Shown piece after piece: positions 1 to 54,484 of a stretch of DNA of 54,484 nt. Source of the DNA: Escherichia coli (GTDB lineage Bacteria; Pseudomonadota; Gammaproteobacteria; Enterobacterales; Enterobacteriaceae). How positions within the stretch are numbered: the first letter of the stretch is position 1; the number at the start of each line of letters is the position of its first letter. The DNA lies in assembly GCF_003334355.1 (NCBI RefSeq), contig NZ_QOWP01000027.1. One strand, written 5' to 3'. The translations under genes were made by a program, and so were the position numbers. Below the pieces are notes generated by a model. That model ran no database searches, had not been told where the DNA came from, and saw only the letters and a program-made list of their open reading frames with translations.

Positions 1-237
1 GAAGGTTGGGAAGATATAGAGGATTTTGGGGAAACACATCTCGATTTTTTGAAGCAATATGGTGATTTTGAAAATGGTATTCCTGTTCACGATACCATTG
101 CCAGAGTTGTATCCTGTATCAGTCCTGCAAAATTTCACGAGTGCTTTATTAACTGGATGCGTGACTGCCATTCATCAAATGACAAAGACGTCATCGCGAT
201 TGATGGAAAAGCACTTCCACACTCCTATGATAAAAGT
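1..237 (+). pseudogene. ISAs1-family (H-repeat-associated) transposase internal fragment, yafF-like remnant
   Basis: Frame +1 from the window edge reads ...[77 protein letters not shown], matching the middle of ISAs1-type transposases, then diverges and terminates; no N-terminus or C-terminal catalytic region present. Confidence 0.55.
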
Positions 238-302
238 GGTCGCAGGAGAGCGGGCTTTCGTAGTCTTCCCCGACTCTCCCCAGCCCTAAACACAACCCCC
301 AC

Positions 303-1073
303 TCACCGCAACCTAAACTCATCCGCATCCTGCCATGCCGGAAACTTTTCTCTATATTCCCGCAATGCCATCATCGACAGCTCCGCATCAATGCGCGTTG
401 CCTGATGCGCGTCGGCAGTAGCGATAATCTCGCCTTGTGGATTAATCACCCGGCTGTCACCGCGATAATGGCAGCCGTTGCCATCGCTGCCGACGCGATT
501 GCATCCCGCCACATACGCCTGATTCTCAATCGCGCGGGCCGTCAGCAATGCCTGCCAGTGCAGAGAGCGCGGAGCAGGCCAGTTGGCGACGTACAGGGCG
601 AGGTCATAATCGTTGAGATTGCGCGACCACACAGGAAAACGTAAGTCGTAGCACACCAGCGGCAAAATACGCCAGCCGCGCCATTCCACAATCACTCGCG
701 CATTGCCCGCTTTATAATGTAGATGCTCATCTGCCATGCGGAACAGATGACGCTTATCATAAAAATGTACCGTGCCGCCCGGCTCAACCAGCAAAAAGCG
801 GTTAACCGAACCAGACTCCGTTTGTAATGCAACACTGCCTGCAATCAGCGCATTGCACTGCTGCGCCTTAGCTGTCATCCAGTTCACTACGTCATCTTGT
901 GCTAGCGACGAAGCTGCCGCTTCCATGGCAAAGCCGCTGGTAAACATCTCCGGTAGAACGATCACATCGCGCCCGGTAATACCTTCCAGTTGACGATCAA
1001 AATGACGCAGGTTGGCAGGACCATCCATCCACACCAGTGGTTGCTGCAAAAGCGTAATCTTCAAACCAGGCAC
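303..1073 (-). CDS. yafV: C-N hydrolase (nitrilase superfamily) omega-amidase YafV
   Basis: 259-aa ORF with nitrilase-superfamily features (…LPEMFTSGF…, catalytic Cys context VCYDLRFP); probable GTG start at 1073, TTG at 1082 is the ORF-track start. Confidence 0.88.
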
Positions 1074-1226
1074 GGTGTACAACTCCTTTATGCGAAGGGT
1101 TTTATAACTTTAACACCTTATCAGGCAGTTGCCTTAGCGCAGAATAAATTGATAACAAATGCTGATATTGGAAATATCTGATTTGCAAATTATCGTGTTA
1201 TCGCCAGGCTTTAGGAGGTTAATAAC

Positions 1227-1700
1227 ATGGGCAGGATAAGCTCGGGAGGAATGATGTTTAAGGCAATAACGACAGTCGCCGCTCTGGTCATCGCCACCAG
1301 TGCAATGGCGCAGGATGATTTAACCATTAGCAGCCTTGCAAAGGGCGAAACCACCAAAGCTGCATTTAATCAGATGGTACAAGGGCATAAGCTGCCTGCC
1401 TGGGTGATGAAAGGCGGTACTTATACTCCCGCACAAACCGTAACGTTGGGAGATGAGACGTATCAGGTGATGAGCGCGTGCAAACCGCATGACTGTGGCT
1501 CGCAACGTATCGCTGTGATGTGGTCCGAGAAATCTAATCAGATGACGGGGCTGTTCTCGACTATTGATGAGAAAACGTCGCAAGAGAAACTCACCTGGCT
1601 GAATGTGAACGATGCGCTTTCGATTGATGGTAAAACGGTGTTGTTCGCGGCGTTGACCGGCAGCCTGGAAAACCATCCGGATGGCTTTAATTTTAAATAA
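1227..1700 (+). CDS. ivy: Inhibitor of vertebrate lysozyme (periplasmic)
   Basis: 157-aa ORF with signal peptide (…ALVIATSAMAQDD) and CKPHDCG loop motif typical of Ivy; ATG at 1227 preceded by AGGAGG. Confidence 0.9.
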   Translation: MGRISSGGMMFKAITTVAALVIATSAMAQDDLTISSLAKGETTKAAFNQMVQGHKLPAWVMKGGTYTPAQTVTLGDETYQVMSACKPHDCGSQRIAVMWSEKSNQMTGLFSTIDEKTSQEKLTWLNVNDALSIDGKTVLFAALTGSLENHPDGFNFK

Positions 1701-1742
1701 TTAGCGGATAAAGAAACGGAGCCTTTCGGCTCCGTTATTCAT

Positions 1743-4187
1743 TTACGCGGCTTCAACTTTCCGCACTTTCTCCGGCAACTTTACCGGCTTCGTCGCCAGC
1801 TCTTCCGGATCAAAGTCATCAACGTTAATACTGCGCAGACGGCTTTCTTCAGCTTTCACCAGAATAGCGGCTTCATCTTTATCAATCAGCCCCTTCACCA
1901 GCGCGTTGTGCGCCAGTTCATCCAGACGGGTAAACGGCAGGTTTTTACCCAGCTCTTTACAGATCCGCTGATGAATTGGGTCGGCGGCAATCACATCCAC
2001 CAGCGCCTCTTCCAGCAAGCCAACCGGATTATGCTCGCTCGGCGTCAGGTACTGACCGCGACCAATGCGGGAACGGGTGGCGTTCGGCACTTGTAAAATC
2101 TTCGCCACTTTATGATCCAGCTTGTCAGAAGGTGCCAGATAATGACGTCCGGTCGGGAAGATCACCACATTCAGCAGCCCGGCAACCACGCGGTTCGGGA
2201 AGTTTTGCAGTAAATCATCCATCGCCTGTTCAGCCTGATACAGCGCATCTTGTACGCCCCAGTGCACCAGCGGCAGGTCGGCTTCATTACGGCCTTCGTC
2301 GTCATAACGCTTCAGCACGGCAGAGGCGAGGTAGAGCTGGCTTAAAATATCCCCCAGACGGGCCGAGATGCGCTCGCGACGTTTCAGGCTGCCGCCCAGC
2401 ACAGCCATCGAGACATCAGAAAGCAGGGCGAGGTTGGCGCTCAGGCGGTTCAGGTGCTGATAGTAGCGTTTAGTGGCATCGCCGGTTGGCGTGCTGCTGG
2501 TTAAACCGCGCGTCAGGCCCAGCCAGAAGCTGCGAACTTTGTTGCTACCGACGTGACCGATATGTTTGAACAACAGTTTATCGAACGCGTTGACGTCATT
2601 GTTCTTCGCCGCTTCCATCTCTTCCAGCACGTACGGATGGCAACGAATCGCTCCTTGTCCGAAGATCATCATGCTGCGGGTCAGAATGTTAGCCCCTTCA
2701 ACGGTGATGGCAATCGGTGCGCCCTGGTAAGCACGCGCCAGGAAGTTGCTTTGCCCGAGCATAATGCCTTTACCGCCGGTAATATCCATCGCATCAATAA
2801 TCGACTGCTGCCCGCGGTGGGTACAGTGATACTTAACGATAGCCGACAGCACGGCAGGTTTTTCGCCGAGCATAATGCCGTAGGTAATCAGCGATGCCGC
2901 AGCATCCATCACGTAGGCATTACCGGCAATACGCGCCAGCGGCTCTTCAATCCCTTCCATCTTACCAATAGAGATTTTGAACTGACGGCGAATGTGAGCA
3001 TACGCGCCGGTTGCCAGCGCTACCGATTTCACGCCGCCGGTTGAGTTGGAAGGCAGGGTGATGCCGCGGCCTACCGAGAGGCACTCCACCAGCATCCGCC
3101 AGCCTTGCCCGGCCATTTTCGGCCCGCCGATGATGTAATCGATCGGCACGAAGACATCTTTACCGCGCGTCGGTCCGTTCTGGAACGGTACGTTCAGCGG
3201 GAAGTGGCGACGACCAATTTCCACGCCCGGCGTGGTGGTTGGGATCAGCGCACAGGTAATGCCTAAATCTTCTGCACCGCCGAGTAATTTTTCCGGGTCG
3301 GAGAGTTTAAACGCCAGCCCAAGCACGGTCGCAATCGGTGCCAGCGTAATGTAGCGTTTGTTCCAGGTCAGACGCATCCCCAGCACCTGCTGGCCCTGCC
3401 ATTCGCCCATGCAGACAATCCCGGTGTCCGGAATCGCGCCCGCATCGGAACCCGCTTCCGGGCTGGTCAGTGCAAAGCAGGGGATCTCCTGACCACGCGC
3501 CAGACGCGGCAGATAGTGATCTTTCTGCTCGTCAGTGCCGTAATGTTGCAACAGTTCGCCCGGGCCTAATGAGTTCGGCACGCCGACGGTAATCGCCAGG
3601 ATCCCGCTCACGCCGGAGAGTTTTTGCAGCACGCGAGACTGGGCATAAGCTGAGAACTCCAGTCCGCCGTACTCTTTTTTGATAATCATCGCGAAGAAGC
3701 GATGCTCTTTAAGGTACGCCCACAACTCCGGCGGCAGATCCGCCAGCTCATGAGTAATCTGGAAATCATTCGCCATCCGGCAGGCTTCTTCTACCGGGCC
3801 GTCGAGAAACGCTTGCTCTTCGGCGGTCAGGCGCGGCTGCGGATAGTTATGCAGCTTTTTCCAGTCCGGCTTGCCCTGGAACAAGTCGCCCTCCCACCAG
3901 GTGGTGCCCGCATTAATCGCTTCTTTCTCAGTGCGCGACATCGGCGGCATCACCTTACGGAAACCGCGAAATACCGGCGCGGAAATCATCGACTTACGCA
4001 TAGGCGCAAAGTTAAATGGCACGAGGATAATGGCCAGAGGCACCAGTACCCACGCCGACCACAGACCAGCAACGCCGAGGGCGGCTGTCCAGGCGAGCAA
4101 AATCAGACTGCTGATAAATAAGCTCACGCGGTGATAGAACAACGCGCCGAGCAGGACAACCGTAGCGAGAATACTCAAAATCATCAT
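1743..4187 (-). CDS. fadE: Acyl-CoA dehydrogenase FadE
   Basis: Long ORF (track 840 aa); N-terminal membrane segment [17 protein letters not shown]… then acyl-CoA dehydrogenase domains; start placed at internal ATG (4185-4187) giving 814 aa. Confidence 0.9.
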
Positions 4188-4426
4188 AACGAAAAGCCCC
4201 TTACTTGTAGGAGGTCTGACCACTTGTGATGATATGGTTGTAGTGGATGTAAAAACATTTAGCAATGTGTTTACAATATAATTACAACAAAGCTCACATT
4301 GTTGCTGTTTTTATCCGCACTTCAGGTCAAAAAGTCCTGGTCATAGCACCTGCCCGTACTTCTCGCTTTTGGCGGTATCCGGTACACTGCATTTTGTCTA
4401 TTACATTTATGCTGAAGGATATCCTC

Positions 4427-5005
4427 ATGTACCAGGATCTTATTCGTAACGAACTGAACGAAGCGGCGGAAACGCTGGCTAACTTTTTAAAAGATGACGC
4501 CAATATTCACGCCATTCAGCGCGCGGCGGTCCTGTTAGCAGACAGCTTTAAAGCCGGTGGCAAAGTGCTTTCCTGCGGCAACGGCGGTTCCCATTGCGAC
4601 GCTATGCACTTTGCCGAAGAGTTGACCGGTCGCTACCGTGAAAACCGTCCGGGCTACCCGGCGATTGCTATTTCTGACGTTAGTCATATTTCCTGCGTCG
4701 GTAATGATTTCGGTTTCAATGATATTTTCTCCCGCTACGTTGAAGCGGTAGGTCGCGAAGGCGATGTACTGCTGGGGATCTCCACCTCCGGTAACTCTGC
4801 AAACGTGATCAAAGCGATCGCAGCGGCGCGTGAGAAGGGGATGAAAGTGATCACCCTGACCGGTAAAGACGGCGGCAAAATGGCTGGCACGGCGGATATC
4901 GAAATTCGCGTACCGCACTTTGGTTATGCCGACCGCATTCAGGAGATTCACATTAAAGTGATCCATATCCTGATCCAGTTAATTGAAAAAGAGATGGTTA
5001 AGTAA
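4427..5005 (+). CDS. gmhA: Sedoheptulose-7-phosphate isomerase (SIS domain)
   Basis: 192 aa from ATG at 4427 ([17 protein letters not shown]…), SIS-domain motifs ([28 protein letters not shown]); upstream part of the track ORF is non-coding leader. Confidence 0.92.
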
Positions 5006-5011
5006 GTCTGG

Positions 5012-5147
<136 letters not shown>

Positions 5148-5210
5148 CTGAAAATTCTTAAATCAATCTTCGCCGGGGGCCATGCGCTCCCGCTGTTGTG
5201 GAGGTTACCC

Positions 5211-5978
5211 ATGTGCGAATTGCTCGGGATGAGCGCCAACGTCCCTACCGATATCTGCTTTAGTTTCACCGGACTTGTACAGCGTGGTGGTGGAACCGGG
5301 CCACATAAAGATGGCTGGGGCATTACCTTTTACGAAGGTAAAGGCTGTCGCACATTTAAAGATCCACAACCCAGCTTTAATTCCCCCATCGCCAAACTTG
5401 TCCAGGACTACCCGATAAAATCCTGTTCGGTGGTGGCTCATATTCGCCAGGCTAATCGGGGCGAGGTGGCGCTGGAAAATACTCACCCATTTACCCGCGA
5501 GTTATGGGGGCGTAACTGGACTTATGCCCATAACGGACAACTGACGGGCTACAAATTACTGGAAACCGGCAACTTCCGCCCGGTAGGCGAAACCGACAGC
5601 GAAAAAGCCTTCTGCTGGCTGCTGCATAAATTAACGCAGCGTTACCCGCGTACACCGGGCAACATGGCGGCAGTGTTTAAATATATCGCCTCACTGGCGG
5701 ATGAACTGCGGCAGAAGGGCGTTTTCAATATGCTGCTTTCTGACGGGCGCTATGTAATGGCGTATTGCTCGACTAATTTACACTGGATCACCCGCCGCGC
5801 GCCGTTTGGCGTGGCAACGTTGCTGGATCAGGATGTGGAAATCGACTTCAGCTCGCAGACCACACCGAATGATGTGGTCACGGTGATTGCAACACAGCCG
5901 CTGACGGGCAATGAAACCTGGCAAAAGATTATGCCAGGCGAATGGCGCTTATTTTGCCTCGGGGAGCGTGTAGTTTGA
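5211..5978 (+). CDS. yafJ: Class II glutamine amidotransferase-like protein YafJ
   Basis: Start at ATG 5211 ([14 protein letters not shown]…; N-terminal Cys nucleophile typical of Ntn/class-II GATase), GGAGG RBS at 5198-5202. Confidence 0.88.
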
Positions 5979-6689
5979 TGCCAGTTGTGGCTGCACAACT
6001 TCGTGGCTTAACGGCTTGCTGACCACGTAACGACCATTGACCACAGAAACGGTCGGTGGCTTACGGGTTTGCTCAAAGTAGTCGTAACCCGGCTTCAGTT
6101 GCTCCCAGAAGTCCTTAAAGTTGGAATATTTATGGCGCTTCATATTGGCGTCGGTCATGCGGAACGGGTAAATACTCACTTGCACGCTCGGCTGACCAAA
6201 CACCAGCGCACCAGTAACGAACTGGAAGATCTCATCAATACCCTGATTGGTCATTGCGTAGCAGCCGATGGAAACACAATCGCCGTGGATCATCAGGTAT
6301 TTCCCTTCATAACCATGCGCACGGTCATAGGCATTGGGGAAACCAATATTAATCGCTTTGTAGTAACGGCTGTCTGGTTTTAACTGATTACGCTGGACGC
6401 TATAAAACCCTTCCGGGCTTTTGAAATCGCCCTGACGCTGTTTTGGCCCTAAGCCGCCGGAATATTTACAGATTTTATAGCTGTCGAGCAGTTGATATTG
6501 CTCGCCCATTTTGACGTAGAGATCGAGCGTACGTTCTTCCTTGAAGATCTGGATGTAGACAGGGGATCCCATCAACTGCTGCTTATACTCTTTGCTCACT
6601 GGCGTGGTCGAGCTACTGCTGCCCAGCAAACCGGCAAACGAAACGCACGGGATCAACAACATCGCAAGAATTAATGCGATTTTACGCAT
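5949..6689 (-). CDS. yafK: L,D-transpeptidase-family periplasmic protein YafK
   Basis: 246-aa ORF with signal peptide and YkuD-like catalytic region (…[15 protein letters not shown]…); ATG at 6689. Confidence 0.88.
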
Positions 6690-6844
6690 ACTGCTTATTC
6701 CTTGATAAAACGGTTACACACGCCAGGACGGCAAAATAGATCCCAAATCGGAATAGTCTGGATTTGGAAGGCTCACATTATCACCAAAAGAGTTTTACGC
6801 AAGCCTGTCGGCGCAGGGTTTACAAATTTCATCGGCAGCGTGCT

Positions 6845-7123
6845 TTACCCAAAGAGCGCCGCGTGAGTTCCAGTTCTCTCAAATCGTAAAAGTTTATCGG
6901 TAAGTTTGTAAATCAGGATCCAGTCCGGTTCGACATGAGCATCGCGATAACCTTTCCATGAACCTTGCAGCGGGTGGTCTTTATAAACAGCTGGAAGCGG
7001 TAAAGCATTATTGATAAGAAGCGTCATAAGATATTTCAATTTATTCATATCCTTATGACGCTTTTGTGCAAGTTTTACATCCTTTGAAAATTGTCCCGAG
7101 TATTCAATATCCCTTTGAATCAT
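6845..7123 (-). CDS. yafQ: Type II toxin YafQ (RelE/ParE-fold mRNA interferase)
   Basis: 92-aa ORF directly downstream of dinJ with 2-nt gap; sequence MIQRDIEYSGQFSKDVKLAQKRHKDMNKL… typical of YafQ. Confidence 0.9.
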   Translation of the reverse strand: MIQRDIEYSGQFSKDVKLAQKRHKDMNKLKYLMTLLINNALPLPAVYKDHPLQGSWKGYRDAHVEPDWILIYKLTDKLLRFERTGTHAALFG

Positions 7124-7125
7124 AT

Positions 7126-7386
7126 TTAAATTCCTAATTTATCAAATAAATCATCGGCGTCTTTGGCCTTATGAACATCAACGCCAGCTTCGCTGTTTTT
7201 GATTGATTGAATGGTTAATTGATTAGGCTCGCGTAAATCAAACGGCAATGCCTTTTCACGCGCGACCTTTGTGAGGGTTATGCGAACCAGGTCAGAGATG
7301 GTCAGCCCCATCCCGGCCAGTACGTCCGCCGCCTGATTCTTCAGATCTTCATCGATTCGGGCGCGAACAAACGCGTTAGCAGCCAT
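7126..7386 (-). CDS. dinJ: Antitoxin DinJ
   Basis: 86-aa RHH-type antitoxin (MAANAFVRARIDEDLKNQAADVL…), ATG at 7386, LexA-box-like sequence upstream. Confidence 0.9.
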   Translation of the reverse strand: MAANAFVRARIDEDLKNQAADVLAGMGLTISDLVRITLTKVAREKALPFDLREPNQLTIQSIKNSEAGVDVHKAKDADDLFDKLGI

Positions 7387-7401
7387 TGGGGGATCTCCTG
7401 T

Positions 7402-7419
7402 GCTGTATATTTATTCAGC
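7402..7419 (-). promoter_or_regulatory. Putative LexA (SOS) box upstream of dinJ-yafQ
   Basis: gctgtatatttattcagc on + strand; reverse complement reads CTGaataaatatACAG, close to LexA consensus CTGT-N8-ACAG. Confidence 0.55.
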
Positions 7420-7595
7420 TTGAATTGTAGCTCAAATGAGCAACAGCGACAATCCATGAGTAATTTAATAAACGGATGTTTTTACATAATTAACTGAAAT
7501 ATATTTATTAATTTTATAATAATGGTTTATTAAGTTTGTTCAGGTACGGGCCGGGATACACTGTAACATCAATGCATGACCAGCCATTATTGAGA

Positions 7596-8434
<839 letters not shown>

Positions 8435-8520
8435 CGTTTTTGCGAGCCGCTTTCCTGTTATTCCATCACCTCATTGCCGACCTTTCCTTTTCTTCTTACC
8501 GTTGAGAAAAAGGAGTCGCC

Positions 8521-9018
8521 ATGTCTGAATATCGTCGTTATTACATCAAGGGGGGAACCTGGTTTTTCACGGTGAATTTACGCCATCGTCGAAGCCAACT
8601 CTTGACCACCCAGTACCAGATGCTCCGTAACGCCATTATTAAAGTTAAGCGAGACAGGCCTTTTGAAATCAACGCCTGGGTCGTTTTGCCAGAGCATATG
8701 CATTGCATATGGACATTACCTGAAGGCGATGATGATTTTTCCTCTCGCTGGCGGGAAATTAAAAAGCAATTTACCCATGCTTGTGGATTGAAAAATATCT
8801 GGCAACCACGTTTTTGGGAGCACACCATCCGCAATACCAAAGATTATAGGCATCATGTTGATTATATTTATATAAATCCAGTAAAGCATGGTTGGGTAAA
8901 GCAAGTGAGTGATTGGCCATTCTCAACGTTCCATCGCGATGTCGCGCGAGGGTTATATCCCATCGATTGGGCGGGGGACGTAACGGATATAAATGCTGGC
9001 GAGCGTATCATTTTATAA
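8521..9018 (+). CDS. yafM: REP-associated tyrosine transposase (RAYT, IS200/IS605-like HUH)
   Basis: 165-aa ORF, HUH motif (…LPEHMHCIWTLP…) and C-terminal Tyr region (DYIYINPVKHGW); flanked on both sides by REP clusters; AGGAG RBS. Confidence 0.85.
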   Translation: MSEYRRYYIKGGTWFFTVNLRHRRSQLLTTQYQMLRNAIIKVKRDRPFEINAWVVLPEHMHCIWTLPEGDDDFSSRWREIKKQFTHACGLKNIWQPRFWEHTIRNTKDYRHHVDYIYINPVKHGWVKQVSDWPFSTFHRDVARGLYPIDWAGDVTDINAGERIIL

Positions 9019-9020
9019 TT

Positions 9021-9226
9021 ATGCGCAGATGCCTGATGCGACGCTGGCGCGTCTTATCATGCCTACAAACCTGTGCCGGATCGGTAGGCCGGATAAGGCG
9101 TTTATGCCGCATCCGGCAGTTATGCGCAGATGCCTGATGCGACGCTGGCGCGTCTTATCATGCCTACAAACTTGTGCCTGAACGGTAGGACGGATAAGGC
9201 GTTCACGCCGCATCCGGCAGTTGTGC
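9021..9226. repeat. BIME (about 4 REP units)
   Basis: Alternating REP palindromes (gcctgatgcgacgctggcgcgtcttatcatgcctaca / ggtaggccggataaggcgtttatgccgcatccggca) repeated twice between yafM and lfhA. Confidence 0.85.
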
Positions 9227-9241
9227 ACCAATGCTGGATAC

Positions 9242-11335
9242 TTACATCAACGCCCCCATAATCTTCAACTCCAGCTCATCCGGCACTTCGTTATACGACA
9301 GCACATGCAGCCCCGGCGCAAACAACCTTGCATAACGCGCCAGCAAAGGGCGCAGCTGCGGTGGCACCAGCAGCACCGGGTCTTTCCCCGCCGCTTTCAT
9401 CTGCTCTTTCACCTGTGGCATCGTACTCTGGAACTGGTTGAGCATATTCGGATCGACCGGCACGCTGTCGAGCATCACTTTCCCGCCCTGTTGCGCCTGA
9501 TTCACCACGTTGGTCAGCAGATTTTCCAGCTCATTATTCAGCGTATACACCGTCAGCTCCTGCTTGCGAACGAACGGATGGGTAATGCTTCGCCGCAGCG
9601 CCAGGCGCACATCAGCTGCCAGCAGAATATGATCTTTGGTCACCGCGCTACTGGCGACCAGCACGGTGGCGATGGTGACGATATCGCGCAGGGAAACGCC
9701 TTCGGTCAGCAGCGCCCGGTACACTTTCAGCAACTGGCTGTAATTGAGCGCCGCGCTTAAATCTTCCGCCAGGCGCGGTGCCATCGACGCCAAACGGTTA
9801 TGCAACTGCGTAATATCATCATAGTTAAACAAATCAGGAATATAGCTGCGCACAATCTTGTTCACATGGGTAGCAATCACGCTGGCGCTGTCGATCACCT
9901 GATACCCCATATTCAGCGCCTTCGCCTTCTGCGCAGGCTGGATCCAGGTGACCGGCATCCCATACGCCGGGTCGTTCCCCAGCACGCCGTCAATCTCGCC
10001 GTAGGTTTCGCTGGAGGGCAGGGCCATCAGTTTATCCGCCGGAATATCCGCTTCATCAGCCTTAATGCCGTTGATGAAAATAGCGTACTGGCTGGGCTTA
10101 AGGCGGAAGTTTTCCCGAATGCGGATCTCCGGCAGCAGCACGCCGTTGCCGTCAGAAATCACCTGTCGCACGCCGCGAATACGCTGGGTGAGCGGGTTGC
10201 CCTGGGCTTTGTCCACCAGCGCCACCAGCTTGTAGCCGAGGCTTAAGCTGATGGGCTCGATCAGCGGAATGGTTTCCCAACTGACCTGTTGCTCGCTGGT
10301 TTCGGTGATGGTGCGGGTCAGCGTTTCGAGACTTTTCTCTTCCGCTTCCGCCGCCTGCGGGCGTTTGCTCATCCGCCAGCCGGTAAAGCCAAGCAGGGCG
10401 CTGAACAGCAAAAACGGCAGATGCGGCATTCCCGGCACCACCGCCAGCACAAACATAATCCCGGTAGCGGTGTAGAGCACCGACGGGCTTGCCAGCAGCT
10501 GGTGGCGCACGTCATGGGCGATATCGCCGTTGTCGCTGACGCGGGTGACGATAATCGCCGCCGCCGTGGAGAGCAGCAGGGAAGGGATCTGCGCCACCAG
10601 GCCGTCGCCGATGGTCATCAGCACATACTGCTGGAAGGCAGCATCGGCGCTCAGGTTGTATTTGAAGATCCCGATACAGACGCCGCCGATCAGGTTGATC
10701 GCCAGAATCATCATCCCGGCGATGGCGTCCCCGCGCACAAACTTCGATGCCCCGTCCATCGCGCCGTAGAAATCGGCCTCGCTGGCAACATCTTTACGCC
10801 GGGTTTGCGCCTGCGCCTGGTTGATCAATCCGGCGTTAAGATCGGCGTCAATCGCCATCTGTTTGCCGGGCATCGCGTCTAAGGTAAAGCGGGCAGAAAC
10901 CTCGGAAATACGCTCGGCCCCTTTGGTGACGACAATAAAGTTGATGATCATCAGGATGATAAACACCACGAAGCCGACGACAAAGTTGCCGCCGATCACC
11001 ACCTGACCAAACGACTCAATCACCTTACCCGCCGCGCCCGCGCCGAGATGCCCGTGCAGCAGCACCACGCGCGTAGAAGCAACGTTAAGCGTCAGGCGCA
11101 TTAAGGTGGTGATCAGCAAAATGGTCGGGAACAGGCTGAATTCCAGCGGCCTTTTCGCCGACACCGCCACCAGCAGCACCATCACCGCCAGCACAATGTT
11201 GAAGGTGAACAGAATATCCAGCAACGCAGGCGGCAGCGGCAAAATAACCATCGCCAGAATACAAAGTATCACCAGCGGCACGCCGAGATTGCCGCCGCGC
11301 AGCAGCGCGAGGAACGATTTAGTTGTTTTCGCCAT
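9242..11335 (-). CDS. lfhA: Flagellar type III export gate protein, FlhA homologue (lateral/Flag-2)
   Basis: 697 aa; N-terminal TM region with FlhA signature (…LPLPPALLDILFTFNIVLAVMVLLVA…FPTILLITTLMRLTLNVASTRVVL) and large cytoplasmic domain; ATG at 11335. Confidence 0.93.
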   Translation of the reverse strand: MAKTTKSFLALLRGGNLGVPLVILCILAMVILPLPPALLDILFTFNIVLAVMVLLVAVSAKRPLEFSLFPTILLITTLMRLTLNVASTRVVLLHGHLGAGAAGKVIESFGQVVIGGNFVVGFVVFIILMIINFIVVTKGAERISEVSARFTLDAMPGKQMAIDADLNAGLINQAQAQTRRKDVASEADFYGAMDGASKFVRGDAIAGMMILAINLIGGVCIGIFKYNLSADAAFQQYVLMTIGDGLVAQIPSLLLSTAAAIIVTRVSDNGDIAHDVRHQLLASPSVLYTATGIMFVLAVVPGMPHLPFLLFSALLGFTGWRMSKRPQAAEAEEKSLETLTRTITETSEQQVSWETIPLIEPISLSLGYKLVALVDKAQGNPLTQRIRGVRQVISDGNGVLLPEIRIRENFRLKPSQYAIFINGIKADEADIPADKLMALPSSETYGEIDGVLGNDPAYGMPVTWIQPAQKAKALNMGYQVIDSASVIATHVNKIVRSYIPDLFNYDDITQLHNRLASMAPRLAEDLSAALNYSQLLKVYRALLTEGVSLRDIVTIATVLVASSAVTKDHILLAADVRLALRRSITHPFVRKQELTVYTLNNELENLLTNVVNQAQQGGKVMLDSVPVDPNMLNQFQSTMPQVKEQMKAAGKDPVLLVPPQLRPLLARYARLFAPGLHVLSYNEVPDELELKIMGALM

Positions 11336-12458
11336 CCAGTTTAAGCACCTCTTTGGGAATGGAAATATCTCTGTTCAGGGCCGGGCGCGGCTGTGCGCCC
11401 TCGCGCCAGTGTTTCATTTGCAGGACGTAGGTCAGAACGTGGGCGATGGCCCGGTAAAGCTGAAACGGAATTTGCTGATTCACCTGGGTGGTGTAGTAAA
11501 CCGAGCGCGCCAGCCGCGGGAACTCGACCACTTCCACCTGATTCTCAGCGGCGACCTGGCGAATATAGAGGGCGATTTCATCGGTGCCTTTCGCCACCAC
11601 AAACGGCGCGGCGGCGCGCGACTGGTCATACTGCAACGCCACGGCGTAGTGGGTCGGGTTGGTGATCACCACGTTGGCTTTCGGCACCACTTTGCGAATT
11701 TGCCCCATCGCCAGTTGCCGTTGCAGTCGCCGCACGCGCGCCTTCACTTCTGGCTTGCCTTCCTGGTTTTTATACTCTTCTTTCAGCTCCTGTTTGGTCA
11801 TCTTCAGCCCTTTGGTGAACAGGGCTTTCGCCAGCGGTACGTCGAGAAGCGCAAAGAAGATAAACAGGATGACAAAGTTGCGCATCACGCTGGCGTAGAG
11901 CGACAAACCCTCATTCATCGCCAGTTTGAACGGTAGCGCCTGCAGGCCGAGAAAGGCGGCAAAGTTATTGCGCAGGCTAATCCACAGCATCACCAGCACC
12001 ACTACCGACTTCACCGTCATCTTCCCTGTTTCCGCCAGATGCTCACTGGAAAACAGCCGCCCAATGCCTTTTAACGGGCTGATTTTGCTGAAATCCGGGA
12101 GGATTTTTTTCGGTAAGAATAGCCAGCCGCCGGGTACCAGCGAAGAGAGCAGCGCGGCGGCAGGCATCGGCAGCAGCGTGAGAATAAACTTGCCGAGAAT
12201 TAACAGGTGATGGCGCAGAAACTGACCGATCACTTCCGGGTTATTAATCTCCTGCGCATACTGATGCACGCTGATAAAACTCTCGCGCACAAAATCGGCA
12301 TACCACGGAAAACTACTGGAGATCACCACAAACGCCGCAAACAGGCTCGCCGCCAGCCCCATATCCTTCGAGCGCGGCAGTTGCCCCTCTTCACGCGCTT
12401 TACGCAGCTTTTGCGCCGAGGGTTTCTCTGTTTTTTCTTCGCTGCTGCTATCCGCCAT
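11319..12458 (-). CDS. lfhB: Flagellar export switch protein, FlhB homologue
   Basis: 379 aa; N-terminus MADSSSEEKTEKPSAQKLRKAREEGQLPRSKD and NPTH autocleavage motif (VVITNPTHYAVAL) diagnostic of FlhB; overlaps lfhA start by 17 nt. Confidence 0.93.
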   Translation of the reverse strand: MADSSSEEKTEKPSAQKLRKAREEGQLPRSKDMGLAASLFAAFVVISSSFPWYADFVRESFISVHQYAQEINNPEVIGQFLRHHLLILGKFILTLLPMPAAALLSSLVPGGWLFLPKKILPDFSKISPLKGIGRLFSSEHLAETGKMTVKSVVVLVMLWISLRNNFAAFLGLQALPFKLAMNEGLSLYASVMRNFVILFIFFALLDVPLAKALFTKGLKMTKQELKEEYKNQEGKPEVKARVRRLQRQLAMGQIRKVVPKANVVITNPTHYAVALQYDQSRAAAPFVVAKGTDEIALYIRQVAAENQVEVVEFPRLARSVYYTTQVNQQIPFQLYRAIAHVLTYVLQMKHWREGAQPRPALNRDISIPKEVLKLDGENN

Positions 12459-13230
12459 AGTGACCTTTCAGCGCGTCGAGCTGTTGCAACACAAAATTCG
12501 CCAGATGCAGATAGTGATCCGGCAGGTTGTAGAGCAGGGTGGCGAAACAGACCAGCCCCGCCAGCATGTTGATGGGAAAGCCGAGCGAAAAGAGGTTCAG
12601 CGGCGGCGCAATGCGGTTGAGCAGGCCAAAGCAGCCCTGCACAATCAGCATGATAAAAGTGGTTGGCAGCGCCAGCAGCGATGCGGACGCCAGCACCCAG
12701 CTAAAGGCCAGCGCGATGGTGCGCAGGGTTTGCGGATGCAGCGCGTTGCCAATCGGCCAGTAGGTGAAGCCCTTATACAGCACGCTCACCAGCAGCAGAT
12801 GCCCGTCCATGGCAAAAAACAGCAGGATCGCATAGACGTTAATTAACTCCGCAAGCACGGTGGTCGATGCGCCGCTGCTTGGGTCGTTCATCACCGCCAT
12901 GCTCATCCCCATATTGAACGAGAGAATTTGCCCGGCCAGTTGCAGCGCCAGAAACAGAAACTGAAACATCAGCCCGAATAACATGCCCCATAAAATTTGC
13001 TCCACCGTCAGGATCAGGCTGTTGAGTGAAAGCAGGTCGTGGGGAATGGGATGGGGGATCAACGGCGTGATGATGATTGCCAGCGCCAGCGACAAAATAA
13101 TCCGCACGCGCACGGTCAGGGCGCTGTTATCCAGCACCGGCACATAGCGCAGAAACGCCATAATGCGCACGAAGGGAAACCACAGCCCCAGCGCCAGATC
13201 CATCAGTTGCGTAACGTCGCTTGTGCGCAT
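12448..13230 (-). CDS. lfiR: Flagellar export apparatus protein, FliR homologue
   Basis: Polytopic membrane protein of FliR size; start set at ATG 13228-13230 (MRTSDVTQLMDLALGLWFPF…), 2 nt after lfiQ stop. Confidence 0.87.
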   Translation of the reverse strand: MRTSDVTQLMDLALGLWFPFVRIMAFLRYVPVLDNSALTVRVRIILSLALAIIITPLIPHPIPHDLLSLNSLILTVEQILWGMLFGLMFQFLFLALQLAGQILSFNMGMSMAVMNDPSSGASTTVLAELINVYAILLFFAMDGHLLLVSVLYKGFTYWPIGNALHPQTLRTIALAFSWVLASASLLALPTTFIMLIVQGCFGLLNRIAPPLNLFSLGFPINMLAGLVCFATLLYNLPDHYLHLANFVLQQLDALKGHYGG

Positions 13231-13231
13231 C

Positions 13232-13504
13232 TTAATGCACCAGCAGGGCTGCCTGGGTAAACAGATGAATGCAGAGATCATGCAACTGGATAATCATCCA
13301 TTTGCCGCACACGCCCAGCACCACCAGCGTGACAATCAGCCTTGGCAAAAAGCTCAGGGTCTGTTCGTTAATCTGCGTCACCGCCTGGAACACGCTCACC
13401 AGCAGGCCAACCAGCAGGCTTGGCACGACCAGTACCGAAACCAGCAAAATCACCACTTTAATGCCGCTGGCGACAATGTCGGCGGCTACGTCTACGGTCA
13501 GCAT
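13232..13504 (-). CDS. lfiQ: Flagellar export apparatus protein, FliQ homologue
   Basis: 90 aa, two TM helices, FliQ-like core (…VFQAVTQINEQTLSFLPRLIV…). Confidence 0.9.
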   Translation of the reverse strand: MLTVDVAADIVASGIKVVILLVSVLVVPSLLVGLLVSVFQAVTQINEQTLSFLPRLIVTLVVLGVCGKWMIIQLHDLCIHLFTQAALLVH

Positions 13505-13506
13505 AA

Positions 13507-14259
13507 TCAGCCCAGCCCCAGCCCGCGAATGCTGGTGGTGAGCGTGCCGATGGTCAGCGACCAGCCGTCGATCAGCACAAACAGCATCAGCTTAAAGGGC
13601 AGCGAAACGATCAGCGGCGACAGCATCATCATCCCCATCGCCATCAATACGCTTGCGACAATCAGGTCGATAACCAGAAACGGGATGTAAATCATAAAGC
13701 CAATCTGGAAGGCGGTTTTCAGCTCGCTCAACACATAGGCGGGCACCACGATAGAGAGATCCTGATCGGCGGCATTGCCCTTCGCGCCGCCGATGGTCAT
13801 GATTTGCGCCATCGCTTTTTTGTCGGTCTGCGCCAGCATAAAGCGTTTCAGCGGCGTCGCGGCGGTGCTTAACGCATCGGTCAGGGTTATCTGATCATTT
13901 TCAAACGGTACTACTGCGTGGTCGTAAATATTGAGCCAGATGGGGCGCATCACCAGCATGGTGAGGGAGAGCGCAATGCCAATCAGAATACGGTTCGGCG
14001 GCGTTTGTTGCAGCCCCAACGCCTGGCGCAGCAGCGACAGCACGATAATAAAGCGCGTAAAGCAGGTCATCATCAGCACCATCGTCGGCAGCAAACCGAC
14101 GAGGGTCATCAGAATCAGCACCTGGATTTTGACGCTGTACTCCTGTGTGTTGCCGTGGGTGACCACGTTAAGCAGCGCAATATCGCCGCCCTGGGCCAAC
14201 GCCAGCGGCGCAAGCGCCAGCAGCCCAAGGCCCAGCGTCAGTTGAGTGCGGCGTTTCAT
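13507..14259 (-). CDS. lfiP: Flagellar export apparatus protein, FliP homologue
   Basis: 250 aa, signal peptide plus FliP signature (…MTLVGLLPTMVLMMTCFTRFIIVLSLLRQALGLQQTPPN…). Confidence 0.92.
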   Translation of the reverse strand: MKRRTQLTLGLGLLALAPLALAQGGDIALLNVVTHGNTQEYSVKIQVLILMTLVGLLPTMVLMMTCFTRFIIVLSLLRQALGLQQTPPNRILIGIALSLTMLVMRPIWLNIYDHAVVPFENDQITLTDALSTAATPLKRFMLAQTDKKAMAQIMTIGGAKGNAADQDLSIVVPAYVLSELKTAFQIGFMIYIPFLVIDLIVASVLMAMGMMMLSPLIVSLPFKLMLFVLIDGWSLTIGTLTTSIRGLGLG

Positions 14260-14627
14260 GGTGCCAGGTCGTTGATATCGCGGGTGTTAAATTCCAGCAC
14301 GCGCAGGCCGTACTTCTCGTTGACCACCACCACTTCCGCTTTGCCCAGCAGGATATTGTTCACTTTAATATCCAGCGGCTCCCCGGCGAGTTTATCCAGC
14401 TCAATCACCGTGTCGTCGTCGATGTTAAGGAGGTCGGCTAACATGATCTCCACCGACGACACTTCCAGCGTTAAGGTCACCGGAATGCGTTTTAGCAGCG
14501 TCATCGAGTCGGAAAAACGGTCTTCCAGGCGGGTGACCAGCGTTTCAGCGTCGGCGGATTTTGCGACAGGCGCAACTTCATCGGTGAGGCCAAAATCCCC
14601 GGCTAAAATATCTTCTTGCTTACTCAT
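14256..14627 (-). CDS. lfiN: Flagellar C-ring protein, FliN homologue
   Basis: C-terminal SpoA/FliN domain (…IPVTLTLEVSSVEIMLADLLNIDDDTVIEL…); stop overlaps lfiP ATG (ATGA); start ATG 14627 (MSKQ) or 14639 (MRIAMSKQ). No FliO gene between lfiN and lfiP. Confidence 0.85.
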   Translation of the reverse strand: MSKQEDILAGDFGLTDEVAPVAKSADAETLVTRLEDRFSDSMTLLKRIPVTLTLEVSSVEIMLADLLNIDDDTVIELDKLAGEPLDIKVNNILLGKAEVVVVNEKYGLRVLEFNTRDINDLAP

Positions 14628-15471
14628 GGCTATTCTCATTTTTGCCCGCCAGCTCCGACAAAAACAGTTTGTCTTTGTCTTCCACAATCAGGGCGCTAAA
14701 TAATTCAGATTGCCCAATCGCCACCGGGAACGTTTCTCCCAGCGAGATGGGTAAAATATCCCCGGCTTTTATCTGCGTGAGATCCGCGACATTCATCGAT
14801 AGCTCGGCGATTTTGACGTTCAGGGTCAGCGGCAGGGAGCGGATGATCTCTTTAATCAGGGCCGGTTTATTGACGGATTTCGCCACCTGCTGCGGTTTAC
14901 TGTGCTCGCTGTGGCGGATCAGATTTAAAATAAAATCGGTGTGGGCGTCGTCGAGCAAAATACGAAAACTGCTCTCTTCATCGCCCGCGAGGGTAAAGGT
15001 TAATTGATACGCCCAGTGGGTAATTACCGTGCTGCTGTCCAGCTTTAATTTCAGCGCAATACCGGAGGTTTGCAGATTAAATATCAGCGTGCAGATATCC
15101 AGCGCGAGTCGGTTTTTTAACCGCGTTTCGGTTTTGGTCGGCAGCCCGTTATGCGCTTTCGCCTCTTCAAGAGAGGACTCCAGACCATAAAAATTGCCCA
15201 GCAGCATTAACAGCAAGGAGCGATCGATATCAAACGCCAGATGCCCGACCTGGGAAACCATCATTTCGGCGTTTTTATTAATAATATCCATTTCGCAGCC
15301 AATCTTTTTTAAGGTGATATTGCTGCGATGCTTTTTGAGAAAGTAGCTGCCCAGATGCGAATCAATCACGTCAAAATTCCCCGTAAACAGGGTCGGCAGG
15401 CGATGGTAGGGGCGTCCGAGCCGATTACCTTCTAATTTAAAGATGCCTGGCGTTTTACTGTACTTCAGCAT
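14620..15471 (-). CDS. lfiM: Flagellar C-ring switch protein, FliM homologue
   Basis: 283 aa, first gene of minus-strand operon lfiMNPQR-lfhBA; FliM-like size and position; ATG at 15471. Confidence 0.87.
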   Translation of the reverse strand: MLKYSKTPGIFKLEGNRLGRPYHRLPTLFTGNFDVIDSHLGSYFLKKHRSNITLKKIGCEMDIINKNAEMMVSQVGHLAFDIDRSLLLMLLGNFYGLESSLEEAKAHNGLPTKTETRLKNRLALDICTLIFNLQTSGIALKLKLDSSTVITHWAYQLTFTLAGDEESSFRILLDDAHTDFILNLIRHSEHSKPQQVAKSVNKPALIKEIIRSLPLTLNVKIAELSMNVADLTQIKAGDILPISLGETFPVAIGQSELFSALIVEDKDKLFLSELAGKNENSHE

Positions 15472-15649
15472 GGCTTACTTTCTCTGCTGTAATGGTATGG
15501 GCGTTTTTGTGCACGCAAATCCGGCAGTGACACAAGGTGAGGTATTAAATAGAGAGGGCGTGAAAGGGGCAAATTATTAATAGAGTGAAAAAATAATTAA
15601 ATTATTAAAGGGTGAGATGTCGGGCATCGTCATAAAACATTGCACGAAC

Positions 15650-15735
<86 letters not shown>

Positions 15736-15858
15736 GCTATAACTCATTGTTATTCAACAAATAATATTTTTATTATCGTTTAATTCGAACTTGTTAATCC
15801 CGCCGATGATACGCTTCAGAACATCCTGTTTTCTGTCGCTACTTATATCGTTCACCCT

Positions 15859-16845
15859 ATGTCTGAACTTATTGCAACTGCCGCTTCCAGCATTAACGCT
15901 TTTACTCTGGCAAAGCGTGTCGCCGCCTTTAACGTGCCGGTGCTCATTCAGGGCGAAACCGGTGCGGGCAAAGAGTGCGTGGCAAAATATATTCACACCG
16001 TAGCTTTTGGTGAAAATGATAACGCGCCCTATATCGGCGTGAACTGCGCAGCGATCCCGGAAAATATACTGGAAGCCACCTTATTTGGCTACGACAAAGG
16101 TGCATTTACCGGCGCAATTGCCAGCGTGCCTGGAAAAATGGAACTGGCGAATAACGGCACCTTATTGCTCGATGAAATTGGCGATATGCCGCTGGCATTA
16201 CAGGCCAAAATATTACGCGTATTGCAGGAACAACAGGTTGAGCGATTAGGCAGCAACCGACAAATTAAACTCAATTTTCGCCTGATTGCCTGCACCAATA
16301 AAAACCTTGAGCAGGAAGTCGCCGCCGGGCGTTTTCGTGAAGATCTCTATTATCGTCTGGCGGTTATTCCTATTACCATGCCGCCGCTGCGCGAACGTCT
16401 GAACGATATTATTCCGCTGGCAGAGTCATTTATTAAAAAATACTCCACGGTGCTGGTGAAAAATATCACCCTTTCAGAATCTACCCGCCGGGCGCTGCTG
16501 AATTACCGCTGGCCCGGCAACGTGCGCCAGCTGGAAAACGCCATTCAGCGGGGAATGATCTTGAACCGCGACGGCGTGATTTACCCGGATGTCTTAGGCT
16601 TGCCGGAAACGGACGTTGCCGATCGCAGCGAACTGCAATGGCCTGTTCAGCCCGCCGTACACATTGCCGAAACCAGCGATTTAGGCCAGCACGGACGAAG
16701 CGCCCAGTATCAATATATCGCCGACCTGATGCGTAAATATCAGGGCAACCGCAGCAAAATCGCCGACCTGTTAGGCATTACCCCGCGCGCACTGCGCTAT
16801 CGACTGGCCTCCATGCGCAAGCAAGGTATCGAAGTTTTCTCCTGA
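15859..16845 (+). CDS. lafK: Sigma-54-dependent transcriptional activator (AAA+ plus HTH, no receiver domain)
   Basis: 328 aa; Walker A GETGAGKE about 30 residues from start, GAFTGA-like motif (GYDKGAFTGA), Walker B (LLLDEIGDM), C-terminal Fis-type HTH; in-frame stop at 15781 upstream, so no N-terminal REC domain can be encoded. Confidence 0.88.
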   Translation: MSELIATAASSINAFTLAKRVAAFNVPVLIQGETGAGKECVAKYIHTVAFGENDNAPYIGVNCAAIPENILEATLFGYDKGAFTGAIASVPGKMELANNGTLLLDEIGDMPLALQAKILRVLQEQQVERLGSNRQIKLNFRLIACTNKNLEQEVAAGRFREDLYYRLAVIPITMPPLRERLNDIIPLAESFIKKYSTVLVKNITLSESTRRALLNYRWPGNVRQLENAIQRGMILNRDGVIYPDVLGLPETDVADRSELQWPVQPAVHIAETSDLGQHGRSAQYQYIADLMRKYQGNRSKIADLLGITPRALRYRLASMRKQGIEVFS

Positions 16846-16859
16846 CCCGGAAGTTAAAA

Positions 16860-17201
16860 ATGAGCATTACCACAATCAACAGCACCATGCAGGCGCAAAT
16901 CATGCAGGACGTGCAGCGGATGCAGGCCAACGCCCAGGCACCGGTGCTGCCCGCCATGACCTTCAGTTCCACCGACCCTGACGTTTCGTTTAACCGCATT
17001 ATGAGCGGCGCGCTCGGTCACGTTGACCAGTTCCAGCAGGTGGCGGAGCAGCAGCAAACGGCTATCGACATGGGCAAAAGCGATGACCTGGCAGGTGCGA
17101 TGATCGCCAGCCAGCAGGCGTCGCTCTCTTTCTCCGCGCTGGTGCAGGTGCGCAACAAAATCGCCACCGGGTTTAATGACCTGATGAGTATGTCGATCTA
17201 A
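16860..17201 (+). CDS. lfiE: Flagellar hook-basal body protein, FliE homologue
   Basis: 113 aa, FliE-like size and C-terminal region (…SLSFSALVQVRNKIATGFNDLMSMSI). Confidence 0.87.
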   Translation: MSITTINSTMQAQIMQDVQRMQANAQAPVLPAMTFSSTDPDVSFNRIMSGALGHVDQFQQVAEQQQTAIDMGKSDDLAGAMIASQQASLSFSALVQVRNKIATGFNDLMSMSI

Positions 17202-17205
17202 CCCT

Positions 17206-18852
17206 ATGAATGCACAAATAAAGAAGTTAACCCAGGCGTTTCCGGCGTTTCGACTGCGTCTTGCAGATAACAAACGCTGGGCGCTGATGGCGGGAGTGGG
17301 GCTTGCCGTTGCGGCAACGGCGATTATCGTCAGCGTGCTGTGGACCGGCAATCGCGGCTACGTCTCGCTCTACGGCCGCCAGGAAAACCTGCCCGTTTCG
17401 CAGATTGTCACCGTGCTGGACGGCGAAAAGCTCAGCTACCGCATCGACCCGCAGAGCGGGCAGATTCTGGTGCCGGAAGATGAACTGTCGAAAACGCGTA
17501 TGACCCTTGCCGCGAAAGGCGTGCAGGCGATATTGCCCAGCGGCTACGAGCTGATGGACAAAGACGAAGTGCTCGGCAGCAGCCAGTTCGTGCAGAACGT
17601 GCGCTATAAACGCAGCCTCGAAGGGGAGCTGGCGCAGAGCATTATGTCGCTGGACGCGGTGGAGAGCGCGCGGGTGCATCTGGCGCTCAACGAAGAAAGC
17701 TCGTTTGTGGTCAGCGATGTGCCGCAAAACAGCGCCTCGGTGGTAGTACGCCTGCACTATGGCGCGAAGCTGAATATGGACCAGGTGAACGCCATTGTGC
17801 ATCTGGTTTCCGGCAGTATTCCGGGGCTGCACGCCAGCAAAGTCAGCGTCGTCGATCAGGCGGGAAATCTGCTGACCGACGGTATTGGCGCGGGCGAGGC
17901 GGTTTCTGCCGCTACCCGTAAACGCGATCAGATCCTCAAAGATATTCAGGACAAAACCCGCGCCAGCGTGGCAAACGTGCTGGATTCTCTGGTTGGCACA
18001 GGGAATTACCGCGTCAGCGTGATGCCGGATCTCGATCTCAGCACTATCGACGAAACCCAGGAACACTACGGCGACGCGCCGAAAATCAACCGCGAAGAGA
18101 GCGTGCTGGACAGCGACACCAATCAGGTGGCGATGGGCGTGCCCGGTTCGCTCAGCAACCGTCCGCCGGTTGCGGCGAATCAGATGACCAACGGCACGGA
18201 AGAAAATCGCTCGCCGGAAGCGTTATCCAAACACAGCGAAAGCAAGCGCGATTACTCTTACGACCGCAGCGTCCAGCATATTCAGCATCCCGGCTTTGCG
18301 GTGAAACGACTCAACGTGGCGGTGGTGCTCAATCAAAACGCTCCGGCGCTGAAAAACTGGAAGCCGGAGCAGACCACACAGCTCACCGCGTTGCTGAACA
18401 ATGCCGCCGGTATTGACGCGCAACGTGGGGATAACCTGACGCTTTCACTGCTTAACTTTGTGCCGCAGGTGGCCCCGGTCGAGCCTGTCATTCCGCTGTG
18501 GAAAGATGACAGCGTGCTGGCCTGGGTGCGCCTGATTGGCTGCGGCCTGCTGGCGCTGTTGTTGCTGTTCTTTGTGGTGCGCCCGCTGATGAAACGACTG
18601 ACGGCGGTACGTACGCCGGTTATCGCACCAGAACCGGAAGCCGTCAGCGAACCGTGGATCGCCACGCCGGAAGAAGAACGTAAAAACGTCGACCTGCCGT
18701 CGCTACCCGGCGATGACAGCCTGCCTTCGCAGAGTTCCGGCCTCGAGGTAAAACTCGAGTTCCTGCAAAAACTGGCCATGAGCGACACCGATCGCGTAGC
18801 CGAAGTTCTCAGACAATGGATCACCAGCAATGAGCGAATTGACAACAAATAA
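17206..18852 (+). CDS. lfiF: Flagellar MS-ring protein, FliF homologue
   Basis: 548 aa with N-terminal TM (…WALMAGVGLAVAATAIIVSVLW), periplasmic ring domains and C-terminal TM (…LIGCGLLALLLLFFVVRPL). Confidence 0.92.
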   Translation: MNAQIKKLTQAFPAFRLRLADNKRWALMAGVGLAVAATAIIVSVLWTGNRGYVSLYGRQENLPVSQIVTVLDGEKLSYRIDPQSGQILVPEDELSKTRMTLAAKGVQAILPSGYELMDKDEVLGSSQFVQNVRYKRSLEGELAQSIMSLDAVESARVHLALNEESSFVVSDVPQNSASVVVRLHYGAKLNMDQVNAIVHLVSGSIPGLHASKVSVVDQAGNLLTDGIGAGEAVSAATRKRDQILKDIQDKTRASVANVLDSLVGTGNYRVSVMPDLDLSTIDETQEHYGDAPKINREESVLDSDTNQVAMGVPGSLSNRPPVAANQMTNGTEENRSPEALSKHSESKRDYSYDRSVQHIQHPGFAVKRLNVAVVLNQNAPALKNWKPEQTTQLTALLNNAAGIDAQRGDNLTLSLLNFVPQVAPVEPVIPLWKDDSVLAWVRLIGCGLLALLLLFFVVRPLMKRLTAVRTPVIAPEPEAVSEPWIATPEEERKNVDLPSLPGDDSLPSQSSGLEVKLEFLQKLAMSDTDRVAEVLRQWITSNERIDNK

Positions 18853-19840
18853 GAGCAACAGCTACCTGGAACAGGCGGCGATCCTGCTGCTGTGTCTGGG
18901 CGAAGAAGCGGCGGCGACGGTGATGCAAAAACTCAGCCGCGAAGAAGTGGTGCGCCTGAGCGAAAACATGGCGCGGCTTTCCGGCGTCAAAACCAGCATG
19001 GCGCGCAAAGTGATCAATAACTTCTTTGATGAGTTCCGCGAACAGAGCGGGATTAACGGCGCATCGCGATCCATGTTGCAGGGCATTCTCAACAAAGCCC
19101 TCGGCACCGAGATCGCCAGCAGCGTGATCAACGGCATCTACGGCGATGAGATCCGCTCGCGGATGGCGCGACTGCAATGGGTTGAACCGCGCCAGTTGGC
19201 GATGCTGATCTCCGAAGAACATCTGCAATTGCAGGCGGTGTTCCTCGCGTTTCTGACGCCGGAAATCTCGGCGGCGGTGCTCTCGTATCTCAACGAATCG
19301 GTGCAAAACGAGATTCTCTACCGGGTGGCGAAACTCAACGACGTCAACCGCGACGTGGTGGATGAACTGGACAGGCTGATCGAACGCGGTCTGTCGGTGC
19401 TCTCTGAACACGGCTCGAAGGTGAAAGGCATCAAACAGGCGGCGGATATCGTCAACCGCTTCCAGGGTAACCAGCAGGTGATCCTCGACCAGATGCGCGA
19501 GCGCGACGAAGAGGTGCTGGAGCAGCTCCAGGATGAGATGTACGACTTCTTTATCCTCAGCCGCCAGAACGAAGAGGTACGTCGACGTCTGCTCGACGAA
19601 GTGCCGATGGAAGACTGGGCGGTGGCGCTGAAAGGCACCGAAGCCCTGTTGCGGCGCTCGATTTACGCGGTAATGCCAAAACGTCAGGTGCAACAACTGG
19701 AAGCGATCACCGCGCGACTGGGGCCGGTGCCGGTCAGCCGTATCGAACAGATCCGCCGCGAAATCATGGGCATCGCCCGTGAACTGGAAGAGGCGGGCGA
19801 AATTCAGCTACAGCTCTTTGCGGAACAGACGGCGGAGTAA
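18830..19840 (+). CDS. lfiG: Flagellar motor switch protein, FliG homologue
   Basis: 336 aa; FliG-like N-terminus (…QAAILLLCLGEEAAATVMQKLSREEV) and C-terminal torque-generating domain. Confidence 0.92.
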   Translation: MSELTTNKSNSYLEQAAILLLCLGEEAAATVMQKLSREEVVRLSENMARLSGVKTSMARKVINNFFDEFREQSGINGASRSMLQGILNKALGTEIASSVINGIYGDEIRSRMARLQWVEPRQLAMLISEEHLQLQAVFLAFLTPEISAAVLSYLNESVQNEILYRVAKLNDVNRDVVDELDRLIERGLSVLSEHGSKVKGIKQAADIVNRFQGNQQVILDQMRERDEEVLEQLQDEMYDFFILSRQNEEVRRRLLDEVPMEDWAVALKGTEALLRRSIYAVMPKRQVQQLEAITARLGPVPVSRIEQIRREIMGIARELEEAGEIQLQLFAEQTAE

Positions 19841-19843
19841 CCC

Positions 19844-20554
19844 ATGACCATTGAAACACTGCGCGGGCGCTATCGCCTGCACCGTTTCCCGCCGCGCCAG
19901 CGTGCGGTGACCGGAGAACCGCTCACCGCCAGCATCAGCGCCGCCGACTACCAGCGCCAGTTGATGGACGGTTTTCAGGAAGGGCTGCAAAAAGGGTTTG
20001 CTCAGGGAATGACGGAAGGTCAGGAACAGTGCTTTAGCGAAGGTCATCAGCAAGGTTTTGCCGAGGGGCGACGCCAGGGCTACACCGAAGGCAGCCTCGC
20101 CGGGCAGCAGGAAGGGCGCAAACAGTTTGTTGAGGCGGCGCAGCCGCTGGAAACAATCACCGGGAAAGTTAACGACTTCCTCGCTCATATCGAACGTAAA
20201 CAGCGGGAAGATTTGCTGCAACTGGTGGAAAAAGTCACCCGCCAGGTGATCCGTTGTGAACTGGCGCTGCAACCCACGCAGTTGCTGGCGCTGGTGGAAG
20301 AGGCGCTGGCGGCCTTCCCGGCGATGCCGGAAACCCTGCAAGTAATGCTGAGCACGGAAGAGTTTAACCGCCTGCGCGACGCGGTGCCGGAAAAGGTCAG
20401 CGAATGGGGGCTGACGCCTTCGCCGGATTTGCCACCGGGCGAATGCCGGGTGATCACCGACAAATCCGAACTGGATATCGGCTGCGAGCATCGCCTTGAA
20501 CAATGCATGACCGCGCTGAAAGAAACACTCACGCCGGAGTCGCAGGGTGAGTGA
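19844..20554 (+). CDS. lfiH: Flagellar export ATPase regulator, FliH homologue
   Basis: 236 aa with Gly/acidic repeat region (GFQEGLQKGFAQGMTEGQEQ…) typical of FliH; position between fliG and fliI homologues. Confidence 0.85.
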   Translation: MTIETLRGRYRLHRFPPRQRAVTGEPLTASISAADYQRQLMDGFQEGLQKGFAQGMTEGQEQCFSEGHQQGFAEGRRQGYTEGSLAGQQEGRKQFVEAAQPLETITGKVNDFLAHIERKQREDLLQLVEKVTRQVIRCELALQPTQLLALVEEALAAFPAMPETLQVMLSTEEFNRLRDAVPEKVSEWGLTPSPDLPPGECRVITDKSELDIGCEHRLEQCMTALKETLTPESQGE

Positions 20555-21884
20555 TTTTTCTGCGTTCGATAACGCCCTGCGCTCGCTGGAGTCGATCCCG
20601 CTGGCCCGCGTCGCCGGGCGGCTGGTGCGCCTTAACGGCATCCTGCTGGAGAGTGTCGGCTGCCCGCTAATGACCGGGCAGCTGTGCCGCATCGAAAGTG
20701 CCAATCACACGCTGATCGACGCGCAGGCCGTGGGCTTTAATCGCGACATCACCTATTTAATGCCGTTTAAACAGCCGGTCGGCCTGATGGCAGGCGCACG
20801 CGTCTTCCCGGAAGAAAAAGCCCACGACATCCTGATAGGCGAAAGCTGGTTAGGCCGCGTGGTGAATGGCCTCGGCGAACCGCTGGATGGCAAAGGCCGC
20901 CTGAACGGCAACGACCTTCTGCCGCCGTTGCCGCCCTCGGTTAATCCCTTAACTCGTCGTTCGGTAGACGAACCGCTGGACGTGGGCGTGAAAGCGATCA
21001 ACGGCCTGCTGACCATCGGCAAAGGCCAGCGCGTCGGACTAATGGCAGGCAGCGGCGTCGGGAAAAGCGTGCTGCTGGGGATGATCACCCGCCAGACCAA
21101 AGCCGATATCGTGGTGGTTGGGCTGATTGGGGAACGCGGGCGCGAAGTGAAAGAGTTTATCGACCACTCGCTGGGCGCGGACGGGCTGGCAAAGTCTATC
21201 GTCGTCGTCGCGCCTGCCGATGAATCGCCGCTGATGCGTCTGAAAGCCACCGAACTGTGCCACTCCATCGCCGCCTGGTTTCGCGACCGCGGGCATCACG
21301 TCTTACTGCTGGTGGATTCCCTGACCCGCTACGCGATGGCGCAGCGGGAAATCGCCCTCTCGCTCGGCGAACCGCCCGCCACCAAAGGTTATCCGCCATC
21401 GGCATTCGGCATGATCCCCAAACTGGTCGAAAGCGCAGGCAACAGCGAAAGCGCGGGATCGATGACCGCCATCTACACCGTGCTGGCGGAAGGTGACGAC
21501 CAGCAAGATCCGATTGTCGACTGCGCGCGCGCGGTGCTGGACGGGCATATCGTATTAACCCGCAAACTGGCGGAAGCGGGGCACTATCCGGCCATTGATA
21601 TCGGCCAGTCGATCAGCCGCTGCATGAACCAGGTCACCAGCCTGGAACATCAGCAATCCGCCCGCGCGTTAAAGCAAAACTATGCCGCCTATATGGAGAT
21701 CAAACCTCTGATCCCGCTCGGCGGCTATGTGGCAGGTGCCGACGCCAGCGTCGACAAAGCGGTGAAAATGTTTCCGGCCATTGAGCGATTTTTGCGCCAG
21801 GAGATGCGCGAACCCGCCTCCCTCGAACTGGTGCAAAGCCGCCTGCAAATTCTCTTTCCTGGTGTCAAAAAGGCAGAACAGTAA
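20547..21884 (+). CDS. lfiI: Flagellum-specific ATP synthase, FliI homologue
   Basis: 445 aa, Walker A GSGVGKSVLLGMI, F1/V1-ATPase-like fold motifs; probable GTG start at 20547 overlapping lfiH end. Confidence 0.93.
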   Translation: MSDFSAFDNALRSLESIPLARVAGRLVRLNGILLESVGCPLMTGQLCRIESANHTLIDAQAVGFNRDITYLMPFKQPVGLMAGARVFPEEKAHDILIGESWLGRVVNGLGEPLDGKGRLNGNDLLPPLPPSVNPLTRRSVDEPLDVGVKAINGLLTIGKGQRVGLMAGSGVGKSVLLGMITRQTKADIVVVGLIGERGREVKEFIDHSLGADGLAKSIVVVAPADESPLMRLKATELCHSIAAWFRDRGHHVLLLVDSLTRYAMAQREIALSLGEPPATKGYPPSAFGMIPKLVESAGNSESAGSMTAIYTVLAEGDDQQDPIVDCARAVLDGHIVLTRKLAEAGHYPAIDIGQSISRCMNQVTSLEHQQSARALKQNYAAYMEIKPLIPLGGYVAGADASVDKAVKMFPAIERFLRQEMREPASLELVQSRLQILFPGVKKAEQ

Positions 21885-21886
21885 CT

Positions 21887-30979: not shown

Positions 30980-31716
30980 TGGACCGTTTGATTTATACCG
31001 CCCTGAGCGGGGCTTCTCAGACTTTGTACGAGCAGCAAATTAGCGCCAACAACCTGGCGAACGTCAACACCAACGGTTTTCGCGCCGATATGGCGATGGC
31101 GACCAACAACAAGGTGAAAGGCGGCGGCTTCGACACGCGCTATATGGCGCAGGAAGGGGCCAGCGGCGTGAACGACAGCACGGGTGTGGCGGAGAAAACC
31201 GAACGCCCGCTGGACGTGGCGATTCAGGGGGCAGGTTACATTGCGGTGCAGGATAAAAACGGCAACGAAGTGTATACCCGCAACGGCAACATTCAGCAGG
31301 ACGACCAGGGGCAACTGACTATCGACGGCAATCTGGTGCTGGGGGATAACGGGCCGATCATTCTGCCGCCGAACGCCATCGCTTCGTTTGGCAGCGACGG
31401 CACGCTGTCGGTGACGCCCGATGACGGCGACGTGACCGCGACGATGGATATCGATCGCCTGAAGCTGGTGGATATCCCGGTCGCTAACCTGGCAAAAAAT
31501 CCTGAAGGGATGCTGGTGACTGCCGACGGCGTACCGGCCCAGCGCGATGAAAATATCAAAGTCAGCGGCGGTTTTCTCGAAGGCAGCAACGTCTCAGCGG
31601 TGAGCGAAATGATGTCGTCCATCGCCATGAACCGCCAGTTTGAAGCGCAGATCAAGATGATGAAAACCGCCGAAGATATCAGCGACGCGGGCAACCGCTT
31701 ATTGCGCGGCTCGTAA
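30979..31716 (+). CDS. lfgF: Flagellar rod protein, FlgF homologue
   Basis: 245 aa with rod-family N- and C-terminal motifs (…NNLANVNTNGFRAD…; …SNVSAVSEMMSSIAMNRQFEAQIKMMKTAED…). Confidence 0.92.
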   Translation: MDRLIYTALSGASQTLYEQQISANNLANVNTNGFRADMAMATNNKVKGGGFDTRYMAQEGASGVNDSTGVAEKTERPLDVAIQGAGYIAVQDKNGNEVYTRNGNIQQDDQGQLTIDGNLVLGDNGPIILPPNAIASFGSDGTLSVTPDDGDVTATMDIDRLKLVDIPVANLAKNPEGMLVTADGVPAQRDENIKVSGGFLEGSNVSAVSEMMSSIAMNRQFEAQIKMMKTAEDISDAGNRLLRGS

Positions 31717-31724
31717 CCGCACAT

Positions 31725-31762
31725 CGTAGGCCGGATAAGGCGTTCACGCTGCATCCGGCAAC
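31725..31762. repeat. Single REP element between lfgF and lfgG
   Basis: cgtaggccggataaggcgttcacgctgcatccggcaac. Confidence 0.8.
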
Positions 31763-31794
31763 CGCGGCCCAAAAATAACACGGAATTTACCACC

Positions 31795-32580
31795 ATGAAC
31801 GCAGCATTATGGATCAGCAAAACCGGCCTCTCGGCGCAGGATGCTGAAATGAGCGCGATTGCCAACAACATCGCCAACGTTAATACCACCGGCTTCAAGC
31901 GCGACCGGGTGATGTTTCAGGATCTGTTCTACCAGACCCAGGAAGCGCCGGGCGCGATGCTCGACCAGAACAACATCATGCCGACCGGGCTGCAATTCGG
32001 TAGCGGCGTGCGCATTGTCGGTACCCAGAAAACCTTCACCGAAGGCAACGTCGAAACCACCGACAACGCGATGAATGTCGCCATTATGGGGCAGGGATTT
32101 TTGCAGGTGCAAAAGGCTAACGGCGATATCGCCTATACCCGCGACGGCAATTTGCAGGTGAACGCCGACGGCGTACTGACCAACTCGCAGGGCTTGCCGT
32201 TGCAGCCGGAAATCGACGTTCCGGCGGGGGCCACCAACGTCGCGTTTGGTGAGGATGGCACAGTGACGGCGATCTTACCCGGCGACAGCGACGCGACCGA
32301 GTTAGGGCAACTGACGCTGGTTAACTTCGCCAACCCGGCGGGGCTTTCCGCCGAGGGCGACAACCTGTATCTGGAAACCGCCGCCAGCGGTCAGCCGACA
32401 GAAGGTGTGCCGGGCGAAGATGGGCTTGGCACTTTGCAGGACAACGCACTGGAAGGCTCGAACGTGGATATCGTCAACGAAATGGTGGCGATGATTACGG
32501 TGCAACGCGCGTACGAGATGAACGCCAAAATGGTGTCGGCGGCGGACGATATGTTGCAGTACATCAGCCAGACGCTGTAA
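31795..32580 (+). CDS. lfgG: Flagellar distal rod protein, FlgG homologue
   Basis: 261 aa; highly conserved FlgG motifs (MNAALWISKTGLSAQDAEMSAIANNIANVNTTGFKRDR…; …SNVDIVNEMVAMITVQRAYEMNAKMVSAADDMLQ). Confidence 0.94.
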   Translation: MNAALWISKTGLSAQDAEMSAIANNIANVNTTGFKRDRVMFQDLFYQTQEAPGAMLDQNNIMPTGLQFGSGVRIVGTQKTFTEGNVETTDNAMNVAIMGQGFLQVQKANGDIAYTRDGNLQVNADGVLTNSQGLPLQPEIDVPAGATNVAFGEDGTVTAILPGDSDATELGQLTLVNFANPAGLSAEGDNLYLETAASGQPTEGVPGEDGLGTLQDNALEGSNVDIVNEMVAMITVQRAYEMNAKMVSAADDMLQYISQTL

Positions 32581-32589
32581 GGCGAAATG

Positions 32590-32748
32590 TCGGATGCGAC
32601 GCTGACGCCCTTGTAGGCACGATAAGCGAGTGGACGGTGCACGTAGTTTGGTTGATTAACCGTTAGTAAACCGTCCACACGCGCATCGGGCAATGTGCAC
32701 ACGCTTGTTGTCGGATGCGACGCTGACGCGTCTTATCCGACCTACAAA
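32590..32748. repeat. REP/BIME cluster plus additional palindrome between lfgG and lfgH
   Basis: Two REP-like units (gtcggatgcgacgctgacgc…cttgtaggcacgataagcg; …gtcggatgcgacgctgacgcgtcttatccgacctaca) flanking an inverted repeat gtggacgg…ccgtccac. Confidence 0.8.
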
Positions 32749-32782
32749 AGCGCATAACTCACTGTATTTAAACAGGCAGAAC

Positions 32783-33448
32783 GTGAAAAATTATCTCTGG
32801 CTGGTGGCGCTGCTTCCCCTGCTTAGCGGGTGTGAATCGCAGGCCATTCTGGTCAAAAAAGACGACGCATACTTTGCGCCACCGAAAACCGAAGCACCGC
32901 CTCCGGCAGACGGGCGTGCTGGCGGTGTATTTGAAACTGGCTACAACTGGTCGCTGACCGCCGATCGGCGGGCTTATCGCGTGGGCGATATCCTGACGGT
33001 GATCCTCGAAGAATCCACCCAGTCGAGCAAACAGGCGAAAACCAACTTCGGCAAAAGCAACACCGTCGATATCGGCGCACCGACCATTTTTGGTCACACT
33101 AAAGATAAGCTTTCCGGCTCTATCGACGCCAACCGCGACTTTGACGGCAGCGCCACTTCCCAGCAGCAGAACAGCCTGCGCGGGGAGATCACCGTTTCCG
33201 TCCATGCGGTGCAGCCCAACGGCATCCTGGAAATTCGCGGCGAGAAATGGCTCACCCTCAACCAGGGCGATGAGTACATCCGCTTAAGCGGCCTGGTGCG
33301 CGCCGACGACATCCAGAACGACAACTCGGTTTCCTCCCAGCGGATCGCCGACGCCCGTATCTCCTATGCCGGACGTGGCGCGTTAAGCGACGCCAATGCC
33401 GCAGGCTGGCTGACGCGGTTGTTTAACCATCCTCTGTTCCCGATTTAA
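32783..33448 (+). CDS. lfgH: Flagellar L-ring lipoprotein, FlgH homologue
   Basis: Probable GTG start 32783 giving signal peptide plus lipobox ([16 protein letters not shown]); upstream part of track ORF (MCTRLLSDATLTRLIRPTK) is REP-encoded and discounted. Confidence 0.85.
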
Positions 33449-34563
33449 TGCCGGAGAGTGCAATGCAAAACTGGATAAAAACAGTGGTCGTAGCCGTAAG
33501 CCTGGCGCTACCCGGCGTGGTGCTGGCGCAATCGCTGGAGTCACTGGTTAACGTACAGGGCGTGCGTGAAAACCAACTGGTCGGCTACAGCCTGGTGGTC
33601 GGCCTCGACGGTACCGGTGATAAAAACCAGGTCAAATTCACCAACCAGACCATCACCAATATGCTGCGCCAGTTCGGCGTGCAATTGCCGAATAAAATCG
33701 ACCCGAAGGTGAAAAACGTCGCCGCAGTGGCGGTGAGCGCCACGTTGCCGCCGATGTACTCGCGCGGGCAGACCATTGATGTCACCGTCTCGTCGATTGG
33801 CGATGCGAAAAGTATTCGTGGCGGCACCTTGCTGCTGACGCAGTTGCACGGCGCAGATGGCGAGGTTTATGCCCTGGCACAGGGCAGCGTGGTGGTCGGC
33901 GGGATGAACGCCACCGGGGCCAGCGGTTCGAGCGTAACGGTTAATACACCGACCGCCGGGTTAATTCCTAACGGCGCAACGGTGGAGCGCGAGATCCCCA
34001 GTGATTTTCAGATGGGCGACACCATCACCCTCAACCTGAAACGCCCGTCGTTTAAAGACGCCAACAACATTGCAGCGGCGATCAACTCCTCGTTTGGCGG
34101 CATTGCCACCGCGCAGAGCTCCACCAACGTTACCGTGCGCGCGCCCACCAGCCCCGGCGCGCGGGTGGCGTTTATGTCGCAACTGGACGATGTACAGGTG
34201 CAGGCGGAGAAAATCCGCGCCCGCGTGGTGTTTAACTCGCGTACCGGCACGGTGGTGATGGGCTATGGCGTTGCGCTACACGCGGCGGCGGTGTCGCACG
34301 GCAGTTTGACCGTTTCGATTAACGAAACCAGCAACGTCAGCCAGCCGAATGCCTTTGCGGGCGGGCGCACGGCGGTAACGCCGCAGAGCAATATCGCGGT
34401 GAATCATGCCCGTCCGGGCGTGGTGAGTTTGCCGGAGTCGAGCAGCCTGAAAACGCTGGTCAATGCGTTGAACAGTTTAGGCGCGACGCCGGACGACATT
34501 ATGTCGATTTTACAGGCGCTGCATGAGGCGGGCGCGCTGGATGCCGACCTGGAGGTGATCTGA
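33448..34563 (+). CDS. lfgI: Flagellar P-ring protein, FlgI homologue
   Basis: 371 aa with signal peptide (…[16 protein letters not shown]) and FlgI core; ATG 33448 overlaps lfgH stop, alternative ATG at 33463 has a better-placed GGAGAG RBS. Confidence 0.9.
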
Positions 34564-34862
34564 TGAAAATCAACGGCAGCGGCGGGATTGACGGCAGCGA
34601 TGCGTTAATGGGGCCGAAGGTTCAGGCCAATGATATTAAGCAGGCCGCGGAACAGTTTGAGGCGATTTTTTTACGCAACATGCTGAAAGAGATGCGTAAA
34701 ACCAACGAGTTGTTTGATTCGAAAGATAACCCATTTAACAGCGATTCGGTGCGCATGATGCAGGGGTTTTATGACGATGAGTTGTGTAACACCCTGGCGC
34801 AGCAGCACGGGATTGGGATCGCGGCGATGATTGTGAAGCAGTTGTCGCCAAAGCATAAATGA
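34563..34862 (+). CDS. lfgJ: FlgJ-like rod-binding protein (single domain, no muramidase domain)
   Basis: Only 99 aa; corresponds to the N-terminal rod-binding domain of FlgJ (…AAEQFEAIFLRNMLKEMRKT…); stop followed immediately by REP elements. Confidence 0.8.
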   Translation: MKINGSGGIDGSDALMGPKVQANDIKQAAEQFEAIFLRNMLKEMRKTNELFDSKDNPFNSDSVRMMQGFYDDELCNTLAQQHGIGIAAMIVKQLSPKHK

Positions 34863-34877
34863 GGCTCCGACGTTCGG

Positions 34878-34965
34878 TGCCTGATGCGACGCTGGCGCGT
34901 CTTATCAGGCCTACGAGTCGCCCGTATGTAGGCCGGATAAGGCGTCCACGCCGCATCCGGCGTTC
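34878..34965. repeat. REP pair between lfgJ and lfgK
   Basis: gcctgatgcgacgctggcgcgtcttatcaggcctac…gtaggccggataaggcgtccacgccgcatccggcg. Confidence 0.85.
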
Positions 34966-35044
34966 GGCACCCGGTTTACGGAACTTAAGAATCCCCAACT
35001 TTACGCCGCTTTTAACCGGCACGATTTACCGGTAAGGATCCAAC

Positions 35045-36421
35045 ATGGACATGATTAACATCGGCTACAGCGGTGCATCAACCGCGCAGGTGGAGCTGAA
35101 CGTCACGGCGCAAAACACCGCTAACGCCATGACCACGGGCTACACCCGTCAGGTGGCGGAGATCAGCACCATCGGTGCCAGCGGCGGTTCGCCGAACAGC
35201 GCCGGTAACGGCGTACAGGTCGACAGCATTCGCCGCGTCTCCAACCAGTATCAGGTGAATCAGGTGTGGTATGCCGCCAGCGATTACGGCTATTACAGCA
35301 CCCAGCAGGGGTATCTCAGCCAACTGGAAGCAGTACTAAGCGACGATAACAGCAGCCTGAGCGGCGGCTTCGATAACTTCTTCGCCGCCCTTAACGAAGC
35401 GACCACCAGCCCCGATGATTCCGCCCTGCGCGAGCAGGTGATCAGCGAAGCCGGGGCGCTGTCGTTGCGTATTGATAACACGCTCGATTACATCGACTCG
35501 CAAAGCACGGAAATCATCAGCCAGCAGCAGGCGATGGTGTCGCAAATCAATACGCTCACCAGCGGCATTGCCAGCTATAACCAGCAAATCGCGCAGGCCG
35601 AAGCCAACGGGGATAACGCCTCTGCGCTGTATGACGCCCGCGACCAGATGGTGGAAGAACTCAGCGGGATGATGGATGTGCAGGTCAATATCGACGATCA
35701 GGGCAACTACAACGTCACCCTGAAAAACGGTCAGCCACTGGTGAGCGGGCAGCAAAGTTCGACCATCGCGCTGGAAACCAACGCCGACGGCACGCCGACC
35801 ATGTCGCTGACCTTCGCTGGCACCACCTCGACGATGACCACCGACACTGGAGGTTCATTAGGCGCACTGTTTGATTATCAAAACGATGTGCTGACGCCGT
35901 TGACCGACACCATCAACAGCATGGCGTCGCAGTTTGCCGATGCGGTCAACAACCAGCTTGCGCAGGGCTACGATCTCAACGGTAACCCCGGCGAGCCGCT
36001 GTTTATCTATGACGCCAGCAATGCCGATGGCCCGCTGACCGTCAACCCGGATATCACCGCCGATGAGCTGGCGTTCTCCAGTTCGCCGGACGAAAGCGGC
36101 AACAGCGACAACCTGCAGGCGCTGATCAACATCTCCACCGAACCGCTGGAGATCGCCAACCTCGGCAGCGTGACGGTCGGGCAGGCGTGCTCGTCAATCA
36201 TCAGCAATATCGGCATTTACAGTCAGCAAAACCAGACGGAAGTCGATGCCGCGTCCAATGTCTATTCCGCAGCGCAAAACCAGCAGAGCAGCGTCAGCGG
36301 TGTCAGCATGGACGAAGAGGCGGTGAACCTCATCACCTATCAACAAATTTATGAAGCCAATCTGAAAGTCATTTCCGCCGGGGCCGAGATTTTCGATTCG
36401 GTGCTGGAAATGTGCAGCTAA
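35045..36421 (+). CDS. lfgK: Flagellar hook-associated protein 1, FlgK homologue
   Basis: 458 aa; N-terminal (…NTANAMTTGYTRQ…) and C-terminal (…EEAVNLITYQQIYEANLKVISAGAEIFDSVLEM) motifs of FlgK. Confidence 0.9.
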   Translation: MDMINIGYSGASTAQVELNVTAQNTANAMTTGYTRQVAEISTIGASGGSPNSAGNGVQVDSIRRVSNQYQVNQVWYAASDYGYYSTQQGYLSQLEAVLSDDNSSLSGGFDNFFAALNEATTSPDDSALREQVISEAGALSLRIDNTLDYIDSQSTEIISQQQAMVSQINTLTSGIASYNQQIAQAEANGDNASALYDARDQMVEELSGMMDVQVNIDDQGNYNVTLKNGQPLVSGQQSSTIALETNADGTPTMSLTFAGTTSTMTTDTGGSLGALFDYQNDVLTPLTDTINSMASQFADAVNNQLAQGYDLNGNPGEPLFIYDASNADGPLTVNPDITADELAFSSSPDESGNSDNLQALINISTEPLEIANLGSVTVGQACSSIISNIGIYSQQNQTEVDAASNVYSAAQNQQSSVSGVSMDEEAVNLITYQQIYEANLKVISAGAEIFDSVLEMCS

Positions 36422-36435
36422 GCGGGAGCGCGATA

Positions 36436-37365
36436 ATGCGAGTAACCACCCAACAAACCTACGTCTCGATGACGCAAAGTTTTAATAATCTCTCCGGCGA
36501 TCTGGCGCATGTGGTCGAGCAGATGGCAACCGGCAAGCAGATTTTGCAGCCGTCAGATGACCCGATCGCCGCCACGCGAATCACCCAGTTAAACCGCCAG
36601 CAGTCGGCGATTGAGCAGTATCAGAGCAATATCGACTCCGCGTCGGCGGGCTTAAGCCAGCAGGAGTCGATTCTCGATGGCGTCAACAACAGCCTGCTGG
36701 CGGTGCGTGACGACCTGCTGGAAGCGGCGAACGGCACCAATACCGCCGATTCGCTCGCAAGCCTCGGGCAGGATATTGAGTCGCTCACCGAATCGATGGT
36801 CGCGGCGCTCAATTATCAGGACGAAGACGGGCACTACGTGTTTGGCGGCACCATCAACGATCAGCCGCCGATTGTGGCCGTGGACGATGACGGCGATGGC
36901 GTGACCGACAGCTATAGCTACCAGGGCAACAGCGACCACCGCCAGACCACCGTTTCGAACGGCGTGGAAGTGGATACCAACGTGGCGGCGAGCGATTTCT
37001 TCGGTAGCAATTTAGATGTGCTCAACACGCTCAATTCGCTCTCTCAGGAGTTGCAAGACCCGGACGTTGACCCGGCAGATCCGCAGGTGCAGAGCGATAT
37101 TCAGAATGCCGTTGATGTGGTGGACACCGCCTCAGACGACCTCAACGCCTCGATTGCGTCGCTCGGCGAGACGCAGAACACCATGTCGATGCTGAGCGAT
37201 GCGCAGACCGATATCTCTACCTCTAATGATGAGTTGATTGGTTCATTGCAGGATCTCGATTACGGCCCGGCGTCGATCACCTTTACCGGACTGGAAGTGG
37301 CAATGGAAGCTACCCTCAAGACTTACTCGAAAGTGAGTGAGTTGAATTTATTCAGCGTTCTCTAA
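36436..37365 (+). CDS. lfgL: Flagellar hook-associated protein 3, FlgL homologue
   Basis: ATG 36436 (MRVTTQQTYVSMTQ…) with GGGAG RBS; flagellin-like N-terminal helix; directly after lfgK. Confidence 0.85.
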   Translation: MRVTTQQTYVSMTQSFNNLSGDLAHVVEQMATGKQILQPSDDPIAATRITQLNRQQSAIEQYQSNIDSASAGLSQQESILDGVNNSLLAVRDDLLEAANGTNTADSLASLGQDIESLTESMVAALNYQDEDGHYVFGGTINDQPPIVAVDDDGDGVTDSYSYQGNSDHRQTTVSNGVEVDTNVAASDFFGSNLDVLNTLNSLSQELQDPDVDPADPQVQSDIQNAVDVVDTASDDLNASIASLGETQNTMSMLSDAQTDISTSNDELIGSLQDLDYGPASITFTGLEVAMEATLKTYSKVSELNLFSVL

Positions 37366-37381
37366 CTCTTTCAGGAACCGT

Positions 37382-38359
37382 ATGCAGGTCGGACTTACAT
37401 CTTCATCACTCGCCACCGGCGGCGCGCATAGCGCTGCGGTATCGTCGTCAACCGTTGCGCCCACTCAGGCGGTGCGGCAAAAACTCCCGGCGACGGCGAG
37501 TGAATATCCGGCCTCGCCGCTGATTACCACTCGCCCGCAGCGTTACAGCGTGCAGCTTAACGACCAGCTCACCACGTTGCAGCAGGCGGATCATTATCTC
37601 GGGCAACTGGAGCAGCAGTTGCTCGATTATCGTCATAGCCAGCGTAAGGGCGGGCAGGCGCAGAGTACGGCGCTGATGCAGATGCTGGACAAACGCACCG
37701 CGCTTTCCGGCGGCGCGGTGGACCGCCAGTTGCAGCCAGTGTTGCAGGGTGAAGCGCGGGTGACTTTTCACTCGCCGGATATGGCGAATCTGGTACACAA
37801 TCCCACGCCGGGAACGCGGATGTTCAGCGTCTCTGACGGGCGGCAGACTCAGCTTTCGGCGGTGATGCTGTCTGAGGATGACAGCGCCGGGCAGTATCAG
37901 ACGCGGCTGACCAACGCCCTGCGCCGCGTGGGCGTTCAGTTGCATCAGCAAGCGGATGGCATCAGTTTCTCCACCACTGAAAAACAGTGGCCTGATATCG
38001 AGCGCACCTTAAGCGTGCGCACCGATGGCGATAAGTCGGCGTTTATGCCGCTAAAAACCTTTGCCGAACCATCACAGGTGGAGCGCTTAGCGCAAAGCCT
38101 GCAACAGGGCGGGGCGGGGATTTCTCAAATGCTGGAAAGCATTAATCAGCAGCGCGCGCAGATGGCGGTGCAGCAGGAAAAGGCGCGGCAGTTGATCGAC
38201 GGCATGTCGCGCTTCCCGCAAACGGAAAACGCGGTGCAGGCGTCGGAAAACCTCGGCGGCGTGCTCGATAGCGCCAATCATAACTATCAGGTGTTATTGC
38301 AGGCGGTGAACGGTCAGGCGCGAATTTCCAGCCAGACGGTGAGGAATTTATTGGGGTAA
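37382..38359 (+). CDS. lafW: Flag-2-specific protein, possible additional hook-associated/flagellin-like protein
   Basis: 325 aa; C-terminus (…NLGGVLDSANHNYQVLLQAVNGQARISSQTVRNLLG) resembles the conserved C-terminal helix of axial flagellar proteins; function uncertain. Confidence 0.6.
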   Translation: MQVGLTSSSLATGGAHSAAVSSSTVAPTQAVRQKLPATASEYPASPLITTRPQRYSVQLNDQLTTLQQADHYLGQLEQQLLDYRHSQRKGGQAQSTALMQMLDKRTALSGGAVDRQLQPVLQGEARVTFHSPDMANLVHNPTPGTRMFSVSDGRQTQLSAVMLSEDDSAGQYQTRLTNALRRVGVQLHQQADGISFSTTEKQWPDIERTLSVRTDGDKSAFMPLKTFAEPSQVERLAQSLQQGGAGISQMLESINQQRAQMAVQQEKARQLIDGMSRFPQTENAVQASENLGGVLDSANHNYQVLLQAVNGQARISSQTVRNLLG

Positions 38360-38366
38360 TTATCGG

Positions 38367-38403
38367 CAGGCCGGATAAGACGCGTTTAGCGTCGCATCCG
38401 GCA
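38367..38403. repeat. Single REP element after lafW
   Basis: ggcaggccggataagacgcgtttagcgtcgcatccggca. Confidence 0.75.
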
Positions 38404-38417
38404 TATATTGGCACTCA

Positions 38418-39260
38418 TCAGCATTTTTGCACAGTATTTAACAACTTCTCTAAATTCTGATACATCGCGCTATTAATATCGCTGTTCTGCCAGCCTTCCA
38501 CATTAAAAGTTAATTGCCAGCTACCATTGCACTGGTTGCGCAGAACAATATCACTTTCCAGTCGGTTACGAACATATTTATAATAGGTTGTCATTGTCAT
38601 ATTATGCGCTGACAATAAATTATCGAGTTTGTCTTTCCCTGGTGCGAGGGTTTGTGACAGTAACGGTACGGAACTATTTTCTTTTCCAGAACTAAGGTGA
38701 AATATTTTTATTCTTGGACTGTTAATTGACTCTTTTACCAGTTGCGGGGCATCAGGTGTACTTTTCAAGTGTGAATGCCCCACGGTCGAGCCAATAAATA
38801 TAACAACCGCGGTCAAGGCTAACCCCATCAGTCCTTTATGTTTTTTTCTAACAGGCACAGGCGGTGTTGTCGAAGATATCTCTTCTGGCACAATTTCCTG
38901 TATCTGGTTGGTAATAATCAGCGCTTCCGCTGGCGATGACTCCGGCAAAGACACATACTCTTTATTGCACAGGTAACCTTTTTTCGGGATGGTTTTAATA
39001 ATGTTCTGTTGTTTGCCATCATCGTCGATAGCAACGCGCAACGCATGGATTGCCGTCGGCAGGCTGTTACCGCCGACAATGCGGTTCTTCCATACTTCGG
39101 CACATAAATAAGATCGCGATAAAACCACATCGGCATTTTTTGCTAATGTTTCCAGCAAAATAAAATGGTATTCGCCGAGACGACGTGTTTCACCCGTTTC
39201 GCAATGTATTAAGGCATTAAGCGACGGGTCCATCCGCCAGTTGTTGATAATAATACTCAT
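38418..39260 (-). CDS. lafZ: ToxR/CadC-like membrane-anchored winged-helix transcriptional regulator
   Basis: 280 aa; N-terminal OmpR/PhoB-type DNA-binding region, one predicted TM helix (GLMGLALTAVVIFIGSTVG), C-terminal periplasmic domain; noticeably AT-rich; divergent from lafA. Confidence 0.75.
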   Translation of the reverse strand: MSIIINNWRMDPSLNALIHCETGETRRLGEYHFILLETLAKNADVVLSRSYLCAEVWKNRIVGGNSLPTAIHALRVAIDDDGKQQNIIKTIPKKGYLCNKEYVSLPESSPAEALIITNQIQEIVPEEISSTTPPVPVRKKHKGLMGLALTAVVIFIGSTVGHSHLKSTPDAPQLVKESINSPRIKIFHLSSGKENSSVPLLSQTLAPGKDKLDNLLSAHNMTMTTYYKYVRNRLESDIVLRNQCNGSWQLTFNVEGWQNSDINSAMYQNLEKLLNTVQKC

Positions 39261-39745
39261 AGTTGAGTTTACCTTAGCAAGGGATAAATGTTACCTGATA
39301 GTGCTTTGCATAAAGCACAGTCTTATACGTCCCTGAGAAGATGATTTTTCTGCGTGATAATTAATATTTTATGGTAATAGGATTATTCTTAATCACTATA
39401 TGGCGTGGAAATGTAACGAAATGACAGGATAGGTACAATAGCCAAATGTGTACTATTTGCAACGCAATGTAAATTTTGGCATCAGTACATTGAGAAGAAA
39501 ACGCGTTAATTGATGGTAATCTTAACTATATCAAGCGTTTGATAAAGACATATTTTGATACCTGGCCATGTGGCAGATATTGCTAATAATCCTTTTATCT
39601 GAATTTAAACTCTGCTTTTTTTAGCTAAAAGTGGCATCAGATAAACCGCGCTGAAATTTTTTTAACGGCGGTTTTAAGTTTGCTCCCGAGGTGTCGTTTT
39701 TACAGGGTATCGAAACGAAAACGATTAATCCCAAGGAGCAGTATC

Positions 39746-40660
39746 ATGTTATCTATTAACACCAATAACGCCTCAATGGCCGCCGTTAATGCAATCAGCA
39801 AAAGCAGCTCTTCTCTGTCTACATCTATGGAACGCCTGGCGACAGGTAACCGGATTAACTCTTCTGCCGATGACGCAGCGGGCAAACAAATTGCTAACCG
39901 TCTGACTGCACAGTCAAGCGGTATGGGCGTGGCGCTGAGCAATATCAATGATGCCACCGCGATGCTGCAAACCGCCGACAGCATGTTCGATGAAATGTCT
40001 GACGTGCTGGGTCGTATGAAAGACCTGTCAACTCAGGCAGCGAACGGCACCTACAGCGACGACGACCTGCAGGCGATGCAGGACGAATACGACGAACTGG
40101 GTCAGCAGATGTCTGACATGCTGCAAAACACCACCTACGGCGGCACCAACCTGTTCGGTGTTTCCGGCACCAGCAACACCGGTACTGACGGCCTGTTCCA
40201 GAGCGCGGTAACCTTCCAGGTGGGCGCGGAATCTTCCGACACCATGACCGTGAACATTTCAAGCCAACTGAATACCCTGGTGACGGATCTTTCTGCTATC
40301 AGCAACTCCTTCAGTGCGGATCAGGCAGACACCACGGGTACTGCAGGCGTGTCTGGCGGTACTGAGCTGACTGCGTCTGGCTCGGCTAACCAGATGATTA
40401 CCAGCATTTCTACCGCGATGGATGACGTTTCTCAGATTCAGTCCAAGCTGGGTGCGTCTATTAACCGTCTGAACGACACTGCCAACAACCTGACCAGCAT
40501 GCAGGACAACACCGAAGTTGCTATCGGTAACATCATGGATACCGACTACGCGACGGAAGCGTCCAACATGACCAAACAGCAGGTGCTGATGCAGACCGGC
40601 ATCACCATGCTGAAACAGTCCAACAGCATGTCCAGCATGGTTTCCAGCCTGCTGCAGTAA
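39746..40660 (+). CDS. lafA: Lateral flagellin
   Basis: 304 aa from ATG 39746 with AAGGAG RBS; flagellin N-terminal domain (MLSINTNNASMAAVNAISK…LATGNRINSSADDAAGKQIANRLT…) and C-terminal domain (…VLMQTGITMLKQSNSMSSMVSSLLQ); short Ser/Thr/Gly-rich central region. Confidence 0.93.
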   Translation: MLSINTNNASMAAVNAISKSSSSLSTSMERLATGNRINSSADDAAGKQIANRLTAQSSGMGVALSNINDATAMLQTADSMFDEMSDVLGRMKDLSTQAANGTYSDDDLQAMQDEYDELGQQMSDMLQNTTYGGTNLFGVSGTSNTGTDGLFQSAVTFQVGAESSDTMTVNISSQLNTLVTDLSAISNSFSADQADTTGTAGVSGGTELTASGSANQMITSISTAMDDVSQIQSKLGASINRLNDTANNLTSMQDNTEVAIGNIMDTDYATEASNMTKQQVLMQTGITMLKQSNSMSSMVSSLLQ

Positions 40661-40669
40661 TGGCGGACT

Positions 40670-40773
<104 letters not shown>

Positions 40774-40791
40774 TGCGTTTGTCATCAGTCT

Positions 40792-40824
40792 CAACACCGC
40801 CTGCGGGCGGTGTTGTGCTTTCTG
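40792..40824 (+). terminator. Candidate intrinsic terminator after lafA
   Basis: Perfect 10-bp GC-rich inverted repeat caacaccgcc-tgcg-ggcggtgttg followed by tgctttctg. Confidence 0.4.
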
Positions 40825-40903
40825 CGGCAGGCGTTTTTCCGCTAAAGCGGAAGCGTTCTTTCCGCCCATTTTTCAATCTATTGATTCTTCACATAAAAAA
40901 TAT

Positions 40904-40918
40904 TGGCACGCCTTTTGC
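40904..40918 (+). promoter_or_regulatory. Candidate sigma-54 (-24/-12) promoter for lafB operon
   Basis: TGGCACgccttTTGCc: exact TGGCAC-N5-TTGC spacing, about 33 nt upstream of lafB ATG. Confidence 0.55.
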
Positions 40919-40950
40919 CAATAACCTGACATCGTTATTCGGAGTCATCA

Positions 40951-42267
40951 ATGATCAACCCAAGAACCATTGCGCAAGAAATCGCCTATGCCGACGTTGC
41001 CACTCAGGCGGCAAACTTGCAGGAAAAGCAAACGGAGCTGGATGCTGAAAGCAGCGGCCTGGACTCGCTCAGCTCAGCGTTGAGCGATTTCCAGAGCGCC
41101 GTTGACGCGCTGAACAGCGATACCGACGGCCCGGTGACTTTTGCCGCCACCAGCAATAATGACTCGGCGACCGTTTCCGCCAATTCCCAGGCGCAGGCGG
41201 GAAGCTACTCATTTTTCGTTGAGCAACTGGCGCAGGGGCAGCAGACCACATTCAGTATGGGCGACGACGCCTTTTCCGCCACCGGCACCTTCGAACTGAC
41301 GATGGGCGACAGCACCATGGATATCGATCTGTCGGCGGCAGATCAGAACGGTGACGGCGATGGTTTTATCGACGCCAGCGAGCTGGTGAATGCGATTAAC
41401 GACTCCGATGACAATCCAGGCGTGTCGGCGGCACTGGTAAAAACCGACGGCACCACCACGATTATGCTCACCTCCGATAGCACCGGGGCGCAGAGCGCGT
41501 TTTCGGTGAGCGTAACGGGGCATGATGCCAGCAACGATAGCACCAGCGCGCCCGTTGCCACGGATGTTTCCTCCGCTCAGGACGCGATTATTCATCTCGG
41601 TAGCGCCACAGGGCCTGCGATCACCAACAGCAGCAATACATTTGATGATGTGATCCCCGGCGTCACCATGACTTTTACCGAAGTCAGCGATTCTGACAGC
41701 GATCTCACCACCTTTAATATCAGCGAAGATTCCAGCGCCAGCCAGGAGAAAGTACAGACCTTTGTCGATGCCTATAACACCTTGATTGATACGGTTGATT
41801 CGCTGACCACTCACGGTGATGACAGTACCAGCGCCGGGGTATTTGCAGGCGACGCCGGGCTCAGTTCACTGGCGAACCAGCTCGATGACATCGCCCATGC
41901 CAGCTACAACGGCGTGTCGATTGTTGACTATGGCATCACCCTCGATTCTCACGGCCACTTACAGATTGACTCCGACCAGTTCAACGACGAAATGGCGAAA
42001 AATCCTGACGGTCTGACCTCTATTTTCGTTGGCGACAACAGCATGGTGGCGCAGATGGACGACCTGATTAACACCTACACGGACTCCAGCAACGGCATCA
42101 TCACCCTGCGCCAGCAGAACATTGACGATCAGATGAGCAAAATTCAGGACGAAGGCGATCAGCTTACCGATACCTATAACGCCAACTACGACCGTTATCT
42201 GGAGGAGTACACCAACACGCTGGTTGAGGTGTACACCATGAAAGCCAGCATGGCGGCATTCGCGTAA
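40951..42267 (+). CDS. lafB: Flagellar filament cap protein, FliD homologue
   Basis: 438 aa; FliD-like N-terminal coiled coil and C-terminal domain; ATG 40951. Confidence 0.9.
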   Translation: MINPRTIAQEIAYADVATQAANLQEKQTELDAESSGLDSLSSALSDFQSAVDALNSDTDGPVTFAATSNNDSATVSANSQAQAGSYSFFVEQLAQGQQTTFSMGDDAFSATGTFELTMGDSTMDIDLSAADQNGDGDGFIDASELVNAINDSDDNPGVSAALVKTDGTTTIMLTSDSTGAQSAFSVSVTGHDASNDSTSAPVATDVSSAQDAIIHLGSATGPAITNSSNTFDDVIPGVTMTFTEVSDSDSDLTTFNISEDSSASQEKVQTFVDAYNTLIDTVDSLTTHGDDSTSAGVFAGDAGLSSLANQLDDIAHASYNGVSIVDYGITLDSHGHLQIDSDQFNDEMAKNPDGLTSIFVGDNSMVAQMDDLINTYTDSSNGIITLRQQNIDDQMSKIQDEGDQLTDTYNANYDRYLEEYTNTLVEVYTMKASMAAFA

Positions 42268-42289
42268 CTCAGAAGGAATATCCCTAAAG

Positions 42290-42682
42290 ATGTACCAAGT
42301 ACAGGATGGCTATTCGCAATATAAAGAGATCGATCTCGCGGCGCGTACTGCGGCGGCATCGCCTCTGGAACTGGTGCTGGTGCTGTTTTCTGGCCTGATG
42401 GACGAGCTGGAACGCGCCAAAAGCCATATTGAAGGGCGGCGTTTCGAGAAGAAAGCCCAGAGCATCAATAAATGCATCGACATTCTCAATGCGCTCACCA
42501 GTTCGTTGGAGTTTGAAACCGGCGGCGAGCTGGTGGTCAACCTTTCGCGCCTCTATGACCACTGCGTTTACCGATTGTATGAGGCCAGCGGCGAACTGTC
42601 GGCAGAGAAAATCGATGAAGTGATGCTGATCTTAAGCAACCTGCGCGAAGGCTGGGAAGGGCTTTCGGGCAAGCTGGGTTAA
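42290..42682 (+). CDS. lafC: Flagellin-specific chaperone, FliS homologue
   Basis: 130 aa with FliS-like four-helix core (…ELVLVLFSGLMDELERAKSHIE…CIDILNALTSSLEFETGGELVVNLSRLYDHCVYRL…). Confidence 0.9.
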   Translation: MYQVQDGYSQYKEIDLAARTAAASPLELVLVLFSGLMDELERAKSHIEGRRFEKKAQSINKCIDILNALTSSLEFETGGELVVNLSRLYDHCVYRLYEASGELSAEKIDEVMLILSNLREGWEGLSGKLG

Positions 42683-42686
42683 GACG

Positions 42687-42998
42687 ATGGATAAACAATG
42701 CAGGCAACTTTTCGCACTGGTCGAGGCGATGAATGAAGCCCTCGACAAGCAACGCTGGCGACGCCTTCCGGCACTGCATCAGCAGTTGATGCGCCAGTTT
42801 CACGATTACGCGGCGGCGGAAACCGATGCGGCGCAGTTGGATGCAGTGAAAGCGCGACTTTATGACGCGTTTAACGCCCTGATTAAACGGCGCGAGCAGC
42901 GCACAGAAGTGTTGAAGGCGCGTATGGAACAGCATCAGCGGCATCAGGAAGGCGTACTGGCCTACTCAATTGTTAATTTACTTTCGGAGAAGTCATGA
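42687..42998 (+). CDS. lafD: FliT-like export chaperone/regulator
   Basis: 103-aa helical protein immediately after fliS homologue. Confidence 0.65.
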   Translation: MDKQCRQLFALVEAMNEALDKQRWRRLPALHQQLMRQFHDYAAAETDAAQLDAVKARLYDAFNALIKRREQRTEVLKARMEQHQRHQEGVLAYSIVNLLSEKS

Positions 42999-44056
42999 AT
43001 CCGGCATTGCTTGCCACGCTCGGAACGCTTGCGGAAACCGCTTCGTTGAAGGCGGATATTTTACCGCCGGTGAGCGGTGAAAACGCGCCCGCGTTTACCC
43101 TGCCGAAAATGGCGGTCGCGGCGGTGGCGGAGCGCGTTCATAGCGCTAAAACCAGTCAGCAACAGGCGACGCGCCCGCAGGAGAACGATCCGGTGGCGAT
43201 GCAGGCGCTAATGGCGCTGTTACTTCCACAACCTGCCGCGCCGCATCAGGACACGCCGCAGCCGCGAAACGTCGCAACATCGCCGGTTATCCAGCAATTG
43301 ACGAAAGCGGTGGTGCAAAACGCGCCGCAACGCCCGACGCAACAGCAGGAACTCACGCCGTTGCCGCCGCAGTTGCAGGAACTGATCAGTCAGTTGCCGC
43401 AGGAGAAACCCGAACAGCAGGCCAGACTGGCGACTTACGCCAGTGAAGATTTACATGCCATTGCGTCGACGCAGCCGCGCGTCTCAACACAGCCAGCTCG
43501 CCCGAAACCTGAACTAACCCGTGTGACCGCGCGCCCGCAGGTCGAGCGTAAAACGGAAAAAGTGCCGGACAGCGAACCGGTTATTGCGCGTGCGGTGTTG
43601 CAGGTTAAGACGCCGGAGCTGGTCAGCGATCATCAGGAGATTGTCGCCAAACCCGTCACGCTTTCGATGGACGAACTGGGCGAAAAACTGACGACGCTGT
43701 TGAAAGATCAGATCCACTTTCAGCTCAACAAACAACAGCAGATCTCCACCATCCGTCTCGATCCACCGTCGCTTGGCAAGCTCGAGATCGCCGTACAACT
43801 CGACAACGGCAAACTGATGGTGCACATCGGCGCGAACCAAAGTGAAGTTTGCCGCGCGTTACAGCAGTTTAGCGACGATCTCCGCCAGCATCTGACGGCG
43901 CAAAATTTTATGGAGGTGAACGTACAGGTTTCCTCCGAAGGGCAGTCGCAGCAACAACAACAGTCGGGCCATCAGCAGGAAGAGGTGAGTGCTGCCTTAC
44001 AGCTTGATGATGCGCCTCAATTTCAACAGAACGAATCCGTTTTGATCAAAGTGTAA
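42995..44056 (+). CDS. lafE: Hook-length control protein, FliK-like
   Basis: 353 aa; Pro/Gln-rich central region and conserved FliK C-terminal domain (…IRLDPPSLGKLEIAVQLDNGKLMVHIGANQSEV…); start overlaps lafD stop. Confidence 0.8.
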   Translation: MNPALLATLGTLAETASLKADILPPVSGENAPAFTLPKMAVAAVAERVHSAKTSQQQATRPQENDPVAMQALMALLLPQPAAPHQDTPQPRNVATSPVIQQLTKAVVQNAPQRPTQQQELTPLPPQLQELISQLPQEKPEQQARLATYASEDLHAIASTQPRVSTQPARPKPELTRVTARPQVERKTEKVPDSEPVIARAVLQVKTPELVSDHQEIVAKPVTLSMDELGEKLTTLLKDQIHFQLNKQQQISTIRLDPPSLGKLEIAVQLDNGKLMVHIGANQSEVCRALQQFSDDLRQHLTAQNFMEVNVQVSSEGQSQQQQQSGHQQEEVSAALQLDDAPQFQQNESVLIKV

Positions 44057-44063
44057 AGGCAAT

Positions 44064-44531
44064 ATGAAGAAAATCGTGGTGGCGGGCGTGGTCAGCGCCG
44101 TTCTGGCGTTGGTGGTGGGGGCCGGAGCTGGATGGGGTGTCTGGCATCATTATGCCGGAAAAGGAAAACCGACTGCCGCCGCGCAGACGGAAACGGTGGA
44201 AACCCTGGATGAGAGCAAAAGCGTGTTTGTGACGTTGCCGGAAACCATTGTCACGCTGCATGACAATAACGGCGCGGACCATTATTTGTCGGCGGAATTA
44301 GTGATGGTGGTCGCCAGTGACAAAGAAGCGGAAAAAATAAAACATCAGGAGCCGCTGTATCAAAGTATTGCGGTTGAATGCCTGACGGAAATGAAATTTG
44401 AAGATTTGCGTGGCATGAAAATATCCGCCATCCGCAAACTCATTTCTGACGCGTTAAAGAAAGATCTTCAGCGTCGCAAAATGAGCGCACCGTATAAGGA
44501 TTTGCTGGTGAAAAAAGTGGTCTTCCAGTAA
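44064..44531 (+). CDS. lafF: Flagellar basal-body-associated protein, FliL homologue
   Basis: 155 aa, single N-terminal TM helix (IVVAGVVSAVLALVVGAGAGW) plus periplasmic FliL-like domain. Confidence 0.85.
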   Translation: MKKIVVAGVVSAVLALVVGAGAGWGVWHHYAGKGKPTAAAQTETVETLDESKSVFVTLPETIVTLHDNNGADHYLSAELVMVVASDKEAEKIKHQEPLYQSIAVECLTEMKFEDLRGMKISAIRKLISDALKKDLQRRKMSAPYKDLLVKKVVFQ

Positions 44532-44550
44532 TCACCAGGCGGATATAAAT

Positions 44551-45267
44551 ATGCTACAGGATGTATTCGAGTCGGAAGAATTTGCTGCCGCGCCGGTATT
44601 AACCCCGCAGCAGGAGAGCCACTACTTGCAGGCCTATTTACCGTTGGTGCGTAAAGTGGTGCGGCAACTTGCCCCGCAGTGTAATTGCATTATTGATCGT
44701 CAGGATATGGAACAAACGGCGTTAATGGGGCTGCTTAATGCCATCCGCCGCTACGGGCTGCCGGACGAAGGTTTTGCGGGCTATGCCGTGCACCGTATTC
44801 GCGGCGCGATCCTGGATGAGCTGCGCGCTCTCGACTGGCGACCGCGCCAGCTGCGACAGAAATATCATCAGATGAAAGATCTGATTCGCGAAACGCGCAA
44901 AAAACTGGGGCACGAACCGGAGTGGTCAGAACTGGCCGTGGAAGGGATCTCGCATGAAGATTATCTCGAATATCAGCAACTGGAAGGGGCGGAAACGCTC
45001 GCCAGCCTGGACGAACTGCTGAACAGCGAAGGGCCAGGCATTCCGCTTGCTGGCCGGGAGCTGGAAGATCAGTTTGTCACTCAGCAAATGCTGCAACAGG
45101 CGCTTTCACAATTAAGCGAAAAAGAGCAACTGATCCTCTCCATGTATTACCAGCATGAGATGAATCTCAAAGAGATTGCGCTGGTATTAGGGCTAACCGA
45201 GGCCCGAATTTGTCAACTGAATAAACAGATCGCGCAGAAAATTCGTGATTTTGTCTATCCGAATTAA
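44551..45267 (+). CDS. lafS: Flagellar sigma-28 factor (FliA family)
   Basis: 238 aa; sigma-70 family regions 2 and 4 (…LILSMYYQHEMNLKEIALVLGLTEARICQLNKQIAQKIR). Confidence 0.9.
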   Translation: MLQDVFESEEFAAAPVLTPQQESHYLQAYLPLVRKVVRQLAPQCNCIIDRQDMEQTALMGLLNAIRRYGLPDEGFAGYAVHRIRGAILDELRALDWRPRQLRQKYHQMKDLIRETRKKLGHEPEWSELAVEGISHEDYLEYQQLEGAETLASLDELLNSEGPGIPLAGRELEDQFVTQQMLQQALSQLSEKEQLILSMYYQHEMNLKEIALVLGLTEARICQLNKQIAQKIRDFVYPN

Positions 45268-45279
45268 AGTGAAGAAATC

Positions 45280-46143
45280 ATGCAAAAAATATTAGGTTTA
45301 CTGGTGGTGCTCGGCTGCGTATTTGGCGGTTATTTTGAAGCGGGCGGGCAATTAGTGGCTATCTGGCAACCGGCGGAAATGATCATTATTTTGGGTGCCG
45401 GTTTCGGGGCGATGATTATTGGTAACCCGAAACATGTGCTGAAAGAGATTGCCCATCAAATTAAAGGCGTGATCAGTAAAAAACAGCTCGGGCCGGAGTT
45501 TCAGCGCCAGCTATTAATGTGCCTGTATGAGTTACTCGAAATGGTGCAAAACGGTGGTCTGCGCATGCTGGATCAACATATTGAGCAACCGGAAGAGAGC
45601 ACCATTTTCCAGAAATACCCGCTGGTGTTAACCCAGAAGCGGCTGGTGACCTTTATTGCCGATAACTTTCGCCTGATGGCGATGGGTAAAATCGACGCCC
45701 ATGAACTGGAAGGCATTCTCGATCAGGAACTGGACACCGCGGAAGAGTCGCTGCTAACGCCGTCGCGCTCGCTGCAACGTACCGCCGAAGCGATGCCGGG
45801 GTTTGGCATTTGTGCGGCGGTGTTGGGCATCATCATCACCATGCAGTCGATTGACGGCTCTATCGCCCTGATTGGCCTGAAAGTGGCGGCAGCGCTGGTG
45901 GGGACATTTTTAGGCGTCTTTATCTGCTACTGCCTGATGGACCCACTCGCCAACGCCATGGAACAACAGGCGCGGGCAGAACATTCTTTGCTGGAATGCG
46001 TGCGTACCGTGCTGGTGGCGCAGGCAGGCGGCAAACCGACGCTGCTGGCGGTGGACGCCGGGCGTAAGCTACTGCATCTGGCGTCCAAACCGACCTTCGC
46101 CAACCTCGACGCGTGGGTGAATGCGATGCTGGAGCAAGAATAA
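45280..46143 (+). CDS. lafT: Flagellar stator protein, MotA homologue
   Basis: 287 aa, four TM helices, MotA/TolQ/ExbB-like. Confidence 0.92.
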   Translation: MQKILGLLVVLGCVFGGYFEAGGQLVAIWQPAEMIIILGAGFGAMIIGNPKHVLKEIAHQIKGVISKKQLGPEFQRQLLMCLYELLEMVQNGGLRMLDQHIEQPEESTIFQKYPLVLTQKRLVTFIADNFRLMAMGKIDAHELEGILDQELDTAEESLLTPSRSLQRTAEAMPGFGICAAVLGIIITMQSIDGSIALIGLKVAAALVGTFLGVFICYCLMDPLANAMEQQARAEHSLLECVRTVLVAQAGGKPTLLAVDAGRKLLHLASKPTFANLDAWVNAMLEQE

Positions 46144-46145
46144 GC

Positions 46146-47069
46146 ATGAGAAAGACGGGTAACCGCCGCGATCGTGGGGCAAAAACCACCATCGTCCGGC
46201 GGCAGATCAAAAAGAATCATGCCGGGCACCACGGCGGGGCGTGGAAGGTGGCGTTCGCCGACTTTACTTTGGCAATGATGGCGCTGTTTATGACGCTGTG
46301 GATTGTCAACAGCGTCAGTAAATCCGAGCGTGAAAGCATTATCGCCGCGCTGCACGGGCAGTCGATTTTTAACGGTGGTGGGCTGTCGCCGTTAAATAAA
46401 ATCAGCCCGTCTCATCCGCCAAAACCTGCCACCGTGGCGGTGCCGGAAGAGACGGAGAAAAAAGCGCGCGACGTCAACGAGAAAACGGCGCTGCTGAAGA
46501 AGAAATCCGCCACCGAGCTTGGCGAGCTGGCAACCAGTATCAACACAATTGCCCGTGATGCGCATATGGAAGCGAATCTGGAGATGGAGATTGTTCCCCA
46601 GGGATTGCGCGTGCTGATTAAAGATGACCAGAATCGCAATATGTTCGAACGCGGCAGCGCGCAGATTATGCCGTTCTTTAAAACGCTGCTGGTGGAGCTC
46701 GCGCCAGTGTTCGACTCGCTCGATAACAAAATTATTATTACCGGGCATACCGATGCGATGGCCTACAAAAACAATATCTACAACAACTGGAACCTTTCGG
46801 GTGACCGCGCGCTTTCGGCTCGTCGGGTGCTGGAAGAGGCCGGAATGCCGGAAGATAAAGTGATGCAGGTAAGCGCAATGGCGGACCAGATGCTGCTGGA
46901 CGCGAAGAATCCGCAAAGTGCGGGTAATCGGCGCATCGAGATTATGGTGCTGACCAAAAGTGCGTCCGATACGCTGTATCAATACTTTGGTCAGCATGGG
47001 GATAAAGTGGTGCAGCCGCTGGTGCAAAAGCTGGATAAGCAGCAGGTGCTTTCGCAGCGAACGCGCTAA
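46146..47069 (+). CDS. lafU: Flagellar stator protein, MotB homologue (OmpA-like C-terminal domain)
   Basis: Start ATG 46146 (MRKTGNRRDRG…) just after lafT stop; TM helix (FADFTLAMMALFMTLWIV) and OmpA-type peptidoglycan-binding domain (…ITGHTDAMAY…NWNLSGDRALSARRVLEE…NRRIEI). Confidence 0.9.
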   Translation: MRKTGNRRDRGAKTTIVRRQIKKNHAGHHGGAWKVAFADFTLAMMALFMTLWIVNSVSKSERESIIAALHGQSIFNGGGLSPLNKISPSHPPKPATVAVPEETEKKARDVNEKTALLKKKSATELGELATSINTIARDAHMEANLEMEIVPQGLRVLIKDDQNRNMFERGSAQIMPFFKTLLVELAPVFDSLDNKIIITGHTDAMAYKNNIYNNWNLSGDRALSARRVLEEAGMPEDKVMQVSAMADQMLLDAKNPQSAGNRRIEIMVLTKSASDTLYQYFGQHGDKVVQPLVQKLDKQQVLSQRTR

Positions 47070-47105
47070 ATGCTGAATCTTTACGCATTTCTCAAACCCT
47101 GAAAT

Positions 47106-47125
47106 CACTGTATACTTTACCAGTG
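47106..47125 (+). promoter_or_regulatory. LexA (SOS) box of dinB promoter
   Basis: cACTGTatactttacCAGTg, near-consensus CTGT-N8-ACAG palindrome about 15 nt upstream of dinB ATG. Confidence 0.75.
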
Positions 47126-47139
47126 TTGAGAGGTGAGTA

Positions 47140-48195
47140 ATGCGTAAAATCATTCATGTGGATATGGACTGCTTTTTCGCCGCAGTGGAGATGCGCGACA
47201 ATCCCGCCCTGCGCGATATCCCTATTGCTATTGGCGGCAGCCGCGAACGTCGGGGGGTGATCAGCACCGCCAATTATCCCGCGCGTAAATTTGGCGTACG
47301 TAGCGCTATGCCGACAGGGATGGCGCTCAAATTATGCCCGCATCTCACCTTGCTTCCGGGGCGCTTTGACGCCTACAAAGAAGCCTCAAATCATATCCGC
47401 GAAATCTTCTCGCGCTACACCTCGCGTATTGAACCGTTGTCACTGGATGAGGCTTATCTCGACGTCACCGATAGCGTCCATTGCCACGGTTCTGCGACCC
47501 TCATCGCCCAGGAAATCCGCCAGACGATTTTCAACGAGCTGCAACTGACGGCGTCTGCGGGCGTGGCACCCGTAAAGTTTCTCGCCAAAATCGCCTCCGA
47601 CATGAATAAACCCAACGGCCAGTTTGTGATTACGCCGGCAGAAGTTCCGGCATTTTTACAAACCTTACCACTGGCAAAAATCCCCGGCGTCGGCAAAGTC
47701 TCGGCGGCAAAACTGGAAGCGATGGGGCTACGAACCTGCGGTGATGTACAAAAGTGTGATCTGGTGATGCTGCTTAAACGCTTTGGCAAATTTGGCCGCA
47801 TTTTGTGGGAGCGTAGTCAGGGGATTGACGAGCGCGACGTTAACAGCGAACGGTTGCGAAAATCCGTCGGCGTGGAACGCACGATGGCGGAAGATATCCA
47901 CCACTGGTCTGAATGTGAAGCGATTATCGAGCGGCTGTATCCGGAACTTGAACGCCGTCTGGCAAAGGTAAAACCTGATTTACTGATTGCCCGCCAGGGG
48001 GTGAAATTAAAGTTCGACGATTTTCAGCAAACCACTCAGGAGCACGTCTGGCCGCGGCTGAATAAAGCTGACTTAATCGCCACCGCGCGTAAAACCTGGG
48101 ATGAACGCCGCGGCGGGCGCGGTGTGCGACTGGTGGGGCTGCATGTGACGTTGCTTGATCCGCAAATGGAAAGACAACTGGTGCTGGGATTATGA
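47140..48195 (+). CDS. dinB: DNA polymerase IV (Y-family)
   Basis: 351 aa starting [22 protein letters not shown]… (Y-family catalytic DMDCFFA motif). Confidence 0.95.
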
Positions 48196-48246
48196 TGTAT
48201 ACTATTATGTCTATTCTGGTGTGCATTATTATGAGGGGATCACTGC

Positions 48247-48540
48247 ATGCATCGAATTCTCGCTGAAAAATCGGTCAATATTACTGAGTTACGTAAAAAC
48301 CCAGCTAAATACTTTATTGATCAACCGGTTGCGGTTCTTTCTAATAATCGCCCCGCAGGATATCTCTTAAGTGCCAGCGCATTCGAAGCGTTAATGGACA
48401 TGCTTGCTGAACAAGAGGAGAAAAAGCCCATAAAGGCGCGCTTCCGTCCAAGTGCTGCAAGATTAGAGGAAATTACACGCCGAGCTGAAAAATATCTTAA
48501 TGATATGACGGATGATGATTTCAATGACTTTAAGGAATAA
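48247..48540 (+). CDS. yafN: Antitoxin YafN (Phd/YefM family)
   Basis: 97-aa ORF immediately upstream of yafO in dinB operon. Confidence 0.88.
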   Translation: MHRILAEKSVNITELRKNPAKYFIDQPVAVLSNNRPAGYLLSASAFEALMDMLAEQEEKKPIKARFRPSAARLEEITRRAEKYLNDMTDDDFNDFKE

Positions 48541-48542
48541 GG

Positions 48543-48941
48543 ATGCGGGTATTCAAAACAAAACTTATTCGCCTGCAACTTACAGCAGAGGAACTTGATG
48601 CGTTAACGGCGGATTTTATTTCCTATAAGCGTGACGGTGTTTTGCCAGATATATTTGGTCGCGATGCACTCTACGACGACTCGTTTACCTGGCCATTAAT
48701 CAAATTTGAGCGAGTTGCTCATATTCATCTGGCAAATGTGAATAATCCATTTCCGCCACAGTTGCGCCAATTCAGCAGAACGAATGACGAAGCGCATTTG
48801 GTATATTGTCAGGGTGCGTTTGATGAGCAAGCATGGTTGCTCATTGCCATTCTGAAACCTGAACCTCATAAACAGGCTCGAGATAACAACCAAATGCATA
48901 AAATTGGGAAAATGGCAGAAGCGTTTCGCATGCGTTTTTGA
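48543..48941 (+). CDS. yafO: Toxin YafO (ribosome-dependent mRNA interferase)
   Basis: 132-aa ORF, 2 nt after yafN stop. Confidence 0.88.
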   Translation: MRVFKTKLIRLQLTAEELDALTADFISYKRDGVLPDIFGRDALYDDSFTWPLIKFERVAHIHLANVNNPFPPQLRQFSRTNDEAHLVYCQGAFDEQAWLLIAILKPEPHKQARDNNQMHKIGKMAEAFRMRF

Positions 48942-48950
48942 ATTTATATT

Positions 48951-49403
48951 ATGAATAACATACAAATAAGAGACTATCAGCCTGGCGATTTTCAGCAACT
49001 ATGCGCTATTTTCATTAGAGCGGTTACGATGATCTCCAGTCAGCATTATTCACCACAACAAATTGCCGCCTGGGCGCAGATTGACGAATCTCGCTGGAAG
49101 GAGAAACTCGCGAAATCACAAGTGCGGGTTGCCGTCATTAATGCACAACCGGTTGGTTTTATTACCTGCGTTGAACGTTATATCGATATGTTATTTGTTG
49201 ACCCTGAATACACCCGCCGCGGGGTTGCCTGCGCTTTGTTAAAACCTTTGATTAAGTCTGAATCCGAACTTACGGTGGACGCCAGCATAACCGCAAAACC
49301 CTTTTTTGAACGTTATGGTTTTCAGACAGTTAAGCAGCAGCGCGTTGAATGCCGGGGAACGTGGTTTACTAATTTTTATATGCGATATAAACCGCAATAT
49401 TAA
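48951..49403 (+). CDS. yafP: GNAT-family N-acetyltransferase YafP
   Basis: 150 aa with GNAT acetyl-CoA-binding signature (…RRGVACALLKPL…). Confidence 0.88.
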   Translation: MNNIQIRDYQPGDFQQLCAIFIRAVTMISSQHYSPQQIAAWAQIDESRWKEKLAKSQVRVAVINAQPVGFITCVERYIDMLFVDPEYTRRGVACALLKPLIKSESELTVDASITAKPFFERYGFQTVKQQRVECRGTWFTNFYMRYKPQY

Positions 49404-49636
49404 ATCCAGCTTGCAATGAAAATAACGCCCGCCTGGTATGTGCGCGTTTTCTTATTCCACAAACTGCAAGGAGGTAAATCATGACAAATCCTTTATCAAT
49501 GACTCTTTGCAGACCTTTCCAGGATTAATTCTTTTTTTCTTGCCCTGGATTCGTCTGCCATTTCCTGATTTTTATATTTATATACTCTAAATAATTCGAG
49601 TCGCAGTACATGCAACTTGAAGTATGACGAGTATAA

Positions 49637-49903
49637 ATGGAATGGTACATGGGCAAATATATTCGTCCCTTATCCGATGCGGTATTTACCATCGCATCTG
49701 ATGACCTGTGGATCGAGAGTTTAGCGATCCAACAATTACACACCACGGCAAATTTACCCAACATGCAGCGCGTAGTGGGGATGCCAGATTTACACCCCGG
49801 ACGCGGCTACCCGATTGGCGCAGCGTTCTTCTCTGTTGGTCGTTTTTACCCGACAAGACGTCGCTGTAACGGTGCTGGAAACAGAAACGGGCCGCTACTC
49901 TGA
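49637..49903 (+). pseudogene. RtcB-family RNA ligase 5' fragment (ykfJ-like remnant)
   Basis: First about 66 residues match RtcB N-terminus including …[21 protein letters not shown]…; reading frame then degenerates and stops after 88 codons. Confidence 0.7.
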
Positions 49904-50372
49904 CACGCTGCGTTCGGCGCTGGTTTCTCTGGATGGCGATAACGCATGGGCATTAAGCGAAAGCTGGTGTGGCACTATTCAGTGGATTTGTCCGAGTCCG
50001 TATCGGCCTCATCATGGGCGCAAAAACTGGTTTCTGGGCATTGGGCGTTTTACCGCTGATGAGAAGGAACAATCGGATGCAATCCGTTATGAGACGCTGC
50101 GTTCGTCGGGGCCGGGCGGTCAACATGTCAATAAAACCGACTCGGCGGTACGCGCCACGCATCTGGCATCCGGTATTAGCGTGAAGGTTCAGTCAGAGCG
50201 CAGCCAGCATGCTAACAAACGGCTGGCGCGATTGCTGATTGCCTGGAAGCTGGAGCAGCAGCAACAGGAAAATAGCGCGGCGCTGAAATCGCAGCGGCGA
50301 ATGTTCCATCACCAGATTGAACGTGGCAACCCGCGACGGACATTTACAGGGATGGCTTTTATCGAAGGATAA
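49815..50372 (+). pseudogene. prfH: Peptide chain release factor homologue PrfH, 5'-truncated
   Basis: C-terminal GGQ domain present (…[26 protein letters not shown]…) but N-terminal part missing; no proper start context; overlaps RtcB fragment. Confidence 0.75.
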
Positions 50373-50428
50373 TGAAGGATGAAACTGCCGGAAGGCGATT
50401 AAACGCCATCCGGCAGCAAATCAAATAA

Positions 50429-54484: not shown

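What the first reader, a model, noticed from the sequence alone, without database searches (positions are those of the whole stretch)
40904..40918. Second sigma-54 promoter motif upstream of lafB (filament cap operon)
TGGCACgccttTTGCc is an exact TGGCAC-N5-TTGC match about 33 nt upstream of lafB. It implies that lafB-lafC-lafD-lafE-lafF-lafS-lafT-lafU, including the sigma-28 gene, is LafK/sigma-54 dependent, giving a simple two-tier cascade (sigma-54 to sigma-28 to flagellin). I could not find a comparable motif upstream of lafA, which is therefore more likely sigma-28 driven.
Basis: seen in the sequence. Interest (0 to 1): 0.45.

Follow-up and report, generated by a model that had tools for sequence, protein, structure and literature searches.

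The report
Sigma-54 promoter of the lafB operon
The motif is very probably a real sigma-54 promoter, with a conserved upstream activator site, driving the filament-cap, sigma-28 and motor operon of the E. coli second (Flag-2, lateral-type) flagellar system; the logic is already known from Vibrio, so it is sound but ordinary.

Summary
TGGCACGCCTTTTGC lies at 40904-40918 (+), 33 nt before the lafB ATG, and is the only exact TGGCAC-N5-TTGC match in the window.

The window is an intact E. coli Flag-2 locus. Motif counts alone are not significant. The case rests on placement and conservation:
- **Placement.** The three best sigma-54-like sites in the 54 kb are all intergenic, correctly oriented and 31-36 nt before Flag-2 start codons (lafB, lfgB, and a lysine-N-methylase gene).
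- **Conservation across genera.** TGGCAY-N5-TTGCY sits 25-78 nt before lafB in 37 of 40 gammaproteobacterial lateral-flagellar loci; three Vibrio have TTGAT at -12. Thirty-nine betaproteobacterial fliD loci show nothing comparable.
- **Conservation within E. coli.** The hexamers are intact in all eight alleles read, while the flanks differ by about 8%.
- **Activator site.** A 19-bp palindrome, GCGGAAr-N5-yTTCCGC, sits at a fixed distance upstream of all three promoters and of lfgB promoters in six other genera. It is a candidate binding site for LafK, which the locus encodes.

lafA carries a conserved sigma-28-like promoter instead. No expression data exist here.

The parts
40792..40815 (+). 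lafA intrinsic terminator hairpin (CAACACCGCC-TGCG-GGCGGTGTTG, then TGCTTTCTG)
   Evidence: Terminator scan and RNA fold. The GGCGGTGTTGTGCTTTC block recurs upstream of the promoter in other Enterobacterales. It separates lafA from lafB, so lafB needs its own promoter.
40824..40842 (.). Distal copy of the palindrome (GCGGCAGGCGTTTTTCCGC), a candidate LafK enhancer site. It starts 80 nt before the T of TGGCAC.
   Evidence: Two mismatches to GCGGAAA-N5-TTTCCGC. It is the best-scoring copy in four close relatives. An O111 strain carries a 23-bp duplication that adds one more unit.
40847..40865 (.). Proximal copy of the palindrome (GCGGAAGCGTTCTTTCCGC), a candidate LafK enhancer site. It starts 57 nt before the T of TGGCAC, so its centre is about -74 from the predicted transcription start.
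   Evidence: The best palindrome score is at least 12 of 14 in 33 of 41 lafB promoters, against 3 of 1923 control windows. The offset clusters at -57 (plus or minus 2) in Enterobacterales.
40874..40886 (-). IHF-consensus site (AATCAATAGATTG = WATCAANNNNTTR) between the enhancer and the -24 element
   Evidence: Exact consensus match (8 in the window against 1.66 expected, so weak on its own). A yAyTGAtt block is conserved at the same place in other genera.
40904..40919 (+). Sigma-54 -24/-12 promoter element TGGCACGCCTTTTGCC (GG at 40905-40906, GC at 40917-40918)
   Evidence: a top-scoring site of the window, tied with the lfgB and methylase sites. Also (cross-genus; hexamers intact in every E. 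coli allele read).
40929..40931 (+). Predicted transcription start, about 11-13 nt after the C of the -12 GC (inferred, not measured)
   Evidence: Inference from standard sigma-54 promoter geometry. It gives a 5' untranslated region of about 20 nt containing GGAG at 40941-40944.
40951..47069 (+). lafB-lafC-lafD-lafE-lafF-lafS-lafT-lafU: filament cap, FliS and FliT-like chaperones, hook-length control, FliL, sigma-28, MotA, MotB-like
   Evidence: RefSeq annotation of an identical E. coli record. Gaps run from a 4-nt overlap to 22 nt. No intergenic terminator-like site.
44551..45267 (+). lafS, a FliA/WhiG-family sigma-28 gene inside the operon
15859..16845 (+). lafK, a sigma-54 enhancer-binding protein with no receiver domain
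   Evidence: Pfam Sigma54_activat (1.3e-63), AAA_lid_14 and HTH_8. GAFTGA and Walker A motifs are visible in the translation. No sigma-54 site lies upstream of it.
28083..28098 (+). Sigma-54 promoter of lfgB (TGGCATGGCGATTGCT), 36 nt before the ATG, with the palindrome at 28015-28033 (offset -68)
   Evidence: The lfgB promoters of six other genera have the motif plus the palindrome at -68 to -70.
26424..26439 (-). Third sigma-54 promoter (CGGCACGCTTATTGCA), 34 nt before the lysine-N-methylase gene, with a perfect palindrome at 26478-26496 (offset -57)
39674..39700 (+). Sigma-28 (LafS)-type promoter of lafA: TTAAGTTT-N11-GTCGTTTT, 45 nt before the ATG
   Evidence: Conserved block in lafA upstream regions of 33 loci from Enterobacterales, Vibrio and Photobacterium and a window scan.

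Best explanation
The motif is the -24/-12 element of a sigma-54-dependent promoter, P_lafB. It transcribes lafBCDEFSTU of the Flag-2 (lateral-type) flagellar locus.

Proposed mechanism:
1. RNA polymerase carrying sigma-54 binds TGGCAC-N5-TTGC as a closed complex.
2. LafK, the activator encoded in the locus, has an AAA+ domain with GAFTGA and a Fis-type helix-turn-helix but no receiver domain. It binds one or two copies of the palindrome GCGGAAr-N5-yTTCCGC, centred about 74 and 97 bp upstream of the start.
3. An IHF-type bend at about -50 probably helps LafK reach the polymerase. ATP hydrolysis then opens the promoter.
4. The transcript starts about 20 nt before the lafB ATG and includes lafS (sigma-28).
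5. LafS then drives the lafA flagellin promoter (TTAAGTTT-N11-GTCGTTTT), and probably lfgMN and lfgKL.

Shown here: the motif, its placement, its conservation, the LafK domain architecture, the shared palindrome and the lafA promoter motif. Inferred: sigma-54 and LafK binding, the IHF role, the transcription start and operon continuity.
For: **Identity of the locus.** The window is 100% identical to E. coli PSS-12 in the region compared. There the downstream gene is annotated fliD and is followed by fliS, a hook-length control gene, a FliL-family gene, a FliA/WhiG sigma factor, motA and lafU.

**Placement.** The three best matches to the extended sigma-54 consensus on both strands of 54 kb are all intergenic, correctly oriented and 31-36 nt before Flag-2 start codons. 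By my own rough estimate, about 3% of positions qualify per site, so roughly 4e-5 for all three.

**Conservation across genera.**
- Of 80 fliD/lafB loci, 40 are gammaproteobacterial lateral-type loci. In 37 of these, TGGCAY-N5-TTGCY lies 25-78 nt before the start.
- They include Escherichia, Pseudocitrobacter, Citrobacter, Phytobacter, Leminorella, Enterobacter, Pseudescherichia, Dryocola, Rahnella, Rosenbergiella, Tatumella, Pseudomonas, Serpens, Vibrio and Photobacterium.
- LafB identity falls to 30-37% and the spacer bases vary.
- The other three, all Vibrio, have TGGCAT-N5-TTGAT.
- Thirty-nine betaproteobacterial loci and one unclassified MAG have nothing comparable.

**Conservation within E. 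coli.**
- All 1276 genomes that carry the region hold the 35-mer around the motif at 90% identity or better, and 930 hold it at 99% or better.
- Only 24 reach 99% or better over the surrounding 231 bp.
- In the eight alleles read, no change touches TGGCAC or TTGC.

**Need for a separate promoter.** A conserved lafA terminator hairpin lies upstream of the motif.

**Activator.** LafK has the Sigma54_activat, AAA-lid and HTH_8 domains and a GAFTGA motif.

**Enhancer.** The palindrome scores at least 12 of 14 in 33 of 41 lafB promoters, against 3 of 1923 control windows. It lies at -57 in Enterobacterales, -68 in Vibrio and -80 for the second copy. In the window it also precedes P_lfgB (-68) and the methylase promoter (-57, a perfect match). 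It precedes lfgB promoters in six other genera at -68 to -70.

**Literature.**
- In V. parahaemolyticus, LafK with sigma-54 activates class II genes that include the sigma-28 gene (PMC4481668, PMC3658858, PMC11242183).
- Its lafB promoter has the predicted site TAGGCACGTATCTTGCGAT, and lafBCD transcripts fall in an rpoN mutant (PMC9817140).
- The upstream-site, looping and IHF mechanism is standard for sigma-54 promoters (PMC7057263).
Against: - No transcript, transcription-start or binding data exist for this locus, so everything rests on sequence and comparison.
- The count of good motifs in the window is not itself significant.
- The base after TTGC is C rather than the consensus A or T; most orthologues have T.
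- In V. parahaemolyticus, purified RpoN did not shift the lafB promoter fragment in a gel assay (PMC9817140). That assay was described as using RpoN protein rather than holoenzyme.
- In Plesiomonas shigelloides, which lacks LafK, the fliD-to-lafU cluster is positively regulated by the lateral sigma-28 (PMC11242183). Sigma-28 input to this operon in some lineages is therefore real.
- The IHF match is a short consensus that occurs 8 times in the window.
- Whether Flag-2 is expressed at all in E. coli is unknown; the literature calls its function not fully understood (PMC11420993).
Confidence: 0.85

Rival explanations
1. The motif is a chance match with no function. lafB would be transcribed by read-through from lafA or from another promoter.
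For: An exact match is expected 0.28 times per window, and 27 of 100 shuffles have at least one. Sites scoring at least 7 of 8 are not significantly enriched.
Against: - Position and sequence are conserved across at least 15 genera while the spacer varies, and the motif is absent from betaproteobacterial fliD loci.
- The hexamers are intact in E. coli alleles whose flanks diverge.
- A conserved terminator lies between lafA and the motif.
Confidence: 0.02
2. The operon is driven, or co-driven, by the lateral sigma-28 (LafS) from an overlapping promoter. GCCAATAA at 40917-40924 resembles the FliA -10 element GCCGATAA, which would give positive autoregulation as reported for Plesiomonas.
For: The -10-like element matches 7 of 8. 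FliA_L positively regulates the fliD-to-lafU cluster in P. shigelloides (PMC11242183).
Against: - The nearest TAAA lies 19 nt, not 15 nt, upstream of the -10-like element. The best -35 alignment matches only 4-5 of 8.
- GCCAATAA is confined to the E. coli clade; other genera have TTGCT followed by unrelated bases.
- The LafS-type motif defined from lafA (TTAAGTTT-N11-GTCGTTTT) has no match of 12 of 16 or better before lafB or lafT.
Confidence: 0.08
3. The functional unit is the inverted repeat ATTGGCA-N7-TGCCAAT (40902-40922). It would be an operator for a dimeric regulator, or a terminator on the minus strand.
For: The terminator scan lists TATTGGCAAAAGGCGTGCCAATA followed by TTTTTTAT on the minus strand.
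Against: - No minus-strand gene converges on this site.
- The symmetry is lost outside the E. coli and Pseudocitrobacter clade, while TGGCAY-N5-TTGCY persists.
Confidence: 0.03
4. The site binds sigma-54 holoenzyme but is never activated. The site would be intact but the system cryptic in E. coli, as in strains with decayed Flag-2 loci.
For: Flag-2 function is not established in E. coli, and many loci carry deletions or mutations (PMC6993521, PMC11420993).
Against: - All Flag-2 genes in the matching RefSeq record, including lafK, are annotated as intact.
- The promoter core is conserved more strongly than its flanks across 1276 genomes, which argues for continued selection.
Confidence: 0.1

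Closest known systems
Vibrio parahaemolyticus lateral flagellar class II operon fliDSTKLA_L-motAB_L (lafB, VPA1550 onwards), under LafK and sigma-54
   Same: - Same gene order, with the filament cap first and the sigma-28 gene and stator genes inside.
- lafA lies immediately upstream as a separate unit.
- A GGCAC-N5-TTGC site is reported before lafB, and lafBCD transcripts fall in an rpoN mutant (PMC9817140).
- The hierarchy is LafK and sigma-54, then sigma-28, then late genes (PMC4481668, PMC3658858).
- Related Vibrio and Photobacterium loci show the same palindrome, AT-rich block and -24/-12 layout.
   Different: - LafB is only about 33-34% identical.
- The palindrome lies one helical turn further upstream in Vibrio (-68 against -57).
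- The 5' untranslated region is about 20 nt in E. coli, against a motif-to-start distance of about 78 nt in the Vibrio loci read.
- The V. parahaemolyticus locus is split over two chromosomal regions (PMC3658858).
- The E. coli promoter has not been tested experimentally.
Classical enhancer-dependent sigma-54 promoters with IHF-assisted looping (nifH with NifA, Pu with XylR, pspA with PspF)
   Same: - A -24 GG and a -12 GC separated by 10 nt.
- An upstream palindromic activator site.
- An IHF-consensus site between them.
- An activator with an AAA+ domain carrying GAFTGA and an HTH_8 domain.
- LafK lacks a regulatory domain, like PspF and HrpR/S (PMC3162934, PMC7057263).
   Different: - The enhancer is closer, centred about 74 and 97 bp from the predicted start against the usual 100-150 bp (PMC7057263).
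- The palindrome sequence differs from the sites I recall for other activators. That comparison is from memory and was not tested here.
- How LafK activity is controlled without a sensory domain is unknown.
Aeromonas hydrophila and Plesiomonas shigelloides lateral flagellar hierarchies
   Same: Similar lateral gene clusters, with a lafA gene followed by a lafB-to-lafU block and a sigma-28-dependent flagellin.
   Different: - In A. hydrophila many clusters are transcribed independently of LafK (PMC4481668).
- P. shigelloides has no lafK, and its fliD-to-lafU cluster responds to FliA_L (PMC11242183).
- Neither species was among the loci retrieved here, so their lafB promoters were not examined.

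Membership tests
Sigma-54 (RpoN)-dependent promoter | GG and GC dinucleotides separated by exactly 10 nt (-24/-12), within the extended consensus TGGCAC-N5-TTGCW | tested here: met
   TGGCACGCCTTTTGCC at 40904-40919. Both invariant dinucleotides are present, plus 7 of 8 further consensus positions; only the last base (C instead of A or T) departs.
Sigma-54 (RpoN)-dependent promoter | Intergenic, oriented towards a gene and a short distance upstream of it | tested here: met
   The motif lies in the 290-bp lafA-lafB intergenic region, 33 nt before the lafB ATG and downstream of the lafA terminator.
Sigma-54 (RpoN)-dependent promoter | Evolutionary conservation of the -24/-12 bases relative to the spacer and flanks | tested here: met
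   Of 40 gammaproteobacterial lateral-type loci, 37 keep TGGCAY-N5-TTGCY with a variable spacer and 3 have TTGAT at -12. Information content peaks at TGGCA and TTGCT. The hexamers are intact in every E. coli allele read.
Sigma-54 (RpoN)-dependent promoter | A cognate enhancer-binding protein with a GAFTGA motif is available | tested here: met
   lafK at 15859-16845 has Sigma54_activat (1.3e-63), AAA_lid_14 and HTH_8, and GAFTGA is present.
Sigma-54 (RpoN)-dependent promoter | An upstream activator site bound by that protein | tested here: inconclusive
   The palindrome is conserved, sits at a fixed distance, and is shared by three promoters in the window and by lfgB promoters in six other genera. 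Binding by LafK has not been shown.
Sigma-54 (RpoN)-dependent promoter | Transcription depends on rpoN and starts about 12 nt after the GC | not testable with these tools
   This needs expression or 5'-end data. The only related data are for V. parahaemolyticus, where lafBCD transcripts fall in an rpoN mutant (PMC9817140).
Lateral-flagellar class II operon of the V. parahaemolyticus type (fliDSTKLA_L-motAB_L) | Gene content and order: fliD, fliS, fliT-like, fliK, fliL, fliA, motA, motB-like, preceded by a separate lafA | tested here: met
   RefSeq annotation of an identical record. lafA lies upstream of lafB on the same strand in the lateral-type loci where it could be located.
Lateral-flagellar class II operon of the V. 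parahaemolyticus type (fliDSTKLA_L-motAB_L) | The flagellin gene is under a sigma-28-type promoter, not a sigma-54 promoter | tested here: met
   TTAAGTTT-N11-GTCGTTTT at 39674-39700 is conserved across genera. No sigma-54-like site lies before lafA. This is sequence evidence only.
Sigma-28 (FliA)-dependent promoter, as an alternative for the lafB site | TAAA-N15-GCCGATAA, or the LafS variant TTAAGTTT-N11-GTCGTTTT, with correct spacing | tested here: not met
   Only the -10-like GCCAATAA is present. The -35 element and spacing are wrong, the element is not conserved outside the E. coli clade, and there is no LafS-type match.

The most novel reading that the evidence does not exclude
The 19-bp palindrome GCGGAAr-N5-yTTCCGC is the LafK enhancer, which I did not find described in the papers I could search. 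It sits at helically phased distances from the -24 element: -57, -68 and -80.

If so, it defines a compact LafK regulon of three operons in E. coli Flag-2: lfgB onwards, lafB-U, and a lysine-N-methylase gene with a glycosyltransferase gene downstream of it. Candidate flagellin-modification genes would then be switched on at the middle tier of the cascade, before flagellin itself. The site would be conserved from Vibrio to Enterobacterales.
Probability: 0.55. Interest if true: 0.4.

Novelty: new member of a known kind. Interest (0 to 1): 0.3.

Why it matters
About a quarter of complete E. coli genomes (1276 of 5426) carry this region, yet the function and regulation of Flag-2 in Enterobacterales are described as not fully understood.

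The work gives a concrete, testable promoter map:
- three sigma-54 promoters that share a candidate LafK site;
- three LafS-type sigma-28 promoters;
- lafK itself outside both classes.

This map says which mutations and reporters would show whether, and when, the system is switched on. It does not change what is understood about sigma-54 or about flagellar cascades. The logic is the one already established for Vibrio parahaemolyticus lateral flagella.

Tried and rejected
- **E. coli FliA matrix.** Scanning with TAAAGTTT-N11-GCCGATAA found nothing convincing before lafA. The lafA promoter appeared only after comparing orthologous upstream regions, because its -10 element is GTCGTTTT.
- **Enrichment by count.** Sigma-54-like sites are not more numerous than in shuffles, so I dropped that argument in favour of placement and conservation.
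- **Primary papers.** Ren et al. 2005 (E. coli Flag-2) and Stewart and McCarter 2003 (V. parahaemolyticus lateral genes) are not in the held library. I therefore could not check whether this exact E. coli site was already listed. Searches combining Flag-2 with sigma-54 terms surfaced no paper mapping these promoters among those listed.
- **Rfam.** The intergenic region matches only REP-derived families (ES036/CssrF at 40705-40747, above its gathering score, and weak naRNA4 matches), all upstream of the terminator. Nothing overlaps the promoter.
- **The ATTGGCA-N7-TGCCAAT symmetry and the minus-strand terminator call.** Rejected because the symmetry is not conserved and no minus-strand gene converges there.
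- **Sigma-70-like hit at 40926-40955.** It matches 9 of 12 and overlaps the start codon, and such hits are no more frequent than in shuffles.
- **IHF consensus.** An exact match exists only at P_lafB, not at the other two sigma-54 promoters.

Full report
**1. What the window is**

Bases 39600-42300 are 100% identical to the chromosome of E. coli strain PSS-12. A region covering at least 80% of that stretch occurs in 1270 of 5426 complete E. coli genomes.

The RefSeq annotation of that record shows an intact Flag-2 (lateral-type) flagellar locus between yafL/rayT and dinB. In window coordinates it contains:
- lfhA to lfiM, 9242-15471 (-);
- lafK then lfiE-J, 15859-22321 (+);
- a nucleotidyltransferase gene;
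- a glycosyltransferase gene and a lysine-N-methylase gene (-);
- lfgN, lfgM and lfgA (-);
- lfgB to lfgL, then lafW (+);
- lafZ (-);
- lafA, 39746-40660 (+);
- lafB to lafU, 40951-47069 (+).

None of these genes is flagged as a pseudogene.

**2. The observation**

TGGCACGCCTTTTGC lies at 40904-40918 on the + strand, followed by C. It is the only exact TGGCAC-N5-TTGC match in the window. Its last base is 33 nt before the lafB ATG at 40951, and GGAG lies at 40941-40944.

The match is not remarkable by count. 0.28 exact matches are expected, and 27 of 100 shuffles hold one. With the invariant GG and GC fixed and eight further consensus positions scored, three sites reach 7 of 8 against 0.87 expected, and 6 of 100 dinucleotide shuffles do as well.

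**3. Why it is nevertheless real**

*Placement.* The three top-scoring sites on both strands of 54 kb are all intergenic and point at a Flag-2 gene, with the motif ending 31-36 nt before its start codon:
- lafB, 40904;
- lfgB, 28083, TGGCATGGCGATTGCT;
- the lysine-N-methylase gene, 26439-26424 on the minus strand, CGGCACGCTTATTGCA.

Every lower-scoring site but one lies inside a coding region.

*A separate promoter is needed.* The lafA-lafB gap of 290 bp contains REP-derived elements (Rfam ES036 and naRNA4 matches). It then contains a strong hairpin, CAACACCGCC-TGCG-GGCGGTGTTG, followed by a T-rich tail at 40792-40815. This terminator block recurs in other Enterobacterales. lafA is therefore a separate transcription unit.

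*Conservation across genera.* I aligned 20 LafB/FliD relatives and retrieved 80 loci from one-genome-per-species contigs.
- Forty of the loci are gammaproteobacterial lateral-type loci. In 37 of them, a site of the form TGGCAY-N5-TTGCY lies 25-78 nt before the start.
- They come from Escherichia, Pseudocitrobacter, Citrobacter, Phytobacter, Leminorella, Enterobacter, Pseudescherichia, Dryocola, Rahnella, Rosenbergiella, Tatumella, Pseudomonas, Serpens, Vibrio and Photobacterium.
- LafB identity falls to 30-37%, and the five spacer bases vary freely.
- Three Vibrio species keep TGGCAT but have TTGAT at -12.
- The remaining 40 loci are 39 betaproteobacterial loci (Massilia, Janthinobacterium, Azoarcus and others) and one unclassified MAG. 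Their best sites are weak and lie 17-275 nt away at unrelated positions. This works as a negative control.

*Conservation within E. coli.*
- All 1276 genomes that hold the region carry the 35-mer at 40896-40930 at 90% identity or better, and 930 carry it at 99% or better.
- Over the surrounding 231 bp, only 24 genomes reach 99% or better and 1192 fall at 90-95%.
- In the eight alleles I read, including the most divergent, substitutions fall in the spacer and flanks and never in TGGCAC or TTGC.

**4. Promoter architecture**

*Candidate enhancer.* Upstream of the motif lie two copies of a 19-bp palindrome:
- GCGGAAGCGTTCTTTCCGC at 40847-40865;
- GCGGCAGGCGTTTTTCCGC at 40824-40842.

A search for GCGGAAA-N5-TTTCCGC with up to three mismatches gives 13 hits against 4.7 expected. 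None of 100 shuffles reaches 13, although several of the 13 are REP look-alikes. The four best-placed hits lie upstream of the three sigma-54 promoters, including a perfect match at 26478-26496.

The start of the palindrome lies 57 nt before the T of the -24 hexamer at P_lafB and at the methylase promoter. It lies 68 nt before at P_lfgB, and 80 nt before for the second P_lafB copy.

Across 41 lafB promoters:
- The best palindrome score is at least 12 of 14 in 33, against 3 of 1923 control windows taken from the same sequences.
- The offsets cluster at -57 (plus or minus 2) in Enterobacterales, -68 in Vibrio and -100 to -112 in Pseudomonas and Serpens.

As an independent test, I fetched lfgB promoters from six further genera. 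All have TGGCAY-N5-TTGCY and the same palindrome at -68 to -70.

At P_lfgB in E. coli the palindrome lies inside the first codons of the divergent lfgA gene, so it cannot be a terminator there. In one O111 strain, a 23-bp duplication adds a further unit at P_lafB.

*Candidate IHF site.* Between the palindrome and the -24 element, P_lafB has an exact IHF consensus, AATCAATAGATTG, at 40874-40886 on the minus strand. An AT-rich yAyTGAtt block is conserved at this place across genera. The short consensus occurs 8 times in the window, so it is weak evidence on its own.

*The activator.* LafK (328 aa) consists of a sigma-54 interaction domain that starts at residue 6, an AAA lid and a Fis-type helix-turn-helix. 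It has GAFTGA and Walker A motifs and no receiver domain. Francke et al. place LafK with PspF and HrpR/S in the same class of activators (PMC3162934). No sigma-54-like site precedes lafK. Only a weak sigma-70-like match lies there.

**5. The rest of the cascade**

*The operon.* The eight genes from lafB to lafU are separated by gaps ranging from a 4-nt overlap to 22 nt. No terminator-like site lies in any intergenic gap. A single operon containing lafS (a FliA/WhiG-family sigma factor) is therefore the simplest reading. Internal promoters are not excluded.

*lafA.* The E. coli FliA matrix found nothing before lafA. Stacking the lafA upstream regions of 33 loci showed a conserved block, TTAAGTTT-N11-GTCGTTTT, at 39674-39700, 45 nt before the ATG. 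Variants are TTAATTTy...GTCGCTTT in other Enterobacterales and TTAATCCT...CCGCCTCT in Vibrio.

This looks like a sigma-28-type promoter with a different -10 element. Weaker versions in the right orientation precede:
- lfgM (TAAAGTTT-N12-ACCGCTTT, 38 nt before the start);
- lfgK (TTAAGAAT-N12-GCCGCTTT, 32 nt before the start).

None precedes lafB or lafT.

*Agreement with published data.* These are the clusters found to depend on the lateral sigma-28 in Plesiomonas by RNA-seq: fliC_L, flgMN_L and flgKL_L. That study also lists the fliD-to-lafU cluster as dependent on it (PMC11242183). Plesiomonas has no LafK, so sigma-28 feedback on lafB-U elsewhere remains possible.

**6. Comparison with what is known**

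The hierarchy of LafK and sigma-54, then class II genes including fliA_L, then sigma-28 late genes, is the published model for V. parahaemolyticus lateral flagella (summarised in PMC4481668, PMC3658858, PMC11242183 and PMC3930126). A recent study of that species:
- lists a predicted RpoN site before lafB (TAGGCACGTATCTTGCGAT);
- shows that lafBCD transcripts fall in an rpoN mutant;
- reports that purified RpoN did not shift the lafB fragment (PMC9817140).

The E. coli site is therefore the orthologue of a known promoter class.

I could not open Ren et al. 2005 or Stewart and McCarter 2003. I therefore cannot say whether this exact E. coli site has already been printed. The comparative Flag-2 papers I could read mention LafK only as a predicted regulator and map no promoters. 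I did not find the palindrome described in any paper I could search.

**7. Rivals**

- **Chance.** Excluded by the conservation.
- **An overlapping sigma-28 promoter (GCCAATAA).** It has the wrong -35 spacing and is confined to the E. coli clade.
- **The ATTGGCA-N7-TGCCAAT symmetry.** This is also confined to that clade.
- **A cryptic, never-activated promoter.** This cannot be excluded without expression data. It is hard to reconcile with stronger conservation of the core than of the flanks.

**8. Verdict**

This is a sound annotation of an orthologous promoter, not a new mechanism.

Modest added value comes from the shared candidate LafK site, the third sigma-54 promoter before the methylase gene, and the LafS-type -10 variant.

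Interest 0.3; novelty: new member of a known kind.

Noticed in passing
window 26424-26439 (-), with the palindrome at 26478-26496: A third sigma-54 promoter (CGGCACGCTTATTGCA) lies 34 nt before the lysine-N-methylase (FliB-like) gene. A glycosyltransferase gene follows downstream on the same strand. A perfect GCGGAAA-N5-TTTCCGC palindrome sits at offset -57. Candidate flagellin-modification genes may therefore belong to the LafK tier.
   Followed up: partly
window 39674-39700 (+); 27301-27274 (-); 34985-35012 (+): LafS-type sigma-28 promoters lie before lafA, lfgM and lfgK. Their -10 element is GTCGyTTT or GCCGCTTT rather than the E. coli FliA element GCCGATAA. The lafA version is conserved from Enterobacterales to Vibrio. 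This suggests that the lateral and primary sigma-28 factors use different promoters.
   Followed up: partly
window 40650-40800; also 5018, 8347, 15711, 22757; rayT at 8521-9018: REP/BIME elements sit in several Flag-2 intergenic gaps. The one after lafA matches Rfam ES036 (CssrF) above its gathering score. The REP content of the lafA-lafB gap differs between E. coli alleles, with about 85 bp present or absent. The REP-associated transposase gene rayT flanks the locus.
   Followed up: partly
L006 (E. coli O111:H8 SF4-1), alignment A1 columns 272-294: A 23-bp tandem duplication in the P_lafB upstream region adds one more palindrome unit. Its 23-bp length equals the spacing between the two palindrome copies at P_lafB.
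   Followed up: no
L031, L034, L035 (Vibrio mediterranei, V. qingdaonensis, V. methylphosphonaticus), about 90 nt before lafB: These three Vibrio species have TGGCAT-N5-TTGAT, so the normally invariant C of the -12 GC is an A. The palindrome and the -24 element are intact.
   Followed up: partly
window 15472-15858 (the lfiM-lafK divergent region): lafK and the lfiM-lfhA operon have no sigma-54 or LafS-type site. There is only a weak sigma-70-like match (TTGTTA-18-TATTAT at 15747-15776) and a REP copy. Whatever switches on lafK is the unknown top of the cascade. The membrane regulator gene lafZ (38418-39260, minus strand) next to lafA is a candidate that I did not examine.
   Followed up: no
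L003 (E. coli N96), 304-579: RefSeq annotates a 91-aa hypothetical protein across the lafA-lafB intergenic region, covering the REP elements, the terminator and the promoter. This is very likely a spurious gene call.
   Followed up: no
E. coli genome collection: Two of the 1276 copies of the P_lafB region are on records typed as plasmids rather than chromosomes.
   Followed up: no

What the first reader, a model, noticed from the sequence alone, without database searches (positions are those of the whole stretch)
49481..49528. Possible 15-codon small ORF with a strong Shine-Dalgarno in the yafP/rtcB-remnant intergenic region
AAGGAGGT is followed 7 nt later by ATG ACA AAT CCT TTA TCA ATG ACT CTT TGC AGA CCT TTC CAG GAT TAA (MTNPLSMTLCRPFQD). 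It could be a small protein or leader peptide, or simply the orphaned translation initiation region of the decayed downstream operon.
Basis: seen in the sequence. Interest (0 to 1): 0.25.

Follow-up and report, generated by a model that had tools for sequence, protein, structure and literature searches.

The report
Leader ORF of ribosome-repair operon
The 15-codon ORF is real: it is the unannotated E. coli counterpart of a leader peptide known in Pseudomonas aeruginosa (PA5471.1) that senses stalled ribosomes and switches on the rtcB2-prfH ribosome-repair operon, which in this strain has decayed to pseudogenes.

Summary

It is not a chance ORF. A 13-17 codon ORF with a strong Shine-Dalgarno precedes rtcB2-prfH in 79 of 81 loci from 27 clades of Gamma- and Betaproteobacteria. 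Frame, start, stop position and a nucleotide box CTTTGC(A/G)G are conserved, and a sigma70-type promoter lies upstream.

The P. aeruginosa copy (MIQFSTLCRLRLA) matches what papers report for PA5471.1, the leader of armZ (an RtcB homologue)-PA5470 (prfH). There, full leader translation keeps the operon off and ribosome stalling turns it on.

Three helices show compensatory change:
- SD region with codons 8-11
- codons 10-15 with a downstream arm
- that arm with the rtcB2 ribosome-binding site

The amino-acid sequence is not under protein-like selection, so translation matters, not the peptide.

In this window the element is a relic. The -10 carries a G at its otherwise invariant second position, an ERIC repeat sits in the last hairpin loop, and rtcB2 and prfH are truncated.

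No E. coli genome annotates the ORF, and I found no paper describing it outside Pseudomonas. I class it as a new member of a known kind, of moderate interest.

The parts
49411..49416 (+). -35 hexamer TTGCAA of the leader/rtcB2-prfH promoter
   Evidence: TTGnnn, a spacer of 16-18 nt (17 nt in 69) and TAnnnT are found at the equivalent place in 74 of 79 loci.
49434..49439 (+). -10 hexamer, here TGGTAT, with a G at the second position, which is A in all 74 promoter-bearing loci. A GC-rich discriminator GTGCGCG follows at 49440-49446.
   Evidence: Escherichia strains with an intact operon (HS, 04-00955, L004-L006) have TAGTAT. The window and K-12, both with the deletion, have TGGTAT; EC14 and 720632 share the window's sequence and the deletion.
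49464..49475 (+). Segment 1 (CTGCAAGGAG, 49464-49473), overlapping the leader Shine-Dalgarno AAGGAGGT (49468-49475)
   Evidence: Pairs with segment 2 in the MFE folds of 6 species and of the window. Cognate arms pair better than non-cognate ones in 19 of 27 clades, p=7e-4.
49481..49528 (+). Leader ORF, 15 codons plus TAA (MTNPLSMTLCRPFQD); orthologue of P. aeruginosa PA5471.1
   Evidence: The first ATG after the SD is in frame with the Cys codon in 79/79 loci (distances 21, 24, 27 or 30 nt). The stop lies 18 nt after the Cys codon in 74/79, as TAA (49), TGA (19) or TAG (11). The P. aeruginosa PA7 leader MIQFSTLCRLRLA matches the published Q3, F4 and 13 codons.
49503..49514 (+). Segment 2 (CTCTTTGCAGAC; codons 8-12, T-L-C-R). 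It pairs with segment 1 or with segment 3, but not both.
   Evidence: CTTTGC(A/G)G is nearly invariant as nucleotides. The clinical P. aeruginosa deletion of nt 16-22 (ACCCTTT) that makes armZ constitutive falls in this box (mapped on L068).
49519..49548 (+). Upper stem CCAGG (49519-49523) / CCTGG (49544-49548), with the leader stop codon in its apical loop
   Evidence: (helix 2, 4 of 5 pairs with changes on both sides).
49553..49565 (+). Segment 3 (GTCTGCCATTTCC). GTCTGC pairs with GCAGAC of segment 2; CCATTTCC pairs with the rtcB2 ribosome-binding site.
   Evidence: The lower stem is 92% paired, with compensatory changes in 3 of 6 pairs. The cognate test is positive in 25/27 clades (2:3) and 23/27 (3:4), both p<=5e-5.
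49576..49634 (.). Short-form ERIC (enterobacterial repetitive intergenic consensus) insertion in the loop between segments 3 and 4; ends approximate
   Evidence: Absent in strain 04-00955 and 72 nt longer in K-12. Extra copies occur elsewhere in E. coli genomes. Partial isrH hit in Rfam. It folds on itself inside the 3:4 loop. The name ERIC rests on my knowledge of its sequence.
49639..49651 (+). Segment 4: rtcB2 ribosome-binding region GGAATGG (49639-49645) and start codon ATG (49649-49651)
   Evidence: Paired with 49556-49564 in the window MFE. GGA[A/T]TGG covaries with CCA[T/A]..CC across genera.
49649..49852 (+). rtcB2 remnant (ykfJ), residues 1-68 of 379
   Evidence: PRK09588 / TIGR03073 release_rtcB; annotated as a pseudogene in identical strains and in K-12.
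49866..50372 (+). prfH remnant, residues 36-200 of 200
   Evidence: TIGR03072 release_prfH; pseudogene.

Best explanation
The ORF is the translated leader of the rtcB2-prfH operon, which repairs and rescues damaged ribosomes. It is orthologous to the P. aeruginosa leader peptide PA5471.1.

Proposed mechanism. A sigma70-type promoter makes a transcript with four pairing segments:
- 1: the leader's own Shine-Dalgarno region
- 2: leader codons 8-12
- 3: an arm downstream of the leader stop
- 4: the rtcB2 ribosome-binding site

When ribosomes read the leader through to its stop, they cover segment 2. Segment 3 then pairs with segment 4 and hides the rtcB2 start, so the operon is off. When ribosomes are held at or near the leader start (decoding damage, antibiotics, uncharged or defective tRNA), or terminate early, segment 2 stays free. 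It pairs with segment 3, the rtcB2 start is less occluded, and rtcB2-prfH is expressed. What matters is the act of translation, not the peptide sequence.

Shown here: ORF, promoter and helix conservation with compensatory changes, and the orthology.
Shown by others, in P. aeruginosa only: full translation gives off; stalling, an early stop or deletion of the leader gives on.
Inferred: that the E. coli-type leader acts by occluding the ribosome-binding site, and that damaged ribosomes are the natural signal.

In this window the system is vestigial: mutated -10, an ERIC insertion, and truncated rtcB2 and prfH.
For: Conservation:
- An SD+ORF precedes rtcB2 in 79 of 81 loci from 27 clades; prfH follows rtcB2 in 79/80.
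- Frame, length and stop position are conserved, and all three stop codons are used.
- The promoter is conserved in 74/79 loci.

Structure:
- Cognate arms pair better than non-cognate arms for all three helices.
- On a plain MAFFT alignment 79.6% of cells pair against 75.1% when shuffled (0/500). 63 cells have a change on both sides against 28 (0/500). Slid controls give 17-51%. RNAalifold independently finds the 2:3 lower stem.
- MFE folds of six genera and of the window give 1:2 plus 3:4; blocking the leader start gives 2:3.
- The free energy needed to open the rtcB2 RBS averages 12.3 kcal/mol. It falls to 10.3 with a ribosome on leader codon 1 (lower in 21/23 clades) and is 12.7-12.8 with a ribosome on the Cys or last codon.

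Orthology and genetics:
- The L068 leader MIQFSTLCRLRLA fits the published PA5471.1 (13 codons, Q3 with C at nt 7, F4 with C at nt 12). The published behaviour is in PMC13041342, PMC12057347 and PMC3516279.
- E. coli K-12 ykfJ is reported to be inducible by 4-azaleucine.
Against: - There is no direct evidence of translation in E. coli. The ORF is absent from the one ribosome-profiling supplement I could search and from all RefSeq annotations.
- The predicted accessibility change is modest (about 2 kcal/mol), and in several Pseudomonas clades 2:3 and 3:4 barely overlap.
- The P. aeruginosa literature describes the output as transcription termination, not RBS occlusion. A simple scan finds no intrinsic terminator in either leader, so the output step is unsettled.
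- My thermodynamics put the untranslated RNA in the off state. As I recall the abstract of Morita 2009 (paper not held, unverified), a start-codon mutant is constitutively on.
- Support for helix 1:2 is weaker than for the other two, because both arms are nearly invariant.
Confidence: 0.78

Rival explanations
1. It encodes a small protein that acts in trans, for example by binding RtcB2, PrfH or the ribosome.
For: Strong SD, intact ORF, a conserved L-C-R/G motif and constant length.
Against: Substitutions are 28 synonymous to 66 non-synonymous, against 23% synonymous expected, and do not differ from the two other frames. They are spread evenly over codon positions. The conserved residues coincide with a nucleotide box kept as CTT-TGC-AGG in GC-rich Pseudomonas, and with helix arms that covary. 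There are 53 different peptides among 63 ORF sequences. In P. aeruginosa, Q3K and F4L substitutions leave basal expression unchanged.
Confidence: 0.05
2. It is an untranslated structured RNA (a riboswitch-like element or sRNA), and the ORF is incidental.
For: Conservation is at nucleotide level, three helices covary, and there is no coding-type substitution pattern.
Against: The first ATG after a near-perfect SD is in frame in 79/79 loci, across four length classes that are all multiples of three. The stop sits at a fixed position while its identity changes (TAA, TGA, TAG), and stops in the other frames scatter. An amber codon at position 3 changes regulation in P. aeruginosa, and the leader mRNA co-purifies with ribosomes. 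No Rfam family matches.
Confidence: 0.07
3. It is a leader ORF as described, but the regulated step is premature transcription termination (intrinsic or Rho-dependent), as proposed for P. aeruginosa, rather than occlusion of the rtcB2 ribosome-binding site.
For: The P. aeruginosa literature reports transcript-level induction and a 3:4 'terminator'. The spacer is pyrimidine-rich. An occluded RBS would also expose untranslated rtcB2 mRNA to Rho (inference).
Against: No stem followed by a U-tract is found in the E. coli or PA7 leader. The conserved 3:4 helix ends 3 nt before the rtcB2 ATG and contains its SD-like GGA(A/T)TGG. The review itself says the attenuation model needs confirmation.
Confidence: 0.3
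4. It is a chance ORF next to a fortuitous SD-like octamer, or simply the 3' UTR of the dinB-yafNOP operon.
For: The octamer occurs twice in the window against 0.78 expected, which is not significant. The ORF lies 78 nt after yafP.
Against: It is conserved with rtcB2 in genomes where yafP is absent and the upstream gene differs (Salmonella; 27 clades). It has its own conserved promoter.
Confidence: 0.01

Closest known systems
PA5471.1 leader peptide of the P. aeruginosa armZ (PA5471)-PA5470 (prfH) operon (Morita et al. 2009, J Bacteriol 191:4966; summarised in PMC12057347, PMC13041342, PMC3516279)
   Same: Orthologous position upstream of an RtcB-family gene followed by prfH. Short SD-led ORF with the same ...TLCR.... 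end. The same nucleotide boxes: GCAA(A)GGAGG, CTTTGCAGG, CTGCC and GGATTGG-ATG. The published rule that full translation gives off and stalling or an early stop gives on agrees in direction with the fold calculations here.
   Different: - E. coli has 15 codons, not 13.
- The spacer to rtcB2 is about 65 nt in ERIC-free E. coli, against about 220-290 nt in P. aeruginosa.
- In P. aeruginosa the RtcB homologue has been recruited as the MexZ anti-repressor; in E. coli it is the 16S rRNA ligase.
- The published output is transcription attenuation, whereas here the conserved last helix occludes the ribosome-binding site.
- The copy in this window is attached to pseudogenes.
Classical four-segment leader-peptide attenuators (trpL type) and translation-attenuation leaders of erm/cat resistance genes (my knowledge of these systems)
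   Same: Topology of 1:2 and 3:4 against 2:3, read out by the position of a ribosome on a short leader ORF. As in ermC, the last helix hides the downstream SD.
   Different: There are no tandem regulatory codons for one amino acid and no U-tract terminator. No conserved drug-dependent arrest peptide is seen. Segment 1 is the leader's own SD rather than leader coding sequence.
RtcB2-PrfH ribosome rescue and repair module (PMC9223846, PMC9304027, PMC13166195, PMC12829566)
   Same: This is the operon controlled by the leader. In strains with intact genes it protects against colicin E3 cleavage of 16S rRNA.
   Different: These papers express the genes from foreign promoters and do not mention a leader, upstream ORF or native regulation.

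Membership tests
PA5471.1-type leader of rtcB2(armZ)-prfH operons | Lies immediately upstream of, and on the same strand as, a release-factor-H-coupled RtcB gene followed by prfH | tested here: met
   The window has RtcB residues 1-68 (TIGR03073/PRK09588) and PrfH residues 36-200 (TIGR03072) downstream. Intact genes occupy the same place in HS and 04-00955. prfH follows rtcB2 in 79/80 loci.
PA5471.1-type leader of rtcB2(armZ)-prfH operons | A short SD-led ORF (13 codons in P. aeruginosa) alignable with PA5471.1 | tested here: met
   The ORFs are 13-17 codons and end ...(T/S)LC(R/G)xxxx-stop. The same boxes are present in E. coli and in the P. aeruginosa PA7 leader MIQFSTLCRLRLA. The identity of L068 with PA5471.1 is inferred from the published Q3, F4, nt 7 and nt 12.
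PA5471.1-type leader of rtcB2(armZ)-prfH operons | Alternative RNA pairings whose choice depends on leader translation | tested here: met
   Three helices, two of them mutually exclusive, have compensatory support. RBS opening energy depends on ribosome position. This is computational only.
PA5471.1-type leader of rtcB2(armZ)-prfH operons | The downstream gene is induced by ribosome-targeting agents or ribosome stalling | not testable with these tools
   Literature only: K-12 ykfJ is inducible by 4-azaleucine (PMC3516279 citing Morita 2006).
PA5471.1-type leader of rtcB2(armZ)-prfH operons | The output is a transcription terminator formed by segments 3 and 4 | tested here: inconclusive
   No intrinsic-terminator-like site in the E. 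coli or P. aeruginosa PA7 leader. The conserved 3:4 helix overlaps the rtcB2 RBS. Rho-dependent termination was not testable. I could not read Morita 2009 to check that its segments are the same as mine.
Functional small protein | Amino-acid sequence under purifying selection (excess of synonymous change, third-position bias) | tested here: not met
   28 synonymous to 66 non-synonymous changes; changes at codon positions 1/2/3 are 28/31/35; the other frames look the same.
trpL-type amino-acid attenuator | A run of codons for the regulating amino acid, and a U-tract terminator | tested here: not met
   No conserved codon run in 53 peptides; no terminator.
Curated cis-regulatory RNA family (Rfam 15) | A match at or near a family's gathering score | tested here: not met
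   Only sub-threshold hits were found. These are isrH in the window and V_AS5 in Salmonella (both lie outside the leader), and STnc350 on the opposite strand at 21 bits against a gathering score of 60.

The most novel reading that the evidence does not exclude
Across Gamma- and Betaproteobacteria the leader is the built-in damage sensor of the ribosome-repair module. Ribosomes with a crippled decoding centre (colicin E3-type cleavage, aminoglycosides) still bind the near-perfect SD but linger on the first codons. This unmasks the rtcB2 ribosome-binding site directly, by translational control rather than terminator control, so that intact ribosomes make the repair enzymes. PrfH could then release ribosomes stalled on its own leader and close a negative feedback loop. 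On this reading the MexXY/ArmZ induction pathway of P. aeruginosa is a late co-option of this ancestral circuit.
Probability: 0.35. Interest if true: 0.65.

Novelty: new member of a known kind. Interest (0 to 1): 0.45.

Why it matters
Two literatures have not been joined. Work on RtcB2-PrfH (2022-2026) shows that the operon repairs colicin-E3-cut ribosomes but says nothing about how it is switched on. Work on P. aeruginosa MexXY knows the PA5471.1 leader but treats it as a peculiarity of that efflux pathway ('appears to be unique to MexXY', PMC12057347).

The comparison here indicates that the leader, its promoter and its RNA switch belong to the ancestral rtcB2-prfH operon. They are present in Escherichia, Salmonella, Klebsiella, Proteus, Providencia, Serratia, many Pseudomonas and some Betaproteobacteria.

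This gives a directly testable hypothesis for how cells detect damaged or stalled ribosomes and induce repair. It also adds an unannotated translated ORF to E. coli, identical in 98.5% of the matching records from 5,426 complete genomes. For this particular window the practical consequence is small, because the operon is dead.

Tried and rejected
- **Rfam scans** of the window and the Salmonella leader found no family. The weak STnc350 hit on the minus strand is absent from the Salmonella leader, so I dropped it.
- **Terminator reading.** I first took the stretch after yafP for the dinB-operon terminator. Comparison shows it is the conserved promoter.
- **Literature look-ups.** The peptide string occurs in no held paper. 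The Stringer 2021 supplement has no entry at MG1655 253239-253286. INRI-seq covers only annotated starts. Weaver 2019 and Morita 2009 are not held. A 2015 riboswitch-entropy paper lists a neighbouring 100-nt window at rank 98, which is not informative.
- **Synonymous/non-synonymous counts** gave no coding signal, so I rejected the 'small protein' reading.
- **Mean unpaired probability of the rtcB2 RBS** changed little with ribosome position. I replaced it with the opening free energy, which shows a consistent but modest effect.
- **RNAalifold on the MAFFT alignment** recovered only 4 pairs, because the variable loops are misaligned. I therefore used anchored blocks and a cognate-versus-non-cognate duplex test.
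- **Mimicry of the 16S rRNA 3' end or the colicin E3 site.** I compared the boxes by eye with the 16S sequence as I remember it and found no convincing resemblance; I did not pursue it.
- **Simple promoter scan.** It misses the promoter (8 of 12 matches), so the promoter call rests on conservation alone.

Full report
**Observation.** AAGGAGGT lies at 49468-49475, the spacer AAATC follows (5 nt, not 7), ATG is at 49481 and TAA at 49526-49528. The ORF has 15 sense codons, MTNPLSMTLCRPFQD. It sits 78 nt after the yafP stop (49403) and 168 nt before the ATG of the RtcB remnant (49649). NCBIfam confirms the flanks: YafP, RtcB residues 1-68 of 379 (the release-factor-H-coupled RtcB family) and PrfH residues 36-200. 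The octamer alone is not beyond chance (2 in the window, 0.78 expected). K-12 MG1655 annotates nothing between yafP and ykfJ.

**Within E. coli.** The intergenic region is found in 5424 of 5426 complete genomes. The 61 nt of SD plus ORF are identical in 5315 of 5398 matching records and are never annotated. The neighbouring spacer varies far more. Strains differ in three other ways:
- Some have intact rtcB2-prfH and no repeat (04-00955).
- Some have a short ERIC (enterobacterial repetitive intergenic consensus) insertion (HS and the window).
- K-12 has a version of the insertion that is 72 nt longer.

So the ORF region is the native upstream region of rtcB2, not part of the repeat and not rtcB2's own initiation region, which is kept at 49639-49651.

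**Other taxa.** I built an RtcB2 alignment from database hits and used it to fetch 80 loci from species-representative genomes. prfH follows rtcB2 in 79 of them; the other locus is cut by a contig end. E. coli-like sequence upstream of rtcB2 is detectable by BLASTN as far as Proteus, Providencia, Budvicia and, for the SD box, Pseudomonas.

In 79 of 81 loci (including strain 04-00955) a 13-17 codon ORF with a strong SD, mostly AAGGAGGT, precedes rtcB2. The leader stop lies 60-101 nt upstream of the rtcB2 ATG in most loci, and up to 286 nt where there are insertions. Examples:
- Salmonella: MTLYSLNALCRHFQH
- Klebsiella: MNTDFQNALCRPSQE
- Proteus: MTTTNMNTLCGQSQK
- many Pseudomonas: MQQLITLCRSRLA
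- Cupriavidus: MKQSMHLCRPRQN
- Tahibacter: MKLVTCLCRLSLG

Only the two Achromobacter loci lack it.

**Is it translated, and is the peptide what matters?** I took the first ATG after the SD without regard to frame. It is in frame with the conserved Cys codon in 79/79 loci, at distances of 21, 24, 27 or 30 nt. The first in-frame stop lies 18 nt after the Cys codon in 74/79 loci, and it is TAA in 49, TGA in 19 and TAG in 11. Stops in the other two frames scatter widely. A stop whose position is fixed while its identity changes, together with indels in multiples of three, argues for translation.

Substitutions along a minimum spanning tree of the 63 distinct ORFs are 28 synonymous to 66 non-synonymous. 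They are spread evenly over codon positions and look the same in the other frames. The conserved L-C-R/G is encoded by an almost invariant nucleotide box, CTTTGC(A/G)G. It is kept as CTT-TGC-AGG even in GC-rich Pseudomonas; by my knowledge of codon usage these are disfavoured codons there. So the ORF is conserved as something to be translated, not as a protein.

**Promoter.** Aligning the loci at the SD reveals TTGnnn (mostly TTGCAA), a 17-nt spacer, TAnnnT and a GC-rich discriminator in 74 of 79 loci. The -10 ends 22-39 nt before the SD region. In the window these are TTGCAA at 49411-49416 and TGGTAT at 49434-49439. The second base of the -10 is A in all 74 other promoters and in Escherichia strains with an intact operon (TAGTAT). 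It is G in the window and K-12; strains EC14 and 720632 are identical to the window across this region, and all four carry the rtcB2-prfH deletion.

**RNA structure.** Minimum-free-energy folds of six genera and of the window agree on two helices:
- Segment 1 (CTGCAAGGAG, the leader SD) pairs with segment 2 (CTCTTTGCAG, codons 8-11).
- Segment 3 (CCATTTCC region) pairs with segment 4 (GGAATGG, just before the rtcB2 ATG).

If the leader start is blocked, as by a ribosome, segment 2 (GCAGAC, then CCAGG) pairs with segment 3 (CCTGG, then GTCTGC), with the leader stop in the apical loop.

Anchored blocks show compensatory changes:
- 2:3 helix: GCAGAC/GTCTGC, GCAGAT/ATCTGC, GCAGGC/GCCTGC, GCGGAC/GTCCGC, GCGGGC/GCCCGC.
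- 3:4 helix: GGAATGG with CCAT(T/C)TCC, GGATTGG with CCAAT(T)CC or CCACATCC, GGATGGG with CCACATCC.
- Providencia has a different pair of arms that still covers the ribosome-binding site.

I tested whether each lineage's own arms pair better than arms swapped between 27 clades:

| helix | own arms (kcal/mol) | swapped arms (kcal/mol) | clades favouring own | permutation p |
|---|---|---|---|---|
| 2:3 | -20.3 | -15.8 | 25/27 | <=5e-5 |
| 3:4 | -10.4 | -9.2 | 23/27 | <=5e-5 |
| 1:2 | -13.3 | -12.5 | 19/27 | 7e-4 |

On an unfitted MAFFT alignment, the 2:3 and 3:4 pairs are 79.6% paired against 75.1% in shuffles (0/500). 63 cells carry a change on both sides against 28 (0/500), and pairing falls to 17-51% when the partners are slid. 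RNAalifold independently finds the 2:3 lower stem.

Helices 1:2 and 2:3 share GCAG and cannot coexist. Helices 2:3 and 3:4 overlap by a variable amount: clearly in Escherichia, little in some Pseudomonas.

**Direction of the switch.** The free energy needed to open the rtcB2 ribosome-binding site (-14 to +5) averages 12.3 kcal/mol. With a ribosome footprint on leader codon 1 it is 10.3, lower in 21 of 23 clades. With the footprint on the Cys codon or the last codon it is 12.7-12.8. The window copy behaves the same way (11.3, 9.6, 9.9), and the ERIC insert folds on itself inside the 3:4 loop. The effect is consistent in sign and depends on ribosome position, but it is modest. An earlier measure, mean unpaired probability, hardly moved.

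**The link to what is known.** A PGAP note on the E. coli pseudogene ('mutations in this gene result in a compromised ability for drug-inducible mexXY expression') led me to P. aeruginosa armZ (PA5471, an RtcB-like protein) and PA5470 (prfH). That operon has a 13-codon leader peptide, PA5471.1, described by Morita et al. in 2009.

According to later papers:
- The leader and armZ share a constitutive promoter.
- Complete translation of the leader lets segments 3 and 4 form a structure that blocks armZ expression.
- Expression is turned on by ribosome stalling (ribosome-targeting antibiotics, suhB or cca mutants), by an amber codon at position 3, or by deletion of the leader.
- Q3K and F4L substitutions do not change basal expression.
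- A clinical deletion of nt 16-22 makes armZ constitutive.

The published details (13 codons, Gln at codon 3 with C at nt 7, Phe at codon 4 with C at nt 12) fit the leader I found in P. aeruginosa PA7 (L068): ATG ATT CAG TTC TCT ACC CTT TGC AGG CTG CGC CTG GCC TAA. Nucleotides 16-22 of that sequence are ACCCTTT, which is the conserved segment 2 box. The E. coli ORF is therefore the orthologue of PA5471.1. The published rule (read-through gives off; stalling or early stop gives on) has the same direction as my calculations. K-12 ykfJ is also reported to be inducible by the translation poison 4-azaleucine.

**What differs or stays open.**
- *Output step.* The literature calls the P. aeruginosa mechanism transcription attenuation, and the 2025 review says this still needs confirmation. 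A simple scan finds no stem followed by a U-tract in either the E. coli or the PA7 leader. The helix conserved across all clades ends 3 nt before the rtcB2 ATG. I therefore favour occlusion of the ribosome-binding site as the conserved output, possibly followed by Rho-dependent polarity. This is inference.
- *Untranslated state.* My folds predict that the untranslated RNA is off. My unverified recollection of the Morita 2009 abstract is that a start-codon mutant is constitutively on. A 30S subunit parked on the strong SD could reconcile the two, but this is unresolved.
- *Translation in E. coli.* There is no direct evidence. The one ribosome-profiling supplement I could search has no entry, and other key papers are not held.
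- *Prior description.* The RtcB2-PrfH papers do not mention a leader or native regulation. No held paper contains the peptide or links prfH with a leader outside Pseudomonas. Rfam has no family for it. Morita 2009 may have noted the E. coli homologue; I could not check.

**Verdict.** The element is the regulatory leader of an operon that has decayed in this strain. It is a new, unannotated member of a known kind. The wider point is that the stalling-sensing leader belongs to the ancestral ribosome-repair operon in many Proteobacteria and probably acts on the rtcB2 ribosome-binding site. That is moderately interesting and directly testable.

Noticed in passing
window 49434-49439: The -10 hexamer of the conserved leader promoter reads TGGTAT here and in K-12; strains EC14 and 720632 are identical to the window over 49404-49660. 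All four carry the rtcB2-prfH deletion. Escherichia strains with an intact operon (HS, 04-00955, L004-L006) have TAGTAT, and the second position is A in all 74 promoter-bearing loci. It looks like a promoter-down change that accompanies pseudogenisation.
   Followed up: partly
window about 49576-49634; L001 (K-12); L003 (04-00955): An ERIC repeat sits exactly in the loop between segment 3 and the rtcB2 ribosome-binding site. It occurs in three states among strains: absent, short (57-59 nt) and 72 nt longer. It folds on itself, so the predicted 3:4 helix survives. Similar repeat insertions interrupt the leader spacer in Klebsiella spallanzanii (L014), Serratia sp. Ag1 (L079) and Enterobacteriaceae bacterium B14 (L066).
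   Followed up: partly
L084 2446-2649 (E. coli EC14; equals window 49649-49852): PGAP attaches a P. aeruginosa armZ note (drug-inducible mexXY expression) to the E. coli rtcB2 pseudogene. It is odd as an E. coli annotation, but it gave the lead to PA5471.1.
   Followed up: yes
L002 (E. coli HS) 996-2500; L086 (Salmonella) 1117-2500: The yafN-yafO toxin-antitoxin pair is absent in E. coli HS, where dinB overlaps yafP directly. In Salmonella both yafNO and yafP are absent, and an ERIC-like repeat (partial V_AS5 hit in Rfam) lies between dinB and the leader promoter. rtcB2-prfH thus keeps its place next to dinB and pepD while the genes in between come and go.
   Followed up: no
L046 and L059 (Pseudomonas MAGs); L076 and L083 (Achromobacter): In two Pseudomonas MAGs the leader's stop is displaced (30 nt after the Cys codon instead of 18) and the spacer is more than 200 nt, which suggests an insertion at the end of the leader. 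The two Achromobacter loci have no recognisable leader ORF or segment 2 box.
   Followed up: no
loci L004-L083, just downstream of the -10: The promoter has a GC-rich discriminator (GCGCGCC, ACGCGCA, GTGCGCG) like those of rRNA and ribosomal-protein promoters, followed by a pyrimidine-rich 5' UTR. This hints at stringent or growth-rate control of the repair operon. Not tested.
   Followed up: no
window 14427-14434: The only other AAGGAGGT in the window lies inside a 261-codon ORF (13918-14703, + strand), with an ATG 8 nt downstream. It could be an internal start or nothing.
   Followed up: no
window 49415-49487, minus strand: A weak Rfam match to the Salmonella sRNA STnc350 (21 bits against a gathering score of 60, E=0.15) covers the promoter and SD region on the opposite strand. 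The Salmonella leader region gives no such hit, so it is probably chance.
   Followed up: partly

Follow-up and report, generated by a model that had tools for sequence, protein, structure and literature searches.

What remains of the rtcB2-prfH ribosome rescue and repair operon at a chromosomal site where only pieces of its two genes are found, and can that remainder still act? Published biochemistry assigns the products of the intact operon successive tasks: PrfH frees the peptide once a ribosome has suffered a cut in the decoding centre of its 16S rRNA (by colicin E3, for example), and RtcB2 religates the cut 16S rRNA after PrfH release. The intact operon of strain ATCC 25922 protects against colicin E3 (PMC9223846).

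The stretch analysed here (the window, 54,484 nucleotides) is Escherichia coli chromosome, 99.976% identical to strain PSS-12 over 50 kb. The 12 substitutions between the two all lie within 5607-46831, mostly in Flag-2 genes; none breaks a reading frame, and none falls between dinB and the remnant. ET670 was considered as the near-identical relative and rejected, since its match is 100% identical but lacks Flag-2; PSS-12 is the true near-identical genome. Genes are arranged in the following order.

9242 to 47069: Flag-2 cluster, flhA to lafU
47140-48195: dinB
48247-48941: yafN and yafO
ending at 49403: yafP
then the rtcB2-prfH remnant
50429-51886, minus strand: pepD
then gpt

Salmonella, Kosakonia, and Cronobacter have the same order, dinB-rtcB2-prfH-pepD, which marks the operon as ancestral here.

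Four features make up the remnant itself.

49649..49852, plus strand: rtcB2 5' fragment (ykfJ in K-12), codons 1-68, from NCBIfam models and the CFT073 alignment
49847..49852, plus strand: deletion junction, 6-bp microhomology TACCCG, from alignment to intact operons
49853..49903, plus strand: out-of-frame rtcB2 tail, 16 codons and then TGA (49901-49903), from the open reading frame 49637..49903
49848..50372, plus strand: prfH 3' fragment, codons 31-204 and the TAA stop, from TIGR03072 and the CFT073 alignment

The first-pass annotation had read 49637-50372 as a 5' fragment of an RtcB-family gene running into a 5'-truncated prfH that keeps its GGQ motif. Family models name the same two genes, RtcB2 and PrfH, and the span is essentially right, except that rtcB2 starts at ATG 49649, the start used by PGAP; the upstream ATG at 49637 is ACG in several intact alleles. 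Residues 1-68 of the rtcB2 stub align with the first 68 positions of NF007153, a model of 379 positions (E 1.5e-30), and with positions 1-57 of TIGR03073, 'release_rtcB' (E 2.9e-28). Its score of 106 bits lies below the 407-bit full-length cut-off through truncation only, 68 of 379 residues being left, and its identity to CFT073 rtcB2 nt 1-204 is 99.1%. The stub retains one 13-residue motif. Absent are the Asp/Cys motif NDIGCG, the His motifs GGGNHF and HSGSRG, and the nucleotidyl-His region AHGAGR, all of which lie past residue 68 in alignment to Thermus thermophilus RtcB (2EPG); the full-length protein, with its metal-binding Asp/Cys and His positions and its nucleotidylated His, is thus not encoded. 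Directly adjoining it is the sequence of its operon neighbour, prfH. PGAP flags the identical rtcB2 stretch as a pseudogene, 'missing C-terminus'.

The prfH stump (172 aa, 49854-50369) covers positions 32-200 of the 200 in TIGR03072, 'release_prfH', at 275.4 bits, above the curated cut-off of 166.65 bits. It keeps SGPGGQHVN, with GGQ at 50115-50123, and is 96.8% identical to CFT073 prfH; full-length PrfH is chain 8 of PDB 7SA4. In PSS-12, PGAP flags this stump too as a pseudogene, 'missing N-terminus'.

Alignment to intact operons, the check proposed by the first-pass annotation, maps the junction. Breakpoints were set against the intact CFT073 and AL.H8 operons; for the comparison of arms among alleles, each arm was aligned by coordinates, global MAFFT having misplaced the left one. 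In CFT073, rtcB2 (379 aa) and prfH (204 aa) have overlapping stop and start codons. Window 49633-49852 corresponds to positions 2760-2979 of the CFT073 operon sequence (L001), and window 49847-50500 to positions 4001-4654, so that 1,027 bp are missing. TACCCG occurs twice in intact operons (rtcB2 nt 199-204; prfH nt 90-95) and once in the window. From the rtcB2 ATG to the prfH stop there are 1751 nt in the 11 intact alleles and 724 nt in the four deleted ones. Gone with the deletion are RtcB2 codons 69-379, PrfH codons 1-30, and the ATGA stop/start overlap.

The figure 1,027 does not divide by three, which leaves the two stumps in different frames (prfH is in +1 relative to rtcB), and no fusion protein is encoded. 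The description of the locus as a fused remnant therefore holds for the DNA, in which the fragments abut, and fails for the protein. The prfH N-terminus and the start codon whose overlap with the rtcB2 stop provided translational coupling lay inside the deleted 1,027 bp. A replacement that would allow the prfH stump to be translated was sought, whether a start in its own frame or a restart codon beyond the stop of the rtcB frame, and none was found: sequence and open reading frame list hold no in-frame ATG before residue ~180, and no Shine-Dalgarno sequence precedes GTG 49872 (the start of the 166-aa K-12 annotation) or TTG 49815.

With high confidence we read the region as a dead remnant of the chromosomal rtcB2-prfH operon, the same allele as K-12 ykfJ/prfH (b0235/b0236). 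The proposed course of events is simple. A single 1,027-bp deletion between the two TACCCG copies would have removed 82% of rtcB2, including every catalytic motif, together with the overlapping stop/start junction and the first 30 prfH codons. The normal start would then yield at most an 84-aa peptide, RtcB2(1-68) plus 16 residues. Since the stumps lie in different frames and the prfH stump has no start that could be used, the module should confer no protection, a prediction that draws also on published K-12 phenotypes; the regulatory leader upstream survives intact. Three points count against the dead-remnant reading. The prfH stump is an open frame that scores above its family cut-off; pN/pS among deleted alleles is only 0.10 (0.06 among intact ones), which by itself would point to constraint; and 4-azaleucine reportedly induces K-12 ykfJ (PMC3516279), which implies transcription of the remnant.

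How does this allele relate to that of K-12? A deletion of the same kind had been recognized there by the first-pass annotation, and the likeness proves closer still: K-12 aligns to window 49599-50500 at 98.7% identity over 902 bp, and because that alignment crosses the junction ungapped, the breakpoints are identical. K-12, O157:H7, and three other deleted alleles all share them. The K-12 pair ykfJ (b0235) and prfH (b0236) also has the out-of-frame layout of the window and its position, dinB-yafNOP-[remnant]-pepD-gpt. The two differ in the first base after the microhomology (49853), which is G (rtcB-like) in K-12 and A (prfH-like) in the window; in the upstream ERIC element, full-length in K-12 and short in the window; in 11 substitutions in the prfH arm; and in Flag-2, which K-12 has lost, whereas the window's remnant is linked to an intact cluster.

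A 61-nt junction probe, which intact operons cannot match at the chosen E-value, gives a junction match in 49.6% of complete E. coli genomes (2,689 of 5,426), K-12 and O157:H7 among them; the exact 61-mer of the window occurs in 727 records. The deletion allele is found on several haplotype backgrounds, and with its wide spread this fits an old polymorphism. The remnant is an already known, common feature: some 1,000 nt were reported missing from K-12 MG1655, W3110, O157 Sakai, and EDL933 relative to CFT073, 042, and UTI89 (PMC1586002), the deletion was published in 2006, and PGAP flags it routinely. The remnant itself accordingly carries little weight, as a re-identification of a pseudogene pair described in 2006.

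Its consequences can be read against the intact module (ATCC 25922, CFT073; PDB 7SA4). The locus and leader are common to both, as are the first 68 RtcB2 codons and the last 174 PrfH codons (97-99% identity). The intact module has in addition RtcB2 residues 69-379, PrfH residues 1-30, and the ATGA overlap. The window has none of these, so the published colicin-E3 protection (PMC9223846, PMC9304027, PMC13166195) is not to be expected here. RtcB2 and PrfH of K-12 have been called 'presumably inactive' (PMC9304027); K-12 strain BW25113 is sensitive to colicin E3, and knockouts of its stumps are without effect (PMC9223846). By analogy with BW25113, the one strain in which the loss is demonstrated (PMC9223846), we infer that the window's strain has lost colicin-E3 protection. 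Like K-12 and O157:H7, it should be without the defence that RtcB2-PrfH gives against ribotoxins of the decoding centre, colicin E3 being one example.

The locus had been called old and decayed. Old fits the wide spread; decay amounts to the one deletion. Beyond it the window contains no stop, no frameshift, and no private change in the rtcB2 arm, and the prfH arm carries two private substitutions, one synonymous and the other Q103K. Deleted alleles diverge from one another as much as intact alleles do, mostly at synonymous sites, and most arm variants are common to deleted and intact alleles. This shared variation implies that the arms have exchanged sequence with intact alleles, and the age of the deletion is unreadable from divergence; an attempt to date it by arm divergence failed for that reason. 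A pN/pS test for relaxed selection (0.10 among deleted alleles, 0.06 among intact alleles) failed likewise, because the polymorphism is mostly shared and private changes are too few. Private variants of deleted alleles number 10 synonymous to 10 non-synonymous, as compared with 34 to 16 for intact-allele singletons.

Could the truncated prfH nonetheless still work, as a GGQ protein of ~166-174 aa placed under a surviving stalling-responsive leader and kept by selection? Its frame is open to the natural stop with GGQ intact, the leader is preserved, K-12 ykfJ can be induced (PMC3516279), the allele persists in about half of the species, and the pN/pS of 0.10 would, taken alone, suggest continuing constraint. 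That low value, however, is largely inherited, since most stump variation is common to intact alleles, and the private variants run even at 10:10. The stump has neither ATG nor Shine-Dalgarno sequence; translation in the rtcB frame would stop 50 nt beyond the junction, where no restart codon is close by. The residues lost include a central β-strand of domain 2 (authors' reply, PMC1586002), GGQ itself has been lost in several lineages by a second deletion, and the BW25113 knockouts have no colicin-E3 phenotype (PMC9223846). A working prfH is thus most improbable, and a dead remnant remains the preferred reading.

Whether the deletion arose once is a separate matter. Deleted alleles differ within window 49849-49853: the window, O157, and DETEC-C31 read TACCCG-A; K-12 and ESBLEC_MG32 read TACCCG-G; and Ec-042-T20-MAC reads TATCCG-G. 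Each state matches one parental sequence, A after the repeat being that of the prfH parent and G that of the rtcB parent, and TATCCG is found in AL.H8-type intact rtcB2. Recurrent deletion, conversion, or simple transitions could each produce such variants. Were the first the case, the window's deletion would not be identical by descent with that of K-12, the same microhomology having been used repeatedly on different haplotypes. Besides the parental states, this would suit the split of exact 61-mer records into 367 (A), 727 (A and the window's T), and 899 (G), and the sharing of arm polymorphisms with different intact alleles. Yet all 2,689 genomes share one pair of breakpoints, and the repeat is a weak hotspot: only 6 bp (9 bp with one mismatch), its copies 1 kb apart, and weaker still in AL.H8-type haplotypes (TATCCGGCA versus TGCCCGACA). 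Left arms of 204 bp are identical in four deleted alleles, and a single event, followed by one transition and ordinary homologous recombination in the flanks, explains the data. We regard recurrence as unlikely and retain a single deletion shared with K-12.

Other observations concern the prfH arm. A second deletion, of 169 bp (equivalent to window 50038-50206), removes GGQ from the prfH stump in Ec-042-T20-MAC (L006) and ESBLEC_MG32 (L007), and spans that fit it occur in about 6 of 59 sampled genomes; this is as expected for a gene no longer selected. The prfH arm of DETEC-C31 (L009; equivalent to window 49853-50372) differs at 32-39 of 520 nt (~6-7%) from every other allele examined, its rtcB2 arm being identical to that of the window; by its divergence, this prfH arm looks like an import from an unsampled, divergent lineage.

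The remnant had also been set against a neighbouring Flag-2 island said to be intact. At the level of reading frames it is: all 42 coding sequences, flhA (9242) through lafU (47069), run uninterrupted from a start codon to a stop codon, and the near-identical PSS-12 record carries no pseudogene flags in Flag-2. The contrast holds in the window and is not surprising. In a rank-stratified sample of 59 genomes, classed by matched span and annotated features with six cases verified, all four combinations occur.

Flag-2 present, operon deleted: 4 of 59 genomes
Flag-2 present, operon intact: 10 of 59 genomes
Flag-2 absent, operon deleted: 25 of 59 genomes
Flag-2 absent, operon intact: 20 of 59 genomes

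The window's combination is therefore ordinary; the idea that it is unusual was rejected, as it makes up ~7% of the ranked sample.

What survives upstream is more informative. The yafP-rtcB2 spacer is 245 bp long, of which ~150 bp scarcely vary among 13 E. coli alleles: K-12 has one substitution, a T-run differs in length, and there are no other differences. It contains the following elements.

49411..49439, plus strand: putative promoter-like element, read from the sequence
49464..49565, plus strand: alternative-helix region, from the RNAalifold consensus
49464-49471: leader segment 1, CUGCAAGG, which includes the Shine-Dalgarno sequence of the uORF
49482..49529, plus strand: uORF of 15 codons, MTNPLSMTLCRPFQD and a stop, from its conserved length, Shine-Dalgarno sequence, and core
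49505-49514: leader segment 2, CUUUGCAGAC, uORF codons 8-11
49518-49523 with 49544-49549: inner hairpin UCCAGG/CCUGGA
49553-49565: leader segment 3, GUCUGCCAUUUCC
49576..49632, no strand assigned: short-form ERIC (enterobacterial repetitive intergenic consensus), from allele alignments
49639..49651, plus strand: leader segment 4, GGAAUGGUACAUG, the rtcB2 ribosome-binding region and start codon, predicted to pair with segment 3

The promoter-like element comprises a -35 hexamer TTGCAA (49411-49416), a 17-nt spacer, and a -10-like TGGTAT (49434-49439). Its position and spacing are kept in Escherichia, Klebsiella, Citrobacter, and an Enterobacteriaceae MAG; every intact allele has TAGTAT or TAATAT as its -10-like hexamer, and other genera have TAnTAT. 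Scanning the window and CFT073 for consensus promoters and terminators gave nothing useful, the element falling below threshold. At 49435, five of six deleted alleles carry an A-to-G change (TAGTAT to TGGTAT), as against none of the 11 intact Escherichia ones; the SNP could have hitchhiked or could weaken the promoter. Promoter decay is not claimed, because K-12 carries the change and its ykfJ is reported to be inducible.

The uORF has a strong Shine-Dalgarno sequence, AAGGAGGT, at 49468-49475. Its length (13-16 codons), Shine-Dalgarno sequence, and (T/S/A)LCR core are kept in 12 genera; uORFs of this length and with this core lie 5' of rtcB2 in Salmonella, Citrobacter, Klebsiella, Kosakonia, Cronobacter, Limnobaculum, Pragia, Providencia, and Pseudomonas. 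The P. aeruginosa version, MIQFSTLCRLRLA, lies 254 nt ahead of the RtcB-like gene. With Q3 and F4, it matches the published 13-aa PA5471.1 (PMC13041342, PMC3516279), which makes the E. coli uORF a homologue of PA5471.1; the two peptides share the TLCR core and a GCAAAGGAGG Shine-Dalgarno context. PA5471.1 couples expression of armZ-PA5470(prfH) to ribosome stalling (PMC13041342, PMC12057347, PMC3516279), and the pair it precedes, armZ (PA5471, RtcB-like) and PA5470 (prfH), is that of E. coli.

Three helices can be drawn within the leader. Judged on only 12 sequences (12 genera; single-sequence fold z-score -1.6), helix 1:2, in which the uORF Shine-Dalgarno sequence pairs with codons 8-11, is 95.8% paired and invariant; helix 2:3, the other pairing of segment 2, is 100% paired with two compensatory pairs, and its score is reached by none of 500 shuffles; and the predicted helix 3:4, which covers the rtcB2 ribosome-binding site and AUG, is 83% paired with two compensatory pairs. 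Such alternatives would permit an erm-like switch, in which early ribosome stalling on the uORF makes segment 2 available to segment 3 and thereby exposes the rtcB2 start. The Pseudomonas leader has the segment 2, 3, and 4 sequences in common with that of E. coli; it lies ~250 nt upstream and is described as a transcription attenuator, and ArmZ there has an acquired anti-MexZ role (PMC12057347). In E. coli, segment 4 holds the rtcB2 ribosome-binding site and AUG, an arrangement that suggests translational control.

We found no description of the rtcB2 leader in E. coli in the searchable literature. An enterobacterial leader peptide and RNA switch ahead of rtcB2-prfH would offer a testable account of stalling-induced ribosome repair in E. 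coli, and would explain the reported 4-azaleucine inducibility of K-12 ykfJ (PMC3516279). In the window, unlike the PA5471.1 operon, the genes under the leader are destroyed: the sensor is intact, and what it controlled is gone. A leader of the PA5471.1 type might still activate the locus at stalling, in transcription and translation alike, with selection acting on the truncated GGQ protein or the 84-aa RtcB2 stub. Such a non-inert remnant would explain why about half of E. coli keep the exact allele with an open prfH frame; we consider it highly unlikely, and continue to read the genes as dead beneath a preserved leader.

The short ERIC lies between leader segments 3 and 4, in the loop of helix 3:4. 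AL.H8-type intact alleles have the same short form as the window; K-12, O157, and ETEC6334 carry a full-length element (+72 bp) at this site; and CFT073, M172-1, and FDAARGOS_1295 have none. The additional 72 bp in K-12 and O157 contain GTGAATCCCCAGGAGCTTACAT and AAGTAAGTGACTGGGGTGA(A/G)CG, which we take to be the ERIC-PCR primer sites; the primer pair is confirmed as in use. Part of the element matches elsewhere in a genome without the rtcB2-prfH locus (H30). Rfam returned only sub-threshold matches, among them a partial isrH at 49571-49637, which was rejected: the fragment is the ERIC repeat and the match sub-threshold. An ERIC-like insert occupies the same spot in Klebsiella spallanzanii (L021).

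At the other end of the operon, one further element separates the convergent prfH and pepD.

50385..50416: inverted repeat, CTGCCGGA...TCCGGCAG, read from the sequence

It shows no variation in any allele. The terminator scanner left it uncalled for want of a T-run; it is probably a transcript end shared by prfH and pepD.

The yafN-yafO toxin-antitoxin pair, present in the window and K-12, is missing in CFT073, AL.H8, 05-3629, DETEC-C31, and others, where dinB directly overlaps yafP; it is a third independent presence/absence polymorphism at the rtcB2-prfH locus. In Intestinirhabdus alba (L029), prfH is called as two pieces of 144 and 61 aa, and the leader is split by ~180 bp inserted after the uORF and ahead of segment 3; here, in a different genus, the operon seems to have decayed independently. 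Finally, two database proteins, P0003 (522 aa) and P0039 (583 aa), carry RtcB (PF01139) and RF-1 (PF00472) in one chain, with 83-96% identity to E. coli RtcB2. Natural in-frame fusion of RtcB2 to PrfH, or else a frameshift artefact, may account for them.
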